Virus record (IMG/VR): IMGVR_UViG_3300032290_001460
Coordinates: 1-64,000 of that record
From: a virus
Lineage: Duplodnaviria; Caudoviricetes
DNA length: 64,000 bases
Direction: 5' to 3' (one strand)
Positions within the stretch are counted from its first letter, which is position 1. The number at the start of each line of letters is the position of its first letter. Both the position numbers and the translations under genes were made by a program. Positions 1 through 64,000 of this stretch are shown here, one piece after another. The notes below the pieces were generated by a model. It was not told where the DNA came from and ran no database searches. It was given only the letters and a program-made list of their open reading frames with translations.

Positions 1-1896
<1,896 letters not shown>

Positions 1897-1926
1897 TTAT
1901 GATGGGCCCCTCGGGGCAATACTTAC

Positions 1927-3600
1927 TTAGCCTGTTACTACGATTGTGTAGTCGTTGAGAGCAATCGTTCCCAAAAGTGTAACACTGACGACGTCTACAC
2001 TGGTACGAACAATGTCGCCAATAACTGTTGCACCACTAGATACTTCGTAAATCTGAACAATGACATCTGTTGTGCCAAAAAGATGGCTAACTGTTGTCGT
2101 TGAGGTGCCGGAGATGCTGGCGGCGCAACCTTGCTTAGCAATGCGAGCAAGAGCGGGGGTAGAAGTCGTTGCTGTGCCAGCAGAAGTTGCAGTACCAAGA
2201 TTGGTACGAGCACTCGCGGCAGATGAGGCTCCGGTACCACCGTCGGTGACAGCAATATCTGTACCATTCCAAACACCAGTAGTAATTGTTCCAACGGTTA
2301 CGATGTCGTTGTCGCCGGTGTATGTTCCACCAGCAACGGCTGCCAAAGTTGAGTGATACGCCTGTACGTTAGTCCCAATGACTAGACCAAGAGTTGAGCG
2401 TTGTGCTTCTGCATCAGCGTCATCAACTAGAGCGCGACCCGCTGCTGTGAAGTCAGCGAGTGCGGCGGCACCAGAACCAGTAAAGTAAGGGACTTTGTTA
2501 GCAGCAGAAGTCAAACCTGCGATTGCAGCAAGGTCAGCGTCATAAGCCTGAACATCTGTACCAATTGCTAAACCAAGGTTGGTGCGGGCATCTCCAGCAG
2601 TTGAAGCCCCAGTACCACCAGCGGCGATTGCAACGTCCGTGCCGTTCCAGACACCTGTCGTAATTGTTCCGAGTGTGGTAATGGTATTTTGACCAACGTA
2701 GGTTGATGCAATATCAATAGCGTCTTCAGAAACAGAGATACGACCCGCTGTTCCAACAGCATTAATCGTATTCCCATCCTTGGTGAGACCGTCACCAGCC
2801 ATAATTGTTCCAGCACCAGAGAACTGAGCGAAAGTGATTGCGTCCGTACCTACGGTAATGGCTCCGTTGCTTGTTACGACCCAGCCGGAGTCGGCGTTGG
2901 CGGTACCTTCTTCAACAAACGTGAACGCTCCACCAGATACTTCACCTGTACCATCAAAGTCTGTTGCACGAACAGCAGCGCCAGTAGACTGGACTACATA
3001 AATACCGTTTTCAGAAGCGGTGCTTTGGTTCTTTACAAGGACACGGTCGCCAGTGGCAAGCGTTACTCCGTCAATTGCATCGCCATTTTCTAGACCAGAA
3101 GCGAGAAGAACGGCGACGGTAGTTGCTGCACGGACCGACTGCTTAACATCCAGGCCTGAACGAGCGGCATCAACGTAGCCCTTAGTAGCGGCATGGGCAT
3201 CATCTGTAGGGGTGGCAACCTTTAAATTGCCGTTTGCATCACGTTTTGCCAACTTGGAAGCAGTGGCCGAATCGGTGGCGTCTGTAAGCATTTGCCACAT
3301 CGCCGCAGGTAGTAGGCCAGCACTATCAGTATCAGCAACATTCAGGGTGAGGGTTACAGTGCCGTTGGACTCAGAAACTGTGAGGGCCTCGGCAATTCCT
3401 GCGCCGCCACCAGAAGTAATGCTATGTACTGTCTTTCGCCATGCGCTGTTGGCATACACCATAAGGCTGTATGTCGCAGTATTGAAGTACATCCGGCCTT
3501 CAAAGTTGCCGCTACTTGGGTTGGTAGCCAATGCCTCGAATTTTGCGTTAATCAGTTGATTCTGATTGAGGTCAATATTTGTTAGAAACTTCTGAGCCAT
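1927..3600 (-). CDS. Tail fibre-related structural protein
   Basis: 557 aa, Ala/Thr/Gly-rich. Contains ATKGYVD...LDVKQSVRAAT, GDRVLVKNQ and repeated GTITTGVWNGTDxA / GGTGASxAxxARTNLG motifs typical of phage fibre proteins. Confidence 0.75.
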   Translation of the reverse strand: MAQKFLTNIDLNQNQLINAKFEALATNPSSGNFEGRMYFNTATYSLMVYANSAWRKTVHSITSGGGAGIAEALTVSESNGTVTLTLNVADTDSAGLLPAAMWQMLTDATDSATASKLAKRDANGNLKVATPTDDAHAATKGYVDAARSGLDVKQSVRAATTVAVLLASGLENGDAIDGVTLATGDRVLVKNQSTASENGIYVVQSTGAAVRATDFDGTGEVSGGAFTFVEEGTANADSGWVVTSNGAITVGTDAITFAQFSGAGTIMAGDGLTKDGNTINAVGTAGRISVSEDAIDIASTYVGQNTITTLGTITTGVWNGTDVAIAAGGTGASTAGDARTNLGLAIGTDVQAYDADLAAIAGLTSAANKVPYFTGSGAAALADFTAAGRALVDDADAEAQRSTLGLVIGTNVQAYHSTLAAVAGGTYTGDNDIVTVGTITTGVWNGTDIAVTDGGTGASSAASARTNLGTATSAGTATTSTPALARIAKQGCAASISGTSTTTVSHLFGTTDVIVQIYEVSSGATVIGDIVRTSVDVVSVTLLGTIALNDYTIVVTG

Positions 3601-3609
3601 GGTGTTTCC

Positions 3610-3948
3610 TTAGGTTAGGTAAGCGAATCCCGAAAATGCAGCACTAAATAAAATTTGTACTTGAGTACTAGATAAATATTGTATCTCACCGTAGACAACT
3701 GTGTTGCTAGAATCCACAACCATTACACTAGGATTGCCCCCTAGGGTATGAGTAATGGTCCATGTAGAGGACACCGAACCCTGTGTGTGTATGTGTCGCC
3801 TAGTCGGTCCAGAGGCAATAGACCCTGTGGTCACGGTGACGTTATTAACCGTTGTTTGTACAGTAACTAGGTTCTGGTCTTCTTGATTTACGGTGACAGT
3901 ATTCGGAGTATCCTGCTGAATATTGACCGTATTAGGGATACCAGTCAT
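3610..3948 (-). CDS. Small fibre-associated protein
   Basis: 112 aa with motif HTQxxxSSTWTITHTLG..PSVxVVD. Its start overlaps the upstream stop. Confidence 0.65.
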   Translation of the reverse strand: MTGIPNTVNIQQDTPNTVTVNQEDQNLVTVQTTVNNVTVTTGSIASGPTRRHIHTQGSVSSTWTITHTLGGNPSVMVVDSSNTVVYGEIQYLSSTQVQILFSAAFSGFAYLT

Positions 3949-4469
3949 CGGGTAACCTCAGGGAGAAGTGTAAAGGCACCTTTTAGGAGTTTTGAGACTT
4001 GACTTGCTGAATTGATTATTTCCAGGTCGTACACACCGCTTGTTTCAAGTGCTGCGGTCTGTCCTGCCGTCATATTGATGGTTAGTTGTCCACTTGGGGA
4101 GTAAGCCGTTCCTGTTCCACTTCCCACTCCAGTGGCTACAAATGATGTTCCTGCCGTATTATTGGCAGCGCCAATTGCCGTAAATGAAGTATTGCCTGCA
4201 GTCAAAATGACATATCTTGTACCTACAACGAAAGAACCAGCGTTGACCGTTGCTGAAGCGGTATATACGATGCCACCATTCGCTGTCGTGAGTTCAATCA
4301 TGACAATGGATGACTCAATCGTCCGCCGTATCTGCATTCTGCCGGTAAAACCAGTAAAGTTATACGGAAGCATTGTACTGGCGTCATTGGGGTCGGGGTA
4401 TTCCACCGTAATGATGCGACTGAACGTCGAGCCCTGCTCACAAGTTATATTGTATGTTCCTGCAAGCAT
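3945..4469 (-). CDS. Tail/baseplate-associated beta-sandwich protein
   Basis: 174 aa, YNITCEQGSTF...YDLEI...LLKGAFTLLPEVTR. GAGGAG RBS upstream. Confidence 0.65.
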   Translation of the reverse strand: MLAGTYNITCEQGSTFSRIITVEYPDPNDASTMLPYNFTGFTGRMQIRRTIESSIVMIELTTANGGIVYTASATVNAGSFVVGTRYVILTAGNTSFTAIGAANNTAGTSFVATGVGSGTGTAYSPSGQLTINMTAGQTAALETSGVYDLEIINSASQVSKLLKGAFTLLPEVTR

Positions 4470-4531
4470 GGCTCACACTCCTCTAATACTTATAACATTG
4501 TAGTTGAGAGAAGTATATGCTGATAGGACTA

Positions 4532-4747
4532 TTAGAGGATGGAACCAGAATCCTTATTTGAGCCGACTTTTTTGAGCCCAAGTGATGCGGCAACGATAAG
4601 CCCTGCGGCAACGACGCCAGTCTTGAGACTGTCCGTGTTGGTCAGACCTTCAAAGTCTGCGCCAGCATTGACCCAGGCACCCAGGTATGAGGCGAGGAAA
4701 GCAGTGACGGCACGCTCTGCAGTATCTTTAATAAATTTGATTGACAT
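4532..4747 (-). CDS. Holin (r1t-like)
   Basis: KFIKDTAERAVTAF motif, two hydrophobic segments, basic C-terminus. GGAGG RBS before ATG at 4747. Confidence 0.7.
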   Translation of the reverse strand: MSIKFIKDTAERAVTAFLASYLGAWVNAGADFEGLTNTDSLKTGVVAAGLIVAASLGLKKVGSNKDSGSIL

Positions 4748-4851
4748 AAAAACCTCCATACATCAATTCTACTACATGACGATGAGCCCAGAATCTATAT
4801 AAAGTTAAATAGGTGGGTCGCAAATTATAGTAATTGCTTGATTAACAAATA

Positions 4852-5127
4852 CTATACAACTTGCATATATGTTGCTATTAGTGCATCACGAATTTCTGAC
4901 TGAAGGCCAATAGTTGCCCAGCCCACGGTCGGTTTATAAACTTGCAGAACGTTAGTATCCGTCAAATAGCATACTTGCCCATCACCAGGTGCGGCAAGTT
5001 CACTATTGCGGTTAGTATCACCCGTAAACACCATCACAGATTGCTCCATTAAGTACCCTTGAACATCAGCAGCATTCAAAACGCTTCCTGATGTAAAGGT
5101 CTTACGTCCTGCACCTAAACTTGCCAT
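4852..5127 (-). CDS. Small tail-associated protein
   Basis: 91 aa, KTFTSGSVLNAADVQGYLM...GQVCYLTDTN resembles phage fibre N-terminal segments. Confidence 0.55.
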   Translation of the reverse strand: MASLGAGRKTFTSGSVLNAADVQGYLMEQSVMVFTGDTNRNSELAAPGDGQVCYLTDTNVLQVYKPTVGWATIGLQSEIRDALIATYMQVV

Positions 5128-5149
5128 TTTGTCTCCTACTACTATTCTT

Positions 5150-8100
5150 TTATGAACCCAAGGCGCCGCTGCCGAGTGTGGCTAAATCAAGGATTCCGGC
5201 ACCGTAATTGTCTAATATGAAATCTATATTACTTATTTCTTGATGTAAATAAATATACCCCATGGGGCGTACTAATTCGGCAAGTGCTAGAACGGTTGTG
5301 CTACCAAAAGCCCGCACTGGACGCACAAGAAAAGAATTCCCCTTGAGGGTTTCATTATGAACTCCCGGCAATCCATTAAACCAGAAATACCACGCGCTGT
5401 CTGCAGCATATTCAGAAGAAGTCCAATAGTAGTTTCCAATACTAAGGTCTGTATTAATCTGACTTTTATAAAGACCCATTTTTTGGATTTCATCTTTTGA
5501 TGGCAAAAACCAATCAGAATATCCACCATAAGTTAATTCACTACAATACACTGCAGCAGATGTTGCTGCCACATTTCCTGATTGAGCAACAATGTTAATA
5601 GTGTTTTGTGCACCCGTACCTATTGCAGTGCCATCAGCACCAGAAACTTCCGTAGTCCGATTGCTATTGACGTTTGTCGCCCAAGTTCTTTCAACTTCCT
5701 CGCCAACAGGTGCTACTTCGAAATATAGTCCAGTAGCATTGCCTGTGGTGGACGGAGTAATAAATACTTTGCCTCCACCAGGACCAGTATCACCAATCGC
5801 ATACTCTGCAGGTGTCTCGCTAATTTTTGTATAAATGTTTATTGTCCATGGGTCATTCCCAAAAGAAGGAGCAATTGCTACAGTTTTATTGCCAGTTAAA
5901 CACAATTTAACTGCTTCCATCACAGACTGCGTACTGCCAGCCCTATACCCATAATATTTATTAACTAACTGCCATTCAATGAATGCATCTAAATCAACTG
6001 TTCCTGCCGCTACGCCAGGCGGCAATGCTGTAAGAAGTTTTCCTCCAGTGAATTGACTCAACCATTCTCTATTTGCTAGAGAAACATCCGACGGACTAGT
6101 AAGAGTGCTGTTTGCCCAAGGCTCCGTGACATTAGTGCCAACAGGGAGTTCTGAAAGTTCATATGTGAAAAAATCTGAATACGATTGCATCACTTCATCT
6201 GCCTTATAAGTCATGACATCAAGAAGTTTGTAGAAAGGATAATCAGGGTCCTGTTGAGAATCGACGTCCCAATAAAAATGAGGTAGATATTGGCGTCTAG
6301 CGTTCTGTACATAAGTATTTGCCAGCCAACCATAATAGTTATATAAGAATGGCAAAGTTATATAGAATGCTTCACCCCCATGATTAGAAATAGTTATTTC
6401 TATATCAACATCATAAGGAGATAGGGATGTGAAAGAATTAAAAATGTTAGACCTGACAGCACCGTAACGTCCAACAACACCTTGGTAGGTTGGTACACTT
6501 TCTGGCGTAGAGCCACCACTCTCATATAGTTGCACCGTAGAAGTAATACTCCTCGTATTACTGCGTGTCATACAATTGAATGCTAGGGGGAAAGATTCTG
6601 TGCGTTGTAGAATCCAATTATCGTTCGGTCCACCCACGTCAATAACTGTGTAGATACCATTATATTTTGCGTTTGAACCTGTTTCACTCTTTACGAGGAC
6701 TCTTCTACCTTCGTCGCCGCTCGCTTTTGCTACTCCACTTTGAGACATCGGAGATATATTGGTAGATATTCCTTCAACAGTGAATGTGGTTTCGGAAACT
6801 CTAATAATTGGAACTTTAACAATATTATATTCTGCGGGTAAAGTATTGGAAACTGAAATGAGTTGCCCAACAGAAAATCTGTGACCTGCTGTAATGTACG
6901 AAACATTGTTTTGGCTGATATTAGTTACAGTAGATGACGCATAAAGACTTATTGCTGATATTGTTGCAACTAATGTTCCTGAATCTGGGAGCAAGAAAGA
7001 ACGTATTGGCCTAACTAGAAAATCACTACTTTTTGCTACAGTTCCAGACAGTCCACTACTGAATATGTAAAATTGTGCTTCGCTTGCGACTCCAGAGTTC
7101 TCGGAAGAACTCCAATAAGATGTAGGACTGAAATTTCCTGTACCAACTAGATATAGATTTTCGTATACTTCTTGAAGTTCATATAATGATGGTAAGAACC
7201 AATCAGATGCACTACCTAAAACCAGGGAATCACAATACACGGCGGCGCTTGTTGCTGAAACGTTACCTGATTGAGCAACAATATCTATCGTATTTTGTGC
7301 ACCAGTTCCAATTGCCGTACCATTGGCTCCAGAAACTGCGACTGACTGGTTTGCTCCAGTCGACCAAGTTCTAGATACCTCAACCGAAACAGGTGCTACT
7401 TCAAGATACTTTCCGCTTGCATTGCCTGGCGTAGATGGCGTCATGAATATAAACCCACCACCAGGCCCTATGTCACCAATGGAATAAGGTTCAACAGTGA
7501 AGGTGTCGTCAGTTACACTAATAACCACCGCATTGGTAACGTTATATATATCTACTGTGGCTCCAGTGACGGAAACTATAGAACCAACACTAAATTCATG
7601 GTCTGTCGATGTGTAAATTAAACTAGTTTGATTTTCTGACCTACTGGTACTAAGAACGTAAGAATAATTTAGTGGCGTAGATGGGGCAGAGAAAGAACGT
7701 ATTGGGCGGACATTCAGTGGAGTCTTAGTGGTAGAGAATTGATTACCATTAGTAAAAAGTTGATACCACGCTTCATCATTGTCATACTCGGAAGAACTCC
7801 AATATTCAACGTTTGAAAAACCACCAATTGTCGTCTTATTAACATACATTTGGTTGAGTTCATCTTTTGACGGCAAGAACCAGTCGATATAACCACCATA
7901 GGACAAATCATCACAATATGCTGCAGCACTATCTGCGGCGATGTTCCCCGACTGTGCAACGATATTCAATGTATTTGCAGCACCCGTACCAATTGCGGTT
8001 CCGTCAGCACCCACAACGTCGGTAGACGCGTTTGCTAACGCAGACCACCTTCTAGATACTTCGGTGGCGACGGGGGCAGCCTCAAAATATAAGCCAGTAT

Positions 8101-8809
8101 TGTTACCATGTGTTTGAGGTGTGATAAAAATTTTACCACCAGCAGGACCCGTATCCCCAATAGCGTACGCTGGCTGTTCGCCTGTAGCCTTAACGAATGG
8201 TGTCGCAGGACCAATATCTGATTGCATCTCCCCGACAGTGAAAGTGTCCGTGGTTATAGAAATAATTTCCTTATCATAAACAGCATAAGATTCAGGGGCT
8301 ACGCCAGTAACAGTAACTAAGTCACCAACGTTAAAATTATGTCCCACGGCGGTATATGTAGCATCATCACGCTCTGTGCCAGTAACCGCAATGGTGTCAC
8401 CATGAACCAAAGTATCTGTTCCAATTGTTAAAAATTCGTTACTAGAAGAAGTAATAACACCGTCGCTGTACGTATATTCAGACAGTGGTTCCGATGTAAT
8501 ATATTTTACTCTTTCGCTAGTGCTACGATTTGCTAAGACTGTGCTTTCCGTAATATTTGCAGGAACAGATTGATTTTTCAGTCTTACCGTGATAGGTGCA
8601 GTGCTTCCATCTGGTGGTACGACGCTGTAGGCATGATGCGAATAAATATGTTTATAATCTGAAATAAGGCCACCAACTGTCAGTTCGTTGCCGTTCACGT
8701 CAACAACTTCCCAGTTTTCTGCATACCCATTTAGGGCAATAACATTCTCATTTTCGTCTAAAAATGACCATTCATTGTTTTTGCTAAGAAATGATTCTGT
8801 ACGTGCCAT
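5150..8809 (-). CDS. Baseplate wedge-like protein with three Lcl/DUF1566-like (C-type-lectin fold) domains and FCCH-like repeats
   Basis: 1219 aa, follows the baseplate J-like gene. Three copies of YxIGDxGPxGG..DWFLPSxxE..YWxSSE..VRPxRxF and three YxxxxHxFxVGxxxxV repeats. Confidence 0.75.
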   Translation of the reverse strand: MARTESFLSKNNEWSFLDENENVIALNGYAENWEVVDVNGNELTVGGLISDYKHIYSHHAYSVVPPDGSTAPITVRLKNQSVPANITESTVLANRSTSERVKYITSEPLSEYTYSDGVITSSSNEFLTIGTDTLVHGDTIAVTGTERDDATYTAVGHNFNVGDLVTVTGVAPESYAVYDKEIISITTDTFTVGEMQSDIGPATPFVKATGEQPAYAIGDTGPAGGKIFITPQTHGNNTGLYFEAAPVATEVSRRWSALANASTDVVGADGTAIGTGAANTLNIVAQSGNIAADSAAAYCDDLSYGGYIDWFLPSKDELNQMYVNKTTIGGFSNVEYWSSSEYDNDEAWYQLFTNGNQFSTTKTPLNVRPIRSFSAPSTPLNYSYVLSTSRSENQTSLIYTSTDHEFSVGSIVSVTGATVDIYNVTNAVVISVTDDTFTVEPYSIGDIGPGGGFIFMTPSTPGNASGKYLEVAPVSVEVSRTWSTGANQSVAVSGANGTAIGTGAQNTIDIVAQSGNVSATSAAVYCDSLVLGSASDWFLPSLYELQEVYENLYLVGTGNFSPTSYWSSSENSGVASEAQFYIFSSGLSGTVAKSSDFLVRPIRSFLLPDSGTLVATISAISLYASSTVTNISQNNVSYITAGHRFSVGQLISVSNTLPAEYNIVKVPIIRVSETTFTVEGISTNISPMSQSGVAKASGDEGRRVLVKSETGSNAKYNGIYTVIDVGGPNDNWILQRTESFPLAFNCMTRSNTRSITSTVQLYESGGSTPESVPTYQGVVGRYGAVRSNIFNSFTSLSPYDVDIEITISNHGGEAFYITLPFLYNYYGWLANTYVQNARRQYLPHFYWDVDSQQDPDYPFYKLLDVMTYKADEVMQSYSDFFTYELSELPVGTNVTEPWANSTLTSPSDVSLANREWLSQFTGGKLLTALPPGVAAGTVDLDAFIEWQLVNKYYGYRAGSTQSVMEAVKLCLTGNKTVAIAPSFGNDPWTINIYTKISETPAEYAIGDTGPGGGKVFITPSTTGNATGLYFEVAPVGEEVERTWATNVNSNRTTEVSGADGTAIGTGAQNTINIVAQSGNVAATSAAVYCSELTYGGYSDWFLPSKDEIQKMGLYKSQINTDLSIGNYYWTSSEYAADSAWYFWFNGLPGVHNETLKGNSFLVRPVRAFGSTTVLALAELVRPMGYIYLHQEISNIDFILDNYGAGILDLATLGSGALGS

Positions 8810-10581
8810 TAAACTGCCCTAGGTATTAGCACTACGGTTATGTCGGTATCGATGTCAAGAATTCTTGGTAGTGTACCTTTGTATTTAAACTTCAGGTCGC
8901 CGTTGGTCTCGTTGCCATCAGAATTGGAGTCCATCCCGGTAATTGTTATATTGCCAACAGATACGATGCCGTCAATCCCAAGTAGGAAAGATGAGATATA
9001 ACTGAGTCTAAGATGTTCCTCGTTTGTTGGAAAATTATCTGGACTTATCGAGTTAGCAATAACACTTTTAATAAGTAACTCAATATTTGAATCCTGCAAA
9101 GCATCGTTATATACGACGCTGATACTTATTTCAACGTCGGCTCTAAAAAAATCTTTAACTCCTATTGTTAAACCAGAAATACTTTTTGACATCAAATCTG
9201 CGCCAATAGCATTTTTGTCGTTGACACCCAAATCTTGGCCTATGCCATAAACAAACGCCGTGACGTAACCAGTAGAATTGGCAGCACCAATTTCTAAACT
9301 GGCAGTATCTGTGGATTGTGTTCTGTCATAAATACGACACCTAGTAACGTTCGTGTATGCGGTAGCAACATATGCTTGCAGTTGACTTGCAGTAACTAAG
9401 ACGTCAGATAGTGATGCTATCTGTGTCCGTACTCTGCTCAAATATGTGAAGTCATTTTCTGGCTCAATACCGTTGGTAAATGGCGTAGGATAGTAAACGC
9501 CAGTTACGTTGGTCACTGTTCCTACAGTTGGTGTTGTACCACCAGTGACCGTGTAACTCATGCTGGTTGTGGTGAGGATTTCTTGAACGACTACCGATGT
9601 TGGTGAGCCTCCATGAAGAGTCCCTGAACCAGCGGTTGCTGTTAATGTACTACCGGCGACAAACCCTGAAGTTGATTCCATATTGGTAATCGTTGCTGTC
9701 CACGGACTACCCAGGCTCCCGCCGACAGTTAGGGTTAAGTTATTCGCCGATGTTGCGCCACCAAGGCTTGCGCCCGGGATAGTAATCGTATTTCCCAACG
9801 CATATCCAGCACCGCCAGATGTTATAGTGACCGTGATAGCCCCACTATATGCCGTGCCTCCTCCGGCTTTGGCTATCGTAAATACTGCACCACTACCAGT
9901 ACCGCTGGTTGCGCTCTGTGTGACCCCAGTATAAGTTGCTGCCCCTGCAATACTAGTTCCAGAAGCAGTAAACGTTGTAGAACCCTGCAGTAAACCATTC
10001 GCACTAATTGAACCGATAGTTCCAGTAGCACTCAAGCCGTCATCCCAAACATTAACGGACTCTAGATTGACGTTGACATTCATTGGTATAAGAGAGTCGT
10101 CGCTAATCATGGTTGGGTGTAAGCCAATAGCCTGAGAGTAAAGAGTCGCTACAGCAGTCAAGGGTGAACCAGTGTCCACGGCATCAATAGATACATCTTC
10201 TGCTAGTTCATAGGTGTATTGATATGTGTCGCCAGCAATTTTTTCTGAGAAAGAGAAAATGCTTCCTGCTGGAATGTATGCTCCGTCGCTGTCGGCTGCA
10301 ACGAATTCTACAACGACTGATGCTCGGGAACCGTAAGAGCGGCTGACTCCAAGCATTTTTGCTGTTCCTTCCATGAGTCGTGAAGGGAGTCTATTTATTG
10401 CCCCTACTGACAGGGATGACATGTATGCGAATGCCTGAAATAGTGCGTCTTCTGGGGTGCCTTGACGTAGGGTGAACTCTGGCATGGATATGCGGGCGAG
10501 TTCTATCGCACCTAGATAGACGTCTACTGGTTGGACGTCGTATACCGTTAGGTCGATGTATGGTGAAAAATCTGCGGGCAT
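8809..10581 (-). CDS. Baseplate J-like wedge protein
   Basis: 590 aa, GVSR..G..A.V.VEF, GAYIPAG and GIEPENDFTYLSR pattern. Lies after the gp25-like gene. Confidence 0.75.
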   Translation of the reverse strand: MPADFSPYIDLTVYDVQPVDVYLGAIELARISMPEFTLRQGTPEDALFQAFAYMSSLSVGAINRLPSRLMEGTAKMLGVSRSYGSRASVVVEFVAADSDGAYIPAGSIFSFSEKIAGDTYQYTYELAEDVSIDAVDTGSPLTAVATLYSQAIGLHPTMISDDSLIPMNVNVNLESVNVWDDGLSATGTIGSISANGLLQGSTTFTASGTSIAGAATYTGVTQSATSGTGSGAVFTIAKAGGGTAYSGAITVTITSGGAGYALGNTITIPGASLGGATSANNLTLTVGGSLGSPWTATITNMESTSGFVAGSTLTATAGSGTLHGGSPTSVVVQEILTTTSMSYTVTGGTTPTVGTVTNVTGVYYPTPFTNGIEPENDFTYLSRVRTQIASLSDVLVTASQLQAYVATAYTNVTRCRIYDRTQSTDTASLEIGAANSTGYVTAFVYGIGQDLGVNDKNAIGADLMSKSISGLTIGVKDFFRADVEISISVVYNDALQDSNIELLIKSVIANSISPDNFPTNEEHLRLSYISSFLLGIDGIVSVGNITITGMDSNSDGNETNGDLKFKYKGTLPRILDIDTDITVVLIPRAV

Positions 10582-10877
10582 TATTGACGCCTTCTGAAAG
10601 TGAAGGATATGGTATTGCTTCCATCTCCGTCAATGTTGTTGACAACTTTTATAATTTGAACTTCCGGGACAAATCTGCTAGCATTTATTAAAAATTGTCC
10701 TTTGTCGGCTGACTGGAATGTCGGGTCATAAACACCAAAATCTGGCGTCATGCGCAATATCCCTGGTTCCGTGAGGGCAGAAATACTCAGTAGTTGCTTA
10801 TAATAAGAATCGCTGCCGTCATCAAGTTTAGCAAAACCTGTTTCATTATATTCTATTGGGAACCGTAATGAATCCAT
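10581..10877 (-). CDS. Baseplate wedge subunit (gp25/gpW-like)
   Basis: 98 aa, LRFP...LTEPGxxRMTPDFGV. GGAGG RBS. Confidence 0.7.
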   Translation of the reverse strand: MDSLRFPIEYNETGFAKLDDGSDSYYKQLLSISALTEPGILRMTPDFGVYDPTFQSADKGQFLINASRFVPEVQIIKVVNNIDGDGSNTISFTFRRRQ

Positions 10878-10927
10878 TCTGCCTCCTAGTCCACATTAAT
10901 CTTACACTGCAAGCACCATCGTGGGGC

Positions 10928-11077
10928 TTATTTAATGTCAGGCGTAGTGGTTTTCTCTGACATTTCACGCATTGTGCCAATCGTTGCCTCAAGGACAGCA
11001 ATTCGCTGCGCTTGTGCTGCAATCTGGTTTGTCAAAGATTCAATAATCTTGTTGACATCTAATTGTACGTCACTCAT
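10928..11077 (-). CDS. Small coiled-coil protein (49 aa)
   Basis: Read manually: MSDVQLDVNKIIESLTNQIAAQAQRIAVLEATIGTMREMSEKTTTPDIK*. ATGA overlap with the upstream stop, GGAG RBS. Confidence 0.7.
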   Translation of the reverse strand: MSDVQLDVNKIIESLTNQIAAQAQRIAVLEATIGTMREMSEKTTTPDIK

Positions 11078-13032
11078 TTGTTCTCCAATGTCTCTATCTG
11101 TTGCTTCAGGAGCGTAATCGTAGCATCCATTTCTTTGATGGCCTGTATTATTGGGGCAACTAGACCCGTATAGTCAAGTATTTGAACGCCATTCTCTGGG
11201 TCCTCTTTATCAACTAGCGCCCAAAATGAGTAATCATCAGAACCAAGAGTATTGAGTGCTTCTTTTACGTTTTGTGCACTGAGTCCAGCCCTATATCTGG
11301 TTCCGGCGTCGATGGATACTGGGGCGTTTCCGGACTCTTCTGTGAATTGTGGGTATAGGTAGGTGAACTTAATTGGGTCAAGCAAGCGAAGGAAATTCAT
11401 CCCCAATGGCAATGGGGCAATATTTTGTTTATATCTAATATCGGATGGGTTATAGAACTGGTATGCCCCAACAATGCTCCAAGCATTGACACCAAAGGTA
11501 CCTATCCCCCAATAGTATGTGTTATTTGCTGACGGTTGTCCATGCCCAAGACCAGCCAATGTATTACCAGCGAAATTTGAAGTACCGTATATCCAGTTGG
11601 TGCCAAGCGAATAAATACCCGATGGGTGATACGAGGCATTCCCAGTTCCGTCTACGTTACTATTCCCGTAGTATGCGTAAGCGTTTAATGTTCCATTTGA
11701 GCCAGTCCCGGAATTGCTGCCGCGGATAGATACACCATCAGACTTGATGAGTATCCGTTCAACTCCAGCGTAATAAAAACGCGATTCACCAGCAAAGTCC
11801 TTATACATAAACCACTGATTATTGGTGTCGTCATATAGCCCAAAACTTGAGCCATTTGACATAAATACAGCGTTGCCATTGATACTGTAACCAGCATATG
11901 TATTTTTATTACCAGTTACTTGAATTGAGCCATACTCTCCAGAAACAGCATACAGATAATGTGTTGCACTAAGATTGAATGAAGTTGCAGTTACGGCACC
12001 AGTAAAGCGCCCAGTTCCCATGACATTCAATGTATTGGTAACTTCACCGTCGGCAGGAGACTGACCAATAAGTGCGCTATCTGCTGTCCAAAAGTATTTA
12101 CTTGTTCCAGTAGTATTGCTTCGGAACCCCATGCGGTACGATGCACTGATTGTTGAATAAAATGACCAACCCGTTGCGCCCTGTAGAACTGGACCATTAG
12201 CCCACGGAAGTGCCGAATCAGCAGTTGTTGATGTGTAAATTTGATTATTAACACTGTTAGGAAGAGTGACTGTCCCACTAAGTGTTAGCCCAGTTAAAGT
12301 ACCAACACTAGTAATTGCTGTTTGAGCCGCACCAGTTACAGTAGCGGCAGAACCTGAAACATTTCCTGTCACGTTGCCCGTCAATGCACCAGCAAATGCC
12401 GTAGCAGTAACAGTTCCAACGACTTGAAGTGCTGTTGAAGGAGAAACAGTACCAACGCCAACACGATTATTGGTTGAATCAACTTTAAGTGTATTTGTGT
12501 CAATGGTCACATCCCCAGTAATAACTAGTGATGAGAGCGTGCCAGTCGAGGTGATGCTAGAAAGATTCCCTGTCGTAATTACCGTACCATCAACATTAGG
12601 TAAAGTGATAGTCCTGTCTGCGGTTGGGTCAACAACAGTGACCGTTGTTTCGTAATCATTATTGGTGGCACCTTCAAAAGAAAGAGTATTGCCTGTAGAA
12701 ATAATAATATTTCCGGATAGGTCAATAGTCCCCTCATTGTTTAAGGTGACATTATTTAAGGCGCCTGTAGTATCATATCGTCCATAAACAACCAACTCTT
12801 GTTTGAGGCCATCCAGAAAGCCACAAATTACTTTGTCGCCTTTAAGTAAAGGTTGAAGCAAGGGTGAACCGACCACTTTACAGCGTTCGAATGTCGAACG
12901 TAGTTTTTTGACGTGAACACCGACAGTATTGTCAACATAAACTATTTTAATTTCACCCAAATATGTTGCATTTGGTTGTAGTGGGTAGGCAGAACCTTTT
13001 GCCCCAGGTGTAGTTGCTCTAATGTCAGCCAT
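11074..13032 (-). CDS. Baseplate spike/central fibre with C-terminal peptidase S74 chaperone domain
   Basis: N-terminal OB-fold-like segment (KGDKVICGFLDG), fibre repeats, then SDIRYKQNI..L.PIKF..GLSAQ..Y..L.APIIQAIKE plus coiled coil. Confidence 0.75.
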   Translation of the reverse strand: MADIRATTPGAKGSAYPLQPNATYLGEIKIVYVDNTVGVHVKKLRSTFERCKVVGSPLLQPLLKGDKVICGFLDGLKQELVVYGRYDTTGALNNVTLNNEGTIDLSGNIIISTGNTLSFEGATNNDYETTVTVVDPTADRTITLPNVDGTVITTGNLSSITSTGTLSSLVITGDVTIDTNTLKVDSTNNRVGVGTVSPSTALQVVGTVTATAFAGALTGNVTGNVSGSAATVTGAAQTAITSVGTLTGLTLSGTVTLPNSVNNQIYTSTTADSALPWANGPVLQGATGWSFYSTISASYRMGFRSNTTGTSKYFWTADSALIGQSPADGEVTNTLNVMGTGRFTGAVTATSFNLSATHYLYAVSGEYGSIQVTGNKNTYAGYSINGNAVFMSNGSSFGLYDDTNNQWFMYKDFAGESRFYYAGVERILIKSDGVSIRGSNSGTGSNGTLNAYAYYGNSNVDGTGNASYHPSGIYSLGTNWIYGTSNFAGNTLAGLGHGQPSANNTYYWGIGTFGVNAWSIVGAYQFYNPSDIRYKQNIAPLPLGMNFLRLLDPIKFTYLYPQFTEESGNAPVSIDAGTRYRAGLSAQNVKEALNTLGSDDYSFWALVDKEDPENGVQILDYTGLVAPIIQAIKEMDATITLLKQQIETLENK

Positions 13033-14148
13033 TTAAATTAAACCCCCACTTTTAAAAAGGTATGAACCAGCAAGTCCTGTAGATGGGAAAATTTGACCAA
13101 CTTCATAATTGATAATTTTTCCATCAGGACGTTCAGGGCTGGCAAAACTAATATTGACTGGCTCTCGACTAAAATGATTAAACGAAACTTCGGTGATAAG
13201 AAATGGGCGTCCATCAAATGTTGGAATACCAAAAAGCAAGACCGTCATTCCTGGACGCAAGCATATTCCAGAAATGTAGTCAACTGTTGCGCTACCTTCT
13301 GCCGCCAATGGGTCGTCTTCCGATTGTCGCACTTGAGGGCATTGATGAAGTTGGAAAGCATTGCCTATATCCACAAAATTTTTGCTCAAATAGTTTCTGG
13401 GCCAACGTAAAGGAATGTAGTTGAAAGTTGCACTAAATGATTTATTGGTTTGTGGGTCAATATAATCTAATTCTGTTTGATATAAGCCCCATTTCCCTAT
13501 GAGACGATGTGGGGAAACAAAAAATAGAACGCCATCACATTCAAATAATAAGTATTTTGCTTCGCTAGCAAGACCGTCCATAACTGTCCATGTTGAATCT
13601 GCTTCAGTATCACCACTTGCTTTTGTTATTTGCTTTTTTTTACTTGTTTTTTGAACGGAGTAATCTAATTTATATTTTTTTGCTGCTGCTATAACGAAAT
13701 CTGAGCCATCACCTTTTATTGTTCCTGGTTCTTTGTCTCGTTTCATTTGCTGAACAGCCTTGGTGCGTAACTCTAGTTTTATTATTGGTGAGGAGCCACT
13801 CCCTGGCGATACCTCTACGGATGCTATTTCTAGTAGTTGTTGCAACCACTCGTTGTCATTCCTGATTGATGCCGTGGGTGTCCCAAGCATACTTTTATCT
13901 CCATTGAATTTGCCCATAAATACGTGCGTTCTGTACAGAACGTCTCTGCCAACTATGAAATAATTATTTCGCAGCAGGTCGAAGTTTGTATCAACAATTT
14001 CTACTGAAAGTTGAGTTACTAAAGTCATAGAATAACTGACATTTATTGAAATAATGGATGATTTTATTTCTTCCATGATGCCAGTGGTTAGGTCGCCAAA
14101 TAGTAACTCCCAGTCATCTTGTGCGGTTGTGAAATTATTTTCAGTCAT
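13033..14148 (-). CDS. Baseplate hub protein (gpD/gp27-like)
   Basis: Lies between the tube-initiator-like genes and the spike. STWTVMDGLA, LRPGMTV, FLITEVSF motifs. Start reassigned to MTENNF. Confidence 0.6.
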   Translation of the reverse strand: MTENNFTTAQDDWELLFGDLTTGIMEEIKSSIISINVSYSMTLVTQLSVEIVDTNFDLLRNNYFIVGRDVLYRTHVFMGKFNGDKSMLGTPTASIRNDNEWLQQLLEIASVEVSPGSGSSPIIKLELRTKAVQQMKRDKEPGTIKGDGSDFVIAAAKKYKLDYSVQKTSKKKQITKASGDTEADSTWTVMDGLASEAKYLLFECDGVLFFVSPHRLIGKWGLYQTELDYIDPQTNKSFSATFNYIPLRWPRNYLSKNFVDIGNAFQLHQCPQVRQSEDDPLAAEGSATVDYISGICLRPGMTVLLFGIPTFDGRPFLITEVSFNHFSREPVNISFASPERPDGKIINYEVGQIFPSTGLAGSYLFKSGGLI

Positions 14149-14150
14149 AA

Positions 14151-15701
14151 CTATTCCGTTACCGTAGGTGTAGGTGCAACAATACTGCCCCACACTGAAT
14201 CCTGCAGAATAGGTGACCACAAATCCGGATTACCGGGCGTGCCACCACCTGGAATGGTTGGTGGTGGTGGTGTCCCCGGAATTTTCAACTTGGGCAACCT
14301 ATAAAGACTTTGTTTCTCAATAGGATACTCAATCAAAGACAAACTTACTTGAGCAACAGATATAAGTGAAGGAGTAGTATTAGTTCTACGTTTCGCAGTA
14401 ATACTTAAGTCCGAAATAGCCCATTCGCTAGGAACTGCCGTAACGGAAGCCTGACGTAACTGTAAATCAAAAATGCTATCCAAACCAAAAATAGTAACAG
14501 GCAAAGGCAGGGTGGCCATTGCTCTCAGCATCTGCAAATCGTCTTCAACGTCTACATTAATACCGTCAGGAACTTCTGTATTTATTTGTCCGTTTGTTTC
14601 AATTCTTGTTCCAGCAACAATAAAAGACATTTGCACTTTAGTTAAACTCCAGGCATTCCATTCTATTAACGGGGAGTCTGTCGAGCGTGGTATCTCATTC
14701 CATTCCGAACCACCTGGTGTATAAGATATTGTTTGTGGTGTATAGGGAAAAATAAACTTTCTTTCAACTGGATTGCCATCAGTATCAGTGAACCGTTGAA
14801 TAATGAAAGGACGAGTCTCCGGAGTTCTTGGTAGTATTGAACTATATCCATTATTTGTTTTGACCGACACTGTCGCTTCCCCATAATCAACGAGAGATAT
14901 GACAGGATTTTTTGATGAGTTAGATGTTGGGGGTCGCGGTCCGTTTTTGTTGCCGGGACGCGTTGGTAATATTCTAGTTTTAAAATATTCATCAATTTGT
15001 GCTTGCGTATAACCCTGACCTAAAAGGGTGGTTGTTATTACCCCTATAATAATGCCCGGAATAGCAAACGGGTCTTTCGACGATAAATTTCCTACATTTA
15101 CTGTTCCGACACCGGGTATTTCTAGATTGCCATTTTTGTCTGGATTAGTTTCTAGTTTATCATCTCCTCCAGTTAAATCTTCGTCAATCTCACCGGCGCC
15201 TACAGTGCTCGAATACCAGGCATCCATTGTTGACTGCGAGATTGCAGAATATTTGGAACGACTTTGCAGGTACCATTTCCACCCTGTCCCTAGTGAGGCA
15301 TTGATGTCAGAGGTATTATAAAAAAGTTTAGGCAATGTCGTACTAGGCGAGGTTGCATTATATAAAACTGGCGACCATAGACGCTTAATAACATATTGGT
15401 CAGTTCCAATGCCAACAGGCATTAGCCCATATCTTCCGGAAAAAACTATTTCTTTAAGACTATAGGATTCATCTCCTAGTCCAAAAGAAGTATAATATTC
15501 TTGTACGGTATTCGTATCATATGTACTGTATTTTGCGTAGTCAACTACTTTTGTTCTAATCATACTTATGCGTATGCTGCCAAAGCCGCCGCGACCTACG
15601 CCGCGAATACCAGGTTCGTTAAACGATTTTGTGACTTTAACTTTGGACCTATCAGGCCAATTGCTCGTGAGATATGGGTTAGGGTTAGCGACGGGGGGCA
15701 T
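14151..15701 (-). CDS. Tail tube-initiator-like baseplate protein (paralog 2)
   Basis: C-terminal FIFPYTP..WNEIPR..LSLIEY is paralogous to 15701..17296. TAATG overlap start. Confidence 0.55.
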   Translation of the reverse strand: MPPVANPNPYLTSNWPDRSKVKVTKSFNEPGIRGVGRGGFGSIRISMIRTKVVDYAKYSTYDTNTVQEYYTSFGLGDESYSLKEIVFSGRYGLMPVGIGTDQYVIKRLWSPVLYNATSPSTTLPKLFYNTSDINASLGTGWKWYLQSRSKYSAISQSTMDAWYSSTVGAGEIDEDLTGGDDKLETNPDKNGNLEIPGVGTVNVGNLSSKDPFAIPGIIIGVITTTLLGQGYTQAQIDEYFKTRILPTRPGNKNGPRPPTSNSSKNPVISLVDYGEATVSVKTNNGYSSILPRTPETRPFIIQRFTDTDGNPVERKFIFPYTPQTISYTPGGSEWNEIPRSTDSPLIEWNAWSLTKVQMSFIVAGTRIETNGQINTEVPDGINVDVEDDLQMLRAMATLPLPVTIFGLDSIFDLQLRQASVTAVPSEWAISDLSITAKRRTNTTPSLISVAQVSLSLIEYPIEKQSLYRLPKLKIPGTPPPPTIPGGGTPGNPDLWSPILQDSVWGSIVAPTPTVTE

Positions 15702-17296
15702 TATGGTGTCCCTGTCGGCAAAACAATAGTATTTCCTACGGCTACTTGTAAAGTAGGAGACCACAAATCAGGACCACTTGGTGTCGTTGTATTAGTTGGT
15801 ATATTTGGCACAATCTCATCAAATGATGGCCGTTTAATATTGAAAATAGTACTTGATTCAACAATAATTTCAAGCAAAGTAATGTTAACTTGTGCCGTAG
15901 TGATTCGTTGCGGAGGAGTTTTTTGACGCCTAATAGCCTCAATAGTTAAATCAGTCATTACGAACTGAGTAGGTTTCTTACTTAAAGAATCATTAGTGTT
16001 CGTAAGAAGCGAATCCATGTTATATATAGTAATCGGCTGTTTGGTTTGAAACATTAAACGCAAGACATTCAACTGTTCATCAACGGATGCATCCATGCCA
16101 TCAGGGACTAAGACGCCACCAGGTTCTAGTCTTGTTGAAGCGACGATTAAAGAAAACGAAACTTTCATTCTTTGAAAAGAGGACCAGTCTAAGAAAGGAT
16201 AGTTGTATCCGCGTGGTATCTCTGTCCATACCGATGACAATGAAGAATATTGAACGTCGCTAGGGATATATGGAAAAACAAACTTTAGAGAAGAAAAATT
16301 AGAACTTGTTTCTGTAGTACTGCTTTCTGGGATGCCATTATTTAAATCTTCGGCTGACCTTACTGGCTGATTTGCTAAATATTGAATCATTTGCGGTTTA
16401 GTATCTTCAGCACCCGTTGATAGTGGTGGTAAAAGTCTTGGTGTCTCGTATGAACGCCCCAAACGCACTGTTACGAGTTGGCTTACTATTGGTTTGCTTA
16501 CAATTCCATAAGACACAGTCTTGGATGAACCCCCACCAGGACCTCCCCTAGGTCCAGTGCCGGGAGGGTTCGAATTACTGGGGTTGCCAGTGGGAGCCTT
16601 ATATACATAACTTGCCAAGAATGCATCAACGTCTGCTTGTGTATGACCTTTTTTCAATAAAGCAGCACGAAGAGCATTTTTAATGTTCTGAATAGTCTCC
16701 GCCGGGGTTTTGCCTAATGCTGCAGTTACAGTAACTCCGAAAGCATCAATGTTGGTAACAATTGCACCATATGTGCCTGTTGTAACCCCATAGGAGAAAG
16801 AACCTGGAGAATTTAAAGTAGGTACGGGATTATAATAAGCAGCACCAACAACAAAAGGGTTAACCGTAGTTGGAGTAGGGCCAAGACCAGAACCTACAGA
16901 ACCCCCAGTCACATCCACATTTACTACTTCTAGAGGAGGAGGAACCATGTGTGGTGAAGGACCAGGATTATTTGCGACAACAGCATATTCTCCGTCGGTA
17001 GTAGTCCAAAACTGGCGATACGGAGAATAATAATGATAATTTCCTCGGTTTGGACTGTTTAAAGGTTTGTATTGAAAGGATTCTTCCGTCCAAATTTCAT
17101 GTGTTTTGAAAGCGGTATGAGTTGCAGTGACTTTATCTCCTGACTTGAATTCCGGATTTTTTACAAGGCCAGTAGCATTCAAGCGGACAAGAATACCGAA
17201 CAATCCACTGTTTCTGTGTGAGCCTACAGGACCCTGAGAAGGATATGGGCTACGACTATTGTCCCCATTATCTTTAGGTGGCCAACTTTTTGCCAT
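15701..17296 (-). CDS. Tail tube-initiator-like baseplate protein (paralog 1)
   Basis: Directly after the tape measure gene. FVFPYIP..WTEIPR..ITLLEI. Confidence 0.55.
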   Translation of the reverse strand: MAKSWPPKDNGDNSRSPYPSQGPVGSHRNSGLFGILVRLNATGLVKNPEFKSGDKVTATHTAFKTHEIWTEESFQYKPLNSPNRGNYHYYSPYRQFWTTTDGEYAVVANNPGPSPHMVPPPLEVVNVDVTGGSVGSGLGPTPTTVNPFVVGAAYYNPVPTLNSPGSFSYGVTTGTYGAIVTNIDAFGVTVTAALGKTPAETIQNIKNALRAALLKKGHTQADVDAFLASYVYKAPTGNPSNSNPPGTGPRGGPGGGSSKTVSYGIVSKPIVSQLVTVRLGRSYETPRLLPPLSTGAEDTKPQMIQYLANQPVRSAEDLNNGIPESSTTETSSNFSSLKFVFPYIPSDVQYSSLSSVWTEIPRGYNYPFLDWSSFQRMKVSFSLIVASTRLEPGGVLVPDGMDASVDEQLNVLRLMFQTKQPITIYNMDSLLTNTNDSLSKKPTQFVMTDLTIEAIRRQKTPPQRITTAQVNITLLEIIVESSTIFNIKRPSFDEIVPNIPTNTTTPSGPDLWSPTLQVAVGNTIVLPTGTP

Positions 17297-20200
17297 TACT
17301 TTCGCTCCGTAATGCTGCGCTCGTTAGATTTAATCAATGCAAGAACTTCTGCGGCCAACTGTTGAGGATTCTTATTATAACCATTAATATTAATAGAATA
17401 GTTATTAGTAGAACCAGAAGAAACAGCAACCCCATCCTGACCAACGGCACCCATAGAAACAGCAGTAGAAGTATCACCGGAAGCCCTAGCATTAGGCACA
17501 ACATGAAGATGACGAGCAGCATTCACACCATGGAACTCCGCAAACCCACCACTAGCCTCAACAGCAGACTTATATTGTCCAAGGTTCTGACCAACAAGGT
17601 CCAAGGCCCCACCAGTAACATGGTCCGAGTTAATGGAACCTAAATTGAAATTACGGACACCAGAAGTTATCTGACGCTTACCCGTGACCATGGATGATAA
17701 TGCTTGATGCTTCATGAAAGTAGAGTTGAATCGTGATGATGCAGTATCGCCACGAGGAGTTGTCGTGTCTTGCAAAGCGTCGTCTATTCCATCTTTGTTT
17801 TTGTCAATTATTGTAGTAGCAGCCGCTATGGTATTAGGAATGTTCGCTATAATTGTACCCATCTCACTTACGAAAGATTCAAGCACCGACGTTACATCTG
17901 ACAATTTCAAACCTAACGCTTCTAGTTCGGAATCAATATTAGGAGGTGTCAAATCTAACTTATCTGCCTCAACACGTGCAAATCCGTCGCCAAGGTAATC
18001 ATTCATCACCCTACCTATCTCCACCGGCGTCAATTCGTTGAGACCCCTGCCCTGACGCAGGGAGGACTCCTTTGTCGGGTCCAAGAATGTTTGCAACTCA
18101 TTATATCTTGCAAAATCAGTTCGTGCCAAATCAGCAAACAAACCTGGCAATGCTTCAAAAGAAGCCCCCTTCGCTTTATATGTCCCAGAATCCAGTCCAG
18201 CAAGAGCCTCGACGTATTGCCTTTGACCCGCTAATCCAGATTCCTTAAATGTGTCACTAGACATTCCTGCTAAAAGTGCACCAAGTTCTCCAGTAGTGAA
18301 CAATGAGATGATGTCAGCGTTATTGAAATACCCGTTTTCTTGCATGAAAGCCTTGCCACCAGGACCTATTTGTTCCATCAACGATACCATTGCTTGTTGT
18401 GTATTGCCACCATAGAATTGAGTGTAAGCCTGAAACATTTCCATTATTTTGTCTGAAGCAGTAGCCGCATCTAAGGTCCCTGCCTTATTCGCTTCGTAGA
18501 TTGAGCGACCAATTTCGTCAATGATTGCAGGTGCTCTTTCTTGTTCACCAAAAGTTCTTAACTTCTCCATGTTTGCGCCCATTTGGTTGGCAAAAATGCC
18601 TTGAATTTCTAGTTGTGTCGAAGCCAAACCTTCAGCAATTTTTTTGAATGTTTCACCAAAACCTTCTCGTACTTCAAAAAGGTTTGTACCAGTTTCTTTT
18701 GCTAAAGAAATTATGTCGTCTTCGCTTTTACCAAAGGCTTTAGCAAGGTCCTCTAATTTGGACTTATAACTGTCCTTGACATATTTCATAACTGCCGCAT
18801 CTGTACCACCTTTTTCTTGTATGGCAGTAAAAAATGCTTCCAAATCTCCAGTTGCTTTGTCTACCGCAGCCTGGTCAGGGAGGTATTTGGCCCAAGCGCC
18901 AGAATTGGTATCGAACTGGCGTTGAAGTTCCGCTTTCATACCTGAGTCGCCATTTTTTTCGATATCTTTCAAAGCGTCGCCTGCCATTTTTTGCAATTCA
19001 ATTATTGGTCGTGAAGCATTTTCTAAAGTTTTATCAATGTTTGCCGTAGTCAACCCTGCTGTTCCTACGTTCATCAGCGTTGAAGATAAACCTTTCATCA
19101 TTTCCTGATGCGCTTCTCGAACCATGCTTTCGCCAATTTTTTTTGCTTCTTGTTTTCTCTTCTTATTTTTATTCCACCAACTACCAAGTCCAGAAATTGC
19201 TCCTCCAAGAACAGCGCCGACGGCGGCACCATAAGGGCCACCAATTTTCATTCCCATAGCAGCACCACCAGCGGCCCCCATACCTACGGCTGCTAAAGGA
19301 TTTTTTGCGTTCATACCAGCACCAACAAGACCAACACCGAGACCCATCATCGGGTCAAATTGTGCGACAGCGCCACCAACGGCTAATGCCCCTTGCATTT
19401 CCTTTGGAGCAAATTGACTTCCAGCAGCAAGGGCAGCACCAATACCAAATGATGCTTTTCCACTATTTAGAGCACCTTTAAAATTTTTGCCGTCACCAAA
19501 CATTTTCTGATAGGCAGCACTAGTACGTCCACCCCTAAATTTTTGACCAATATTTTTGGCACCGGTCACTAATTTCCCCACACGACCAGAGCCCGACCAA
19601 GTATCGCCGGGCATATCCGCAAGTTTTGCTTCGGAGTATCCCGGACGGAATAAGTTTTTTAATCTTCCGCCAGGCTTCCAGTTCATCTTAGGGTTTCCGT
19701 TGTCATCGAACTGTATTGCGCCGTCGGCTCCAAGGTCAAATTCTTTGTCCTGCATGGCCCATTCTTTATGACTTGATGGCCCCTGATTCGGCGAACCGAT
19801 ACCATCTCTAAAGTCCTGTATTTCTTTCAAGCGTTGTTCAGGGAAATTGGCTGCCCTAATATTTTTAGCGTATGCAATTCCTTTTAAGCGCTTATCTCTA
19901 TCGTTTTGAGTAAGTGCTCTAGCAGGAGTGCGTGGAGTTCTTTTTGCTCGGCTAGAATCGCCAGCCTCAAAACTATCTAATAATTTTTTACTTTCTTCCC
20001 TTGCTTTTATGGTATCACTAACAATGCCTTGCGACCTGCTAGCAATATCTGCTAGTCCTGTGCCTCCAGCAGCATCGACGACAGCAGCAGTGCTTGCCAT
20101 ACCAGCAACAGCAGCACCCGCTCCCGCTCCCGAATTACCAGTTGCACCAAATCTATTAGCATTTCTTACAGCAGGACCACTAGTTTGTCCTCCGGCAGTT

Positions 20201-21882
20201 ACTCCATGCATTGGGACGCCATTGATGCTGGCGCTATTAATATTGACAACGTTGGCATTAATATCTTGTCTGGATAGTGTTCCGCCAATAGTCTTCTTCA
20301 TTGAAGTTCCTATTGCTCTTGAACCAAGCAGCAATGCAAGTGAAGATAATTCGCCACCACCAAAAAGTTCACGAATTCCACCCATCAAAGAAAAAACGGT
20401 ATCAAGAATACTAGTTAAACCATCTATGACTTTATTAATGAATGGCAAAATATCAAAGAATATGTCTCGTAAAGTTTTCCCGTATTTAAAAATTGTAATA
20501 ATTAAATTACCAATTTTAGAACCAAACGCTTCAACATCGGCACGATTCTCTTGAAGTAAATCATTGATGTGCCCGAAGCCATCCGCCAACTCTCTACCAA
20601 CAATTCTAAAAATGTTTCCGAACATTTTTTCTAAAACTCTTGCACCGTCGATAAGGGGACGCAATTTTTCTAAAACGTAATCCCACCCCATCTTAAATTG
20701 CCCCATCCATTCACTAATTTTGGAGAAGAAACCGCCTGCCTGTGGCAAAAACTTGTTAACAAATTTAACAAAAAAGTTTTCAAATTTTTCAATAGCAGAA
20801 AAAAGGCCTTCAAAAAAACTTCCTTGACTAAATACGGCGAGACTTCCAGAGATACGTACAAAAGTTTTCTTCAAAGAGAAAGCAACTTCTTCTAAAAATA
20901 CTTTAGTAGGTTCAAGTAATGGTTGACCAAAGTCGGCGAACATGGCAACCGCTTGTGTTTTTAATGCCTTGAATCTACTCAAGAGAGTTCCAGATACGGC
21001 ATCAAACTGCCCTGCAACACCACCAGCAAGAGCAAGCGAACCATCATTAATGGCGTTGATGAGGCCTTCCTTGGTCGTGATATTTAGGTCTGTTAGAGCC
21101 TTCTCCATTGCTGGACCAAGTTCTTCTGCCGCTTTCTTCATCTTGCTAAAATCTGCTTTAGGGTCCTGTATTGTTGCAATAAGTTTTCCTGCAGCAGCAG
21201 CACCCTTAGCAACATCTTGACCAGCCGCACCAAAATCCATTAAGGACTTCAACATTTTCTGAGTGCCACCACCATAGGTGCCAGTCTTGTAAATTTCTGC
21301 CAACGCAGCATTCAAACCTTCAGCACCAATGGTTGCCAACTGGGAATCGGTCTGCATCATCCGCATCTGGACACGGACCTGGTTAATTCCTTTGCCGAAC
21401 TCTCCCATGTTTGTACCTTTGTAGGCATACATTGCGGCCTGATGTTCCCTCATTGCCGCTGCAGCAATGGAAGCAGCCGTAGCAAGAGCACCAATAGCGC
21501 CAGCACCAGCCTTCATGAGCCAGTTCCATGCTTTCATCGCTGCCTGCCCAACAACAAAAGCGGCATGAACAGCCAACAATGCCGCACCAAGAGCAGCCAC
21601 CTGAATAGTGGCAAACTTTGCAGACATCGCAATACCTTTATGAATCATTCCACCAGAGGCTTTAACCATCTTGTCAATGCCATCAAAATGTTTTCTGTGG
21701 ATTCTAGTCTGGTCCGTCAAACTTTTAGACATTTTGTCAGTGTAGGCACCTAAACTTCGAGCGGACTCTTTAAAATTCTGTGCATTGGCTAAACGGGCAA
21801 GTTTCTTGAGTTGGTGACCTACCTTAGTAAGTTTCCACGCACCATCAACACCAATATTAACGTCAAGGTTTGCCTCTGCCAT
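17296..21882 (-). CDS. Tape measure protein with C-terminal M15-like zinc peptidase motif
   Basis: 1528 aa, helical and Ala/Gly-rich with hydrophobic Gly-zipper segments. Follows the chaperone and tube genes. C-terminal ITSGVR..SDHxxGxALD..HLHV. Confidence 0.85.
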   Translation of the reverse strand: MAEANLDVNIGVDGAWKLTKVGHQLKKLARLANAQNFKESARSLGAYTDKMSKSLTDQTRIHRKHFDGIDKMVKASGGMIHKGIAMSAKFATIQVAALGAALLAVHAAFVVGQAAMKAWNWLMKAGAGAIGALATAASIAAAAMREHQAAMYAYKGTNMGEFGKGINQVRVQMRMMQTDSQLATIGAEGLNAALAEIYKTGTYGGGTQKMLKSLMDFGAAGQDVAKGAAAAGKLIATIQDPKADFSKMKKAAEELGPAMEKALTDLNITTKEGLINAINDGSLALAGGVAGQFDAVSGTLLSRFKALKTQAVAMFADFGQPLLEPTKVFLEEVAFSLKKTFVRISGSLAVFSQGSFFEGLFSAIEKFENFFVKFVNKFLPQAGGFFSKISEWMGQFKMGWDYVLEKLRPLIDGARVLEKMFGNIFRIVGRELADGFGHINDLLQENRADVEAFGSKIGNLIITIFKYGKTLRDIFFDILPFINKVIDGLTSILDTVFSLMGGIRELFGGGELSSLALLLGSRAIGTSMKKTIGGTLSRQDINANVVNINSASINGVPMHGVTAGGQTSGPAVRNANRFGATGNSGAGAGAAVAGMASTAAVVDAAGGTGLADIASRSQGIVSDTIKAREESKKLLDSFEAGDSSRAKRTPRTPARALTQNDRDKRLKGIAYAKNIRAANFPEQRLKEIQDFRDGIGSPNQGPSSHKEWAMQDKEFDLGADGAIQFDDNGNPKMNWKPGGRLKNLFRPGYSEAKLADMPGDTWSGSGRVGKLVTGAKNIGQKFRGGRTSAAYQKMFGDGKNFKGALNSGKASFGIGAALAAGSQFAPKEMQGALAVGGAVAQFDPMMGLGVGLVGAGMNAKNPLAAVGMGAAGGAAMGMKIGGPYGAAVGAVLGGAISGLGSWWNKNKKRKQEAKKIGESMVREAHQEMMKGLSSTLMNVGTAGLTTANIDKTLENASRPIIELQKMAGDALKDIEKNGDSGMKAELQRQFDTNSGAWAKYLPDQAAVDKATGDLEAFFTAIQEKGGTDAAVMKYVKDSYKSKLEDLAKAFGKSEDDIISLAKETGTNLFEVREGFGETFKKIAEGLASTQLEIQGIFANQMGANMEKLRTFGEQERAPAIIDEIGRSIYEANKAGTLDAATASDKIMEMFQAYTQFYGGNTQQAMVSLMEQIGPGGKAFMQENGYFNNADIISLFTTGELGALLAGMSSDTFKESGLAGQRQYVEALAGLDSGTYKAKGASFEALPGLFADLARTDFARYNELQTFLDPTKESSLRQGRGLNELTPVEIGRVMNDYLGDGFARVEADKLDLTPPNIDSELEALGLKLSDVTSVLESFVSEMGTIIANIPNTIAAATTIIDKNKDGIDDALQDTTTPRGDTASSRFNSTFMKHQALSSMVTGKRQITSGVRNFNLGSINSDHVTGGALDLVGQNLGQYKSAVEASGGFAEFHGVNAARHLHVVPNARASGDTSTAVSMGAVGQDGVAVSSGSTNNYSININGYNKNPQQLAAEVLALIKSNERSITERK

Positions 21883-21911
21883 ACTGACTCCTAGTAAAAC
21901 AAAAGAAAGGT

Positions 21912-22112
21912 CTACTTACCTCTCTTGGCTCTACGTTCCTGCTCTTCTCGGTCTTGCGCTATTACTCTAGCACTTGCTATAAGTATAGACCATTCAGCGT
22001 CTGTGACGTCCAAAAGTTCGAGAGGATTAACATGCCATAATTCTGCCAATCTGGCAGCAGAAATAACGTAAGAGTCGTCTACGAGGTCGTCTACGACTCC
22101 TTCGTAGGGTCC
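21912..22112 (-). CDS. Tail assembly chaperone extension (probable -1 frameshift product, gpGT-like)
   Basis: ATG-less open -1 frame (GPYEGVVDDLVDDSYVISAARLAELWHVNPLELL...RRAKRGK*) overlapping the last 7 codons of the chaperone and ending just before the tape measure gene. Confidence 0.65.
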   Translation of the reverse strand, partial: GPYEGVVDDLVDDSYVISAARLAELWHVNPLELLDVTDAEWSILIASARVIAQDREEQERRAKRGK

Positions 22113-22606
22113 TCAGTCTCAACCGAATCAGAATATCCTGCGGCGTCAAGAATCGATAAAGCAGCAGCCTCAACATGAGGTTCAATACCAAAAAGAGCGA
22201 TGACAGCATCAGGGACAGGGCGAACAGAGTCAGTCATATCCAAGATGACATCTGAAGCAAAGTTTAAAACATTCCCGGCTTCGTCATATACCTCTTCTTC
22301 GTTAAAAAGAATACCAACAGTGGTGTGGCCAACTACGTAGGCAGCAAACTTGGTGGCATTCATGCCAGCCTTGGTGTCTTCACCGGAGTTACGTCGCCAA
22401 GAACGCATCTGCTGCTGAGTAATATTTGGGCTAATACGTAAACTTACACCAGGACGCTCAGGAACAGCCAAACGAACCACAGGGCGTTCAATCTTCTTCG
22501 TAATTGTCTCTCGAAGTCGGTCAAGAACGGTGAGTTCTTTTGCCGTACCCTTCAATGGGGATTTCTTCGCGTCTGGTGTATCTTCTGAATAAAGTTGTTC
22601 TGTCAT
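22091..22606 (-). CDS. Tail assembly chaperone
   Basis: Lies between tube and tape measure genes. Ends ...EDPTKES*. Confidence 0.7.
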   Translation of the reverse strand: MTEQLYSEDTPDAKKSPLKGTAKELTVLDRLRETITKKIERPVVRLAVPERPGVSLRISPNITQQQMRSWRRNSGEDTKAGMNATKFAAYVVGHTTVGILFNEEEVYDEAGNVLNFASDVILDMTDSVRPVPDAVIALFGIEPHVEAAALSILDAAGYSDSVETEDPTKES

Positions 22607-22669
22607 AAGATGCAAACTAGCATAGGTATGGCAGTGAAAATGTAACTTTTAAAGAAAAATTATTTATTA

Positions 22670-23143
22670 CTAGGAGGTAGCGGCTGTGGGTACTGAAACG
22701 CTTTGAATCGCGAAAGTGAGAGCAAAAGTTGCTGGAGCACCCGAAGATGAGTCACCATCAGGTTCAGTCAAACCAACCAGAAGAGACTTCGAATACACTC
22801 GGTCAGTTCCCGGAACTGCAATATCGCAGTCATAAACCTTGACGTTAATAGTGTAATAGGCGCGTCCTACTAGGTCTCGTAGTTGCTGCAACTTCTTAGC
22901 AAGAGATGTCGTTTCTGTGAGTCCGTCATCATAGTGGGCAGTCAACGTGATGTCACCAATTTCGAAAGGTGCACATAGAACTGTTGGCGAACGTGACCCA
23001 CCTTCGTAAATCTTCTCAACTGAAGCAGTAATTTCGCCACCGGAAATTTGTGGAAAAATAAAACCAGTAAACGTCGGGGATGTCGCCGCATTAGCCGGAA
23101 TAATTTCTGCCTGAATCTGTCTCTGAGATACTTTCTTTGCCAT
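22670..23143 (-). CDS. Tail tube protein
   Basis: 157 aa immediately downstream of the sheath. ISGGEI..YEGG..GDITLT..DGDSSSG..FALTF. Confidence 0.8.
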   Translation of the reverse strand: MAKKVSQRQIQAEIIPANAATSPTFTGFIFPQISGGEITASVEKIYEGGSRSPTVLCAPFEIGDITLTAHYDDGLTETTSLAKKLQQLRDLVGRAYYTINVKVYDCDIAVPGTDRVYSKSLLVGLTEPDGDSSSGAPATFALTFAIQSVSVPTAATS

Positions 23144-23155
23144 ATTATGCTCCTA

Positions 23156-24637
23156 TCAAACTACTGAAGTGGTAAGGTTGGATTTTACAATACTTACTTC
23201 GATACTGTCTCCAACGCCCGAGACACGGAGTCCAACACGTGCAGTAATGGTACCGTTGGCCAGATTTGCTATCGGATTCAATGATGCATTACACTTAACA
23301 GTGTAGCCATAGTCGACACGATTGCCCAACTGGTCAAAAGCCTCATAAAGGGCGCCGTTGAGACGGAGTGGTTCAAGAATACCGATGAGTCGTGCCTCAA
23401 CTTCAGCGAAGATACGGCCACGGCCATCAATGACGCTGAACAGGATGTCCTCAAGGGCTCGTTCTGCTTCAACGACCACATGGTTGACAACATCTTGCGC
23501 TGTGATGTAACGGAAGTTATCGGTATCGTCTGACAATGAACGTGCACCGTAGATGCGGATACTGTTATTGATGAAACGAATGACGTTAACTTTTGCTTCA
23601 TCAAGGGTGTCTGCACTAGTCTTTCCAATTTCTGCTTCCACACCATTAATGTAGCGTGTAGTAGAGATAATACCCGCACCAGGCTGATGTTGGCCAATAT
23701 TGTTATGGGCACGAGCACGGGCTCCGGCAGCATATCCGTCCGGTGGGATAAGACGGTTGACGCCCGGTGTTCCTGATGGTGCATAAACCCACGGGTAGTA
23801 GATTGCTACGTGTTCCAAGTTGTCTGCAACGCTACCAGTAATGTATTCTGCTGCATCTTGTGCTTGTGCTGCTGTTTGACCATCATCGGTGTGAAGGATG
23901 GCGATACGATTGTTGGCATTTGCATGAGTGATGAGTGCTGCAGGTACGGTACCAACGCTTGATGCTGTTCCTGTGTGTTCTGGGCATGCAACAGCGCCAG
24001 AGCCGTACGAGTCCAGGAATAAATCCAGGGCTGTAACGTGGTTGGCTTCAGTCGGCGTTGTGCCATCTGCGCCTCCAGTAAGGGCGGCCAGAGCACTGGT
24101 GGTGATAAGACCAGCGAGAGCATTTCCTGCCGAGGCAACAATATAGTTGCTGGCAATGAGGCTGTTATTGATTTTTCCAATGATTTGCGCATTGGTAGTG
24201 CAGTTTCCGGTGGAGAAAATAAGAACATCGTCATAATAAATCTTCACTATGACAGAGTTCGCAATAGAACCAGCGACGACTAACACGTCGAGGTCGGCGC
24301 TCCATGCACCAGCACCAATAGCGGTCAGGACGACGGCACCATATGGTGATGTATCCGAAAGAACTTTTGCGCCAGTAGTCGCATTGGCATTAATAGCACG
24401 AGCGATATAGCACTGCGAGCCGCCTTCTTCAAAGAATGCTTCCACAGTCGAATGTAGATAGGCATTAGCAACATAGCCGCCATAGACTAATTCATATTCT
24501 TCCATTGAACTAACTTTGACGGCGGTATTGGTCGGCCCACGCTGCGCTATGCCAACGAAGAACGCCTGCGAAGATTCGCGAACCGTAGTTGATGTGGGGC
24601 CGGTTCGCACCGCTGTTGAAATCTGTACACCAGGCAT
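23156..24637 (-). CDS. Tail sheath protein
   Basis: 493 aa, MPGV..FFVGIAQRGP, FFEEGG, YYPWV, PPDGYAAG, IYGARSL. Confidence 0.92.
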   Translation of the reverse strand: MPGVQISTAVRTGPTSTTVRESSQAFFVGIAQRGPTNTAVKVSSMEEYELVYGGYVANAYLHSTVEAFFEEGGSQCYIARAINANATTGAKVLSDTSPYGAVVLTAIGAGAWSADLDVLVVAGSIANSVIVKIYYDDVLIFSTGNCTTNAQIIGKINNSLIASNYIVASAGNALAGLITTSALAALTGGADGTTPTEANHVTALDLFLDSYGSGAVACPEHTGTASSVGTVPAALITHANANNRIAILHTDDGQTAAQAQDAAEYITGSVADNLEHVAIYYPWVYAPSGTPGVNRLIPPDGYAAGARARAHNNIGQHQPGAGIISTTRYINGVEAEIGKTSADTLDEAKVNVIRFINNSIRIYGARSLSDDTDNFRYITAQDVVNHVVVEAERALEDILFSVIDGRGRIFAEVEARLIGILEPLRLNGALYEAFDQLGNRVDYGYTVKCNASLNPIANLANGTITARVGLRVSGVGDSIEVSIVKSNLTTSVV

Positions 24638-24721
24638 AGGACCTTCCTATTCATTTAAAGGAAATCGAATTTTTCGATAACCATATTGTATCCAAACTGC
24701 TTTAAACGTAGCGGAACTGTA

Positions 24722-25162
24722 TTATAGACTATCAGAATTTTGTGTTTCTGAGACGATGTTTGTTGCTTCGTCTTGTACAGTTTCAACTATTTCATTTTCT
24801 TCAGAAGGAGTGGAAACTCCTTCTTCGACCTGGACAGCCACTATTTCTTCTACTGGCTGTTCTTCTGTAATTGTTTCTTTTTCTTCAATTTTTGCAGACT
24901 TTTTGTTTGACTTTTTGCTGTCTTCGAATTTTTGCGGAATTGAAGGTTGTAAAACGATGGAAACCGTACCACTTTCAACCAGTTTTGCCACTTCTTGGCC
25001 AATTTCACTAATTGCCGCATGTCCAAAGGGGAGAATGGTATAACCATCGGGGGGGAGTCTCAAAATTGTTTTTTTGTTGTTTAGGACAATGAAGTACCCA
25101 TCATCAACGTGAGATTCAAAATCTTGAATGTGTGGATTTTCGATAAAATATTTTTTTTCCAT
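24722..25162 (-). CDS. Hypothetical protein with acidic tail
   Basis: 146-aa ORF between the terminator-like and sheath genes. Confidence 0.55.
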   Translation of the reverse strand: MEKKYFIENPHIQDFESHVDDGYFIVLNNKKTILRLPPDGYTILPFGHAAISEIGQEVAKLVESGTVSIVLQPSIPQKFEDSKKSNKKSAKIEEKETITEEQPVEEIVAVQVEEGVSTPSEENEIVETVQDEATNIVSETQNSDSL

Positions 25163-25232
25163 AAGATTATTATACCTAAACTTTCTTACTACAAACAGAG
25201 AAATGACTTATTAGTTTAATCTTCATTTATGT

Positions 25233-25835
25233 TTAGAATGGCAAATTTTCAAGAGGGCCAACCGACTGTGCCGCAAAATCAATTTCAGAGACAGTACCCG
25301 AAGGCTTCCTCATAATTATTTCGTCTATATGTAAATCGTATGAAATATAAGCCCCAGCCAGAACCCTGTCCCCCTTGAGGAGGGTGAGGTCGGAATATTC
25401 TTCTCTAACAGAACCCTCATCAATAACAACACGAAACGTTTGTCGCGTGTCAATAGCATCCAGGGCGGGATGGTCCATTAACGAAGAACGAACAACCGTA
25501 GAGAGCCTATCTCGCATCATTGTAGCCTGTTCAGGACCTTCTGTTCTTGTCCAAACATATGTTCTCATACTGTAAGAAACTCTATATATGGGTTGAATTC
25601 TGTCCCAGCCGATACGTTCAAAACCAGTAGTTGAAATTACTACAGTAATAATTGTTGGCCAGTCATCCATCGCTAAGGGTTCATAACCAAAGTAAGCAAC
25701 AGGAGTAGGAAGGGTTATGTCATCAACACCCCAACCATTGCGATAATCAACGAGACGTGCAGGGATATCCCCCGAAAGATAAGTGTTGACATAGGACTTG
25801 GCGAAGTGCGGCCCATGCATTAGGTCTATAGTCAT
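25233..25835 (-). CDS. Tail terminator/completion-like protein
   Basis: 200 aa in neck-gene order before the sheath. WPTIITV motif. Confidence 0.55.
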   Translation of the reverse strand: MTIDLMHGPHFAKSYVNTYLSGDIPARLVDYRNGWGVDDITLPTPVAYFGYEPLAMDDWPTIITVVISTTGFERIGWDRIQPIYRVSYSMRTYVWTRTEGPEQATMMRDRLSTVVRSSLMDHPALDAIDTRQTFRVVIDEGSVREEYSDLTLLKGDRVLAGAYISYDLHIDEIIMRKPSGTVSEIDFAAQSVGPLENLPF

Positions 25836-25843
25836 AAAAAACT

Positions 25844-26311
25844 CTACCTAGCGCCTTTTTCAATATGGTCAGCAGCCCAACCGGCCCATACCTTACTAGA
25901 GCCCAAAGGTTCAAAAACGACTCTACGCATAGGCATCTTCGTTGTCCCATATTGATGGAACTCGGCATATTTGACAGGGGTGCCAAATGTTGCCTTCTTA
26001 TCCCTAATAATGTTGACGGTACCGCGCAAATTGCCTAAACTACTGAATAATCTACCACTACGAATCATGGGTGGCATGCCGGGAAAGTTAACTGATTTCC
26101 ATGAAGCATAACCAGGGTCAAGTGGAGCCCAGCCCCCAGAAGGGAGACCGTTGGTCATGAAATTGTTTGACCATACTTCCTCTAATTCGTCCCTAATTTT
26201 TTCGAAGACAGGACCAAAATCTTTGGCTCTTTTACGCATATCATCGAGGGCATCAACCAAATCATCAGGGTTAAAATCTATATCTATCTTAATTCTTATA
26301 TCATTAGCCAT
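25844..26311 (-). CDS. Virion morphogenesis protein (gpS/Mu gpG-like)
   Basis: WAPL, SGRLFSSL, GTPVKYAEFHQYGTTKMPMR. Confidence 0.8.
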   Translation of the reverse strand: MANDIRIKIDIDFNPDDLVDALDDMRKRAKDFGPVFEKIRDELEEVWSNNFMTNGLPSGGWAPLDPGYASWKSVNFPGMPPMIRSGRLFSSLGNLRGTVNIIRDKKATFGTPVKYAEFHQYGTTKMPMRRVVFEPLGSSKVWAGWAADHIEKGAR

Positions 26312-27171
26312 TAGGACACACGAACCCGACGATATTTTTTGACAGACGCCAGTTCCCTATCTGAGAATCCTGTTTCCAATGGGGCAACGTTACGAGAGTT
26401 CAAATCTTTGACACCCACAACGTCGTCATGCATATTTTGCATTTCTCGTGTTGCGGCACGAAGAATGAGCAACTTAAAAAACGGGATTTCTTCTCCGTCT
26501 AAACCAGCCTGATATTCAATGGCTACGGTGTCGTTGGCAAAACCCCGAAATAGTTCAATTCCGAATCTACGAACAATATAATCATTGCCTGTTGCTTTGG
26601 CTTGCCCGCCTTGGGTCATTGCTCCAATGGCGGTTGGCATATTACCTACAGTGAATGTACTGGCGGTGACTGCCGTTATGTCCTTGGAGGCTATGTTGTA
26701 TGCATTTGGGAGCATACCAACGATAGAGACACGTTGACCAATCGTAAATTTGTGGGCAGCCGCCGTATAGGTGACATTTGTACTGGCCTGGGACGTTGCC
26801 GTAACTGTTGCCTCACGGAGCATTGCTTCTCCCATATATACGGGAGGGTATGCATAACTCTTTATTCGAACACTAGTTACGCTAGTAACTGGAGAATTTC
26901 TCAGTGGAATTGTTGCTGGTGGCTGAGAGTAAGTCAGTGGAGTATATGCGGTGTCCAAGGAAGAGTTATAGAAAAATGAAGTAGTTGGCATGCCGACGTA
27001 GTCTGAAGGCAACGTGTATTCCTCAATAAAAGTAGTTGACTCTATTGGGCGTCTAAGATATGTTTCTAATTCACTCTGCAGGCCAGCCAAAACAATCTCT
27101 GCTGCATCTTGCTGACGCAGGGAAAATCTAATGTCCATAAAAGTGACTAAATCATTTGTAGTAACAAGCAT
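26311..27171 (-). CDS. Head-tail adaptor with inserted FCCH-like domain
   Basis: MLVTTNDL.., VAIEYQAG, C-terminal LASVKKYRRVRV. Internal YTAAAHKFTIGQRVSIVG insert. Confidence 0.7.
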   Translation of the reverse strand: MLVTTNDLVTFMDIRFSLRQQDAAEIVLAGLQSELETYLRRPIESTTFIEEYTLPSDYVGMPTTSFFYNSSLDTAYTPLTYSQPPATIPLRNSPVTSVTSVRIKSYAYPPVYMGEAMLREATVTATSQASTNVTYTAAAHKFTIGQRVSIVGMLPNAYNIASKDITAVTASTFTVGNMPTAIGAMTQGGQAKATGNDYIVRRFGIELFRGFANDTVAIEYQAGLDGEEIPFFKLLILRAATREMQNMHDDVVGVKDLNSRNVAPLETGFSDRELASVKKYRRVRVS

Positions 27172-27193
27172 GTTATGTCACCTTAATAGTGTG

Positions 27194-27394
27194 TTAGTTA
27201 CGACGGTTCCGTGTTCGGGTAGGACGTGCCCTCTGGGGCCTTGGTGGACGTGCCCTATTGGGTCGATTGGCACGAGCAGGGCCAACACCGAGGGTGTTAC
27301 GAAGCGCATTGATGCCAGCGGCTATTCTGCGCTTAATTCGACCAGGTCCACCAATTTCGTCTTCTTCATCTGCGTTTGCATCTGGAAATGGCAT
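27194..27394 (-). CDS. Small Arg-rich protein
   Basis: 66 aa with AGGAG RBS. Acidic N-terminus, Arg/Pro-rich C-terminus. Confidence 0.65.
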   Translation of the reverse strand: MPFPDANADEEDEIGGPGRIKRRIAAGINALRNTLGVGPARANRPNRARPPRPQRARPTRTRNRRN

Positions 27395-27450
27395 AAGAAC
27401 TCCTTGAAAAACTTAATCTAAAAAATTGTAGCATGTATTAAGGGTTTATG

Positions 27451-28002
27451 TTAACGGTCTGCGTTTGGGGGAGTTTCAATAATTGCTGGCGCTTTATCTA
27501 TTGTCCCTGGTGGAGCCTCTACCGGCACCCACGCGCGAGAGTAATTGTGAGATTTGATATCGCGTTGTTTGATGATTGTTCCATCAAGCATGAGTTCTAG
27601 TTCTACTGATTTCATAGACAGACGATTTTCAAAATCTTTAATACTATATTTGCGTGACCTCTTCAGAGTGCGAATAATATGAGAGATTTTTTTGGCTACG
27701 GCGGCTCCTCGTGCACGGTTTATCTGCAAATGCAGGAACATGGCATCAAGTTCCTCACAGTCAACGTAGTTCACTGGTATTTCGTTCATGATTGCATCAG
27801 CCAAATTCTTATTACCGCGAATCAATAAAAGCCGTTGGCTGCCGTCAATGACGACATTCCCTTCGCGTTGGACAATAAGTGGTGATAAAATACCAAAAGA
27901 AGCAATAGAGTCAGCCAAACTCATCAAATCTGGTTTTAAAATATAAGTAGCATTCCACTCAGGAATAACCAAAACATCCTCTTTAACAAAATCAATCTTC
28001 AT
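27451..28002 (-). CDS. ParB/Srx-like protein (IbrB-like)
   Basis: LADSIASFGILSPLIV..VIDGSQR, QINRARG and YSRAWVP motifs. Overlaps the end of the PAPS-reductase-family gene. Confidence 0.8.
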   Translation of the reverse strand: MKIDFVKEDVLVIPEWNATYILKPDLMSLADSIASFGILSPLIVQREGNVVIDGSQRLLLIRGNKNLADAIMNEIPVNYVDCEELDAMFLHLQINRARGAAVAKKISHIIRTLKRSRKYSIKDFENRLSMKSVELELMLDGTIIKQRDIKSHNYSRAWVPVEAPPGTIDKAPAIIETPPNADR

Positions 28003-29134
28003 AAAACTCAACATCATCCTTTGCTGCAGCAAGACGCATCGTATGCGCCCTAGTTTTTGGACCAACCGGAGTTACCGCCCGATTTCCCAATTCATTCAAC
28101 ATAATGTTCCTAATCAACCACTCAATTGGATATGAGTAAGGGTCCAAAGCATGCTTCTTGCGAAACTCTGCAGCAAAACTTTGTGCCCTCTTCTTCTTGG
28201 TTGGACCCACCATGAAGTAATCAATGGCTTCCCGCACGCCATTCCAGCCCAATGCAGCATATGAAGCGATAACCTTCTCAATGTCGTAATCTGGCCACCA
28301 TCTGCGTTGCGCATCAATATGGGGGAAGCATTCGTACAGGCGGTCATAGAAGTCTGGCTCAGTAGCAACGAGGTCTCCAATGCGACGAATAGCAATTGAG
28401 TGCAACGGAATACCAACCCTGGTATTAGAACCCGTCAAGGCGGCAAGGTCGTAGTACTCGCAGTAGTCGGCCCCATGTTCTTCGCTTAAGAACTTGAAAA
28501 CATCGTTGATTTGCCAATCATAGATAACTTTAGCAAACTTTAACGGCATACCTTTTTTGCCACGATAAGGGGTGACAATATAGTTTTCGTGAAGTTTTTG
28601 AACACACGAACGGTAACGAATCATTGACTCAGAGGCACGAACACCAGTCAAGAAAGCAACCTTACCCTTCTTGCCTTGCATCGTGTAGTAGTCAACGTCT
28701 TCAGGGACAGGCTTTGAGTGCGTTAAACCAAAGTGATACCCAGTGATGGCCCATGGCGGAATTTCTCGCACTAGACGCCCTTCCTTCATGCGCTTCTCGC
28801 CCCAAAGGATAACTGACTGTCGTTGTCCAAGAACCCATACTTCAGCGCCATACGGGATGCAATACCACTCCATATCGACCCAGTCATAGTCACGAACTTT
28901 CATGACGTAATCAACGACTAGGGGACTTACCATTTCTTCATCACGAAAGATAACTTTTACTGGACCGAGGCCACGTTCTTCATGAATTTCTTTAGCAAGA
29001 TACAAGACCGCACTAGAGTCTTTCCCTCCAGAGAATTGTACGCAAACAGTATCAAAAGTGTCGTAGACGTGACGGATGCGCTGACGTGCAGCATCAATGC
29101 ATGAGATGTCAAGAAACATCCGTTGGCGGGTCAT
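27992..29134 (-). CDS. PAPS-reductase-family PP-loop protein (IbrA/DUF3440-like)
   Basis: FSGGKDS PP-loop, FRDEE, TGVRASESxxR, IYDWxxxDVF. Confidence 0.85.
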   Translation of the reverse strand: MTRQRMFLDISCIDAARQRIRHVYDTFDTVCVQFSGGKDSSAVLYLAKEIHEERGLGPVKVIFRDEEMVSPLVVDYVMKVRDYDWVDMEWYCIPYGAEVWVLGQRQSVILWGEKRMKEGRLVREIPPWAITGYHFGLTHSKPVPEDVDYYTMQGKKGKVAFLTGVRASESMIRYRSCVQKLHENYIVTPYRGKKGMPLKFAKVIYDWQINDVFKFLSEEHGADYCEYYDLAALTGSNTRVGIPLHSIAIRRIGDLVATEPDFYDRLYECFPHIDAQRRWWPDYDIEKVIASYAALGWNGVREAIDYFMVGPTKKKRAQSFAAEFRKKHALDPYSYPIEWLIRNIMLNELGNRAVTPVGPKTRAHTMRLAAAKDDVEFYED

Positions 29135-29152
29135 TTAAATTCCTTTAATTTA

Positions 29153-29557
29153 TTAATTTTGCTCACGAACGATGACTGTATCACTATTCGCACGAGGTTC
29201 CCAACCTTGTCCAATAAAAGATTCATTTAATGTTTTGAGTTGAAAACTAACACCATGACGCATCAATAAGCCATGCTTCCCTGTTGCTTCGCATGTCATT
29301 GCACAGATTTTCTCATATTTACGAATAATATTATCCATCTGTTCTGTATTCGTCGGATTTGATGGACTGTAATAATAACGAAGCCCACCAAATTTCTCTT
29401 TAATTTGAAAAATTGTATAAAGCGGGTCAACGGAAGAGAGTTCTTTATCACACAATGCAACGAGACTCCACCAGCCCTCATCGCAAGAAATGGTAACGCC
29501 ATATTCTGGATTAACACGTTGAAGAACTGGCAGTAAATAATCTGGGTATTTAGTCAT
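29153..29557 (-). CDS. Conserved phage hypothetical protein
   Basis: GW..QIKEKFGGLRYY..CE.TG motif. Confidence 0.7.
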   Translation of the reverse strand: MTKYPDYLLPVLQRVNPEYGVTISCDEGWWSLVALCDKELSSVDPLYTIFQIKEKFGGLRYYYSPSNPTNTEQMDNIIRKYEKICAMTCEATGKHGLLMRHGVSFQLKTLNESFIGQGWEPRANSDTVIVREQN

Positions 29558-29558
29558 G

Positions 29559-29771
29559 TCAATCTTTCTTGCGTAGGTCTAACTTGAGAATCAATATTCC
29601 ATCTTCAAGTATTGCTTCGCAGTCACCTATCATCGCAAAATCTTGAAAATCCACTTTTGCTTGATTGACAAAATTGGCGCGTTCTGGCCCAGCGACTGGA
29701 GGTAGTGGACGCTTCTTTACTGCCTCTGCCCGCTCGCGAAAACGAGCAAGCATCTCATTGAGGTCCAGCAT
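29559..29771 (-). CDS. Hypothetical protein
   Basis: RFRERAEAVKKRPLPPVAGPER. Start estimated at MLDLNE. Confidence 0.6.
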   Translation of the reverse strand: MLDLNEMLARFRERAEAVKKRPLPPVAGPERANFVNQAKVDFQDFAMIGDCEAILEDGILILKLDLRKKD

Positions 29772-29967
29772 CGTACTCTTCTTTTGTTGCACGCCATACG
29801 AGTGTTTCTTTATCTCGTGGGACTGGGTCGCCAGCAGGCCACTCTTCTTCCATCGGTATCTCTAACGTATACCATGTGCGATTTTCTGTTTCAATAATTT
29901 TGTATTTACGAATTCTTTCCAATGTTGATTCATAGCGAATCTTGTCTATGTCTTCGTTATGCGCCAT
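29755..29967 (-). CDS. Hypothetical protein
   Basis: Tiles between its neighbours. Start estimated at MAHNED. Confidence 0.5.
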   Translation of the reverse strand: MAHNEDIDKIRYESTLERIRKYKIIETENRTWYTLEIPMEEEWPAGDPVPRDKETLVWRATKEEYDAGPQ

Positions 29968-30253
29968 CTTCAATTTCCTCATACAATGAATCAAATTTAT
30001 TTTCGTTAAGCGGATAGAAGATATTTTCATCAGCCCTTACTACATAATCACCTAAATGAACAAAAAATTCGCCATCCATAGTTTTCATAGAAATAACTAA
30101 TTCAGGCCGATTTGGTTCGTCGTCCTTAGTTAATACGGTCAGTTCGCCATGACACCAATCAGCAACTTCACGCTGATTCAAAGGGACAAAACGAACAGCC
30201 TCAACATCTGGACCATTCGTGCGATACCGCCCAACAACAGGAATATCAATCAT
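29957..30253 (-). CDS. Conserved phage protein (VEAV..GDY[VI]V..FYP family)
   Basis: VEAVRF, TMDG..V.LGDYVV..IFYP..F..YE. Confidence 0.65.
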   Translation of the reverse strand: MIDIPVVGRYRTNGPDVEAVRFVPLNQREVADWCHGELTVLTKDDEPNRPELVISMKTMDGEFFVHLGDYVVRADENIFYPLNENKFDSLYEEIEDGA

Positions 30254-30431
30254 TGTTCTTCTTCAAAGTTTCCAAAATCTCTGCTAAAAGAAATTTGATT
30301 TCCTTCAATGTTTCATTTGATTCACGAGCAGGCTGCCCAGCAAGATAGGCATTGCGCTGCGCTTCTAGGCGAGCATTTTCTTTGATTGCTGTTGCATTAG
30401 GTTCCATAGTGATTCCTCCGTTATTGTTCAT
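30246..30431 (-). CDS. Hypothetical protein
   Basis: 61-aa ORF. An internal GGAGG suggests the MEPNA start. Confidence 0.5.
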   Translation of the reverse strand: MNNNGGITMEPNATAIKENARLEAQRNAYLAGQPARESNETLKEIKFLLAEILETLKKNND

Positions 30432-30536
30432 ACTTATTTATACAACTCATCATATGTGGCTCTCATTTATAGTCTGGGCGACATATGTCTTCAGAGCATA
30501 CACGCTCTAGCATGCACTCGCTAGGGCTTGAATGGG

Positions 30537-30977
30537 CTAGTGCATATTCTCTTCATAGATGCGCATTAGTTCAGCCATGCGTTCAATATTTAATGGCTCA
30601 AAAGCCTTCCATACTTCATGAACCAAATCATGCCACCTGTCACGCTCATCAAGAATGCCATCATGAGTTGTAGTCTGGTTTTTAATGTTTTCATAAACAC
30701 GCAAAATTTCTTGATGCTTGCTCACATTGTTCGGATGAGCGATAAGAGTGTTTGCCAACTGATGAGCAATCGCTTCCCATTGGTCATGCCTACTACGCAA
30801 TTGTTTAACTTCATCAGAAAAATACTGCAGGTCAGACATGAGATTATCTTTCTCCCCTTGAGCCTTTTCTAACTTCCCTAAAATTTCTTCAGAATATGAC
30901 TGCCATGAACGAGACTGTTCCTCCCACTGAATATCCATACAGTCGCCATCTTTATTTTCGAAAGGTTTTTCAATCAT
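30537..30977 (-). CDS. Hypothetical coiled-coil protein
   Basis: 146-aa ORF in the operon orientation. Confidence 0.55.
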   Translation of the reverse strand: MIEKPFENKDGDCMDIQWEEQSRSWQSYSEEILGKLEKAQGEKDNLMSDLQYFSDEVKQLRSRHDQWEAIAHQLANTLIAHPNNVSKHQEILRVYENIKNQTTTHDGILDERDRWHDLVHEVWKAFEPLNIERMAELMRIYEENMH

Positions 30978-31135
30978 TATTTTTCCCTTTTTTAATTAAT
31001 TTTTGTCCACATAAAATTTCGTAATGACATTTAGAATCAACATTAACCCCACACCATGGGAGGCCACAATGTATTTGTGAAGGTATCGAAGCCGATTTAT
31101 TTTTATTTTTGTTTCGTAACTTCACTAAATGGAAT

Positions 31136-31366
31136 CTATCGTCTTGCTTGCTCGTATGCAATGAGTGCATCATTTCGTGCCACTTGAAAATTGTTTTCTT
31201 GTTCAAGTGAATATAGTAATTCTGCTAATTTGTCCGCAATTTTACGTTCGTCATTCAACGCTTCTTGATACTTCTTAATTTTTTCACGAAGATATATCAC
31301 TTCGTCTTCTAGACCATACAACTCAGTCTGCGTTGCTCGTAATATGTATTCAGCATCATTGCTCAT
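31136..31366 (-). CDS. Hypothetical coiled-coil protein
   Basis: 76 aa, ATGA overlap with the upstream gene. Confidence 0.55.
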   Translation of the reverse strand: MSNDAEYILRATQTELYGLEDEVIYLREKIKKYQEALNDERKIADKLAELLYSLEQENNFQVARNDALIAYEQARR

Positions 31367-31554
31367 TGTATGAATGCTTTCTCTTGTTGTGTCTCGTTAT
31401 CCGAATTGGATACATTAAGTAATACTGATTCTGCGATATTAATCAATTCTGATAATTCGTCATATTCTAATATTGTTGGCCATCCAACGCCAGCATTTTC
31501 TTTTAATTCGTTCAATGTACCTAGCAAAACTTTTATTTTTTCTTCCATCATCAC
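31363..31554 (-). CDS. Hypothetical protein
   Basis: 63 aa, AAGGGGG RBS-like sequence upstream. Confidence 0.5.
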   Translation of the reverse strand: MMMEEKIKVLLGTLNELKENAGVGWPTILEYDELSELINIAESVLLNVSNSDNETQQEKAFIQ

Positions 31555-31571
31555 CCCCTTTTAAAAAGTAG

Positions 31572-32366
31572 TTAAATTTCTGAATGAGAATCAATAAATG
31601 ACATCAATTTTCCTGCTGTTGTTTCACCATCATATGCTGGCTGAGTCCGTAGCCAACGAATAAAATCATACCATCTACGTTGTTGTTCGGGTTCATCAAA
31701 GATAATCGTAAATTGGACGACAGCACGAGGCGCTGCCTCTGGAGTTGCCACAGTACTGCCCTTAATGGCAATCTCATTATGGTCCATATCACTAGGAGCA
31801 TTAATTCTCCTCTCCCCATCGCTATCTTCCCTTACAAGAGACGACAGAATAGTCGCGCCAAGGTCAGAAATAGGCTGAATCACAGGAGACATATAGCCCT
31901 CATTAGAACCATCATCATTCTTTGTTGGAGCAGCCCGATGACTAATCTCCTCCATAGAGGCCAATTCCCAATCATCCCAACCCAAATCAGTCATGAGGTC
32001 GCCGTAGTCATCAATGACTGAATCAAGCATGTCTGAGACAAGATTCTGGTCAGTATGACCCAATTCCCCAGTTCGGTTATCCGCCAAAGCAAAAGCAATG
32101 GCTCTTGAATTATCTGCTTCAAAAGTGACGGCGGCAATATGAGTCCAGCCAAGACGCTTAGCGGCCATCAACTGGTGATTACCAGCAATGACAGTAGATG
32201 TTCCGTCGCCATTAGGCTTAACAACAATAGGTCGCAGTTGCCCAAATTCGCTGTATGAAGCCATAATCGCATCAACGTTGCCTCGTCTTGGATTCCCAGG
32301 AAGTGGAACTAAGGTTTCAACGTCAACAAGTAATGGAATTAGACATTCTTCAACTTGGTGTTTCAT
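31572..32366 (-). CDS. ParB N-terminal-domain protein
   Basis: LVPLPGNPRRGNV..FGQLRPIVV..VIAGNHQLMAA..ALADNRT. Confidence 0.85.
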   Translation of the reverse strand: MKHQVEECLIPLLVDVETLVPLPGNPRRGNVDAIMASYSEFGQLRPIVVKPNGDGTSTVIAGNHQLMAAKRLGWTHIAAVTFEADNSRAIAFALADNRTGELGHTDQNLVSDMLDSVIDDYGDLMTDLGWDDWELASMEEISHRAAPTKNDDGSNEGYMSPVIQPISDLGATILSSLVREDSDGERRINAPSDMDHNEIAIKGSTVATPEAAPRAVVQFTIIFDEPEQQRRWYDFIRWLRTQPAYDGETTAGKLMSFIDSHSEI

Positions 32367-32826
32367 TTAATTTCTCCATATCTACAGATATAAGTTCTAT
32401 CCCACAATTTTTAAGAAAAGATTCAACCTTAGGCCAATCAGCATAACTCGCATCAGCAAAAAATACCACACGAGAAATGCCTGACGATGCTATTTGCTTA
32501 GCGCAACTAAAACATGGCGGCCCATTAATGATTAGCGTACCATCAGCACGCAATGCTGGGTCCGACCATATGATGGCATTTGCCTCAGCGTGCTGAGCAA
32601 TACAGTTATCATAAGCCGACCCATTAAGGCTACCTTCCTGCATGCGAGGACAGGCACCATCAACACAGTGAGCAATACCTGGCGGTGAACCATTATATCC
32701 AACACCTGCCACGCGACCATTAGGCATCAAAATAACAGCAAAATATTGTCTTTTAGCGCACGTAGAAAAGGTTGAAGCCAAACTAAAACACGATTTAAGC
32801 CACTTTAGTTCGCGTTCTTTAATCAT
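32350..32826 (-). CDS. dCMP deaminase
   Basis: STC, GYNG, HAEANAI and PCFSC zinc motifs. Confidence 0.9.
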   Translation of the reverse strand: MIKERELKWLKSCFSLASTFSTCAKRQYFAVILMPNGRVAGVGYNGSPPGIAHCVDGACPRMQEGSLNGSAYDNCIAQHAEANAIIWSDPALRADGTLIINGPPCFSCAKQIASSGISRVVFFADASYADWPKVESFLKNCGIELISVDMEKLNETPS

Positions 32827-33176
32827 GGCATAACTTGAGAACGAACATTAGCGTTCAAAGTACGCATCGCATCAATCGACGTACGCAAAGAAGTCAATTT
32901 TTCACGCTTAGACTTTACCAACGCCTCAGCAATTTTAAAATCATAATGAGCATCAGCCAAAATATAATCAGCCCAAGCCTCACGCTCTTTAATGGAACCT
33001 TTAGCAGACAAATATTCCTTAGCCCAAGAAGACTTATGCTTAGATTCTTTCTTTGCCGCATCTTCAGCCAACTTTTCGAAAGCCTCTGTCTCTTCTTCGA
33101 GTTCATCAATGAGTCGAATAAGATTTTCTTCGATTTCTATCTGGCTAATAGGATTATTGCGTCCAGGAAAATTCAC
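32823..33176 (-). CDS. Helical protein, UvsY-like recombination mediator (tentative)
   Basis: 117 aa, all-helical, GSIKEREAWAD. Lies next to RuvC. Confidence 0.45.
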   Translation of the reverse strand: MNFPGRNNPISQIEIEENLIRLIDELEEETEAFEKLAEDAAKKESKHKSSWAKEYLSAKGSIKEREAWADYILADAHYDFKIAEALVKSKREKLTSLRTSIDAMRTLNANVRSQVMP

Positions 33177-33697
33177 TTCTGCCCACTTTCAAGTAAAGAT
33201 GACCAATCAATAGTTTTCATGGCATCTTTGTTTAATGAAGGCCAATCATAGCGCCCTTCACCAATGGCATGCAAGCCCATCTCTTCTAAAAGCCAAGCAT
33301 CAACTTCATCGTCCGCACCCTTACCGGACCAAACTATTCCGGTTCTTGCCGAAACAGCAGAAATTACTTCAGTTTTTGCGGCGTTCCCTCGCCCTGTAGC
33401 AAACTTTGCTCGACATGTCGGAGGAACCTCGACGTAAGGGACACATAATTCAAACAGCATGAGACGAATAACGCCACCTAATTCACCTATTTTATGTGAT
33501 TGAGAGTTCCTGGCAGCGAAAGCGTAACCTTCAACGACTACGCCAGTCACCTTGTTCTCTGCAACGATTTTATTAATTTCTCTACGAATATCGTAAAGGC
33601 GTTGAGATTCTTTTGTTTTAACAGAAATTGAACCTGTTTTACCGTTAGTCGCCCATCCTGTAGAAGTTAAAGATAGGTCTAATCCTAGTATTCTCAT
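33173..33697 (-). CDS. ruvC: RuvC-like Holliday junction resolvase
   Basis: ILGLDLSLTSTG, VVVEG, KFATGRGNAAK, DEVDA. Confidence 0.85.
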   Translation of the reverse strand: MRILGLDLSLTSTGWATNGKTGSISVKTKESQRLYDIRREINKIVAENKVTGVVVEGYAFAARNSQSHKIGELGGVIRLMLFELCVPYVEVPPTCRAKFATGRGNAAKTEVISAVSARTGIVWSGKGADDEVDAWLLEEMGLHAIGEGRYDWPSLNKDAMKTIDWSSLLESGQK

Positions 33698-33745
33698 AGT
33701 TTGAGCATAGTGCATATTTTCAATATCAAATGAACGCATAAATAG

Positions 33746-33777
33746 CAAAAACGGCGGAGGATAATCCTCGCGCCGTT
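33746..33777 (-). terminator. Intrinsic terminator-like hairpin
   Basis: Minus strand AACGGCG-C-GAGGA..TCCTC-CGCCGTT followed by further Ts. Confidence 0.55.
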
Positions 33778-33833
33778 CTCACTACTACCTTGTCGGGTTT
33801 AGTTCTTGTTTATAAAACTATTGTACATTAATT

Positions 33834-34190
33834 TTAATAGTCAAAATCCACCCATATGCCGATAGTTAAATCTTCTCCTGGAATTTCTGTTCCAACCCTA
33901 TCAATATCGACTGCAATAATATCTCCTAGAGCGAATTTGTTATTAGCCGCCGTTCCAGCGACCGAAGAATATGCTCCTACTGCTATGGTCGGTCTATTTG
34001 CCTGAGTAGTGAATATTGTTGTATCGGAGATATTTACGTCAACGATTACCGTTGCTCCAGATGCTGGAGTCCCTATTGAGGTATATACGCCAATAATTTT
34101 TCCACTAGCAGGCATTCTTGCTGAGGTGCGTCTTTTTGCTGCGGACAGTTCTCCACTAACACATAGGGTTATGAGTTGTTTGGCCATCAT
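33834..34190 (-). CDS. Small beta-rich protein, possible virion decoration (paralog of 34298..34690)
   Basis: RMPASGKIIGVY..GDIIAVDIDRVG..GEDLTI. Confidence 0.65.
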   Translation of the reverse strand: MMAKQLITLCVSGELSAAKRRTSARMPASGKIIGVYTSIGTPASGATVIVDVNISDTTIFTTQANRPTIAVGAYSSVAGTAANNKFALGDIIAVDIDRVGTEIPGEDLTIGIWVDFDY

Positions 34191-34219
34191 CGTTTTTTCT
34201 TATTTAATAGTTACGTGAT

Positions 34220-34249
34220 AAAGCAGAAAGCGGGAGGTTTCCCTCCCGC
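34220..34249 (-). terminator. Intrinsic terminator
   Basis: GCGGGAGG-GAAA-CCTCCCGC perfect 8-bp stem followed by TTTCTGCTTT. Confidence 0.75.
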
Positions 34250-34297
34250 CTTCATACATTCTTGCACTATGAGTGCTATTGGTTATATCAGGCTGGC

Positions 34298-34690
34298 TCA
34301 GCCGAAACGGTTGTCAGGCTGGATGGTAATTGACGTTGCATCTTCTTCTGACTCGACCAAAATTGAAGCAACGATGTTTGCGCCGGCAGTGCTGGAACCA
34401 ACTGTAAGGATATCCAGGGTGATGAGGTCGCCCTTATTGAAGTCAACATTGGCAGCGGTAAGCGTGGCCTCGTCATTGGTGCCAGCGGCAGCAATGCTGA
34501 AAGCAGCAGCGGTATCTGAACCAACGAGAATGCTAGCGGTAAGGGCGCTTCCAACAGGGGCGGTGGTCACTGCGACATAGGCGCCAACAATTTTACCGCT
34601 AAATGGGGCAGCCATCTTGACTATGCTACTTTCAGCGAGCGTTCCAGGGATTTGCAAGTTAATTACTACGGGGGTGTTTGTTCCGGGCAT
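34298..34690 (-). CDS. Small beta-rich protein, possible virion decoration
   Basis: APFSGKIVGAY..GDLITLDILTVGS..GANIV. AGGAG RBS. Confidence 0.7.
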   Translation of the reverse strand: MPGTNTPVVINLQIPGTLAESSIVKMAAPFSGKIVGAYVAVTTAPVGSALTASILVGSDTAAAFSIAAAGTNDEATLTAANVDFNKGDLITLDILTVGSSTAGANIVASILVESEEDATSITIQPDNRFG

Positions 34691-34772
34691 TTTTTTCTCC
34701 TACTTTTAAGGGCCCTCTCTGGGCTAATAAAACTTTACTACAAAAACCTCATCCGCAGAGGGAAGGATTGGA

Positions 34773-35072
34773 TTAATCCCAAGAATGTTTTGCTAGGCCA
34801 AGTTCAAACGCCAACGCTGGGTAATTGCCTATTCTAATATGGCAAGAACGACACACGCACAACAAGTTTGATTCATCAATAATTGACCCACCCTGAGAGC
34901 GCCTGACAAGTTCATGAACATCAACGGTATTCATTCTTACATAAGTTGATTTTTCGTCATATTTAGCAAAAACTGGACACGCCTGACAAAAAGGAAACTT
35001 TTCTACCATTTTCGCGACTACTTTTCGCCGTTCTACGTATTCTGCTTCCTTTTTCTTACTCCGATAGCGCAT
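34773..35072 (-). CDS. HNH endonuclease
   Basis: CQAC..DVHE..RSQGG..NLLCVCRSCH. Confidence 0.85.
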   Translation of the reverse strand: MRYRSKKKEAEYVERRKVVAKMVEKFPFCQACPVFAKYDEKSTYVRMNTVDVHELVRRSQGGSIIDESNLLCVCRSCHIRIGNYPALAFELGLAKHSWD

Positions 35073-35086
35073 AATCTCTCCGATAC

Positions 35087-35611
35087 TTATAAATTACTTG
35101 TATCGATATTATCAAATCCCCAATTATTTGATAGCGCCGACCAGAGAGCAATATCTATTGGAGTTGCCTCTAAGTCATTTTCATTCATCATGGCACGATG
35201 TTTAGCAATTGCAGACTTCAAGAAGTCAACCTGTTCCCAGCCGTTAGATTCAACAGAAGAACCAGTCTCAATCATCGCCGTCACTTGGTCTAGACGCTTA
35301 TTGACATGAAATTTGAAACGTTCAATCTTATTCCGCCGACCCTTATAAGCATCATTAGCCTTAGTTTGAAGACGGCGACTACCTATTGAATCAAACAATT
35401 CGCGGTCATTTTCCTCATCATGAATGAGGTCAGAAAGTTGGTCGTCAATATTGGAGATTAAAGCAAGAAGGCATCGTTGCCATTTATACCAATTTTCTTT
35501 CTGCATCAGAATATCGCGTTGCGACGAAGATAGTTTATTTTTTACTTCTTCCGCAACAAGATAAGCGAATGTTTCGTCATTAATTTGGTTCATCGTTTCC
35601 ATCCTGGACAT
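35087..35611 (-). CDS. Hypothetical helical protein
   Basis: 174-aa ORF within the recombination operon. Confidence 0.6.
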   Translation of the reverse strand: MSRMETMNQINDETFAYLVAEEVKNKLSSSQRDILMQKENWYKWQRCLLALISNIDDQLSDLIHDEENDRELFDSIGSRRLQTKANDAYKGRRNKIERFKFHVNKRLDQVTAMIETGSSVESNGWEQVDFLKSAIAKHRAMMNENDLEATPIDIALWSALSNNWGFDNIDTSNL

Positions 35612-36369
35612 ATTGATTTATAGGCGCACCAGTCACATAAGCGAGATTTATTATATTTAAAATCTCCTGTTTCGCATGCTGTTTGTACTGCATCGTGCGT
35701 TTCTTGAACATACTTTATGGTGTTATCAAAATCTTCTTCAACGAGTTCATGTTTAAAAATTACCCCATCTTTGAGATAAAGCAACTTAATTTCAGAGACA
35801 TCAGCCATCTCTAAATTTCTCAATAATGTTGCATAGATTTGAAGTTGCAAATATTTATCTGCCATCCATGCTTTTTTGGGTGTCTTGCCCGTCTTGTAGT
35901 CAGAAACACATACGCCGTTCTCTACAACGTCAAGCCTGTCAATAAAACCTTTAACAGTAGCGGTGCCAATGAGCCCGTTGACTTCCGTTTCGATGCCCTT
36001 AACCTCAACAACGGATGGGTCCTCAATTTTGAAAACATTCTCCACACACCACCATGCTGACCAGCGGAACTGATGAACGTCAGATTCCCTCACGAAACCT
36101 TTAATCCGATTAATCCAATCTCCGGTTTCCCATACTTGACGGGCGAGCATCTTGGCGGACTCAACATTGCGCCCATCAAAAGGTAGGGCATAAAATTCTT
36201 CCAATGTTTCGTGAACAAAATTTCCCAATAAAGTTGCTGATGAAGGCAAGTCCGGTATTTTGTCAATTTTGTTGAACTTAAATTTTAATGGGCATTGATT
36301 AAACGTGCCCATTGAAGATGCTGAAAGATATGGTGGAGGAGTGTACGGGGGACCCTTTTGTTCACTCAT
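35590..36369 (-). CDS. PD-(D/E)XK Cas4/RecB-family exonuclease
   Basis: LSAS..QCP, GNFVHETLE, GFIDRLD, DYKTGK, QLQIY, CDWCAYKSIC. Confidence 0.9.
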   Translation of the reverse strand: MSEQKGPPYTPPPYLSASSMGTFNQCPLKFKFNKIDKIPDLPSSATLLGNFVHETLEEFYALPFDGRNVESAKMLARQVWETGDWINRIKGFVRESDVHQFRWSAWWCVENVFKIEDPSVVEVKGIETEVNGLIGTATVKGFIDRLDVVENGVCVSDYKTGKTPKKAWMADKYLQLQIYATLLRNLEMADVSEIKLLYLKDGVIFKHELVEEDFDNTIKYVQETHDAVQTACETGDFKYNKSRLCDWCAYKSICPGWKR

Positions 36370-37123
36370 GAATAATCTCAGAACCAGGGAACATGAGTCG
36401 TGTGCACTCCTCGATGAGTGCCATAAGCGACTGCATGGTTGCTGTTTCTAATGTTGGCTTAGGTCCGCCACCCGAGTATTCTTCCCAGAATTTACCTAGT
36501 TCTACTTTTTGTTCAGCGGTTAATGCCTTGCTTGATTCGCGAAACCGTTCCCATAGACTGGCAACTGCTGGGTCTACTTTTGGTGCTGCAGCAATAACAT
36601 CTTGTTCAATTTCCAAACTCAATGCTTCATCCGAACGGGCTAAGTAGAGGGCGATACCGAACTGTTGTGCAGCCTTTTTGAGCGCATCAGAAACTGCACC
36701 TTTGAACTCATCGCCCAAATCTACAATTTCACCACTCTTCATACGCTTGATTTTTTGGCCACCAAATCCATCTTTTTGAACCATTGGAGCCCAATCATTA
36801 TTGATTGTTAAGCGAACATGAGCAACAATGAAATCTGGGTCAAGTGCATCGCGTTCACATTTAATAATTTCCGATGACCATCCCTTTACCCCAAAGGTAC
36901 GATTGAGCCGTGTGATGACTTCGCTTACAGGAATATAAGTTAAGGCCGTTCCACCCTTACGCAAAATACGTTCCACTTCGGGTGGGAATGGTTCACTCAG
37001 TTCAGCAAGAAGACGTGCTGATTCAATTTGTGCACGTTTTTTTTCTTCTTCATCCAATTTGCGAGATTCCGCACGATATTTCAATTGGCTCTCAAATTCT
37101 GGCATTTCTCCATCGGTTGACAT
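36362..37123 (-). CDS. Rad52/Rad22 (Sak-like) single-strand annealing protein
   Basis: LSEPFP, LTYI..VITRLN..FG..GWS, KGAVSDALKKAA..FGIALYL. Confidence 0.85.
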   Translation of the reverse strand: MSTDGEMPEFESQLKYRAESRKLDEEEKKRAQIESARLLAELSEPFPPEVERILRKGGTALTYIPVSEVITRLNRTFGVKGWSSEIIKCERDALDPDFIVAHVRLTINNDWAPMVQKDGFGGQKIKRMKSGEIVDLGDEFKGAVSDALKKAAQQFGIALYLARSDEALSLEIEQDVIAAAPKVDPAVASLWERFRESSKALTAEQKVELGKFWEEYSGGGPKPTLETATMQSLMALIEECTRLMFPGSEIIHE

Positions 37124-37629
37124 TATAGTTTCCCTTTCTTAATAACGATGCTTATTTTACCTTCTGATTTTTCACAATAATTATCTACGTTGACACCAAG
37201 TTTGCCAAGTTCCCCGACTCGCCAATATGAAGGCGCTGCGTATTCGAACATCTTAACCATCATTTCGTCAGGTGTCAAGGTGATTTCGCCAGTATCCATA
37301 TTGATGGCAAGTTGAGAAATCTTTGCTGCCACCTCAACGGCTAAACCTTTATGGTTCCATGCCTTGCGGTCAGCACCTTGCTTGCGCTCAATCTCTGTAC
37401 CGTCTTCAAGAAAGATGACTGAATCTTCCATTTTTTCAGCGAAACGAGTATTTGATTCGTCGTGGATGTAGCCAATATCTTTTTTTAATGAGTTTAGTTC
37501 AACCATTGCTGAACATAAACTTTTCAAATCAACACCATCTTCTTGGAGGGCGTTGAACAATTCGTTGCCTGCCTCGCCAATTAGACGACGAATATTTTCA
37601 ATGCTCTCATAAATTGGACTATTCAACAT
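37123..37629 (-). CDS. Hypothetical protein
   Basis: 168-aa ORF translationally coupled to the annealase. Confidence 0.6.
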   Translation of the reverse strand: MLNSPIYESIENIRRLIGEAGNELFNALQEDGVDLKSLCSAMVELNSLKKDIGYIHDESNTRFAEKMEDSVIFLEDGTEIERKQGADRKAWNHKGLAVEVAAKISQLAINMDTGEITLTPDEMMVKMFEYAAPSYWRVGELGKLGVNVDNYCEKSEGKISIVIKKGKL

Positions 37630-37650
37630 AAACCCCTTTTTAGTAGTTAC

Positions 37651-40122
37651 TTAGATGATGATACCGATTCTTTTGCGTTGAGGCAACCCCAAGCCAGTTA
37701 AATGTGTAAAAGCACCTACGACTGAGTCAACTTGGTCATCATGGTCGCATGCTTCGGGAAAAGATGATAACTCGTCCATCCAGTCCGTAAGCCAAGGAGC
37801 GCGTAAACACCTAATGTTTCCATTGGCAACTGCCGCTGCAAAAGGACGCGCTCTGGTGACTTTGTCTCCAGTAGCACGGATTCCACCAAAGTCATACCCT
37901 GATAGTACATACCTTGCGTACTGGTCTACGAGAGCCTTGCCGGAAGAGCCTGGTTCTTGTTCCATGCGAATAGCAACGAGCGGTCCGTCCTCATACGCTG
38001 TCTGAGCAATAAGTTGTTCTACTTTTTCTCCACGAACGCGAGCCTTCTTGACATCCAGGACATAAGCAACACCTTGGTCGAACAACATTAATGTCCCAAC
38101 CGTCCAGTCAGGATTAGGGTTTGAATATGAGGGCTCTGTTGCTGCAAGGTCCCAGAACCTGACAGCACGAGCAGTTGACGTGATTGCTGGCATATCATTT
38201 TGGTCTAAGAGGACAATAGATGCTCTATCAAACATCGTTCCTAGAGTAGTAGCCCACCAGTCACCTTCTTCTAGGCGCTTCCGCTCTACAGGGTCCAACG
38301 CCTGAAGTGCTTGACGATAAGAATCAGCGTCGATACCAGGGTTGTCTGTAAGTTTTGATGGCACAAATACACGCCCTTTTTCTGTTCCTTCAACGATAAA
38401 ACGTTGACGAACCCAATTCGGTGCAGGGTTACAGGCAGAACGCATCCGTAGTGGCACTTGAGCCAAGGGTCCTGTTGCTGGACGGCGCAGACGGGAGAAC
38501 ATATAGCGATAGTCGGATTCACGAATTTCTGTTACTTCGTCCATCCCAATAAACTGGAATTCTGCACCCTTGTAGCGAAGGTAGTCCTGCTGGTTGTTTA
38601 GATATCCGAAAGATAATCGAGCCCCTGACGGGAATACGGCAGTGTAGTTATTGCCGTTCCAACGAACATCATCATATTTTGCCATCCATGATTGGAACCG
38701 GTCCATGATGGCTCCAGGGAGTGCAAGGTCGGCATATGTTCTACGGAAAATAATTGCCGAATATCCTGGTACATCAACATATTGCATTGCTGACATAAGA
38801 AGAGCGGAAGAATTATGTGTAGGAATAAAATCCTCTGATACTAAATACAAACTGTCCGGCGAAGAAACACGAATACACTTCATCGGCAGAGGACCAGTAC
38901 GTTCAGCAGAAACGATATACCGGAAGTTTGTTACGCGTCGCTCTGCACCTAATAACGGCTCAAGACGCTCGGCTTTCCTCGTGAGACGAAACACTTGAAC
39001 CTTGGCACGAAACTTAACTTTCCATGTCGGCCCACAGTCTTTGCCATTGAGTTTGGCACGACCTTCTTTAATCGTTATTTTGTGTCCGAGGGAGCGAGCA
39101 AGGTGAGCCACTCCTTCAGTGAGGTTCTGGTTTGTATTTACAAACTCAACGGTTCCATTCGTAAGACAATTGCCGTCGGTGTCCATTAATCCTTGGAGGA
39201 GCGCCAAACGCTGCTCTTCTGAAGCCCAAAGATAATCGTGCGGAATATGCTTGTTCTTTACTAAGTTGAGTGAACGCAGTTCACCCATGAGACGACCACC
39301 GAAATAGAAACTAGAGGCTTTATTATCAATCTTAGTTTGCATGCTTGTAAGTGTGTACCCTGCCGCCTCCATTGCCTCAACAATTGAGTCATCCATTGAG
39401 GTGATAGTTGGGTTGTTCTTATTCCCATCTCCTAGCCATACGCCTAGAATATACGGGTCTATCAACAGGTCTTTCTCTGGCAACTGGAGTGACCTACAGA
39501 CAGGAATGGCATGGTTTGCTCGACCACCACGAACGGTGAGCGTAGCGACGATTTGGGCGGTGGTACGAACCGTTCCGGTTGGAACGTCCATGACCTCCGG
39601 AGGATTTGACTTGTTCCACTCCTTACGAGACTCCGACAAGAACTCCCGATGTCTGGTTGTGTGGTCAGTTTTTATTCCAGCCCCAACGAGCGAACGAGAT
39701 TCTCTTTTGTTTCTCCGCTTCTCACGAAATTCTGGTGTCCGCTTGGTTAGGGCCTCAAGTTCACGAGCATCATATGTGAGCCAAAGATGTTCATCATGTG
39801 CGTCTACTGTTGAACCGTCATCAAAAGTCAATTTGTATCCATCCACAATTTCAACTTCTGATTCAGCAAGAACAAGATGTGGATTCCCGTCGCGACCAAA
39901 AATAAAATCACCTGGCTTGATGTCTCCCATTTTTACAAAACCCGAAGGTGTCGGTATCTCCGAATAAAGTGAGAGCATTTTCCCACCACCTGCTGCTCCT
40001 CCGAATAGGCCTTCTAGTGAGTATGTTCGCAAGAATACTTTTTGGGTAAGTGACGGTTCTTCTGGGCAGTATGGCGGCATCTTGGGCTCAAGATATTCGA
40101 GCACCTTATTCCAGTCAGTCAT
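37651..40122 (-). CDS. terL: Terminase large subunit (intein-containing)
   Basis: Walker A GGAAGGGK|S split by the intein, Walker B FIGMDE, RFWDLA, EQEPGSSGK, HDDQVDS. Confidence 0.93.
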   Translation of the reverse strand: MTDWNKVLEYLEPKMPPYCPEEPSLTQKVFLRTYSLEGLFGGAAGGGKMLSLYSEIPTPSGFVKMGDIKPGDFIFGRDGNPHLVLAESEVEIVDGYKLTFDDGSTVDAHDEHLWLTYDARELEALTKRTPEFREKRRNKRESRSLVGAGIKTDHTTRHREFLSESRKEWNKSNPPEVMDVPTGTVRTTAQIVATLTVRGGRANHAIPVCRSLQLPEKDLLIDPYILGVWLGDGNKNNPTITSMDDSIVEAMEAAGYTLTSMQTKIDNKASSFYFGGRLMGELRSLNLVKNKHIPHDYLWASEEQRLALLQGLMDTDGNCLTNGTVEFVNTNQNLTEGVAHLARSLGHKITIKEGRAKLNGKDCGPTWKVKFRAKVQVFRLTRKAERLEPLLGAERRVTNFRYIVSAERTGPLPMKCIRVSSPDSLYLVSEDFIPTHNSSALLMSAMQYVDVPGYSAIIFRRTYADLALPGAIMDRFQSWMAKYDDVRWNGNNYTAVFPSGARLSFGYLNNQQDYLRYKGAEFQFIGMDEVTEIRESDYRYMFSRLRRPATGPLAQVPLRMRSACNPAPNWVRQRFIVEGTEKGRVFVPSKLTDNPGIDADSYRQALQALDPVERKRLEEGDWWATTLGTMFDRASIVLLDQNDMPAITSTARAVRFWDLAATEPSYSNPNPDWTVGTLMLFDQGVAYVLDVKKARVRGEKVEQLIAQTAYEDGPLVAIRMEQEPGSSGKALVDQYARYVLSGYDFGGIRATGDKVTRARPFAAAVANGNIRCLRAPWLTDWMDELSSFPEACDHDDQVDSVVGAFTHLTGLGLPQRKRIGIII
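38812..39978 (-). mobile_element. Intein (389 aa) with LAGLIDADG homing endonuclease, class-3 signature
   Basis: Starts MLSLYSEIPTP and ends IPTHN|S. HLW (block B), CIRV (block F), THN (block G). LGVWLGDG and LQGLMDTDG motifs. Confidence 0.9.
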
Positions 40123-40197
40123 AGTTCTCTCCGAACGTTGTAGTTTGTATTAGATTATGGGCATGTCAACATATTGCACCGCTACAGGACAGTCCAC

Positions 40198-40407
40198 ATG
40201 CTGAATTCTTTTAGAAGATTTTTCTCCAGAGACAGTCTATATCTATTTCGTTTACGCTTTTTGACTCGTTCATCTATGGCCAACGTGTTAATGGTATTAT
40301 TTATTTTATTAACCAGCGTTGGAACTTCTCTGATATCACCCCCTGTGGGTTTAATAGTAGCGGGTATAACTTGTGGAATTTTCGGCTATATCCTAGGTCT
40401 TGATTAA
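40198..40407 (+). CDS. Small membrane protein preceding the portal
   Basis: Two hydrophobic helices (..PPVGLIVAGITCGIFGYILGLD). Start uncertain. Confidence 0.65.
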   Translation: MLNSFRRFFSRDSLYLFRLRFLTRSSMANVLMVLFILLTSVGTSLISPPVGLIVAGITCGIFGYILGLD

Positions 40408-40409
40408 AT

Positions 40410-42497
40410 ATGGCTTGGAATCGCATCGACAATAAATCTATTAACCCTACCGGCATGAAGGGCACCTCAATACCTCCTGGTGCCCCAATTTCAACAAATC
40501 CAAGTTTCCAGGGTCGCGCCTACAGAGACCCGTGGGATATTGAGCGTGCATATCGCGAAGGCATGCAAAAAGTTACTTGGGTGTCACGATGTATTGACGC
40601 TATCGCAGGTAATCAGGCCCGTCTTCCCATAATTTTACGTAAAGACAACTCTCCCGATGGAGAAATCGTTACCAAAAAGCAAGGCAAATCCACAATTCTG
40701 GATATTTTGAATACTAAATCAAATATAGGCGAAAACTCATTCATTTTCAGATATCGCTTATCTTCACAGTTGCTTCTTGGTACTCGTGGAGTTTTTATTG
40801 AAAAATTAAAAGGCCGTGACGGAGCGTTGATTGGACTCAACTTACTCCCCCCACAGTCCACTTCCCCTATTCCTGACCCACGTTTGTTTGTGTCTGGCTA
40901 CGAAGTAAACATGCCCAATGGCGATAAAATCATCATGAAACCAGAAGATGTTATATGGATTCGCCGCCCACATCCACTTGACCCCTATCTTTCAATGACT
41001 CCAATGGAATCCGCTGGTATTGCCATTGAAATTGAAAACTTAGCCAAACTATATAACCGCAACTTTCTTCTCAATGATGGTCGTCCTGGTGGTTTGCTGG
41101 TTCTTCGTGGGGAAATTGATGAAGATGACAAGGAAGAATTAAGAAGTCGTTTCCGTGGCAACATGAGCCGAGTAGGAACCACTACTGTAGTGAGTGCGGA
41201 TGATGGTGTTGACTATGTAGATACTTCGTCTAACCCACGTGATGCCGCCTATATCCAGATGCGTCAAATCACTAAAGAAGAAATTCTTGCATCTTTCGGT
41301 GTTCCCGAGTCAGTTATTGGTAATGCTTCCGGAAGAACATTCGCCAACGCCAGCGAAGAAGTGAGCGTATTCTGGAATGAGACGATGTCCCCCCACCTAG
41401 AAGTTCTTGCTCGCGCTCTAGATGAACTTGACGATGAACACTATATTGACTTCGATACCTCCGATGTTCCCTATCTAATTTTGTCAAAACAAGAACGCGA
41501 ACGTTACTTGATGCAAGAATTGCAGGCTGGATTAATCAGTCCGAACGAATACCGTGACGGAACTGGAAGAAAAACAGTTGAATCAGACCTGGCAGACAGC
41601 CTTTTAATGAACCCGAACTTAACTCCAATTGCCAACACCACCAAGCCGATGCCGCCGCCCCCAGCACAGGGCGGAATGCCAGTCCCAGGCATGCCAGGAA
41701 TGCCCCCAGGTATGCCAGGAATGCCACCAGGAGCAGAAGGAATGCCTCCTGGGGCAGAATTGGGAGGTCCGGGCGTGGACCCGAATACGATGGCAGGGGC
41801 TTTGGCAGAAGAGTCTGGAATGCTCCCCGCTACTAGCGGTGCCCCAGGAATGCCCCCAGGTATGCCAGGAATGCCAGGAATGCCAGGGATGCCAGGAATG
41901 CCCCCAGGTGCTCCCGCAACGCCAGGCGGATTTGGACAAATGTCTGACCCTTCCGAAATGCTATTCAAGGATGACTTATTTGAAAAAGATACCGACCTTG
42001 CTCGTTGGATAGAAATACTTGACAGAAGTTTGGAACGCCTATTTGAACGTCAGCAACGTGTCGTACTCGAAAAGGTTGCTGGACAAAAATCACGCAAACT
42101 TTTGATGAGTGGCGGACTTGACGTAGATACCGTCATGCCTATTGATACCTGGAATAAGCAAATGGACGAAGACATTAAGCCAGTTCTTTCGGCCATTATC
42201 AAAGACGCCCAGGCTATCTATTCGACAAAATCCGCTTCTTACTCTAGCCCTGGTCAGAATGACATTTTGACTCATATCGAATCTCAGATGGAGCGAATTA
42301 AGAGTCGGAATAACGAAACTCAACGTTTAATTTCTGAAGCCATATATAATTCCTATGGGATACGGGACGAAGAACAGCGTGCTAGTGGTGTTAGGTCTAA
42401 CCTAAATTCTATTTTTACCGAAATTTTGGCTAAAAGACGACCAGATATGGCTATCAATGAGGCTCGTCGGGCGTGGAATTTCCCGCGCCCTCTATAG
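40410..42497 (+). CDS. Portal protein (HK97 family) with PGM-repeat linker and C-terminal extension
   Basis: WVSRCIDAIA, NDGRPGG, ILASFGVP, SPNEYR. Confidence 0.9.
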   Translation: MAWNRIDNKSINPTGMKGTSIPPGAPISTNPSFQGRAYRDPWDIERAYREGMQKVTWVSRCIDAIAGNQARLPIILRKDNSPDGEIVTKKQGKSTILDILNTKSNIGENSFIFRYRLSSQLLLGTRGVFIEKLKGRDGALIGLNLLPPQSTSPIPDPRLFVSGYEVNMPNGDKIIMKPEDVIWIRRPHPLDPYLSMTPMESAGIAIEIENLAKLYNRNFLLNDGRPGGLLVLRGEIDEDDKEELRSRFRGNMSRVGTTTVVSADDGVDYVDTSSNPRDAAYIQMRQITKEEILASFGVPESVIGNASGRTFANASEEVSVFWNETMSPHLEVLARALDELDDEHYIDFDTSDVPYLILSKQERERYLMQELQAGLISPNEYRDGTGRKTVESDLADSLLMNPNLTPIANTTKPMPPPPAQGGMPVPGMPGMPPGMPGMPPGAEGMPPGAELGGPGVDPNTMAGALAEESGMLPATSGAPGMPPGMPGMPGMPGMPGMPPGAPATPGGFGQMSDPSEMLFKDDLFEKDTDLARWIEILDRSLERLFERQQRVVLEKVAGQKSRKLLMSGGLDVDTVMPIDTWNKQMDEDIKPVLSAIIKDAQAIYSTKSASYSSPGQNDILTHIESQMERIKSRNNETQRLISEAIYNSYGIRDEEQRASGVRSNLNSIFTEILAKRRPDMAINEARRAWNFPRPL
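41680..41910 (+). repeat. CCAGGAATG-type (Pro-Gly-Met) coding repeats
   Basis: Multiple PGM/PPGM units within the portal gene. Confidence 0.85.
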
Positions 42498-42605
42498 TTG
42501 CAGTAAACTCCCCCTATTTAGTTTACTGAAACTACATAAACACTAATAAACTTGCGTTCATCAGGATAAATAGAGACTATTATTACTCTAGATGATTGGA
42601 GTATC

Positions 42606-45600
42606 ATGAGCCAAGGAACATTTGAAGACATCCATTTTAAGGCGATGAATGGCCAATTCAATATAGATGAGGCACAAGGAATCGTTGAATGTTTCGTTGC
42701 CGCCGTAGGTAACAAAGACTCCGTGGGTGACATCGTCGCATCGGGGGCATTTACAGAAAGTCTCAAGCGCCGCAAACCGCGCGTTGTATGGGGACACAAC
42801 TGGAACGACCCCATCGGTAAGGTTCTAGAAATTTACGAAGTACCAGCACACGACCCGCGTCTCCCAGGAAAAATGAAGCAAGCAGGAGTGGGCGGGCTCT
42901 ATGCGAAGGTTCAATTCAACCTTGCAACAGAAAAAGGTCGCGAAGCATTTGCTAGCGTCGCTTTCTTTGGTGGAGACCAAGAATGGTCTATCGGCTATAA
43001 GACTCTCCAAGCAAACTTTGACTCCGCCATGCAAGCAAACGTTTTGCGTGAAGTTGAACTGTACGAAGTGAGTCCAGTTCTTCATGGTGCAAATCAACTG
43101 ACAGCCACAATTTCCGTCAAGAGCGACGAAGGTGAAAAGTGCCACAGTCCTGCTATGGGCGCTGGAATGCCAATGATGCCAGCAGTAATGCGTGCTTTTA
43201 AACCAGGGATTCCAGAAGGTGGCCCATCGCGCATTTCGGCAAGAATTGGCTACGACGTTTCTAGTCCTCGTGAAGATATTTTTGCAGAAGGCGAAGCACG
43301 CGAACTTAATCGCGAAGAAATTTATAGACTTGAAGAAGAACTGATGTCACGTTCTAATAATCGTCTCAAGATTATCTCCGCAACTGAAAATATGGTCACA
43401 TTCCATCGGATGCTCCCCAATGGTTCATCAACGGCTTACCGTCTCCCATACCACTACGATACGGCTGTTAGACAATACATGTTTGGCAAACCAGAGAAGA
43501 TGGGACAAGGTCCTAGCCAGCCTCAACCACAAACAGTCGTTCCTATGCAGATGCCCAGTATGCCAATGTCTGTCAAGCCGAATGCCGTCAGCCCATATGC
43601 CATGGTTAACGGTGGATACGATGGCGAAAAATCCGTTGAAGAAAGACTCCATGAAGTTATTGCTGGCTTAAAGTTGCCGCTCTTCGACGATGAAGTAGCA
43701 GAAAAATCTCAACAAGATAAAATTGAGGAAGTAGTGAATCTTCTTCAATCCTATATTGAAGAGAAGAGCGAACCCATGCGTGTCATTATGAAATGTGAAC
43801 CGCATCAAGCGTTCCGTGTTAAGGAACTACTCGACCCGGTAATTGAGTATCACGGACTTCAGGCAGAAGTCAGTGAAAAGGGCGTCCATCTTTCAGGGAC
43901 ATTCAATGATGAAACACTCGATGCACTATATGCGTCAGAGAAAAGTATTCAACGGATGTTCATGAAAGAGGGTGGTTGGGGAAAAGATAACGGCCCTACG
44001 GGGCCGACCTTCGAAGTTGAAGTAAAAGCCCTCGGAGGCCGAGTTGGCCAAAGAATCGGTGGAGGCCTGAGTGCTGCACCACCAGGGATGGTTTGGGTTG
44101 ACGTAACCGGAGCCATAGATGGCGATAGCGATGGAATAGTTTTTGAGGGTACGCCTATGCAGCGTCCCATTATTCCTCGTGCGATGATTCCCAAGGTGCA
44201 GGCGTCTATACTTCAACAGACTTCCCTCCCCCGCGCTATGGAAATGGAGCGAAATAGGGTTCCTAAACCATCTGTTTCGCAAGAAGATTCCAAACCACGT
44301 TTAAATCAGGTTCCTAAAAAGAATGAATCAGATTCAGTGGTGCCTTCTAAGCCTATTCCAAAAATAGACGACACTATTCCAACACCCAGTAAGGCTCCTA
44401 AAAAAACTCAGGGGCGCAAATCAAGAAAAAGCCCTCCTACTAATCCGAATATATACGACCCGTGGGTTTATAGAAATTCAGGAACCGAGCGCATTCTTGG
44501 TAACGAATTCAGCATCATTACGCCACTAGATGAAATTATTAACTCTGTTAGTTCTAGAAGTAAAAAATTGACTCCTAAAGAAATTATTGACAATTATGCT
44601 TATTTCCTTAATTATAGAGGCCTAGACACTCAACAAGTTTTTAAAATTTTTGAAAACCATGGTTATGTTAATACTGAAAAAGTCAACCAAACCATATCTG
44701 ATGAGTTGAAATTTGCGATAGATGACATTATTGCGGCAGGCGGAAGAATTGTTTTTGCACAAAATAATCTTCTAATTAATTTGGGTGGCAATAAATTAAT
44801 AATTGATTTATTAGATAAAGATAGTTATAGTAATGTTAGACAGCAGTTAAGTATGCCCTTGAAGCAATTGTATGTAAAAGAAAGAAAGACAGTAACAAAT
44901 ATTTCGGACTTGTCTCCTAGGTATAATTATCTTAAGCCAGAATTGAAAAAATTAAAAGAAAAGTATGGCGATTATTTTGTTATACGCGCCCTGGATGCCG
45001 GCCATTATTCTGCTGTTCTTTTTGACCCCATCTCTGGTGACCCCCTAAAAACTTATCAATTTAGTGGTAGTCCACGAAGTACTTCTAACCTTTTAAAAAA
45101 CCTTTCTTCAGAATTTACAAATGCAGCCGTAGTTAGAAGATTTGAATCAGCAAAAATATGGAAGCCAGCGCGCGAAGTCATTGATAAAGTACCGTTGAGA
45201 CCAGCAAATGAAGGGGAAACCCCAAAATTCGGTCCGCTGAGTGGTACTTCTAAGTTGGTTCAGATTTTTTCTGAACTAGGTTTTTCGCCAGACAGTAAAG
45301 AATATCCTAATGCTCTCGTTGAATTAGAAATACATGATATTGGTGACGGAAAATTTGGTGTATATGGTGTAATCGTAGATGAAGATGGCATAGAACACCT
45401 CGTGAGCCAGGAGCAGGATGGTCTTGCAGATTCATTAGATTTTCTTCGTGCACTAGGTTCAGAATATTCTCAGTCGCAATTATCAGAAATGAGAAGTGCT
45501 CATCTAAGACGAATGGGGGTCGTTGGTCAATTGGGCGATACTTCTGGGTTGAGTCAAGAAGTTGAAGAAATGAGGGCTGCTCGTGATGAACGAACTTACA

Positions 45601-48600
45601 ATCAGTGGTTCGTTGATGATGGTAGTCGTTCGCAAAGAACACCTACCCTAATTTATAATACTGCCGCAAAATCTATAAGAGATATTTTTGATGATGAAAA
45701 AACATGGGACCCATTCTTTGAAGACCTAAAAGATGTTTTGGGTCATTCTCAAAAACAATCGCAACGCCTACTCGACCTCTACGATGACCCGAACGCTACA
45801 GAAGAGGCTATAACTAATCTTGAGGAATCAATTAGGGAATTAGATGAGCAAATTGCCGCCGTTATTGATTACGCAAAATTTTTAAATGGAGAAAATCGTC
45901 GCGCTCGTCTCAAAAGACTAAAGAATCCTCTTATTAACAAAATGATTGACGAACGTACTGGGGGCGAGTATTCGGATTTTACTGATGCTGAAATTGAAAG
46001 ACTTAGAAACAATCTGACTTTTTCCGAAAATGATATAAGCGATATCTTTGGCGTTGAGGGAAGCGATAAGGCTAGAAATTTCGTTGAATCAATGCAGGAT
46101 GTTTTAGATGATGCGGAATGGTATGACGGCATACTGAGCAGTCCTATAGAGGACGAGAATAACCCTGATTATTTGGAAAATCCATCTCAAGAACTTTACG
46201 ATGATGCTATTAGAAGTTTGAGCATGGAAATTGATTTCATAAAAGATGCTAGAAAGCGTAATCATCAACAAAGACTGGCTATTTCGGATGGTAGCAATTT
46301 ATCCGATGGCACCAGTCGCTCGCAGCGTTCCTTCATTAATGGACGTGGAGTGGGCGAAACTAGGCAGATTTTCCCCAATGAAGACAAACAGGGAACTAGT
46401 AAAAAAATTAAGTACGCTCGTTATGATGGGCGCAAAGAAGAACTGCTGGTTGAATATTCCTCTGGTGAAACCATCACCTATGGTGGAGTAACCGACAGGA
46501 TGGTTTCTGCAGTTGAGAAATCACTAGATGATATTGATGGCGGGATTGACGGGATAAAAGCAGAAGCACGCTATTCTATTAAACCAGATGGACAAATAGA
46601 AGGCAGGGCGGTTAGTGTAGCAACGCTAGTGCAGAGAGATATTGAACGTCTCGAACAATACGATGTTATTACTGCAAAAGATAAGTTATGGATGCAATTA
46701 GCAGCAAATGCCATATTGTCAAATTTTGAAGAACCGCCCGAATATGAACTATTATCCTTGTCTGACCAATTGGCTAATGTGGCAAATAAACTTGCTCGCG
46801 AATATGAAGAAAATTCTGCAGCCCTAAACCTTTTAGAAATTAAAAGTTCTATTGACGACAGAGTAGGCAATGGGCTTGGCGGAACTCGCGGTACACGCAT
46901 GTATCGTCCACTGAAGGATGAAACAACATTAGATTTAACCAATGACGAAATTGGTGAATTAAGAGACGAAATTCAATCAATTCTAAACAAACATGGAGAC
47001 AGAATTACTTTTGCTCCTTTTGCAGAATTTGACAAAGCGTTAAAGGACGCTCAAGATTCAAACAAAAATAATGTAACAATTAAAAATAATTTACATTCAG
47101 CATTAACCGTTGCTTACGATGAACTTTACTGGATGGCTTCACACAGTCAAGCAGAGAAAAGATGGCTCAACCCCATTGGGGAAACACTACTCAATATTGC
47201 TGCAGCATCCGGAAGATTCACCTCCCCACGCCTCAGTGCCAATAGGGGAGACTTCAAGGGCGTCCCATTCAATAATGGCGCACCATCAAGAATGACCCCC
47301 GAAGCACGAACTACCCTCATAGATTGGGCAAACGGAGACGGATTAGGGTTCTATGTTCTAAAAGACATACGTGATTCTTATCGACTCAGGAATGGAAATC
47401 TCACCTCGCGACAGTGGAACACTCTTGCGAACATGTACAGGCGCTTTGGTCCTGGTGGCAGTGACAGAAAAGACTCAAGTAGTAGAAGTAAAAAAGATAC
47501 AGAAATCTACTATGCCATTGTCCCTTCGGACGTCCCGGACCAAATTGACGATGAGGAAGAAGAAAAACCAAAACCCAAGAAGCCAGTAGGAAAACCTGCT
47601 TCAGAGTTACTGCCAGGCGACTTTGATTCAATGACTGCAAAAGAAAAAATTGATGTCATGTTTCAAATTGGACGTGCAACAAAAGATAATCCCGATGGCA
47701 TCGCCCCAGAAGATTGGGACAGACTAATTTATCCCCTAGACAAGGAACTTGATGTAGAAGAAGCAGTACAGAACCAAGCAGAATTCATGGCTGCACAAGA
47801 AGCCGCTGCAATGAGAGGCGAAGTACTAACAGAAGAACAGTTCTACGAAAACAAATCACGTCAAGCGGAATTACACGACAGAAGAACAATACAGCGTGCA
47901 TTAAGTGAATACGACGCTGGACGACCCGAGTTATTGCAAAAACTTGGCCTACGTAGAGAAAACTTTATTATTAAAGCAGATAGAGAATACAAGGCCCCCA
48001 CTAAGCCAAAGCCGTTAGGTAAATGGGCTACAGATTTCTCCATGAAGATACGTTCTCAAATAGAAAAAGCAATTGCCAATGGGCTTGCCGGAGAAGAACA
48101 TCTTGACCCATGGCTATCCATGGAAGAACTTATTAATGACAACGATGGTCTCCTTGATGAAGAAACTATCCAAAACATTATCCCTGTCCTAGAAGAATAT
48201 GTCAGTGCTTATGATGGGGCAGAATTTGGACATCGTTCAGAAGGTAATAGTTATAAACAAGCCAACGACATGATTGAGGAGTTGGAAAATACTCTTTCAA
48301 TTCTTCTTGACCCAACAATAATCGAAGACGATTCCGATGATAGCGGAGATGACAAGAAAGACAGCGACGCTGCCTCAGAAGTTCCAGATACAACTCAGGG
48401 AGTTTCTCTATCCATAGAGGGCGATAGTGGTTCAAAAAGCCGTCGCTCATCATCTATGGCAAGTACTACGGGCAGACAAGACGCTGTTGATTCCGGAAGT
48501 AACCAAATAAATTCCGAAGATAGTAGCAGGAGTATCCGAGAAGTAATCAAATTAGAAGATTTACTTGAAATAGATAAGCGCGAACAATCCGAAGATATGG

Positions 48601-51600
48601 GAGAACCATTCGTTGAGTTATCAAAGGCCCTCGAAAATTGGTTAAATAATCATATTTCAGATATGGGCGGATGGGACAAAAGTCACGAAACTCGACTACG
48701 TAGGCAGGTAGAAGATTTAATTTTGAATTTACGTGGCTTGCGAGACAAGTGGCAGTCCATGGGGACTGCTAAACGAAGCGGAATATTGAGACGCATGAAG
48801 ATGGTTGATGGCTACGAACCGCACCCTCTAACTAAAATGTCACTTGAAGATATCATTAGTAAATCAGAATTACGTATTCACGATGACGGAACTCTGTCTT
48901 TCAAATTGCCTCCCAACCCAATATTGCGGCAACTCATACCAGGCAACAGAAATTATCAAGATGTAGAGTTGCCCACTGCTGAAACTGTTAGTGAAATTTT
49001 TGATAATCTCACAAATGATTGGCGCAGATTAGATGAATTATTCAATTCAATATATGAAGTTTTTGATGAAGATGAAGACGGGCGACGTGGAGCGCGCCTA
49101 AGGAAATACCCTGTCGGCGGGGAAAAACTGCCGCACCACTCCTTGTATCTTGGCAAGTACGCTGAACCCCCGACAGAAGCACCATCTCCGGAAGGGGCGC
49201 TCCAATACCACTACAACGACATTTCTGCTCGTATTCTTCAGTATTACATTATCCCTGAATTAGCAAAAATTAAACGCAATGAAAATCCAAAAATTGGAGA
49301 AATCTCCAACGATAACGACCATTTTATTCATGGATATTTACAGTTATTTACAGACCCGCATGCCTGGCAGGAGATGAGTGCTGTGTTGTCTGAAAACTTC
49401 CGTGTATCGCCCGGCACCATATTGCATGACTTATTGGGGCACTACGCCCTTGGTAATACTTTTGATAGACACGGAGAATATGGAAATATTCTTTCAACAA
49501 TTCAACTTGCTCGCGATAAGAAGTTCTGGCAGAAGTTGCGCGAGATACCAGAACTTTCTGACCTATCCGAAGAGGACAGGGACCTCTACATGCGCGGCTT
49601 GCTCGTTGATGTGGCCGCAAGATGGTTTAATCGTGTCGGTACAGACTCCCCGGATGACGAGAGGAGATTGAAGAAGAAAATAGCGTTCTACGATGGACCT
49701 ATTGATGAACTTCTTGACAAAATCGACCCGCCTAACGAACAATCGTCAAGTTCTAGTCGTTCTACACGAAGAATCCCATTAATCGATGTCGATGATAAAC
49801 AACTTTCTGAGTTAGGTAAAGAATCTATTGATGGTATTGCAATAAGAGAAGAATTTATTAGACCATCTTCTCGTGACGAATTAGAACAATTTGTTTCACG
49901 AAGAAAACCGATAGGTTCGGACCTGCCTGTTGATTTACGCACTGGCGAACCTCGCCGCATGTCTCATGAGACAGACAGAGAGTGGAATGCTAGAAGAAAT
50001 AATTTTTATAGAAACAACCCATGGTTTGACCGGCCCCCTATTGATGCTTCTGAAGATTCCCCTAAAATTGATAGAAATAACGAATTTGGTGATGGAGAAT
50101 TAATTAAACCCTCATATAAATTTAATTTTAAATGGAACCAGTATCAAGATTATACTGATGAGGAATTAATAGATAAACTTAAATCAGACAAAAAACCTTC
50201 CAATACTTTGGTGCATGAATTGTCTTTACGTGGATATGAAGTTAGAAAAAAAAGAGAATATGATTTAGGTGATTTTAGTGGTAGGGAAGGATATGACTAC
50301 ACATACTTCTTTGCTAAGCCAATGGATGAAATAACCCAAGAGCATCTTGATAGAAGAAAATCTAAATACAATCCAGTTGATGAAACACAAAAAATAGATG
50401 AGCCGTCAACCAGCATAATTCCTACATTGGAAGAAGACGTTGTTGATGAACAGGATTTTGTTGAGCCAGAAGAATTCCCATTAAAGCCGAAACAGCCCAG
50501 GGTTCCTCGTCCTCGACCCGGTACCAACACCGTGAATATTGGTGGCAATAATTCGGGAATCATAAATCTCGGCAACAATGTGACAATTGATACTGGCGAC
50601 ATAAATGTTTCTAATCAGGGCAGTAAGATTACTATTATTAATGGGAACAAGGTTACTGTTGATGCCAATACGGATGTATTGAGTATGCCATTGAAAAAAG
50701 TTGATGAAGAACTTGCTAGCATACAGAAAGATTTAGCGGAACTTAAAGAAAGAAGAGTAAAGGGCAGTATTTCTGATGCTGATTATGCTCAGCGACGCGT
50801 AGATTTGGCTAATAGGAAAGTTGCTCTCAAATTAAAGAAACATTCCGTCCCTGATGGTGATGCAACCAAGGGCACACCCAATGTTTCCTATATTGGCAAC
50901 AGTTCAAGGTCAACCAGAAATATTGATTATTATCGTAGGGAATTTAATCTTTCTCCAGAAGATTTGGAATTCATCAAATATACCAATGCCCCAGATTTAT
51001 TTTTGCGTGAAGAATTTGGGATAGACGATACAGCCATAGCAGACATTCGTTCTTATGTGCCGCCGTTGGATGTCATCAAGGAAATAGATTCTTTAACCGA
51101 TGATGATGTTAGATTCCTTGAATCTTACGATGGTATTGTTTCACAAATTACTGAAGAATTTAATTCTTTTGTAACTCGGACGATGGCCGAACGTCTTCAG
51201 GCTATTCAATACATAGGAAATTCTAATCTCCCTGAATTGGAAAAACAAGAAAACATAAAAGAAATTGATGATGCATTTAATGAATTATTAAAAGTTAACA
51301 GTGAAATACATTTCGATAGGCTGAATGATGCCGTACTATATACGGCACCTTTAAATTATCGCGGTTTTGGTTGGAGGATGACCCCAGAAAGAATTTCTTC
51401 ACTTGGCTTACCTGAAGGCTATGAAAACAAATTAAAGTTCAATCAGGCTACTCGCATTTGGGAAATGATGAATGGACTGGGCTTTGACTGGGACGAAATC
51501 GAAGATTTCACTGGTTTGACTTTTGATGAATTGAAACCCCTATTCCCACATGTCCGAATTATCGGGATGATACGCGAACAGGAGAAAAACTCTTTAAATA

Positions 51601-54600
51601 ATCCTCCTGAAGATGGTTCTTCTTCTCGTTCAATGAGGCCCGAACGTCGTCAGATAGTCCCAATATCTGGGAATTATACGAGACAAGGTAATTTACATAG
51701 AAAGTTAGATGGACTTCTAACACCCGGCAGTAGTGATTATCGCAAAGATGATTTAAGTGATGAGGAAATATCTGCCATAAAGAAGTTTAGTTACTCCCAA
51801 ACAGTAAGGTACGACTACGACTATGACCCGTTGTCGTTAATGACCTACGAAGAATTAGACACATTATCAAATCTCATAAGTGCAGACAGAGCAAAGTCTT
51901 TAAACGTTGAATTCGATAAAGATTTTCGAAAATTAATCGAACAAGAATTCGACATACGAGACATACGAAATGACCCCTTCAAGTATCGAGGTGGTGGCAA
52001 CGAAAGAAAATTAAAGAGAGAATTCGTATCTGCAGAAGAATTCTTAGGCCCAGGCATGGACGGATATGCAATTAATAGAGGGATGCATGGTGGATGGCTG
52101 TATCCGGATGGACGCATATATCCGCTACAACAAGATTCCCACGGTACTGAGTTTGTTTATCGTGATGCTTTTGAAGATGGTTTAATTCGGATTATTTTCT
52201 CTCAAAAAAGTCAAAGGCGAGATTCATCTATGGATTTGGAAATAGCAGACGCTCGACCAACTCCAGAGCAGTATGAGACTTTACAGAAACTTATGGATGC
52301 TGGAGAACCTAGTGAAATACGTTTTGCTGCTGGTAAAAAAAGTGAGGAGTATGATGCGTCTTATACTTCTCGACCCACTTATCAGTATGAGAATGTTTTA
52401 CGTGGCAAAGATACTAAAAAATTAAAAGAATCTTTGACGCAAGAAGTTTCATGGAAGCAAGAAGAGTCTACTAGTGATGACAGTTCTTCTTCTCTCTCAA
52501 AAAAGGGAACATATCGACCTCTTCTTGGTCATACGTTCGAAGGTTATGGTCAAGCGGAAAAGAAGTTGTCATACAGTTTAGAAAAATTAAGTAAACAAAA
52601 TGGTGCTGCCAAAAAATTAAACGATGAAGAAAAAAATGTAATTGAAAAATATTTTCAAATCAAAAATGCAGATGCAGAGCCATTGAGATTACTCTCAGAT
52701 GATGAAATAAAAACTTTACTTAATTTAATTAGTGAAGAAAAACTGACAGTGAGAAATGCCGACCTATCTGCAGAACTGTTGGGTGTTTATAGAAAAGATG
52801 CAGAATATTTACTTATACGAGAATTAGATATTCGTTCCAACCCTCAAAAATATAAGTTTGGTGGAAATGAAAGAAAACTAAAAAACAGATTTCTTTCAGC
52901 AAAACAACTAGTCGACCCTGAAACAATGGGTGTTTGGGAGACTCCATCATTACGGGCAGCATGGCTTTATCCAGATGGAAGGCTTTATCACGTAACTGAT
53001 GGACATACAAAAGAACATACCTACAACGACGCTTTTGGAGATGGTCTTATTAGGTTGAATGTAAGTTTGGCCAAGGAAAAAGATGACAGAGGTCCAGCCA
53101 CCGCTCCATTTTTGGCTATACATGCAGCCGACATAGCCCCTACTGCTGAGCAAATGAAAATATTAGAGGAACTTATTGATGTAGCCAAGCCGAAAGAAAT
53201 CTTCTATCAGGCTGGAGTGAGTAGCAAAATACATAATCCGAACGAAGTTATTCCTGACGACTCCGACTTTGGCATCTATGTAGAAGGTGAACGAAGTGGA
53301 ACTATAAAATCTGGCGACCTGAAGAAAAGGCTGAAGCAAGAATTGGATGCAGTTGGCTGGGCGAAATTGCCAGACAACGACTCTTCTTCTCGTTCCAAGA
53401 AAGATACAGATTCTGATTTATCTGACGAAGAATTTAAAATCATCGACGATTTTGTTAATGCTGATATCGACAACATTGAGCCAGTTGAAGAAGAACCTAC
53501 GGACGGCCGAACGCGTCGGGCTCGTGCAAAAAAAAGAGAAGAATTCTTAAGAGATGCTGTTACTCAAATCATCAAACTTTCAGAAAATGCGGAAAAATTT
53601 AAACGTGGGCCAGATGCTGGTGAAGTCTCTGGAGGTCTTTTGGAAAAGGTGGCACAGATGTTCGCCGCAGGAGACTATAGCATCATAGATAAATATGAAA
53701 AAATAGTCAAAGAAAAAGGCGCAGGAACAAGCCCGGGTGAATTTTTTGCTAACTCATATTATAAATATGAATCACTTGGCGCCGAACAAAGATTAGAACG
53801 CCAAAAAGGTGGAAACAAGCAAAAGGGCAAGTTTGTTGAAAATATAGAAGCATTAGAAGCAAAAATAACTGATGGGGAAAGTAGTTTTGTTTTGCCAGAA
53901 TTGTCTATAGAAGATGATTTGAGCGTCGGTGAAATTGATGAAGACGTCGCTAAGAAAATTGCGTTTTATGATAAATTTGAAGAATATTTACCCTTACATG
54001 CAGAAATTATGGGATATATCGGGTCTGGGATGACTGCATCTAAAATTAGCAAGCAAACAGGAGTTCCTATAAAGATAGTTAATGCGATGAAAAGCAATAT
54101 GGCTTTTATTGCAGAACAATTGGGCGATATTGAAAATTGGCCCCTGGATTCACTGGACGAAGATTATCGGGATATAGCGAAACTTTTGCCAGGTGACGAT
54201 ATGTCGTTAAATTTGGATATTGCCAAACGTCTTCAAAAAGCAAAAACATTTTTTGAAACTATCGAATTTGATAGAGATACTGGAGAAATAAGTTTCGAGC
54301 AAACATCAATTGCTCAAAGACAAATTAAACTTGAAAAAAATAATGATATTATATTGTCATTTTTTGAGGACGGGAAGCCTGCTCCGACCATAGAGGAAAT
54401 TGCCAAAGCCCTTGGCGTTACGTTCGATTCCGCCAGAGGGCTAATTGTTAGATTGCGGAAAACTACTGGTAGAAAACTGAAAACTGGGAAGAAGGAAGAA
54501 AATAGCAAAAAAATAGATGATGATATTTTATCTTTATTTAAAGATGCTGAAAATCCACCGACTAAGAATGAACTGACGAAATTGACAGGACTATCACAGG

Positions 54601-55871
54601 ATGCAGTATATATCCGATTAATTAAATTGCGTGAAAATACTGGTCGAGAATTAAGCCTCGCAACAGATGACGAAAGAATAAATAATACAATTCTGTCTTT
54701 CTTTAAAGATGGCGGAAAATCGCCAGATATGAAGAAAATAATGGAAGTAACAGGCCTGCCATATAAAGCGATACATAAAAGACTAGTAAGGTTGCGTAAG
54801 AAAACTGGACGTGAACTAAAACTGGAAGGGCAGCGAACGAGCGTAATAGGAGATATTGGTGAGACTATTTTATCGTTTTTCGAGGATGGTAAAATTCCGC
54901 CAACTCGCGAACAACTAGCAGATGCAACGGGTTTGCAATTAGATTCGATAAGTCAAAAGTTATCTAAATTACGAGAAATAACTGGGCGGGATTTGCCAGT
55001 TCGTATAAATCGAACAATTGAGCCGAAAAGTGCAGAAATAAACAATACAATTTTATCTTTATTTAAAGATGATGAAAAAAATCCTACTAGTGCTGAAATT
55101 ATTGAAGCGACAGGGTTGACGCGTTCAATGTTGGGGAAAAGATTGGAATATTTGCGTAAAAGAACTGGGCGTGAATTAAAACTAAGAAAAAAAGAAAATA
55201 AAGAAAAAAAACCTAAATTGGTTGTTGAACGCAAACCTAAATTGGTTGTTGAACGCAAACCTGGAGATACGTCCAAAGAAGAAAAAAAGACTCCAGACGA
55301 ATTGGTCTTATCTTTATTCAAAGATAGTAAAACGCCCCCAACCATGCAGGAAATAGTAAGAGAATTAGGAGTGTCGTATCCGGCTGCGAAAGAACGGCTT
55401 AAGAGATTACGCCAAAAAACCGGCATGGCATTGTCAATTACTCCCGTGCCGGCGATGCCAATATTAAATGATGCCATAAATCAACAACTTTTATCTTTGT
55501 TTGAAAATAATAAAAATATAACTACTGAACAAATTGCGAAAGCAACAGGGTTGTCTGTTTCTGCAATAAAGGGCAGATTGGTTCGTTTACGAAAAGAAAC
55601 AGGAAAAGAGTTATCTATTAGTAGAGACCTGCCACCAAGCCTTAGAGATGATATTAGTAAGACTATTTTATCATTTTTTGAAGAAGGTAAAAGTGCACCA
55701 ACCCGACAGCAACTAGTGGACGCAACGGGATTCTCCGCAGATGGAGTAACTAGACGCTTACAAAAATTGCGTAAAGGAACTGGGATGGACCTACAACTCG
55801 CCGGAACCAAAACCCCCGAAGGTCGAACCACAATGCCGAAGTTAGAAATTATTCCACCAAAAGAAAAATAA
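42606..55871 (+). CDS. 4421-aa prohead protease-fused modular (polyvalent-like) protein
   Basis: First ~170 aa are HK97-type protease (GNKDSVGD, WGHNW..PIG, WSIGY, LYEVSPVLHGAN). Then SRS-motif-delimited modules, a KTSC-like segment and 8 C-terminal HTH repeats. Confidence 0.85.
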   Translation: MSQGTFEDIHFKAMNGQFNIDEAQGIVECFVAAVGNKDSVGDIVASGAFTESLKRRKPRVVWGHNWNDPIGKVLEIYEVPAHDPRLPGKMKQAGVGGLYAKVQFNLATEKGREAFASVAFFGGDQEWSIGYKTLQANFDSAMQANVLREVELYEVSPVLHGANQLTATISVKSDEGEKCHSPAMGAGMPMMPAVMRAFKPGIPEGGPSRISARIGYDVSSPREDIFAEGEARELNREEIYRLEEELMSRSNNRLKIISATENMVTFHRMLPNGSSTAYRLPYHYDTAVRQYMFGKPEKMGQGPSQPQPQTVVPMQMPSMPMSVKPNAVSPYAMVNGGYDGEKSVEERLHEVIAGLKLPLFDDEVAEKSQQDKIEEVVNLLQSYIEEKSEPMRVIMKCEPHQAFRVKELLDPVIEYHGLQAEVSEKGVHLSGTFNDETLDALYASEKSIQRMFMKEGGWGKDNGPTGPTFEVEVKALGGRVGQRIGGGLSAAPPGMVWVDVTGAIDGDSDGIVFEGTPMQRPIIPRAMIPKVQASILQQTSLPRAMEMERNRVPKPSVSQEDSKPRLNQVPKKNESDSVVPSKPIPKIDDTIPTPSKAPKKTQGRKSRKSPPTNPNIYDPWVYRNSGTERILGNEFSIITPLDEIINSVSSRSKKLTPKEIIDNYAYFLNYRGLDTQQVFKIFENHGYVNTEKVNQTISDELKFAIDDIIAAGGRIVFAQNNLLINLGGNKLIIDLLDKDSYSNVRQQLSMPLKQLYVKERKTVTNISDLSPRYNYLKPELKKLKEKYGDYFVIRALDAGHYSAVLFDPISGDPLKTYQFSGSPRSTSNLLKNLSSEFTNAAVVRRFESAKIWKPAREVIDKVPLRPANEGETPKFGPLSGTSKLVQIFSELGFSPDSKEYPNALVELEIHDIGDGKFGVYGVIVDEDGIEHLVSQEQDGLADSLDFLRALGSEYSQSQLSEMRSAHLRRMGVVGQLGDTSGLSQEVEEMRAARDERTYNQWFVDDGSRSQRTPTLIYNTAAKSIRDIFDDEKTWDPFFEDLKDVLGHSQKQSQRLLDLYDDPNATEEAITNLEESIRELDEQIAAVIDYAKFLNGENRRARLKRLKNPLINKMIDERTGGEYSDFTDAEIERLRNNLTFSENDISDIFGVEGSDKARNFVESMQDVLDDAEWYDGILSSPIEDENNPDYLENPSQELYDDAIRSLSMEIDFIKDARKRNHQQRLAISDGSNLSDGTSRSQRSFINGRGVGETRQIFPNEDKQGTSKKIKYARYDGRKEELLVEYSSGETITYGGVTDRMVSAVEKSLDDIDGGIDGIKAEARYSIKPDGQIEGRAVSVATLVQRDIERLEQYDVITAKDKLWMQLAANAILSNFEEPPEYELLSLSDQLANVANKLAREYEENSAALNLLEIKSSIDDRVGNGLGGTRGTRMYRPLKDETTLDLTNDEIGELRDEIQSILNKHGDRITFAPFAEFDKALKDAQDSNKNNVTIKNNLHSALTVAYDELYWMASHSQAEKRWLNPIGETLLNIAAASGRFTSPRLSANRGDFKGVPFNNGAPSRMTPEARTTLIDWANGDGLGFYVLKDIRDSYRLRNGNLTSRQWNTLANMYRRFGPGGSDRKDSSSRSKKDTEIYYAIVPSDVPDQIDDEEEEKPKPKKPVGKPASELLPGDFDSMTAKEKIDVMFQIGRATKDNPDGIAPEDWDRLIYPLDKELDVEEAVQNQAEFMAAQEAAAMRGEVLTEEQFYENKSRQAELHDRRTIQRALSEYDAGRPELLQKLGLRRENFIIKADREYKAPTKPKPLGKWATDFSMKIRSQIEKAIANGLAGEEHLDPWLSMEELINDNDGLLDEETIQNIIPVLEEYVSAYDGAEFGHRSEGNSYKQANDMIEELENTLSILLDPTIIEDDSDDSGDDKKDSDAASEVPDTTQGVSLSIEGDSGSKSRRSSSMASTTGRQDAVDSGSNQINSEDSSRSIREVIKLEDLLEIDKREQSEDMGEPFVELSKALENWLNNHISDMGGWDKSHETRLRRQVEDLILNLRGLRDKWQSMGTAKRSGILRRMKMVDGYEPHPLTKMSLEDIISKSELRIHDDGTLSFKLPPNPILRQLIPGNRNYQDVELPTAETVSEIFDNLTNDWRRLDELFNSIYEVFDEDEDGRRGARLRKYPVGGEKLPHHSLYLGKYAEPPTEAPSPEGALQYHYNDISARILQYYIIPELAKIKRNENPKIGEISNDNDHFIHGYLQLFTDPHAWQEMSAVLSENFRVSPGTILHDLLGHYALGNTFDRHGEYGNILSTIQLARDKKFWQKLREIPELSDLSEEDRDLYMRGLLVDVAARWFNRVGTDSPDDERRLKKKIAFYDGPIDELLDKIDPPNEQSSSSSRSTRRIPLIDVDDKQLSELGKESIDGIAIREEFIRPSSRDELEQFVSRRKPIGSDLPVDLRTGEPRRMSHETDREWNARRNNFYRNNPWFDRPPIDASEDSPKIDRNNEFGDGELIKPSYKFNFKWNQYQDYTDEELIDKLKSDKKPSNTLVHELSLRGYEVRKKREYDLGDFSGREGYDYTYFFAKPMDEITQEHLDRRKSKYNPVDETQKIDEPSTSIIPTLEEDVVDEQDFVEPEEFPLKPKQPRVPRPRPGTNTVNIGGNNSGIINLGNNVTIDTGDINVSNQGSKITIINGNKVTVDANTDVLSMPLKKVDEELASIQKDLAELKERRVKGSISDADYAQRRVDLANRKVALKLKKHSVPDGDATKGTPNVSYIGNSSRSTRNIDYYRREFNLSPEDLEFIKYTNAPDLFLREEFGIDDTAIADIRSYVPPLDVIKEIDSLTDDDVRFLESYDGIVSQITEEFNSFVTRTMAERLQAIQYIGNSNLPELEKQENIKEIDDAFNELLKVNSEIHFDRLNDAVLYTAPLNYRGFGWRMTPERISSLGLPEGYENKLKFNQATRIWEMMNGLGFDWDEIEDFTGLTFDELKPLFPHVRIIGMIREQEKNSLNNPPEDGSSSRSMRPERRQIVPISGNYTRQGNLHRKLDGLLTPGSSDYRKDDLSDEEISAIKKFSYSQTVRYDYDYDPLSLMTYEELDTLSNLISADRAKSLNVEFDKDFRKLIEQEFDIRDIRNDPFKYRGGGNERKLKREFVSAEEFLGPGMDGYAINRGMHGGWLYPDGRIYPLQQDSHGTEFVYRDAFEDGLIRIIFSQKSQRRDSSMDLEIADARPTPEQYETLQKLMDAGEPSEIRFAAGKKSEEYDASYTSRPTYQYENVLRGKDTKKLKESLTQEVSWKQEESTSDDSSSSLSKKGTYRPLLGHTFEGYGQAEKKLSYSLEKLSKQNGAAKKLNDEEKNVIEKYFQIKNADAEPLRLLSDDEIKTLLNLISEEKLTVRNADLSAELLGVYRKDAEYLLIRELDIRSNPQKYKFGGNERKLKNRFLSAKQLVDPETMGVWETPSLRAAWLYPDGRLYHVTDGHTKEHTYNDAFGDGLIRLNVSLAKEKDDRGPATAPFLAIHAADIAPTAEQMKILEELIDVAKPKEIFYQAGVSSKIHNPNEVIPDDSDFGIYVEGERSGTIKSGDLKKRLKQELDAVGWAKLPDNDSSSRSKKDTDSDLSDEEFKIIDDFVNADIDNIEPVEEEPTDGRTRRARAKKREEFLRDAVTQIIKLSENAEKFKRGPDAGEVSGGLLEKVAQMFAAGDYSIIDKYEKIVKEKGAGTSPGEFFANSYYKYESLGAEQRLERQKGGNKQKGKFVENIEALEAKITDGESSFVLPELSIEDDLSVGEIDEDVAKKIAFYDKFEEYLPLHAEIMGYIGSGMTASKISKQTGVPIKIVNAMKSNMAFIAEQLGDIENWPLDSLDEDYRDIAKLLPGDDMSLNLDIAKRLQKAKTFFETIEFDRDTGEISFEQTSIAQRQIKLEKNNDIILSFFEDGKPAPTIEEIAKALGVTFDSARGLIVRLRKTTGRKLKTGKKEENSKKIDDDILSLFKDAENPPTKNELTKLTGLSQDAVYIRLIKLRENTGRELSLATDDERINNTILSFFKDGGKSPDMKKIMEVTGLPYKAIHKRLVRLRKKTGRELKLEGQRTSVIGDIGETILSFFEDGKIPPTREQLADATGLQLDSISQKLSKLREITGRDLPVRINRTIEPKSAEINNTILSLFKDDEKNPTSAEIIEATGLTRSMLGKRLEYLRKRTGRELKLRKKENKEKKPKLVVERKPKLVVERKPGDTSKEEKKTPDELVLSLFKDSKTPPTMQEIVRELGVSYPAAKERLKRLRQKTGMALSITPVPAMPILNDAINQQLLSLFENNKNITTEQIAKATGLSVSAIKGRLVRLRKETGKELSISRDLPPSLRDDISKTILSFFEEGKSAPTRQQLVDATGFSADGVTRRLQKLRKGTGMDLQLAGTKTPEGRTTMPKLEIIPPKEK
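54342..55800 (+). repeat. Eight tandem HTH-like domains
   Basis: Consensus ILSxF[KE]D....PT..[EQ]I...TG......RL.[RK]LR..TG..L, eight copies. Confidence 0.85.
55209..55262 (+). repeat. Perfect 24-nt tandem duplication (KPKLVVER x2)
   Basis: AAACCTAAATTGGTTGTTGAACGC twice, plus AAACCT. Confidence 0.9.
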
Positions 55872-56157
55872 TATAAAAGGTGACTTTATCTTACTATTTT
55901 AAAGTCACAACAAGCCCCCGTAACCTACTTACGTCAAAGATTTTCCCTCAAAACAAATTTAGATTGCATAAACTATACATGTTTCAGTATTTATTCAAAT
56001 TGATAGGCACTCTCAGGGTATACTATGAGAAAGAATGATTTTATAATTAAATAGATACTTCTACTTCCTAGCCAATATACAGGCTAAGATACTGGAAGTA
56101 GGCACTAGCCACGCTGGGTGCGCATCCAGTACAAAGCATTACAAGGAGTCTCGAACT

Positions 56158-57954
56158 ATGAATTACGACGAAAAAGCCGTAGTGAAAATTGATGCCGAAG
56201 GTGGCGTCGTCAAATGTGCCAAAGGTGCAACAGGAAGCGACTGCGGCTACAAGGCAGGCGCAAAAGTTTGTGGAAAATGCGGAGCAATGGCCGTTGAAAT
56301 CAAAATGGTTCCCGTCGATGCCATGGACGAAGACATGGAAGACGACGAGGAGATTACTCCTGAAGAACAGAAAATGTTGATGCGTCGTCGCAAGGCTATG
56401 CAAATGGGCATGGGCGATATGGCCGAAGAAGAAGATGTCATGGACGACGACGAGGAGATGACCCCCGAAGAACAGAAAATGGCCATGGACTACGAAAAAA
56501 TGATGCTCAAGCGCAAGGGCATGGGCAAATATACGGAAGACGAAGAAGTCTTAGAAGTGCCCGAAGAAGACGAGATGATGGACGAAGAAGCCGTCACCCC
56601 AACAGCAAAAACTTATGGAATGAATCGCTTTAGAAAAGGCATGCCTGGGGTTTCGGCCATGGATGAAGATATGGCCGAAGAAGAAGATGTCATGGACGAC
56701 GACGAGGAAATGACCCCCGAAGAACAAAAAATGGCTATGGCCTACGAAAAAATGATGCGTATGCGCAAGGGTATGGGCGAATACGTGGAAGACGAAGAAG
56801 AAATGCTTAGCCCTGCCAAGGGGATGGGCATGACGAAGCCAGGCATGAAGTTCAAGAATCCAATGGCTAAGCCAGGAATGGCCGGAATGCTTTCGGACGA
56901 AGAAGATGACATGGACATCGAAGAAGAACTCCCATTGGACGATGCCGAAATGCCAATGGCAATGCCCAAAAAGAAGAACTACATGGGGGCAGAACCCAGC
57001 GCAGTATCTCCAGACATGGAAGCAATGCGCATGGCACGACTTAGAAAACTCGGTACCAAGTCTGCTGACATCGGTGCCAACGGATACTTGTGTGCTATCG
57101 AACGCAAAGTCTACCCCGGCGCCAACTCGGTATGTGACGACTGCCCAGGTGGATGCGTCTCAGAAAAAGGAATGCCTGGCCTCCTCCACATCGAAGGCCT
57201 TGCAGAACAAATGTTCAAGGGCGACGTTATCGACTCTGGCTACTCGCAAGAAGCCGACATGTTCGTCGTTGATGTCCAGGTAAAGTCTGGTCATGTCAAC
57301 GAAGTTTTTGTTGACGGCACAACCGGAGAAGTCCTAGGATTCCATCGCCTTGACGATTCAGTGTTCGAACAGAAGTCACTCGTCAGCGACATCGAAATCA
57401 TTGACTTCAACGAAGCGGCAGATATTGCTGTCAAGTCAATCCCCGGTACAGTAGTCGCCGTAGAACCAGCAATCTTTGAAGGTTTTGACTCATACCAAGT
57501 CGAAATCGATGGTCTTGACGGAAAATCTTACGATGCTTTCGTTTCGCTTGATGGCGAAGTTTTGGGCTACGACCAGTGGGACAATGACGACACAGCAGAG
57601 ATTGAGGCTGAAGCCGCAGAAATTGCTTTGAAGCGCGCATTCGGTGACGAGAAGCGTCAAGAAATGGCTGAAGAAGGCACAGCAATGCCTGACGGCTCAT
57701 TCCCCATTGCCAGCGAAGAAGACCTTCGTAACGCAATCATGGCTCATGGTAGAGCGAAGGATGTTGAGGCAGCAAAGCGTCATATCATGAAGCAGGCTGC
57801 AGCAATGGGTAAGGAAGACATGATTCCAGCAGAGTGGGTCGCCGGACAGAAGAATCTTTCAATTGAAGATGATTTGAACGGCACTGACGAGTTCTTGAAG
57901 ACTTTGGTTGAGTTTGAATTAATGTCTGCAGAAGTTTCCGACAACGAACTGTGA
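56158..57954 (+). CDS. Acidic Met-rich head-associated protein with Cys clusters, PepSY-like domains and a PDGSFPI (DUF6582-like) domain
   Basis: AAGGAG RBS. CGY..VCGKCG and C..CDDCPGGC clusters; EAADIAVKSIPGTVVAVE..YQVEI..DG.SYDAFVSLDGEVL; AMPDGSFPI..DLRNAI..GRA. Confidence 0.75.
   Translation: MNYDEKAVVKIDAEGGVVKCAKGATGSDCGYKAGAKVCGKCGAMAVEIKMVPVDAMDEDMEDDEEITPEEQKMLMRRRKAMQMGMGDMAEEEDVMDDDEEMTPEEQKMAMDYEKMMLKRKGMGKYTEDEEVLEVPEEDEMMDEEAVTPTAKTYGMNRFRKGMPGVSAMDEDMAEEEDVMDDDEEMTPEEQKMAMAYEKMMRMRKGMGEYVEDEEEMLSPAKGMGMTKPGMKFKNPMAKPGMAGMLSDEEDDMDIEEELPLDDAEMPMAMPKKKNYMGAEPSAVSPDMEAMRMARLRKLGTKSADIGANGYLCAIERKVYPGANSVCDDCPGGCVSEKGMPGLLHIEGLAEQMFKGDVIDSGYSQEADMFVVDVQVKSGHVNEVFVDGTTGEVLGFHRLDDSVFEQKSLVSDIEIIDFNEAADIAVKSIPGTVVAVEPAIFEGFDSYQVEIDGLDGKSYDAFVSLDGEVLGYDQWDNDDTAEIEAEAAEIALKRAFGDEKRQEMAEEGTAMPDGSFPIASEEDLRNAIMAHGRAKDVEAAKRHIMKQAAAMGKEDMIPAEWVAGQKNLSIEDDLNGTDEFLKTLVEFELMSAEVSDNEL
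56416..56800 (+). repeat. Near-identical internal duplication (~130 nt units starting at 56416 and 56668)
   Basis: DMAEEEDVMDDDEEMTPEEQKMAMxYEKMMxxRKGMGxYxEDEE twice. Confidence 0.85.
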
Positions 57955-57986
57955 TTCATAGTTCTATTTAGGGATTGGAGCCCGGT

Positions 57987-60900
57987 ATGACGGGTAGGAG
58001 TATCCCTCGCCGATATTCAAAAATAAATCAGAACACGAAGACTACTTCGCGTATTGAAAAGTCTGCTGTCCATTTTCGTTCTTTGCAGGAATTTTCGGCT
58101 ACTAAACCTTTCATGGACCCAACTATTTCTGTCAAGGTTCTTGGCGATGGTCTGAAATCTTCTGGGTCCGGCGATGGCAAGGAACGTACTAGTGGGCCTG
58201 ATGGCGACGAATATGATGGTCCTGTAATTAAACTTGACTGGAATCCTCGTGCGAAGAGGAAACCTGGTCAGATTTTGAAACTGCATGCTTCTTATAGGGA
58301 GTTGACTTCCAAAGAGGGAGCGAAGTGGGGTTGGGTGGACCCTCCTAAGGAAGTTAGTGCTGAAGATAGTGCAAGATTTTTACAGCAAGCAATTGAATGG
58401 AAGAAAAAACAACCAAAAGCAGTTTTAAAATTATATAAAAATACTTCTCATGGCACGCATGAATTGGAGCCAGTTAAAGAAATTAATATTAAGACTTTGG
58501 CTGAGTCTTTCAATTTTGAAAACTCACAAGATTTTTATTCAGGAAATTTTCATAATGCTCTTTCAGAAATCCCTCTCGAATTTAAACAATTAGGGCAAAC
58601 TATCGGACAAATTTTGCCTGGTCAACGAATTGACTTGGCTCGTGCTGTTAGTCGGGGATTAATAGTAGACGCAAACGGTAAATTCAGGTGTCCTTCAGGG
58701 ACTCCAAATGCCAACCAATTCACTGACTTGGACATGTCTAACTGCTCAACGTTTAGTCCAAAGAAAATTGCTGGAAGATTAGACAGGGCTATTAGTCGGT
58801 TTGAGGCTTGGAAGGAAGAGGGCCTAAGACTAGCGGACGAACGAGACATGATTGACTCTATTAACCCGCGTTTCCAAAGAGCCAAAAAAAATTATACGAC
58901 CCTTGACCGTAATAGGGAAATTGAAGAACGTTCTCAAGACATTATTAAAACTATTTTAAATATGCCAGAACTTCGCCAGTTCTTGTTGGATAATGGCTTT
59001 GACCCAAGTGATGACACTACCGTAAATAATGCTGATTTATTTGCATATATCATGCTGTACGATAAGACGTTTGAAAGTCAACCCGATGCATTAGACCGCC
59101 AATTATCAAGAATTGAAGGACTGTTTGGAGATGCTTTGGTTTGGGAACCAGTTCTTGATAGCCAAGGTAACCCCGTTATGGATAGCCAAGGTAACCCCGT
59201 TATGAAGGCACGACCTTTTAAATATGATAGGAATAAAAACTTTAAAGAAAATATGGCGGACTATCGTGAAGCCGTAGGGAATACAATACTTTCGATAATT
59301 GGTGACCAGAGACTTACTTCAGGTAAAAGTTTGAGCGATGCTCTAAAAAATTATAAAAACCCCACTCATCCTTTGCATTCCCAGTATCTCGAAGCAAAAG
59401 TGATTTTGGATAATTTTATGTTGACGCACGAGATGGTGCAACGTGGAACATTGATGACGTATGCTCAACATTCCGTAGAAAACCCTGAACAATTCGGGAT
59501 AATAACCAAATTTGAAGCGTTTATGCCGGAGCACGTTACACCTGGGGCTCCAGTCGACGACGAAACCATTGCAGCATTCTGGGCCATTGAGGGTGAGATG
59601 GCCTCTGGGGCTGGCATGGGTTACCAGACTGCAAAAATTATGCGCTCCAATACTTTTCAAATGATGTTCTCCCCCTTTATAGATATGCGTGCTCTTGCTC
59701 AAATTACGGAGCCAACTCCAGAAAATCCTTATGGATTGACAGCAAAACTAGATTTTCAGTCACAGGGGAACGTTGAACTTTCTCTTCAAGAGAAAATGCA
59801 ACTTTGGAGTCAAATGCTCAACCAGATTCAAGATGCTGACACTTTTGCCAGAATGCTTCGACAACAAGCGCGAACAGATGAAGAAAAGATGTTCGTACAA
59901 TTACAAGAACAAGTTAAGCAAAGACAAGAGCAACTAGGTCGAATTTTTGTTGGTGCTGAATTACAAAATGAACTACGCAATATAGCCAAAAGAATGGGCA
60001 TTAGCGAGGATGCTGCTTCTAGGATGTGGTATCAATTCTCCAAAGCATCAAATATGTTTGCCAACGACTTGTCTGCTTCAAGAATAACAGAACTAAATGG
60101 TGGAATGAGTTTCAATCTTGCCCTTCAGGCCAAAGCGCGACATGTCGCATGGCACGAAATAGGACATTCACTGCAATATTATTCGGCTGGTAAAAGAATT
60201 CAAGAATTTGTTGACGCCGAAGGGGGCTTTCCTTTATTCAGAGACGGAAAATTAATTAGAGAATTAGGGCCGGATACAACGCAATGGACTAACGACGACT
60301 GGCGAATGGCTGTCAATAGTTTAGTACTAGACGCCCCACAACTTATTACTCAATGGCCTCCTGATGGTGTTGGTAAATTTGAAGAAAAAATGCTCCATCT
60401 TCTTTCTGGAGCATATTATCAAAATGAAATAAAAGACTTTTGGAAAAATCCTTCTAGCGTGAGTCCCAAATTGGCCGTTGCTTTAACGGAAGCGCACGTT
60501 GAACTCTATGCTCTCAAAAAAATGGGCGTCATAGAAGGTGATGATATAGATACTACTTTAGAGTATTTTGAAAATATTATTCCATCACGGGGGTATAGGT
60601 CTCCTCCCGCCCCCATATCACCGAACCCTCCACCGCAACCACCTGCTCCTCCAGGTCCTCCTGCTCCTCCAGGTCCTCCAGGCCCTCCAGGTCCTCCAGG
60701 CCCTCCAGGCCCTCCAACACCACCAACACCACCAACACCACCAACACCACCAGGTGGTGGTCGCACCGTGACTATTGGTGGCGATAATACTGGAATCGTC
60801 AATCTTGGCGATAATGTAACAATTGAGACCGGCGACACATTTGTTGTCGGCGACATTATCATTGATGGCAAAAAAATTGACCCAGATAACATTACTATCA

Positions 60901-63900
60901 ACATTAATGTGACATATGTTTATCCTTCAGGTGGCGGGGAAGAGCCAGACAAGCCGAAAATTGATATTGAAGTTGTAGATACGGATGGTCAACCACCAGT
61001 TCCTGAAGATTTATGGCCTCGTATTGCGAGTCATATATCAGAAGACCAAGCAACGCAATGGGAACATGCACCTCGCGCCAAAACTAGAGTTGGACGAGAT
61101 AGGTCTCGTATTAAAGACTGGACTGATGAGGTTTTTGGTTTAACTTCAGAAGACAAAGAAGTTGGTGGTGCTGGAGACGAGACAGGGGATGCTTTTGGTC
61201 AGACAAAAGCATATTCAGAGATGACGCCAGAACAACTAGATGCTCGTTTTGAAAAAATTAAATCTGAGACAGACAAACTATTGGAACGCTCCAAGACTGA
61301 GCCGTTGTCGGAAAATGAACAAGCAAAACTGTGGCTTGGGTTAAAGAGTCTACGTTACCTTTTGCACGTAAATCGTGAACGTTCCCATATGACGGACGAA
61401 AAACGTGCCAAGGCTGAAGAGCGTGGATACAAGACTAAGCCAGGAAAATACATGTCAAAGGCTGATGGGACATACCCACCAAGCAGAGTGTCTAAGTGGA
61501 AGTATCGTACTGCCCTTGAACGCCATGCTGCGGCTGGTGGTGTAGAGATTTCTGAACTTGACGAAGATGAGTTAGTTCACTGGCTTCGCGAGATTGGGGC
61601 TCATGCTGGTTCTAATTTTGATGGTCGTCCTGGTTTTGATGCTTCTAGTTCACCTTATGAAAAAGGTAAGTTGCGTGAAAAAGCAAACTTTATAACTTCC
61701 GCTGATGCGGAAGCCGATGTTGATGACGCGACTACTCCTTCTGCCGCTACCGTCGCCCCATCAACTACAGGAACCCCAGACGTTGACGCTCCTGATTCTG
61801 CTACGCCTTCTGCCAGTAGTCCTAGTAAGAAACCTAGAAAGCCAAAAGTTACTGGAAAAACAAGCCCTAAGGAATGGGGTAAAAAAGAACGTGATTTCAT
61901 TCTTGAATGGCAGGCTGGAAGTGTTGGCGAATTCTTGGGAGGTGACGAGCCAATCAATGAACGTGAATCTTTTGGCATCCTCTTGGGTGCGTTTAATGAA
62001 GAAGGTATGAGTTCGCTAATACGTCGTTCGTACGAGGCAAGAAAGAAATATATAGAAGGTACCGATAAGCGCCCAAGTAAACCTAGCCCAAATGAAACTT
62101 CTCCTTATATAGATGAAGAAATTACTGAAGTTATTGCTCCCATGTTAAGACTTTTGGACGAAACACAAATTTCGGAAGACATTGAAATTCATTATGTTAT
62201 TCCTAGTGAGTTGGGGGCAGACGTTGGTACTGGGGAAATAATGGAAGTCGGCAGTTTGACTAGAGGAAAAATTATTGATGCAGAATCCTCTGTTGACATG
62301 GGTAGCAGTGAACTATCTGCTTCTACTCGTGTGAAGATAATTGTTCCTGCTGGTTCCCGTGGAATGCCTGACAAGAACTCTCATAACGGTGATATTGATG
62401 ACATTATTCTTCCACCCGGAAGTTTTGTTATCGTTGACGTAGACAGTGATGGAACAATCACTGCGATACCTCATTATCAGAAAAGTGCCCCAGAAGTTCT
62501 AGAAGCGATGCTTGATGACTTGCGTGAACTCCCTGCTCCAGAAAACGAGTTAGAACGTTTAGAACGTGAACGTATCGCTATAGCGATTAATGATGCCAGA
62601 GCAGCAAAACCAGCAGGCGGAAGAATTAGTAATCGCGATGGTGCGGGCATACCTGGTGCTCCGGACGAGTCGCAAGTTCCTGATGATTTTGCTGAAAGTT
62701 CACGTTCACAACGCGGTGTTAGTAAAACTGCAATTCAGCAAAATAGAATGAAGTCAAGAAATATTGACGCCTTGAATTCACAAAAAAAATCAGGAAGTCA
62801 ACCATTCGCGCAAAACGAGAGTTTTGTCTCTTTGTCAACCATTAGTCCCGAGTATGAAAAAATAGGGATGTATATAAGCCCTGTCGAGGTCCAATCCAGA
62901 CAAAAGCAAATTGATTCTGCTGTAGCAAATATTACAGAATATAGTTCTCAACTCAAGAAATTAATCGAAAATCCAGATGCCGACTTTCTTGAACTAAAAG
63001 ATTCAGTCCCTCCTGATGTTTTTGAATTTGTTTCAAAAGCAACACCAGAAGAATTGAATAATATTGTATCTAGCACTTTATTTGATTTCCATAAAGGTTT
63101 TGATGACCGGGTGCACGTCCCTATTCAGGTTTCTGGTTTTGATGACGTAATGAAATTTGGTCGAGTTCGTCCAATAACTGAAATCAACCCAGACAGTAAT
63201 GTTTCTCGTATGCGTTCTGCACGCGAGTTAAGCATTGGCATATCCCCAATAGCAGAATCGCGAGCGAGAACAGTTGATGGATATTTGCGCCATACTTCAC
63301 ACCAGGATGCAATTCAACAACACTTAGACTCTTTGCCTCCTTCTGCAGTGAAAAGAAATATTAACAACTTTTTAGATACAGAAGAATTTTCTCCATTTGG
63401 AGATATTCGCAAAGGCGACGCCTCTATAGATTTAGTACTATTCCCAGAAGTATCTCGTCGCTCTGGATATGTTCGAGGCGACTTTATGCGCTCAGGCAAC
63501 ATCCCGACACCTATCCTCTCCGAATCTATGGATGATGTCAGTGCCGCACATATGTCATTGTCTGATTTGGGGCCATCCGATAGAAATGCCAAGTTGAAAC
63601 AAATTTTTGATGTTGTTGATAGCAATCTGACTGGCAAGAATAGTAAATTATTTTCTAGTTCTAGTAGTAGAGGTAAATTACAGAGCGATAAGTTTGATGC
63701 AGTTGTTCCTAATGGCGTCGACTTTGATGAAGTTTCAGAAATCAAAATACCTAATCGTATTCTTGATACAAGTAAATTTACTTTGTCTATTGACGAAATA
63801 GGTGGGGTTGACATGTTGAAGGAGAACGGTTTTTCTCCAAAAGATAGAGAACTCTTATTAGCGAAGATTAATTCTGGTGAGATTAAATTAAATAATGCAA

Positions 63901-64000
63901 AATGGCTTGTAGAACACCGTGCGGCAAAAGAATGGCAGGACGGTTTCCGTCAACGATTCGGAAGTACTACGGCATTAACGTTCACAAACCCTGATGGTGT
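57987..64000 (+). CDS. Giant (>2000 aa) multidomain protein, truncated by window: zincin HExxH, Pro-rich linker, degenerate ART-like segment
   Basis: GGAG RBS then ATG at 57987 (MTGRSIPRR...). Same frame at all spot checks to the window end, and its absence from the ORF track fits having no stop. KFRCPSGTPNANQFTD at ~58680, HEIGH at 60153-60167. Confidence 0.8.
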   Translation, partial: MTGRSIPRRYSKINQNTKTTSRIEKSAVHFRSLQEFSATKPFMDPTISVKVLGDGLKSSGSGDGKERTSGPDGDEYDGPVIKLDWNPRAKRKPGQILKLHASYRELTSKEGAKWGWVDPPKEVSAEDSARFLQQAIEWKKKQPKAVLKLYKNTSHGTHELEPVKEINIKTLAESFNFENSQDFYSGNFHNALSEIPLEFKQLGQTIGQILPGQRIDLARAVSRGLIVDANGKFRCPSGTPNANQFTDLDMSNCSTFSPKKIAGRLDRAISRFEAWKEEGLRLADERDMIDSINPRFQRAKKNYTTLDRNREIEERSQDIIKTILNMPELRQFLLDNGFDPSDDTTVNNADLFAYIMLYDKTFESQPDALDRQLSRIEGLFGDALVWEPVLDSQGNPVMDSQGNPVMKARPFKYDRNKNFKENMADYREAVGNTILSIIGDQRLTSGKSLSDALKNYKNPTHPLHSQYLEAKVILDNFMLTHEMVQRGTLMTYAQHSVENPEQFGIITKFEAFMPEHVTPGAPVDDETIAAFWAIEGEMASGAGMGYQTAKIMRSNTFQMMFSPFIDMRALAQITEPTPENPYGLTAKLDFQSQGNVELSLQEKMQLWSQMLNQIQDADTFARMLRQQARTDEEKMFVQLQEQVKQRQEQLGRIFVGAELQNELRNIAKRMGISEDAASRMWYQFSKASNMFANDLSASRITELNGGMSFNLALQAKARHVAWHEIGHSLQYYSAGKRIQEFVDAEGGFPLFRDGKLIRELGPDTTQWTNDDWRMAVNSLVLDAPQLITQWPPDGVGKFEEKMLHLLSGAYYQNEIKDFWKNPSSVSPKLAVALTEAHVELYALKKMGVIEGDDIDTTLEYFENIIPSRGYRSPPAPISPNPPPQPPAPPGPPAPPGPPGPPGPPGPPGPPTPPTPPTPPTPPGGGRTVTIGGDNTGIVNLGDNVTIETGDTFVVGDIIIDGKKIDPDNITININVTYVYPSGGGEEPDKPKIDIEVVDTDGQPPVPEDLWPRIASHISEDQATQWEHAPRAKTRVGRDRSRIKDWTDEVFGLTSEDKEVGGAGDETGDAFGQTKAYSEMTPEQLDARFEKIKSETDKLLERSKTEPLSENEQAKLWLGLKSLRYLLHVNRERSHMTDEKRAKAEERGYKTKPGKYMSKADGTYPPSRVSKWKYRTALERHAAAGGVEISELDEDELVHWLREIGAHAGSNFDGRPGFDASSSPYEKGKLREKANFITSADAEADVDDATTPSAATVAPSTTGTPDVDAPDSATPSASSPSKKPRKPKVTGKTSPKEWGKKERDFILEWQAGSVGEFLGGDEPINERESFGILLGAFNEEGMSSLIRRSYEARKKYIEGTDKRPSKPSPNETSPYIDEEITEVIAPMLRLLDETQISEDIEIHYVIPSELGADVGTGEIMEVGSLTRGKIIDAESSVDMGSSELSASTRVKIIVPAGSRGMPDKNSHNGDIDDIILPPGSFVIVDVDSDGTITAIPHYQKSAPEVLEAMLDDLRELPAPENELERLERERIAIAINDARAAKPAGGRISNRDGAGIPGAPDESQVPDDFAESSRSQRGVSKTAIQQNRMKSRNIDALNSQKKSGSQPFAQNESFVSLSTISPEYEKIGMYISPVEVQSRQKQIDSAVANITEYSSQLKKLIENPDADFLELKDSVPPDVFEFVSKATPEELNNIVSSTLFDFHKGFDDRVHVPIQVSGFDDVMKFGRVRPITEINPDSNVSRMRSARELSIGISPIAESRARTVDGYLRHTSHQDAIQQHLDSLPPSAVKRNINNFLDTEEFSPFGDIRKGDASIDLVLFPEVSRRSGYVRGDFMRSGNIPTPILSESMDDVSAAHMSLSDLGPSDRNAKLKQIFDVVDSNLTGKNSKLFSSSSSRGKLQSDKFDAVVPNGVDFDEVSEIKIPNRILDTSKFTLSIDEIGGVDMLKENGFSPKDRELLLAKINSGEIKLNNAKWLVEHRAAKEWQDGFRQRFGSTTALTFTNPDG
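59157..59204 (+). repeat. Perfect 24-nt tandem duplication (DSQGNPVM x2)
   Basis: GATAGCCAAGGTAACCCCGTTATG twice. Confidence 0.9.

Follow-up and report, generated by a model that had tools for sequence, protein, structure and literature searches.

We propose that P0001, a 4421-aa protein encoded in the window (the whole stretch of 64,000 nucleotides that was analyzed), is a carrier-tag-cargo polyprotein: a chain that would be addressed by a tag, cut at a recurring short motif, and read by a phage enzyme that co-evolves with that motif. We put the probability of this reading at roughly 45%, and we infer cleavage, packaging, and ejection from sequence. P0001 would be one of several polyvalent proteins in the head module of an uncultured freshwater myovirus with a genome of about 150 kb. 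The proposed grammar runs from a conserved N-terminal carrier, through one tag of about 45 aa and a disordered spacer, to a repeated unit of site plus module. The modules would be swappable cassettes: the set in P0001 would end in eight HTH domains, and the cassettes of sister proteins would include ArdC, a zeta-toxin-like kinase, pentapeptide repeats, a UvrD helicase, RNase T, and sigma region 4. The motif, S-S-R-S-x-[R/K], would be an endoproteolytic site at which the chains are cut into about a dozen separate proteins; the tag would bring the chains into the procapsid; and the reader would be encoded by the phage itself. The N-terminal features of P0001 and the neighboring genes are as follows.

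40410..42497, + strand: portal protein, 695 aa, with a Pro/Gly/Met-rich C-terminal repeat region (PF04860, E = 2.4e-47; phrog_2662)
42606..55871, + strand: P0001, putative carrier-tag-cargo polyprotein, 4421 aa, open frame throughout
42669..43127, + strand: HK97-type prohead serine protease domain, aa 22-174 (PF04586, phrog_80)
43296..43955, + strand: two conserved small carrier domains, aa 231-300 and 371-450 (AF2, alignment A2)
44037..44201, + strand: shared tag of ~45 aa, aa 478-532, core DGDxDGxVxEGTPxxRPxxP, candidate capsid address
44223..44531, + strand: basic Pro/Ser/Lys-rich spacer before the first site, aa 540-642, predicted disordered (pLDDT 31-37)
56158..57954, + strand: conserved 598-aa ORF with no motif, no tag, and no family
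57975..64000, + strand: second giant ORF, 3362 aa, continuing to genome position 68063, with four motif sites in its C-terminal half

The gene for P0001 lies directly 3' of the portal gene, in the head module, and the capsid gene (PF05065) is at genome positions 94000-95319, 38 kb beyond and behind the cargo genes. In G001, G003, G004, G005, and L005, the gene after the polyprotein is a syntenic ORF of 461-709 aa (none was found in G002). The second giant ORF is motif-free for its N-terminal ~1500 aa and has one module in common with P0001 (aa 2434-2686). Independent contigs from lake-water metagenomes span nearly all of the P0001 frame; the only indels listed in them are a compensated cluster at 53774-53791, and there is one unresolved joint in the coverage, in the C-terminal repeat array (55071-55239). 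Metatranscriptome contigs also match parts of the frame, which is no proof of transcription.

The initial annotation had described both the 4421-aa frame and an HK97-type protease at its N terminus, and both descriptions are borne out. Residues 22-174 match Peptidase_S78 with 41.1 bits (cut-off 21) and phrog_80 with E = 6.9e-27, and the catalytic His64 (VWGHNW; 42795-42797) and Ser128 (EWSIGY; 42987-42989) are invariant in the 29 sequences of alignment A2. The protease is thus of serine type S78, not of the T4 gp21 type (S77). The first ~530 aa of P0001 are common to at least 222 clusters of relatives, each of 2.4-5.7 kaa. An AF2 model of the N-terminal 660 aa (mean pLDDT 51) is confident for the two small domains only (pLDDT 77-88 and 75-85); the linker between them (below 40) is predicted to be disordered and contains the conserved peptides FMFGKPE and PSQMPSMP (alignment A2). 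The spacer at aa 540-642 is unalignable from clade to clade. Foldseek with this model against the PDB gave no match at E ≤ 0.001, and phmmer with the whole protein against PDB sequences gave no match. When aa 1-665 were compared with 50,697 phage records by tblastn, the protease domain was matched and nothing else, and tblastn with a tag gave no match, so there is no cultured relative at hand.

Downstream of the spacer, eleven copies of the motif had been reported in P0001, and each of them is exactly placed.

44550..44567, + strand: motif 1, SSRSKK, aa 649, conserved in P0002-P0005
45621..45638, + strand: motif 2, GSRSQR, aa 1006
46311..46328, + strand: motif 3, TSRSQR, aa 1236
47478..47495, + strand: motif 4, SSRSKK, aa 1625, deleted in P0002
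48429..48446, + strand: motif 5, GSKSRR, aa 1942
48522..48539, + strand: motif 6, SSRSIR, aa 1973
49752..49769, + strand: motif 7, SSRSTR, aa 2383
50901..50918, + strand: motif 8, SSRSTR, aa 2766
51621..51638, + strand: motif 9, SSRSMR, aa 3006
52488..52505, + strand: motif 10, SSLSKK, aa 3295, a degenerate copy (Leu for Arg)
53385..53402, + strand: motif 11, SSRSKK, aa 3594

These 11 copies of [SGT]S[RKL]S.[RK] compare with 0.14 expected (the maximum was 2 in 2000 shuffles), and SRS.[RK] occurs 9 times against 0.24 expected. The spacings from motif to motif are 357, 230, 389, 317, 31, 410, 383, 240, 289, and 299 aa. The residues ahead of the motif core are mostly D, G, or S, and the codons vary among the copies (AGT, TCT, TCA, AGC, or TCG for Ser; AGA, CGT, CGC, or AGG for Arg), so the motif is conserved at the level of protein; the initial annotation was right on both points. 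The differing codons also rule out a repeat or recombination signal at the DNA level.

The motif had been taken for a feature of P0001, and that account proved too narrow: it is also present in six other proteins downstream, and it is a genome-wide code, common to at least seven proteins. S[RK]Sx[RK] has 26 copies in seven proteins of the 52-kb block from portal to capsid (16,624 aa), as compared with 0 copies in 17,127 aa outside the head block (106-kb genome; Fisher p = 1e-8). It was not found in the portal protein or in the capsid protein of this genome; the latter has a conserved delta-like N terminus and an Ala-rich linker. A putative scaffold-like ORF of 353 aa has one match (SKSQR at aa 108).

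Five related genomes each have a motif of their own (GMRSR, GFSSxT, RxGLAS, GSKSxT, or RGMASR), and in four of the five it recurs in three to five giant ORFs of the head block; the signal in G002 is weak, at 6 copies plus 1. None of the portal and capsid proteins of these five genomes has the clade motif. More widely, over 100 related polyproteins have 8-26 copies each of a clade-specific motif (versions in related giant proteins include GMRSR, GSKSxT, GLAS, DGFASR, and [LF]SSG), with [L/F]SSG, DGFASR, and other classes recovered in P0029, P0065, P0098, and others. Motif class follows the tree of the N-terminal region, with 6 changes versus 47.6 when shuffled, and the copies within one genome all change together from clade to clade. 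For example, G000 (SSRSxR) and G004 (GSKSxT) differ sharply in motif despite 61% identity in the N-terminal region. The clade motifs have a common register, [G/S]-[M/L/F/S]-[R/K/A/S]-S, and one Ser is invariant across all classes. Compared with the [L/F]SSG, DGFASR, and SLSSG codes, the code of this phage has Ser in place of the hydrophobic position and would have a basic P1 residue.

The modules with borders at the motif that are discussed here are as follows, together with the last, motif-free one.

48531..49760, + strand: module s6, aa 1976-2385, present in P0002-4 and absent in P0005/6
51630..52496, + strand: module s9, aa 3009-3297, paralogue of s10, an extra cassette exactly after motif 9
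52497..53393, + strand: module s10, aa 3298-3596
54351..55805, + strand: eight tandem winged-helix/HTH DNA-binding repeats with a period of ~58 aa, the last, motif-free module

P0001 contains the S78 protease, the eight winged-helix repeats, and about nine modules without family assignment. The repeats start at aa 3916, 3974, 4029, 4088, 4149, 4234, 4295, and 4354, and the array matches LexA_DNA_bind, MarR_2, HTH_24, and others. Relatives and sister proteins add ArdC-N, MPTase, UvrD, RNase_T, Sigma70_r4, KTSC, and pentapeptide repeats, and a sister polyprotein also has a zeta-toxin-like kinase domain. In this genome's 2740-aa protein, ArdC-N and MPTase are bracketed by sites 1526 and 1875; in P0065, sites 2193 and 2876 flank UvrD, and ArdC begins 7 aa past the last site.

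In close relatives, module gain, loss, and duplication fall exactly at motif borders. The region around s6 (~48.6-50.5 kb, extending into module s7) is divergent in other lake populations, and identity within the same protein pair is mosaic, varying by module over 46-96%. The module that the initial annotation saw duplicated from motif to motif is the s9/s10 pair, which is 37% identical over about 200 aa and has its borders at motifs; the s9 cassette carries its own terminal motif, and P0003-6 have one s9/s10 copy only. (A search for related loci with module s10 found no relatives.) The initial annotation had proposed asking whether homologous loci gain or lose modules at motif boundaries; with that comparison run, the changes match the sites exactly, which fits its idea of an expandable cargo array. 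Its reading of the motif as a processing site also gains indirect support from the bracketing of ArdC and UvrD, from the indels at borders, and from the concerted change between clades.

Across 6 genomes, 24 proteins have the tag, each in a single copy; this genome has 7 such proteins, and each of the five related genomes has 3-4. In 19 of 19 tagged proteins all sites lie downstream of the tag, and most tagged proteins lack a protease, including six in this genome. In the G004/L016 clade, protease and cargo are split into two genes: the protease has a 468-aa ORF of its own, which stops just short of the tag, and the tag opens the cargo gene. Because of this placement and the split protease gene, it is the tag, not the protease, that looks like the address, a candidate capsid address in place of a covalent link to the protease. 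The earlier proposal that the protease anchors the chain is therefore probably wrong. The predicted complex of the capsid protein (alignment A3) with the tag (A4) scored 0.00, which is uninformative either way.

A signal of the same kind is found outside the head, in the tape-measure proteins of relatives. The corresponding features of the window are as follows.

17296..21882, - strand: putative tail tape-measure protein, 1528 aa, downstream of the sheath gene
20023..20043, - strand: near-match ASRSQGI in the tape-measure mid-linker, aa 614-620, short of the full motif

Homologues in G001 and G003 (41-43% identity) carry the clade motif within the variable mid-linker, with three GLAS in G003 (about 0.05 expected) and one GMRS in G001. 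As this genome has only the near-match ASRSQG, the argument from the tape measure rests on the relatives. Because the tape-measure proteins of relatives carry the clade signal, we think that cutting need not be confined to the prohead. A bolder version, which the same signal suggests, is a genome-specific cargo code (tag, punctuation peptide, and co-evolving reader protease) in which the trains are ejected intact behind the tape measure and cut in the infected cell; we consider this version unlikely.

One candidate reader of the motif is the S78 domain. Between motif classes it keeps 74-85% identity, as against 29-46% for the carrier sequence that flanks it, and in every genome it is either joined to the largest substrate or next to it. 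Its positions 135, 137, and 148, near Ser128, co-vary with motif class, but phylogeny confounds this pattern. Another candidate is in the second giant ORF.

60153..60167, + strand: conserved HExxH (HEIGH), aa 727-731 of the second giant ORF, candidate zincin active site

In alignment A1 of this region, H231, E232, H235, E343, E347, and a downstream Q are invariant across 6 genomes. The candidate zincin lacks the tag. The region has no Pfam or PHROG match (Pfam on the six A1 members gave sub-threshold noise), and the A1 profile had no match among PDB sequences. The AF2 model from the six-sequence alignment has a pLDDT of 45, which is too low for a fold search; the best scores in the ESM Atlas were 0.76, below use; and a homologue search returned 7 matches, all without names or Pfam domains. 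So, of the downstream zincin in the initial annotation, the conserved HExxH stands and the family and fold lack support. The zincin region diverges fast, but at the same rate as everything else apart from the protease and the capsid protein, so this is not specific evidence. MPTase-PolyVal (PF18818) was rejected as a universal reader because it is absent from three of the five related genomes; Pfam finds no MPTase domain in P0001 and one in the sister 2740-aa protein. We lean slightly toward the candidate HExxH (zincin-like) domain over the nearly invariant S78 domain. Against this lean, there is a strong prior for prohead proteases cutting internal head proteins, and the ~25% divergence of S78 could be enough to retune a pocket.

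It is possible, if doubtful, that the fused S78 prohead protease both carries the chain in and, within the prohead, cuts it and the other marked proteins at the motif, much as T4 gp21 and phiKZ gp175 process internal proteins; the matches in tape-measure proteins of relatives would then be incidental or reflect cytoplasmic activity. The domain has its invariant His64 and Ser128 and heads the largest substrate, every motif is downstream of the carrier, the marked proteins are grouped between the portal and capsid genes, and the three protease columns co-vary with motif class. Also, the invariant Ser of the motif fits a P1' Ser. The cleavage sites of assemblin (A↓S) and of HK97 (K↓S) both have Ser at P1'. 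Among known prohead proteases, cleavage of many internal proteins of the head at a short consensus has precedent (PMC5694885, PMC10052503), and the herpesvirus protease is likewise fused N-terminally to a scaffold and released by cleavage (PMC8537868). However, the domain stays nearly invariant while the motif shifts from SSRS to GMRS, GLAS, GFAS, and LSSG. The capsid protein, which would be the expected prime substrate, is highly conserved and never has the clade motif, and the tape-measure homologues of G003 and G001, which are not head proteins, are significantly marked. The clade with the split gene shows that the covalent link is dispensable, and the six tagged proteins without a protease domain in this genome also count against this explanation.

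Concerted change of the motif needs a co-evolving reader, but not necessarily a protease. The motif could be recognized and left uncut, with its Ser modified (phosphorylation, glycosylation, or similar) or with the motif serving as a docking site (for a chaperone or the capsid interior) and the chains staying intact; the single invariant Ser and the kinase domain of the sister polyprotein would suit this, and N4 vRNAP is a giant virion protein that is packaged unprocessed, according to PMC5512222. We think this quite unlikely: placement once per border and exchange of module plus site are what a cleavable linker predicts, there are protease domains within the marked proteins themselves, the kinase and MPTase are not universal, and a 4421-aa chain of unrelated domains with disordered joints would be hard, though not impossible, to fit and eject whole. 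It also seems very unlikely that the motif lacks a dedicated reader and acts as a flexible, passive linker or as a point where cassettes recombine, even though the upstream flanks are poor in hydrophobic residues (0.21 vs 0.30) and rich in D/G/S and modules are exchanged at motifs. The differing codons leave no DNA homology to drive recombination, and neither a 4-6-residue sequence kept identical at 26 places nor the concerted replacement of all copies between clades would be expected of such a linker. Finally, a host protease might cut the motif, in the producing cell or after ejection, as host Prp cuts head proteins of Staphylococcus phage 80alpha. The tape measure and the head cargo would then share one cytoplasmic enzyme, and motif classes could track host lineages. 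However, the motifs differ between close phages and the specificities of housekeeping proteases are usually conserved; with two phage-encoded candidates at hand, this is highly improbable.

If the motif is a cutting site, then roughly half of the coding capacity from portal to capsid would be modular payload, about 16,600 residues or some 50 kb of the ~150-kb genome. The parts list could be read from sequence, each piece between sites would be a candidate injected effector, and dozens of orphan modules would gain a functional context. If the carrier-tag-cargo reading is true, it would provide a natural toolkit for bringing foreign proteins into capsids, in which the tag is portable, the cleavage peptide is short and orthogonal, and the proteases matched to it come in at least five different specificities, and protease specificity would shift together with tens of sites per genome over short evolutionary distances. 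If intact trains are cut in the newly infected cell, the delivery logic would be one that has not been described for any phage, and under the cargo code more than 10,000 residues of swappable anti-defense and takeover modules would travel in a few polyprotein trains. The phage recurs across many lake-water metagenomes, so the system would be ecologically common and no curiosity.

We found no published description of this punctuated cargo system. The nearest relatives in concept are polyvalent proteins (Iyer et al. 2017), giant multidomain proteins of phages and conjugative elements that are predicted to be packaged, injected, and proteolytically processed (PMC5512222). As there, unrelated activities are combined (ArdC-N, MPTase zincin, UvrD-type helicase, and DNA-binding domains) and the genes lie in virion modules: P0001 has disparate domains in one chain, a head-gene neighborhood, and a protease fusion, and from this context we infer that it would be injected with the DNA. 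In contrast, in that account assemblin-like peptidases are only C-terminal and of limited distribution, whereas S78 is N-terminal here; processing is ascribed to MPTase zincins, which three of the five relatives lack; and a term search of that paper found neither a recurrent site motif nor a shared tag, both of which are present here. (Gordonia phage DalanDe gp27, with 1633 aa and S78 in its C-terminal third, at about aa 1123-1296, was rejected as a model because it has no recurrent motif.) In the herpesvirus UL26-type precursor, a serine protease of the assemblin family is joined at the N terminus to a scaffold whose end is a capsid-protein-binding motif, and cleavage at defined sites releases it (PMC8537868), but unlike P0001 it has two to four sites, no cargo modules, and a site consensus that is conserved family-wide.

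In T4 and in phiKZ/SPN3US, the prohead protease cuts internal proteins at a consensus motif, and T4 IPIII and P1 DarB have capsid-targeting sequences that direct their packaging (PMC9024508, PMC5694885, PMC10052503). T4 IPI-III and Alt and the phiKZ/SPN3US proteins are internal to the head, have a targeting sequence, are cut, and are ejected with the DNA; the likeness of P0001 to them comes from sequence, where the tag that precedes all sites would be a candidate for the targeting role. The T4 and phiKZ proteases are of the S77 gp21 type instead of S78, and their sites (L/I-x-E or S/A/G-x-E) are conserved over large distances and occur in the capsid protein too, whereas here the motif is unrelated, changes between close clades, and leaves the capsid protein unmarked. 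Also, their substrates are separate small or medium proteins instead of polyproteins of 0.5-4.4 kaa with up to 23 sites. P1 DarB, a 250-kDa anti-restriction effector, is loaded into the capsid by an N-terminal targeting signal of 30 aa and delivered to the host (PMC9024508). Its loading needs the helpers Hdf and DarA, and repeated cut sites along a chain are not described for it. The Dar proteins have no consensus signal in common, whereas in this phage one tag is shared.

The window covers the first 64 kb of a virus record of 106,308 bp (CheckV completeness of 71%). Its gene content (tail sheath, large terminase, and portal genes) indicates that the phage is a myovirus. Between the portal and capsid genes lie 52 kb of plus-strand genes, and the ORFs in this block include ones of 4421, 3362, 2740, 1825, 978, 673, 598, 539, and 536 amino acids (aa). 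The longest of these (42606-55871, +) is uninterrupted over 4421 aa and encodes the polyprotein P0001; the 3362-aa ORF (57975 onward, +) will be termed the second giant ORF. The flanking genes and the parts of P0001 are as follows.

40410-42497: portal gene
Genome 94000-95319: capsid gene
P0001 aa 22-174: S78 protease, part of the N-terminal carrier
P0001 aa 231-300 and 371-450: the two small domains of the carrier
P0001 aa 478-532: the tag, a segment shared with other proteins
P0001 aa 540-642: spacer before the first motif site, predicted to be disordered
P0001 cargo: eleven pieces, the smallest 31 aa and the largest 825 aa

Several other features of the genome are worth recording. The large terminase ORF (37651-40122, −) encodes 823 aa, about twice the length of its syntenic relative in the related locus L005 (438 aa); it has PHROG matches in two stretches and a DnaC-like match near its N terminus (aa 39-119), and it may reflect an insertion, an extension, or a fused domain. 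The portal contains a long Pro/Gly/Met-rich repeat (GMPGMPPG..., window ~41650-41940, aa ~415-510), and similar low-complexity sequence occurs in the second giant ORF (aa 877-930) and in a 1435-aa ORF that lies after the capsid gene. The region upstream of the head module contains a PAPS-reductase-like gene (27992-29134, −), a ParB-like gene (31572-32366, −), and a pair encoding an exonuclease and an Erf/Rad52-type annealing protein (35590-37123, −); the order ParB, PD-(D/E)XK, Rad52, terminase, portal is the same in L005. Finally, positions 1-2000 have a G+C content of 55%, compared to ~43% elsewhere, and a 557-aa ORF (1927-3600, −) has PHROG matches to head-decoration and tail-fibre families.

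In P0001, [SGT]-S-[RKL]-S-x-[RK] is found at 11 places, all of them positions that the initial annotation had given, while only 0.14 copies are expected (the maximum was 2 in 2000 shuffles). Codon usage varies between the copies, so the claim that the motif is conserved at the protein level holds up when the nucleotides are inspected. The motif is not private to P0001, however: in a crude proteome, seven proteins of the portal-to-capsid block together contain 26 copies of S[RK]Sx[RK], and the other 17,127 aa contain none (Fisher P = 1e-8). Thus, the motif is a genome-wide code rather than a property of a single protein. In this genome its extended logo is [D/G/S]-[S/D]-S-S-R-S-x-R. Immediately upstream of the capsid gene, a 353-aa ORF that may encode a scaffold (genome 92529-93590, or L105:6530-7591 in the stretch around that gene) has one variant, SKSQR, at aa 108.

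By sequence comparison, the sites fall at the borders of modules. In the 2740-aa protein of this genome, sites 1526 and 1875 flank ArdC-N (1548-1663) and MPTase (1706-1816), and the stretch from site 592 to site 1526 holds a zeta-toxin-like kinase and pentapeptide repeats. In the related polyprotein P0065, a UvrD helicase occupies the interval between sites 2193 and 2876, and ArdC starts 7 aa past the last site. When P0001 is aligned with five relatives (P0002-P0006), the sites are conserved and their flanks are variable, and large indels begin and end at sites. For example, module s6 (aa 1976-2385) is absent from P0005 and P0006, and module s9 is an extra cassette directly after GSSSRSMR with its own terminal site, so modules are indeed gained and lost at motif borders, a point that the initial annotation had proposed to check. 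For the same pair of proteins, identity can shift from 46% to 96% between successive modules. Also, the 15 residues upstream of sites have a hydrophobic fraction of 0.21, versus 0.30.

Cleavage at every site would yield twelve fragments, including a carrier piece of 651 aa. Most modules of P0001 had no detectable family, but the last cargo piece comprises eight tandem winged-helix/HTH repeats. The duplication of a module from motif to motif is borne out by the neighbouring paralogous modules at aa 3009-3297 and 3298-3596 (37% identity). The module at aa 2434-2686 is also present in the second giant ORF, so cassettes pass from one carrier to another. Within the carrier, the peptides FMFGKPE and PSQMPSMPMQVKP lie in a linker that is predicted to be disordered (window 43479-43595, P0001 aa 292-330). 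Their conservation across clades is almost equal to that of the protease itself, and they could be an S78 self-cleavage element or a capsid-docking element.

Independent contigs from lake-water metagenomes cover nearly all of the P0001 ORF, and the indels that they show are compensated; they leave one joint in the C-terminal repeat array unsettled. At least 13 differently labelled studies contain at least 74% of the sampled words. Natural lake populations diverge most strongly at ~48.6-50.5 kb, which corresponds to modules s6-s7. There (window ~48600-50500), three independent lake metagenomes have a divergent allele, partly replaced by ~570 unrelated letters, with flanks that are 99% identical. 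In sequences from other lake populations, 1-nt indels that compensate for one another are clustered at 53774-53791, and there is a 167-nt skip within the HTH repeat array (55071-55239), which may be repeat-number variation or mapping ambiguity.

The tag was found by BLAST among the block proteins and then with an HMM. It is ~45 aa long, with the core FDPNAxDGDxDGxVQEGTPxxRPxxP, and seven proteins of this genome and three or four proteins of each related genome have one copy apiece. In 19 of 19 tagged proteins with sites, all of the sites are downstream of the tag. In the related genome G004 and the related locus L016, the protease has an ORF of its own (468 and 463 aa, respectively), which ends just before the tag position, and the 3693-aa cargo ORF of G004 starts with the tag (aa 26-76), with a plausible ribosome-binding site in front. 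These split genes show that fusion to the protease, although common, is dispensable. As most tagged proteins also lack the protease, the tag, and not the protease, is the likely capsid address. The initial annotation had proposed a cargo array with processing sites that is held in the procapsid by its protease: from the sequence data, the array is likely, but the protease is unlikely to be the anchor. The 1435-aa ORF behind the capsid gene (genome 95609-99916, L105:9610-13917) carries the tag mid-protein (aa 605-648) and DUF6321 at aa 380-451, and no motif was found in its sequence. Its tag-bearing part and the 353-aa ORF share 28% identity over 277 aa.

At least 222 protein clusters (2.4-5.7 kaa) share their first ~530 aa with P0001. 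Their cargo domains vary (ArdC-N and MPTase, UvrD, KTSC, pentapeptide repeats, sigma-70 region 4, RNase T, WYL, HTH), and so do their motifs. Only the closest relatives (78-86% identity) retain the exact SRSx[RK], with 7-10 copies each. Nearly all other members have a recurrent peptide of their own, in 8-26 copies (GMRSR, GxRSRS, GLRSxT, RGMxS, GFAS, RxGLAS, DGFASRG, R[LF]SSG, or GLSSG). These classes have the register [G/S]-[M/L/F/S]-[R/K/A/S]-S in common, with the last Ser invariant, and they track N-terminal phylogeny (6 changes, versus 47.6 with shuffled labels). We compared complete portal-to-capsid blocks for five related genomes. In four of the five, three to five giant ORFs share the motif particular to their genome (it is weak in G002), and this motif was not found in the portal, the capsid protein, or the conserved ~600- and ~670-aa ORFs. 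Thus all copies within a genome change together, which calls for one co-evolving reader acting in trans. In G003, a 3112-aa ORF with 10 sites lies beyond the capsid gene as seen from the portal. In tblastn searches, aa 1-665 of P0001 found only its protease domain among 50,697 phage records and a tag had no hit, so no cultured relative was found. In the cultured Gordonia phage DalanDe, gp27 is a 1633-aa 'capsid maturation protease' with an S78 domain in its C-terminal third (~aa 1123-1296); this domain is 43% identical to that of the window, and no recurrent motif was found in gp27.

We considered three candidates for the reader. MPTase-PolyVal is a zincin that was proposed to process polyvalent proteins (Iyer et al., PMC5512222) and is present in this genome, but it is absent from three of five relatives with clear motifs and so is not a universal reader. 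The S78 protease is a candidate with a strong prior from T4 and phiKZ/SPN3US, and its domain heads the largest substrate. However, the domain is 74-85% identical among clades whose motifs differ at three positions, whereas identity falls to 29-46% in the carrier region next to it. S78 columns 135, 137, and 148, near Ser128, do co-vary with motif class, but phylogeny is a confounder. Other difficulties for S78 are that the clade motif is always absent from the capsid protein, which has a conserved delta-like N-terminus and an Ala-rich linker, and that the tape-measure homologue has three GLAS in G003 (~0.05 expected) and one GMRS in G001, in a variable mid-linker. (The tape measure of this genome has only a near-match, ASRSQG.) The marking of tape measures in relatives suggests cutting beyond the prohead, which may follow ejection. 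In the second giant ORF, the N-terminal ~1500 aa are motif-free and contain an HExxH that can be aligned across the six genomes and is followed downstream by an invariant Q and two invariant Glu; motif sites are in the C-terminal half. Against it, no support from protein families, the PDB, or fold prediction was found for the HExxH region, and the ORF has no tag. On balance we lean slightly towards the second giant ORF over the S78 protease.

A literature search found no description of this system, and each functional step (cutting, packaging, and ejection) is one that we infer. The order of likely address, likely protease site, and cargo is the same as in the internal-protein systems of T4 and phiKZ. 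The system differs from the T4 type in its protease family, its motif, and its unmarked capsid protein. Elements similar to the tag are the sequences that target T4 IPIII and P1 DarB to the capsid (PMC9024508) and the end of the herpesvirus protease-scaffold precursor that binds the capsid (PMC8537868). In content, the system corresponds to the polyvalent proteins described by Iyer et al. Relative to their published description, it differs in having an MPTase that is not universal, an N-terminal protease, a clade-specific punctuation code that is common to several proteins, and a tag that proteins have in common.

Follow-up and report, generated by a model that had tools for sequence, protein, structure and literature searches.

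A short Ser/Arg peptide confined to six head-block genes of an uncultured phage, a candidate processing signal

Giant genes and a linker motif between portal and capsid

The window analysed here, meaning the whole stretch of 64,000 nucleotides, covers positions 1 to 64,000 of the IMG/VR phage record IMGVR_UViG_3300032290_001460 (106 kb, about 71% complete). The portal protein gene (40410..42497, + strand; phrog_2662, E 1e-58) forms the upstream border of its head block and is free of the motif described below. It is followed by a first giant ORF (42606..55871, + strand) of 4421 aa, in which an S78 prohead protease is fused to a cargo polyprotein whose C-terminal end is a winged-HTH array. The Peptidase_S78 domain (HK97-type prohead serine protease; 42660..43133, + strand; residues 19-176), the sole S78 domain in the record, matches PF04586 at 41 bits against a cut-off of 21 and phrog_80 at E 7e-27. 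Its translation contains V-V-W-G-H and E-W-S-I-G, the WGH and WSIG motifs of the family, to which catalytic His and Ser roles are assigned by analogy.

An acidic, Met-rich scaffold-like protein of 598 aa (56158..57954, + strand), likewise motif-free, lies between this gene and a second giant ORF of 3362 aa, the 5' two thirds of which (57975..64000, + strand) fall within the window. The second giant ORF starts at 57975 (TTG) or 57987 (ATG) and ends beyond the window, with a stop at 68063 of the 106-kb record. It matched no PHROG family and gave a single weak Pfam match, under the curated cut-off. An H-E-I-G-H zincin motif is found in its N-terminal part (60153..60167, + strand; residues 727-731) and a second one, HEWGH, at residue 3110. 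Both giant ORFs share a PIGSDLP...ETD segment, a KTSC domain and a G-G-D-N-x-G-I-x-N-L-G-D-N-V-T repeat. A further head-block protein of 2740 aa contains Zeta toxin, pentapeptide repeats, ArdC-N and MPTase-PolyVal (127 bits), together with a weak PI3/PI4-kinase match.

The first-pass annotation had read AESSRSQR in the ORF starting at 57987 and placed it at the end of a linker that follows an ART-like segment; reading and setting were both borne out. DNA 62691-62714 (GCT GAA AGT TCA CGT TCA CAA CGC) encodes AESSRSQR in frame in the second giant ORF and is directly followed by a Gly codon at 62715-62717. The S-S-R-S-Q-R site itself (62697..62714, + strand) corresponds to residues 1575-1580 and scores 22 bits with the weight matrix, its S-R-S-Q-R core being 62700-62714 (+ strand; residues 1576-1580). 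The domain directly upstream (61992..62606, + strand; residues 1340-1544) was modelled by AlphaFold2 with a pLDDT of about 60-90 that dips at a few low-confidence loops. Foldseek searches of the PDB with this model returned the C3larvin, C3bot, Certhrax, iota and VIP2 ADP-ribosyltransferases (E 3e-5, probability 1.0), with TM-scores by target of 0.4-0.48 to 4tr5, 2c8b and 1qs1, and its ESM Atlas neighbours carry ADPrib_exo_Tox with a score of 0.95. Pfam gave no match to this domain even at E up to 10. The sequence contains an invariant Arg and an S-x-T-R stretch; the position expected to be E-x-E in such a predicted ART is occupied by D-I-D in this protein and by E-T-D in one distant homologue. 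The domain is thus predicted, from the structural model, to adopt a C3/VIP2-like ADP-ribosyltransferase fold.

The motif sits in a predicted disordered inter-domain linker (62613..62894, + strand; residues 1547-1640), where pLDDT is below 50 (model residues 208-301) and the residues around the motif are coil, so that the site is not buried in a folded domain. Among homologues, the ~25 residues before the motif are variable and include a 10-aa indel, and the motif itself is fixed. In the seven homologues compared (P0004-P0010), the S-S-R-S-Q-R site is kept in six, down to 27% identity; five close homologues read SSRSQRGVS and the 27%-identical one reads PSRSTRGKS. An AlphaFold2 model of residues 2040-2420 places three other sites in coil, in a model of low confidence (mean pLDDT 45). 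Homology breakpoints between the second giant ORF and its homologues fall within 14 aa of sites 2076, 2190 and 2371, which is cassette-like behaviour on the part of the modules. When the single ART-plus-linker segment was searched against viral contigs, no relatives were recovered.

Distribution of the motif and selection on the peptide

A scan of the whole record for S-R-S-x-[KR] gave 24 matches at 23 distinct, non-overlapping sites, all in six + strand genes that are located between the portal and major capsid genes and total 13,423 aa. The other 79 called genes (20,407 aa), which include those for tail sheath, tail fibres, terminase and PAPS reductase, contain none. The earlier proposal that the signal operates in more than one gene is supported by its presence in six genes, and the motif is not equally common in non-virion proteins. 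The consensus of the junction signal is [S/G/T]-S-R-S-x-[R/K]. The weight matrix separates it cleanly, the 23 sites scoring 16-25 bits and everything else 15 bits or less.

Nine sites belong to the first giant ORF, all on the + strand: SRSKK at 44553..44567 (residue 650), SRSQR at 45624..45638 (residue 1007) and 46314..46328 (residue 1237), SRSKK at 47481..47495 (residue 1626), SRSIR at 48525..48539 (residue 1974), SRSTR at 49755..49769 (residue 2384) and 50904..50918 (residue 2767), SRSMR at 51624..51638 (residue 3007) and SRSKK at 53388..53402 (residue 3595). A similar string after the protease domain, M-S-R-S-N-N-R, was rejected as a site; it belongs to a conserved helix-like column that stays unchanged when the motif version changes. 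In the second giant ORF, the first 1575 residues are devoid of sites and three more copies lie beyond the window at contig positions 64200, 64542 and 65085, giving four sites against 0.19 expected (0 of 5000 shuffles reach four). In the 2740-aa protein, the unit made up of ArdC-N and MPTase (1548-1816) is flanked by sites at 1526 and 1875, and the site at 592 is upstream of the Zeta domain, which starts at 675.

One account of the recurrence invokes chance, Ser/Arg-rich low complexity or duplication of a segment between the two giant ORFs. The proteins are Ser-rich and some short modules are indeed common to the two giant ORFs, yet whole-protein, composition-preserving shuffles yield 0.78 matches on average (at most 5 among 2000 shuffles) and those confined to 30-aa windows 0.89, compared with the 24 observed, and same-composition permutations of the motif are rare (0-6). 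Similar flanks were seen in only 2 of 1035 site-flank pairs, neither involving the SSRSQR site of the second giant ORF, and the DNA flanks are at random identity (median 28%). The motif codons are mixed, with Ser drawn from both AGY and TCN and Arg from both CGN and AGR. Because the flanks are unrelated and both codon families are used for either residue, the recurrence does not reflect duplication; together with the shuffles and with the conservation of the motif in orthologues, these comparisons refute chance and duplication, to which we attach practically no credence. Codon diversity and random flank identity equally rule out a DNA-level repeat or recombination signal. Selection on the motif acts on the peptide and not on the DNA.

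Two minor results accompany the scan. Hydrophobicity within 15 aa on each side of the 23 sites, taken as a proxy for linkers, is not significantly different from that at random positions (0.277 versus 0.291, p = 0.09). A near-site, GDSSRAKRT, occurs in a 1528-aa protein (17296-21882, - strand) that matched no family and is presumed to be the tape measure from its place in the tail gene block; homologues 77-82% identical to it read GDSSQSKS, and the near-site was treated as a chance occurrence because it is not conserved.

Versions of the motif in related phages

Related phages carry other versions of the motif, including GSKSTT, GMRSR, STRS, RLSSG and GFSS; at least a dozen were seen among the relatives, where such versions again recur in several genes of one contig. 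At orthologous junctions the relative's own version was found in 36 of 47 cases, against 4.5 expected. In the first giant ORF, the relative's own version is present at 6 of 7 junctions orthologous to residue 1237 and at 7 of 7 orthologous to residue 1626; the junction corresponding to residue 1007 is GSKS in the relative L008, and the SRSIR site at residue 1974 aligns to VSMRSIRE and RSTRSIRE. Opposite the SSRSQR site of the second giant ORF, a relative of the GSKSTT version has PIGSKSTTRGVS (GSKSTTR-GVS). These versions at orthologous junctions, including the position of the SSRSQR site, are what is new here. Since relatives carry their own versions at the same junctions, a shared, co-evolving reader of the junction signal is well supported. 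The first-pass argument for shared machinery over internal repeats of one protein gains from this and from the unrelated flanks and mixed codons of the sites.

Several observations link the versions to the S78 protease. Portal relatives number about 381; in all 76 portal-linked loci examined, the S78 domain is encoded directly downstream of the portal gene. On the protease tree the motif versions are clustered, needing 26 changes versus 43.6 after shuffling, a value that none of 200 shuffles reached. With Arg or Lys at the third motif position, protease residue 51 is Glu, and it is Lys in the L-S-S-G (19/19) and G-F-S-S (8/9) lineages; the G-M-S-S lineage is an exception, and the pattern could reflect a single evolutionary event.

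A host protease might instead read the signal, after injection or in the infected cell, in which case the versions would track hosts and not a phage enzyme. Capsid processing by a host protease is cited as known for Staphylococcus aureus phage 80alpha in PMC8569155, and the versions do vary from one phage lineage to another, lineages whose hosts may not be the same. However, they also differ between close relatives (SSRSxR versus GSKSTT, SSRSxR versus GMRSR) whose protease domains are nearly identical and, for one such pair, whose capsids share 85% identity, and the motif is absent from every non-head gene, contrary to what a general host site predicts. We consider a host reader very unlikely.

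Nor need the motif be cleaved: it could be a docking or modification motif (Ser phosphorylation, glycosylation) or a packaging/ejection-factor handle placed in linkers. The main versions tabulated (S-R-S, M-R-S, L-S-S, F-S-S, S-K-S) have a single residue in common, a Ser, which suits modification, as do the kinase-like domains of the 2740-aa protein (Zeta toxin and the weak PI3/PI4-kinase match). Processing accounts better for a motif placed exactly at module boundaries and recombination breakpoints, in up to nine copies per protein, within a system headed by a protease; no modifying enzyme common to the lineages was found, and this non-proteolytic role appears unlikely. We regard the signal as most likely a cutting site read by one shared phage protease, because it recurs in six proteins, lies in a linker and varies between lineages at the same junctions.

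Packaging, processing and known systems

An N-proximal tag, K-x-L-G ... D-x-D-x-D-G-[IM]-V ... R-P, lies at residues 471-531 of the first giant ORF (44016..44198, + strand). Six other proteins of the head block also contain it, invariably ahead of any motif sites, and of the six proteins that bear the motif, five have the tag before every site. A tag HMM built from six copies recovers the seventh at E 4e-23. The second giant ORF contains no significant copy (tag HMM E 45), and its packaging therefore lacks support.

The explanation we favour, with a probability of about 0.55, is that the signal is a junction mark in six large proteins that are loaded into the prohead and cut there by one phage protease, probably S78, and whose modules are injected. 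The 23 copies would mark the joints between modules in six large proteins of this uncultured myovirus. Most cargo proteins of the head block would probably enter the prohead through the shared N-proximal tag, and the first giant protein would do so through its direct fusion to the S78 prohead protease. A single phage-encoded protease, most probably S78 itself, would then cut all six proteins at the signal into separate modules, such as the ART-fold domain upstream of SSRSQR and the ArdC, Zeta-kinase and pentapeptide modules of the 2740-aa protein. We infer that these modules remain inside the head and reach the host together with the DNA.

The enzyme could also be a zincin carried in the cargo (HEIGH at 727, HEWGH at 3110 or the MPTase-PolyVal of the 2740-aa ORF), acting inside the head or once injected, as Iyer et al. 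proposed for polyvalent proteins. They predicted that MPTases free domains by autoproteolysis (PMC5512222), and a reader other than the head-maturation enzyme would fit the motif-free capsid and scaffold-like proteins. It would also suit the second giant ORF, the only motif-bearing protein with no tag, in which 1575 residues pass before the first site. Among five partial records of relatives (48-84% complete), the HEIGH region is present in four and the MPTase in three, so neither zincin was found in all the relatives searched; moreover, the ArdC-type MPTase has sites on either side of it, like other cargo modules. S78, by contrast, heads the module in every portal-linked locus examined, and its residue 51 varies with the charge of the motif. 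A cargo zincin thus seems rather unlikely as the reader, and S78 remains the candidate that we prefer.

The capsid and scaffold bear on the choice of enzyme. The capsid delta/mature junction, GASAQRTQ-FKSIG, contains no S-R-S-x-[KR], and in the scaffold-like 598-aa protein and its homologues no motif version of any tested lineage is present. When weight matrices of 17 lineages were applied to own and other-lineage capsid junctions, there was no consistent preference for the own lineage. A visible match is limited to the L-S-S-G lineages, which have QLSSRE at the capsid junction, and a few others.

Among the closest parallels are the prohead proteases of T4, phiKZ and SPN3US, each of which recognises a single short motif in numerous head and ejection proteins and cleaves there: L/I-x-E for T4 gp21 and [S/A/G]-x-E for phiKZ gp175 and SPN3US gp245 (PMC5694885; bioRxiv 2026.03.04.709575). 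There too, one short motif is common to many head-associated proteins, sometimes at several sites per protein. In those phages it follows N-terminal targeting or propeptide regions and is read by the phage's own prohead protease. Our record shares with them a prohead protease encoded in the head module (residues 19-176 of ORF 42606-55871) and one motif beyond chance in several head-module proteins (23 sites, six genes). It departs from them in that the motif does not mark capsid and scaffold maturation sites, whereas capsid and scaffold carry the common motif in those phages. Those enzymes are of the T4 gp21 type and cut after Glu; the candidate here is an HK97-type S78 protease fused to its first candidate substrate. 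The signal, unlike theirs, is a six-residue Ser/Arg peptide between modules of giant multi-enzyme proteins, and it is known from sequence, while their cleavage has been measured.

Within the HK97-like group, Arg or Lys occupies P1 of the capsid cleavage sites of phi12 (PMC8569155), which would allow for cleavage beside the motif Arg or Lys. The substrates described for HK97 gp4 and phi12 gp32 are the capsid delta domain and the protease itself; in the parts of this literature considered here, no strict consensus is described and no multi-gene cargo code is reported for S78 proteases.

The cargo resembles polyvalent proteins, described as giant strings of unrelated conflict domains (ArdC-N, MPTase, ART, Zeta-like kinase, HTH) that are encoded beside virion genes and predicted to be packaged, injected and possibly processed (PMC5512222). 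The 2740-aa ORF is multi-domain, the second giant ORF combines the predicted ART fold with zincin motifs, and portal, terminase and capsid genes are nearby. In the portion of that description used here, autoproteolysis by embedded MPTases is proposed, and a conserved inter-module peptide signal, a prohead-protease fusion and lineage-specific versions do not appear.

Should the signal prove to be a cut site, one element of 18 bases would show how giant, unannotatable phage ORFs parse into functional units and how one enzyme services many genes; with its recurrence in a second gene, what looked like repeats within a single protein becomes a code that would be read in trans. In freshwater phages, VIP2-like ADP-ribosyltransferases have been interpreted as 'Trojan horse' toxins directed at grazing protists (PMC6802176). 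This VIP2-like ART, at least, would instead be a virion-delivered module directed against the bacterial host, like T4 Alt. The lineage versions at orthologous junctions would be natural protease/site pairs in which to study how protease specificity evolves, and such pairs could serve as orthogonal cleavage tools.

Polyproteins of eukaryotic RNA viruses offer a more distant comparison. In those cut by potyvirus NIa or picornavirus 3C, junction peptides are specific to the protease and co-vary with it between related viruses, and gag-pol products are set by frameshifting. The likeness lies in a protease at the head of the polyprotein and in short junction peptides that differ between relatives. 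A -1 slippery site found in the phage relatives, at the protease-cargo fusion, would likewise set the ratio of short product to fusion product; it reads G-G-T-T-C-A-A-A-A-A-A-A-T and is followed by a stem. The RNA viruses process replication and structural proteins in this way; here the substrates would be accessory cargo of a tailed DNA phage, encoded in several genes. Tentatively, and as a proposal that falls somewhat short of even odds, we suggest that in hundreds of related uncultured phages the head-maturation protease has evolved together with a junction peptide of six residues, each lineage having its own pair and the pairs being mutually orthogonal, and that these pairs serve to release exchangeable cargo cassettes from several giant proteins within the capsid. 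Protease and cargo would be fused directly, as in this phage, or through a gag-pol-like -1 frameshift, as in relatives, and tailed phages would have re-invented the polyprotein strategy of eukaryotic RNA viruses to deliver an enzyme arsenal.

WhiB, looked for as a host marker, is absent from the record. Cultured matches to the protease come from actinophages at about 40% identity and are limited to its first ~173 residues, and Gordonia phage ChisanaKitsune has neither the N-proximal tag nor the junction motif; these phages therefore offer no cultured model. The C-terminus of the scaffold-like protein resembles, by eye, that of the protease-scaffold fusion of ChisanaKitsune.

Distribution of the junction motif in the head block

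The IMG/VR record is a single linear contig of 106,308 bp (~71% complete by CheckV), and the window is its first 64 kb. The head block lies on the + strand and opens with the portal gene (40410-42497), followed by the first giant ORF (42606-55871, 4421 aa), residues 1-176 of which form a Peptidase_S78 prohead protease domain. An acidic scaffold-like protein of 598 aa with Met-rich repeats (56158-57954) separates it from the second giant ORF, which starts at 57975 (TTG; first ATG at 57987), runs past the window end and stops at 68063 in the record, giving 3362 aa. ORFs of 539, 2740, 536, 978, and 1825 aa lie further downstream, followed by the major capsid protein gene (contig 94000-95319). The 598-aa protein is probably the scaffold, separately encoded in this phage; in printed sequences compared by eye, its C-terminal segment PDGSFPI...AHGRAKD... 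resembles the C-terminus of a 501-aa protease-scaffold fusion of Gordonia phage ChisanaKitsune. Genes for tail sheath, fibre-like proteins, large terminase, and PAPS reductase on the - strand of the window identify the phage as a myovirus.

The codons GCT GAA AGT TCA CGT TCA CAA CGC (window 62691-62714) are in frame with the second giant ORF and encode AESSRSQR, as the first-pass annotation had read them. Scanning the 85 gene calls of the record for S-R-S-x-[KR] gave 24 matches, representing 23 non-overlapping sites, all confined to six head-block ORFs: nine in the 4421-aa ORF, four in the 3362-aa ORF (starting at residues 1576, 2076, 2190, and 2371), one or two in the 539-aa, four in the 2740-aa, one in the 536-aa, and four in the 1825-aa ORF. 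None was found in the remaining 79 called genes. Shuffling whole proteins yielded 0.78 expected matches (maximum of 5 in 2000 shuffles) and shuffling inside 30-aa windows yielded 0.89; for the second giant ORF alone, 0.19 sites were expected and none of 5000 shuffles reached the observed four. Permutations of the same letters were rare, and a weight matrix scored the 23 sites at 16-25 bits and everything else at 15 bits or below.

The three serine positions (one preceding the core, two within it) draw on all six Ser codons, and arginine is encoded by CGT, CGC, CGA, AGA, and AGG; this diversity indicates that the constraint acts on the peptide. Only 2 of 1035 pairs of 60-aa flanks were similar, neither involving the AESSRSQR site, and the DNA flanks were at random identity (median 28%, maximum 43%). 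The varied codons and unrelated flanks support the earlier proposal that the signal operates on more than one gene and does not reflect internal repeats of one protein.

Beyond the head block, the closest approach to the motif was GDSSRAKRT (window 19951-19977, - strand), at residue ~644 of a 1528-aa protein (ORF 17296-21882) presumed by position to be the tape measure. It was rejected as a true site: homologues 77-82% identical carry GDSSQSKS and more distant ones lack it, so the match is probably due to chance.

Setting of the AESSRSQR site

The region containing the site was modelled with AlphaFold2 from an eight-sequence alignment. Residues 1340-1544 of the second giant ORF fold at a pLDDT of ~60-90, with a few loops dipping, while residues 1547-1640 fall below 50; the motif is predicted to lie in coil within this stretch, directly beyond the folded part, in agreement with the proposed linker following an ADP-ribosyltransferase (ART)-like segment. 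Foldseek matched the folded part to the ADP-ribosyltransferases C3larvin, C3bot, Certhrax, iota, and VIP2 (E 3e-5, probability 1.0), and ESM Atlas yielded the same lead; a Pfam search of the segment gave no match. The E-x-E position of C3/VIP2-type enzymes is D-I-D here. SSRSQRGVS is kept in five of seven homologues; the site reads PSRSTRGKS in a 27% identical homologue and is degenerate (AREVRG) in another. The ~25 residues ahead of the site are variable and include a 10-aa insertion. A composition proxy for linkers around the motif sites was not significant.

In comparisons of the second giant ORF with its homologues, homology breakpoints lie no more than 14 aa from sites 2076, 2190, and 2371, so that the inter-site stretches behave as cassettes. 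The model of a second fold (residues 2040-2420) was too poor to carry weight. In the 2740-aa ORF, ArdC-N and MPTase domains (1548-1816) are flanked by sites 1526 and 1875, and site 592 lies upstream of a Zeta-toxin domain.

VIP2-like ADP-ribosyltransferases of freshwater phages have been interpreted as toxins against protist grazers (PMC6802176). The ART fold described here (window 61992-62606) instead lies inside a head-block giant protein as one of its modules, with the junction signal at its boundary, and this setting fits a virion-delivered enzyme against the bacterial host.

Other modules recur in the two giant ORFs. The first ends in an array of ~10 winged-HTH repeats (window 54000-55800) with LexA, MarR, and AsnC-type matches, and the second terminates in one HTH resembling this array (contig ~67900-68060); these regions may be DNA-binding cargo. 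A short module, T-V-x-I-G-G-D-N-x-G-I-x-N-L-G-D-N-V-T-I, occurs three times, at window ~50500-50640 (first ORF, residues ~2640-2680), 60830-60950 (second ORF, ~955-990), and contig ~65640, both second-ORF copies being preceded by a Pro-rich spacer (PPGPP/PKKPRKP).

Junction dialects in relatives and the candidate reader

IMG/VR contained 381 portal relatives and 379 capsid protein relatives. S-R-S-x-[KR] is used by the closest relatives only; the equivalent giant ORFs of others carry G-S-K-S-T-T, G-M-R-S-R, S-M-R-S, S-T-R-S, G-M-S-S, G-V-R-S-R, [R/K]-L-S-S-G, F-S-S-G-R, G-F-S-S, I-S-G-R-M, or P-T-A-S-M, each occurring 4-18 times versus at most 0.2 expected, and in both portal-proximal and capsid-proximal genes of one contig (e.g. 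loci L014 and L086). When the sites of this phage were mapped onto homologous modules of relatives using other dialects, 36 of 47 distinct orthologous junctions carried that relative's version of the peptide at a distance of at most 15 aa, versus 4.5 expected. Thus VVSSRSKR-DTKK aligns with PVGSKSSTR, GQRLSSGKL, and VNGMASRSK; DSSRSIRE with VSMRSIRE and RSTRSIRE; and AESSRSQRGVS with PIGSKSTTRGVS in the G-S-K-S-T-T lineage orthologue of the second giant ORF. This replacement of one peptide by another at orthologous junctions, including AESSRSQR, is the strongest evidence that the element acts as a functional signal and that its reader co-evolves with it, and at the sequence level it supports the suggested shared processing machinery.

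We infer that cargo modules would be released by proteolysis, most probably by the S78 protease, a reading we place a little above even odds (roughly 55%). The S78 domain heads the ORF following the portal in all 76 portal-linked loci examined, the motif versions cluster on the S78 tree, and protease residue 51 (window 42756-42758) tracks the charge at motif position three: it is Glu where that position is Arg/Lys, and Lys in the L-S-S-G (19/19) and G-F-S-S (8/9) lineages, with Glu in the G-M-S-S lineage as an exception. This charge complementarity makes residue 51 a lead for what determines specificity, but the pattern may reflect a single evolutionary event. HK97-like capsid cleavages carry a basic P1 (PMC8569155), and T4, phiKZ, and SPN3US provide precedent for one motif on many head proteins (PMC5694885; bioRxiv 2026.03.04.709575). 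However, the capsid delta-domain junction, GASAQRTQ-FKSIG, is without the motif in this lineage, and the scaffold-like protein is without a junction motif here and in all other lineages tested. Zincin domains embedded in the cargo (HEIGH, HEWGH, MPTase-PolyVal) are alternative candidate readers, of a type put forward by Iyer et al. (PMC5512222).

With cleavage by S78 as the preferred reading, the junction system would work by analogy like prohead-protease motif systems and viral polyproteins, and the head-block giant proteins qualify as polyvalent proteins. Our literature search turned up no report of a cargo polyprotein that is fused to S78 and carries lineage-specific junction peptides.

An N-proximal tag and a slippery run in relatives

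Seven head-block proteins each carry a single copy of a ~55-residue segment with the pattern K-x-L-G ... D-x-D-x-D-G-[IM]-V-x-[ED]-G-T ... R-P (window 44016-44198; contig 71837-72010, 73484-73660, 81494-81622, 83246-83416, 86443-86613, and 97373-97549), and an HMM from six copies recovered the seventh at E 4e-23. The tag is always N-terminal to junction sites: of the six motif-bearing proteins, five carry it upstream of every site. It is also present in two further proteins; the HMM found no significant copy in the second giant ORF. The tag is a candidate capsid-targeting element.

In seven relatives (L012, at ~13587, L020, L022, L024, L026, L027, and L035), the protease ORF ends a few codons past a conserved GGT GGT TCA AAA AAA T, of which L023 has a variant, and the -1 frame, which contains the giant cargo ORF, stays open through this run. 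A_AAA_AAA is a classic -1 slippery heptamer. A stem lies 5-9 nt downstream, differing in sequence and identical in position in two clades, with folding z of -2 to -3 in six of seven loci folded; the arrangement resembles programmed frameshifting of the gag-pol type. This phage has the two frames joined directly, reading GGT GGT TGG GGA AAA at the equivalent place (window 43960-43990).
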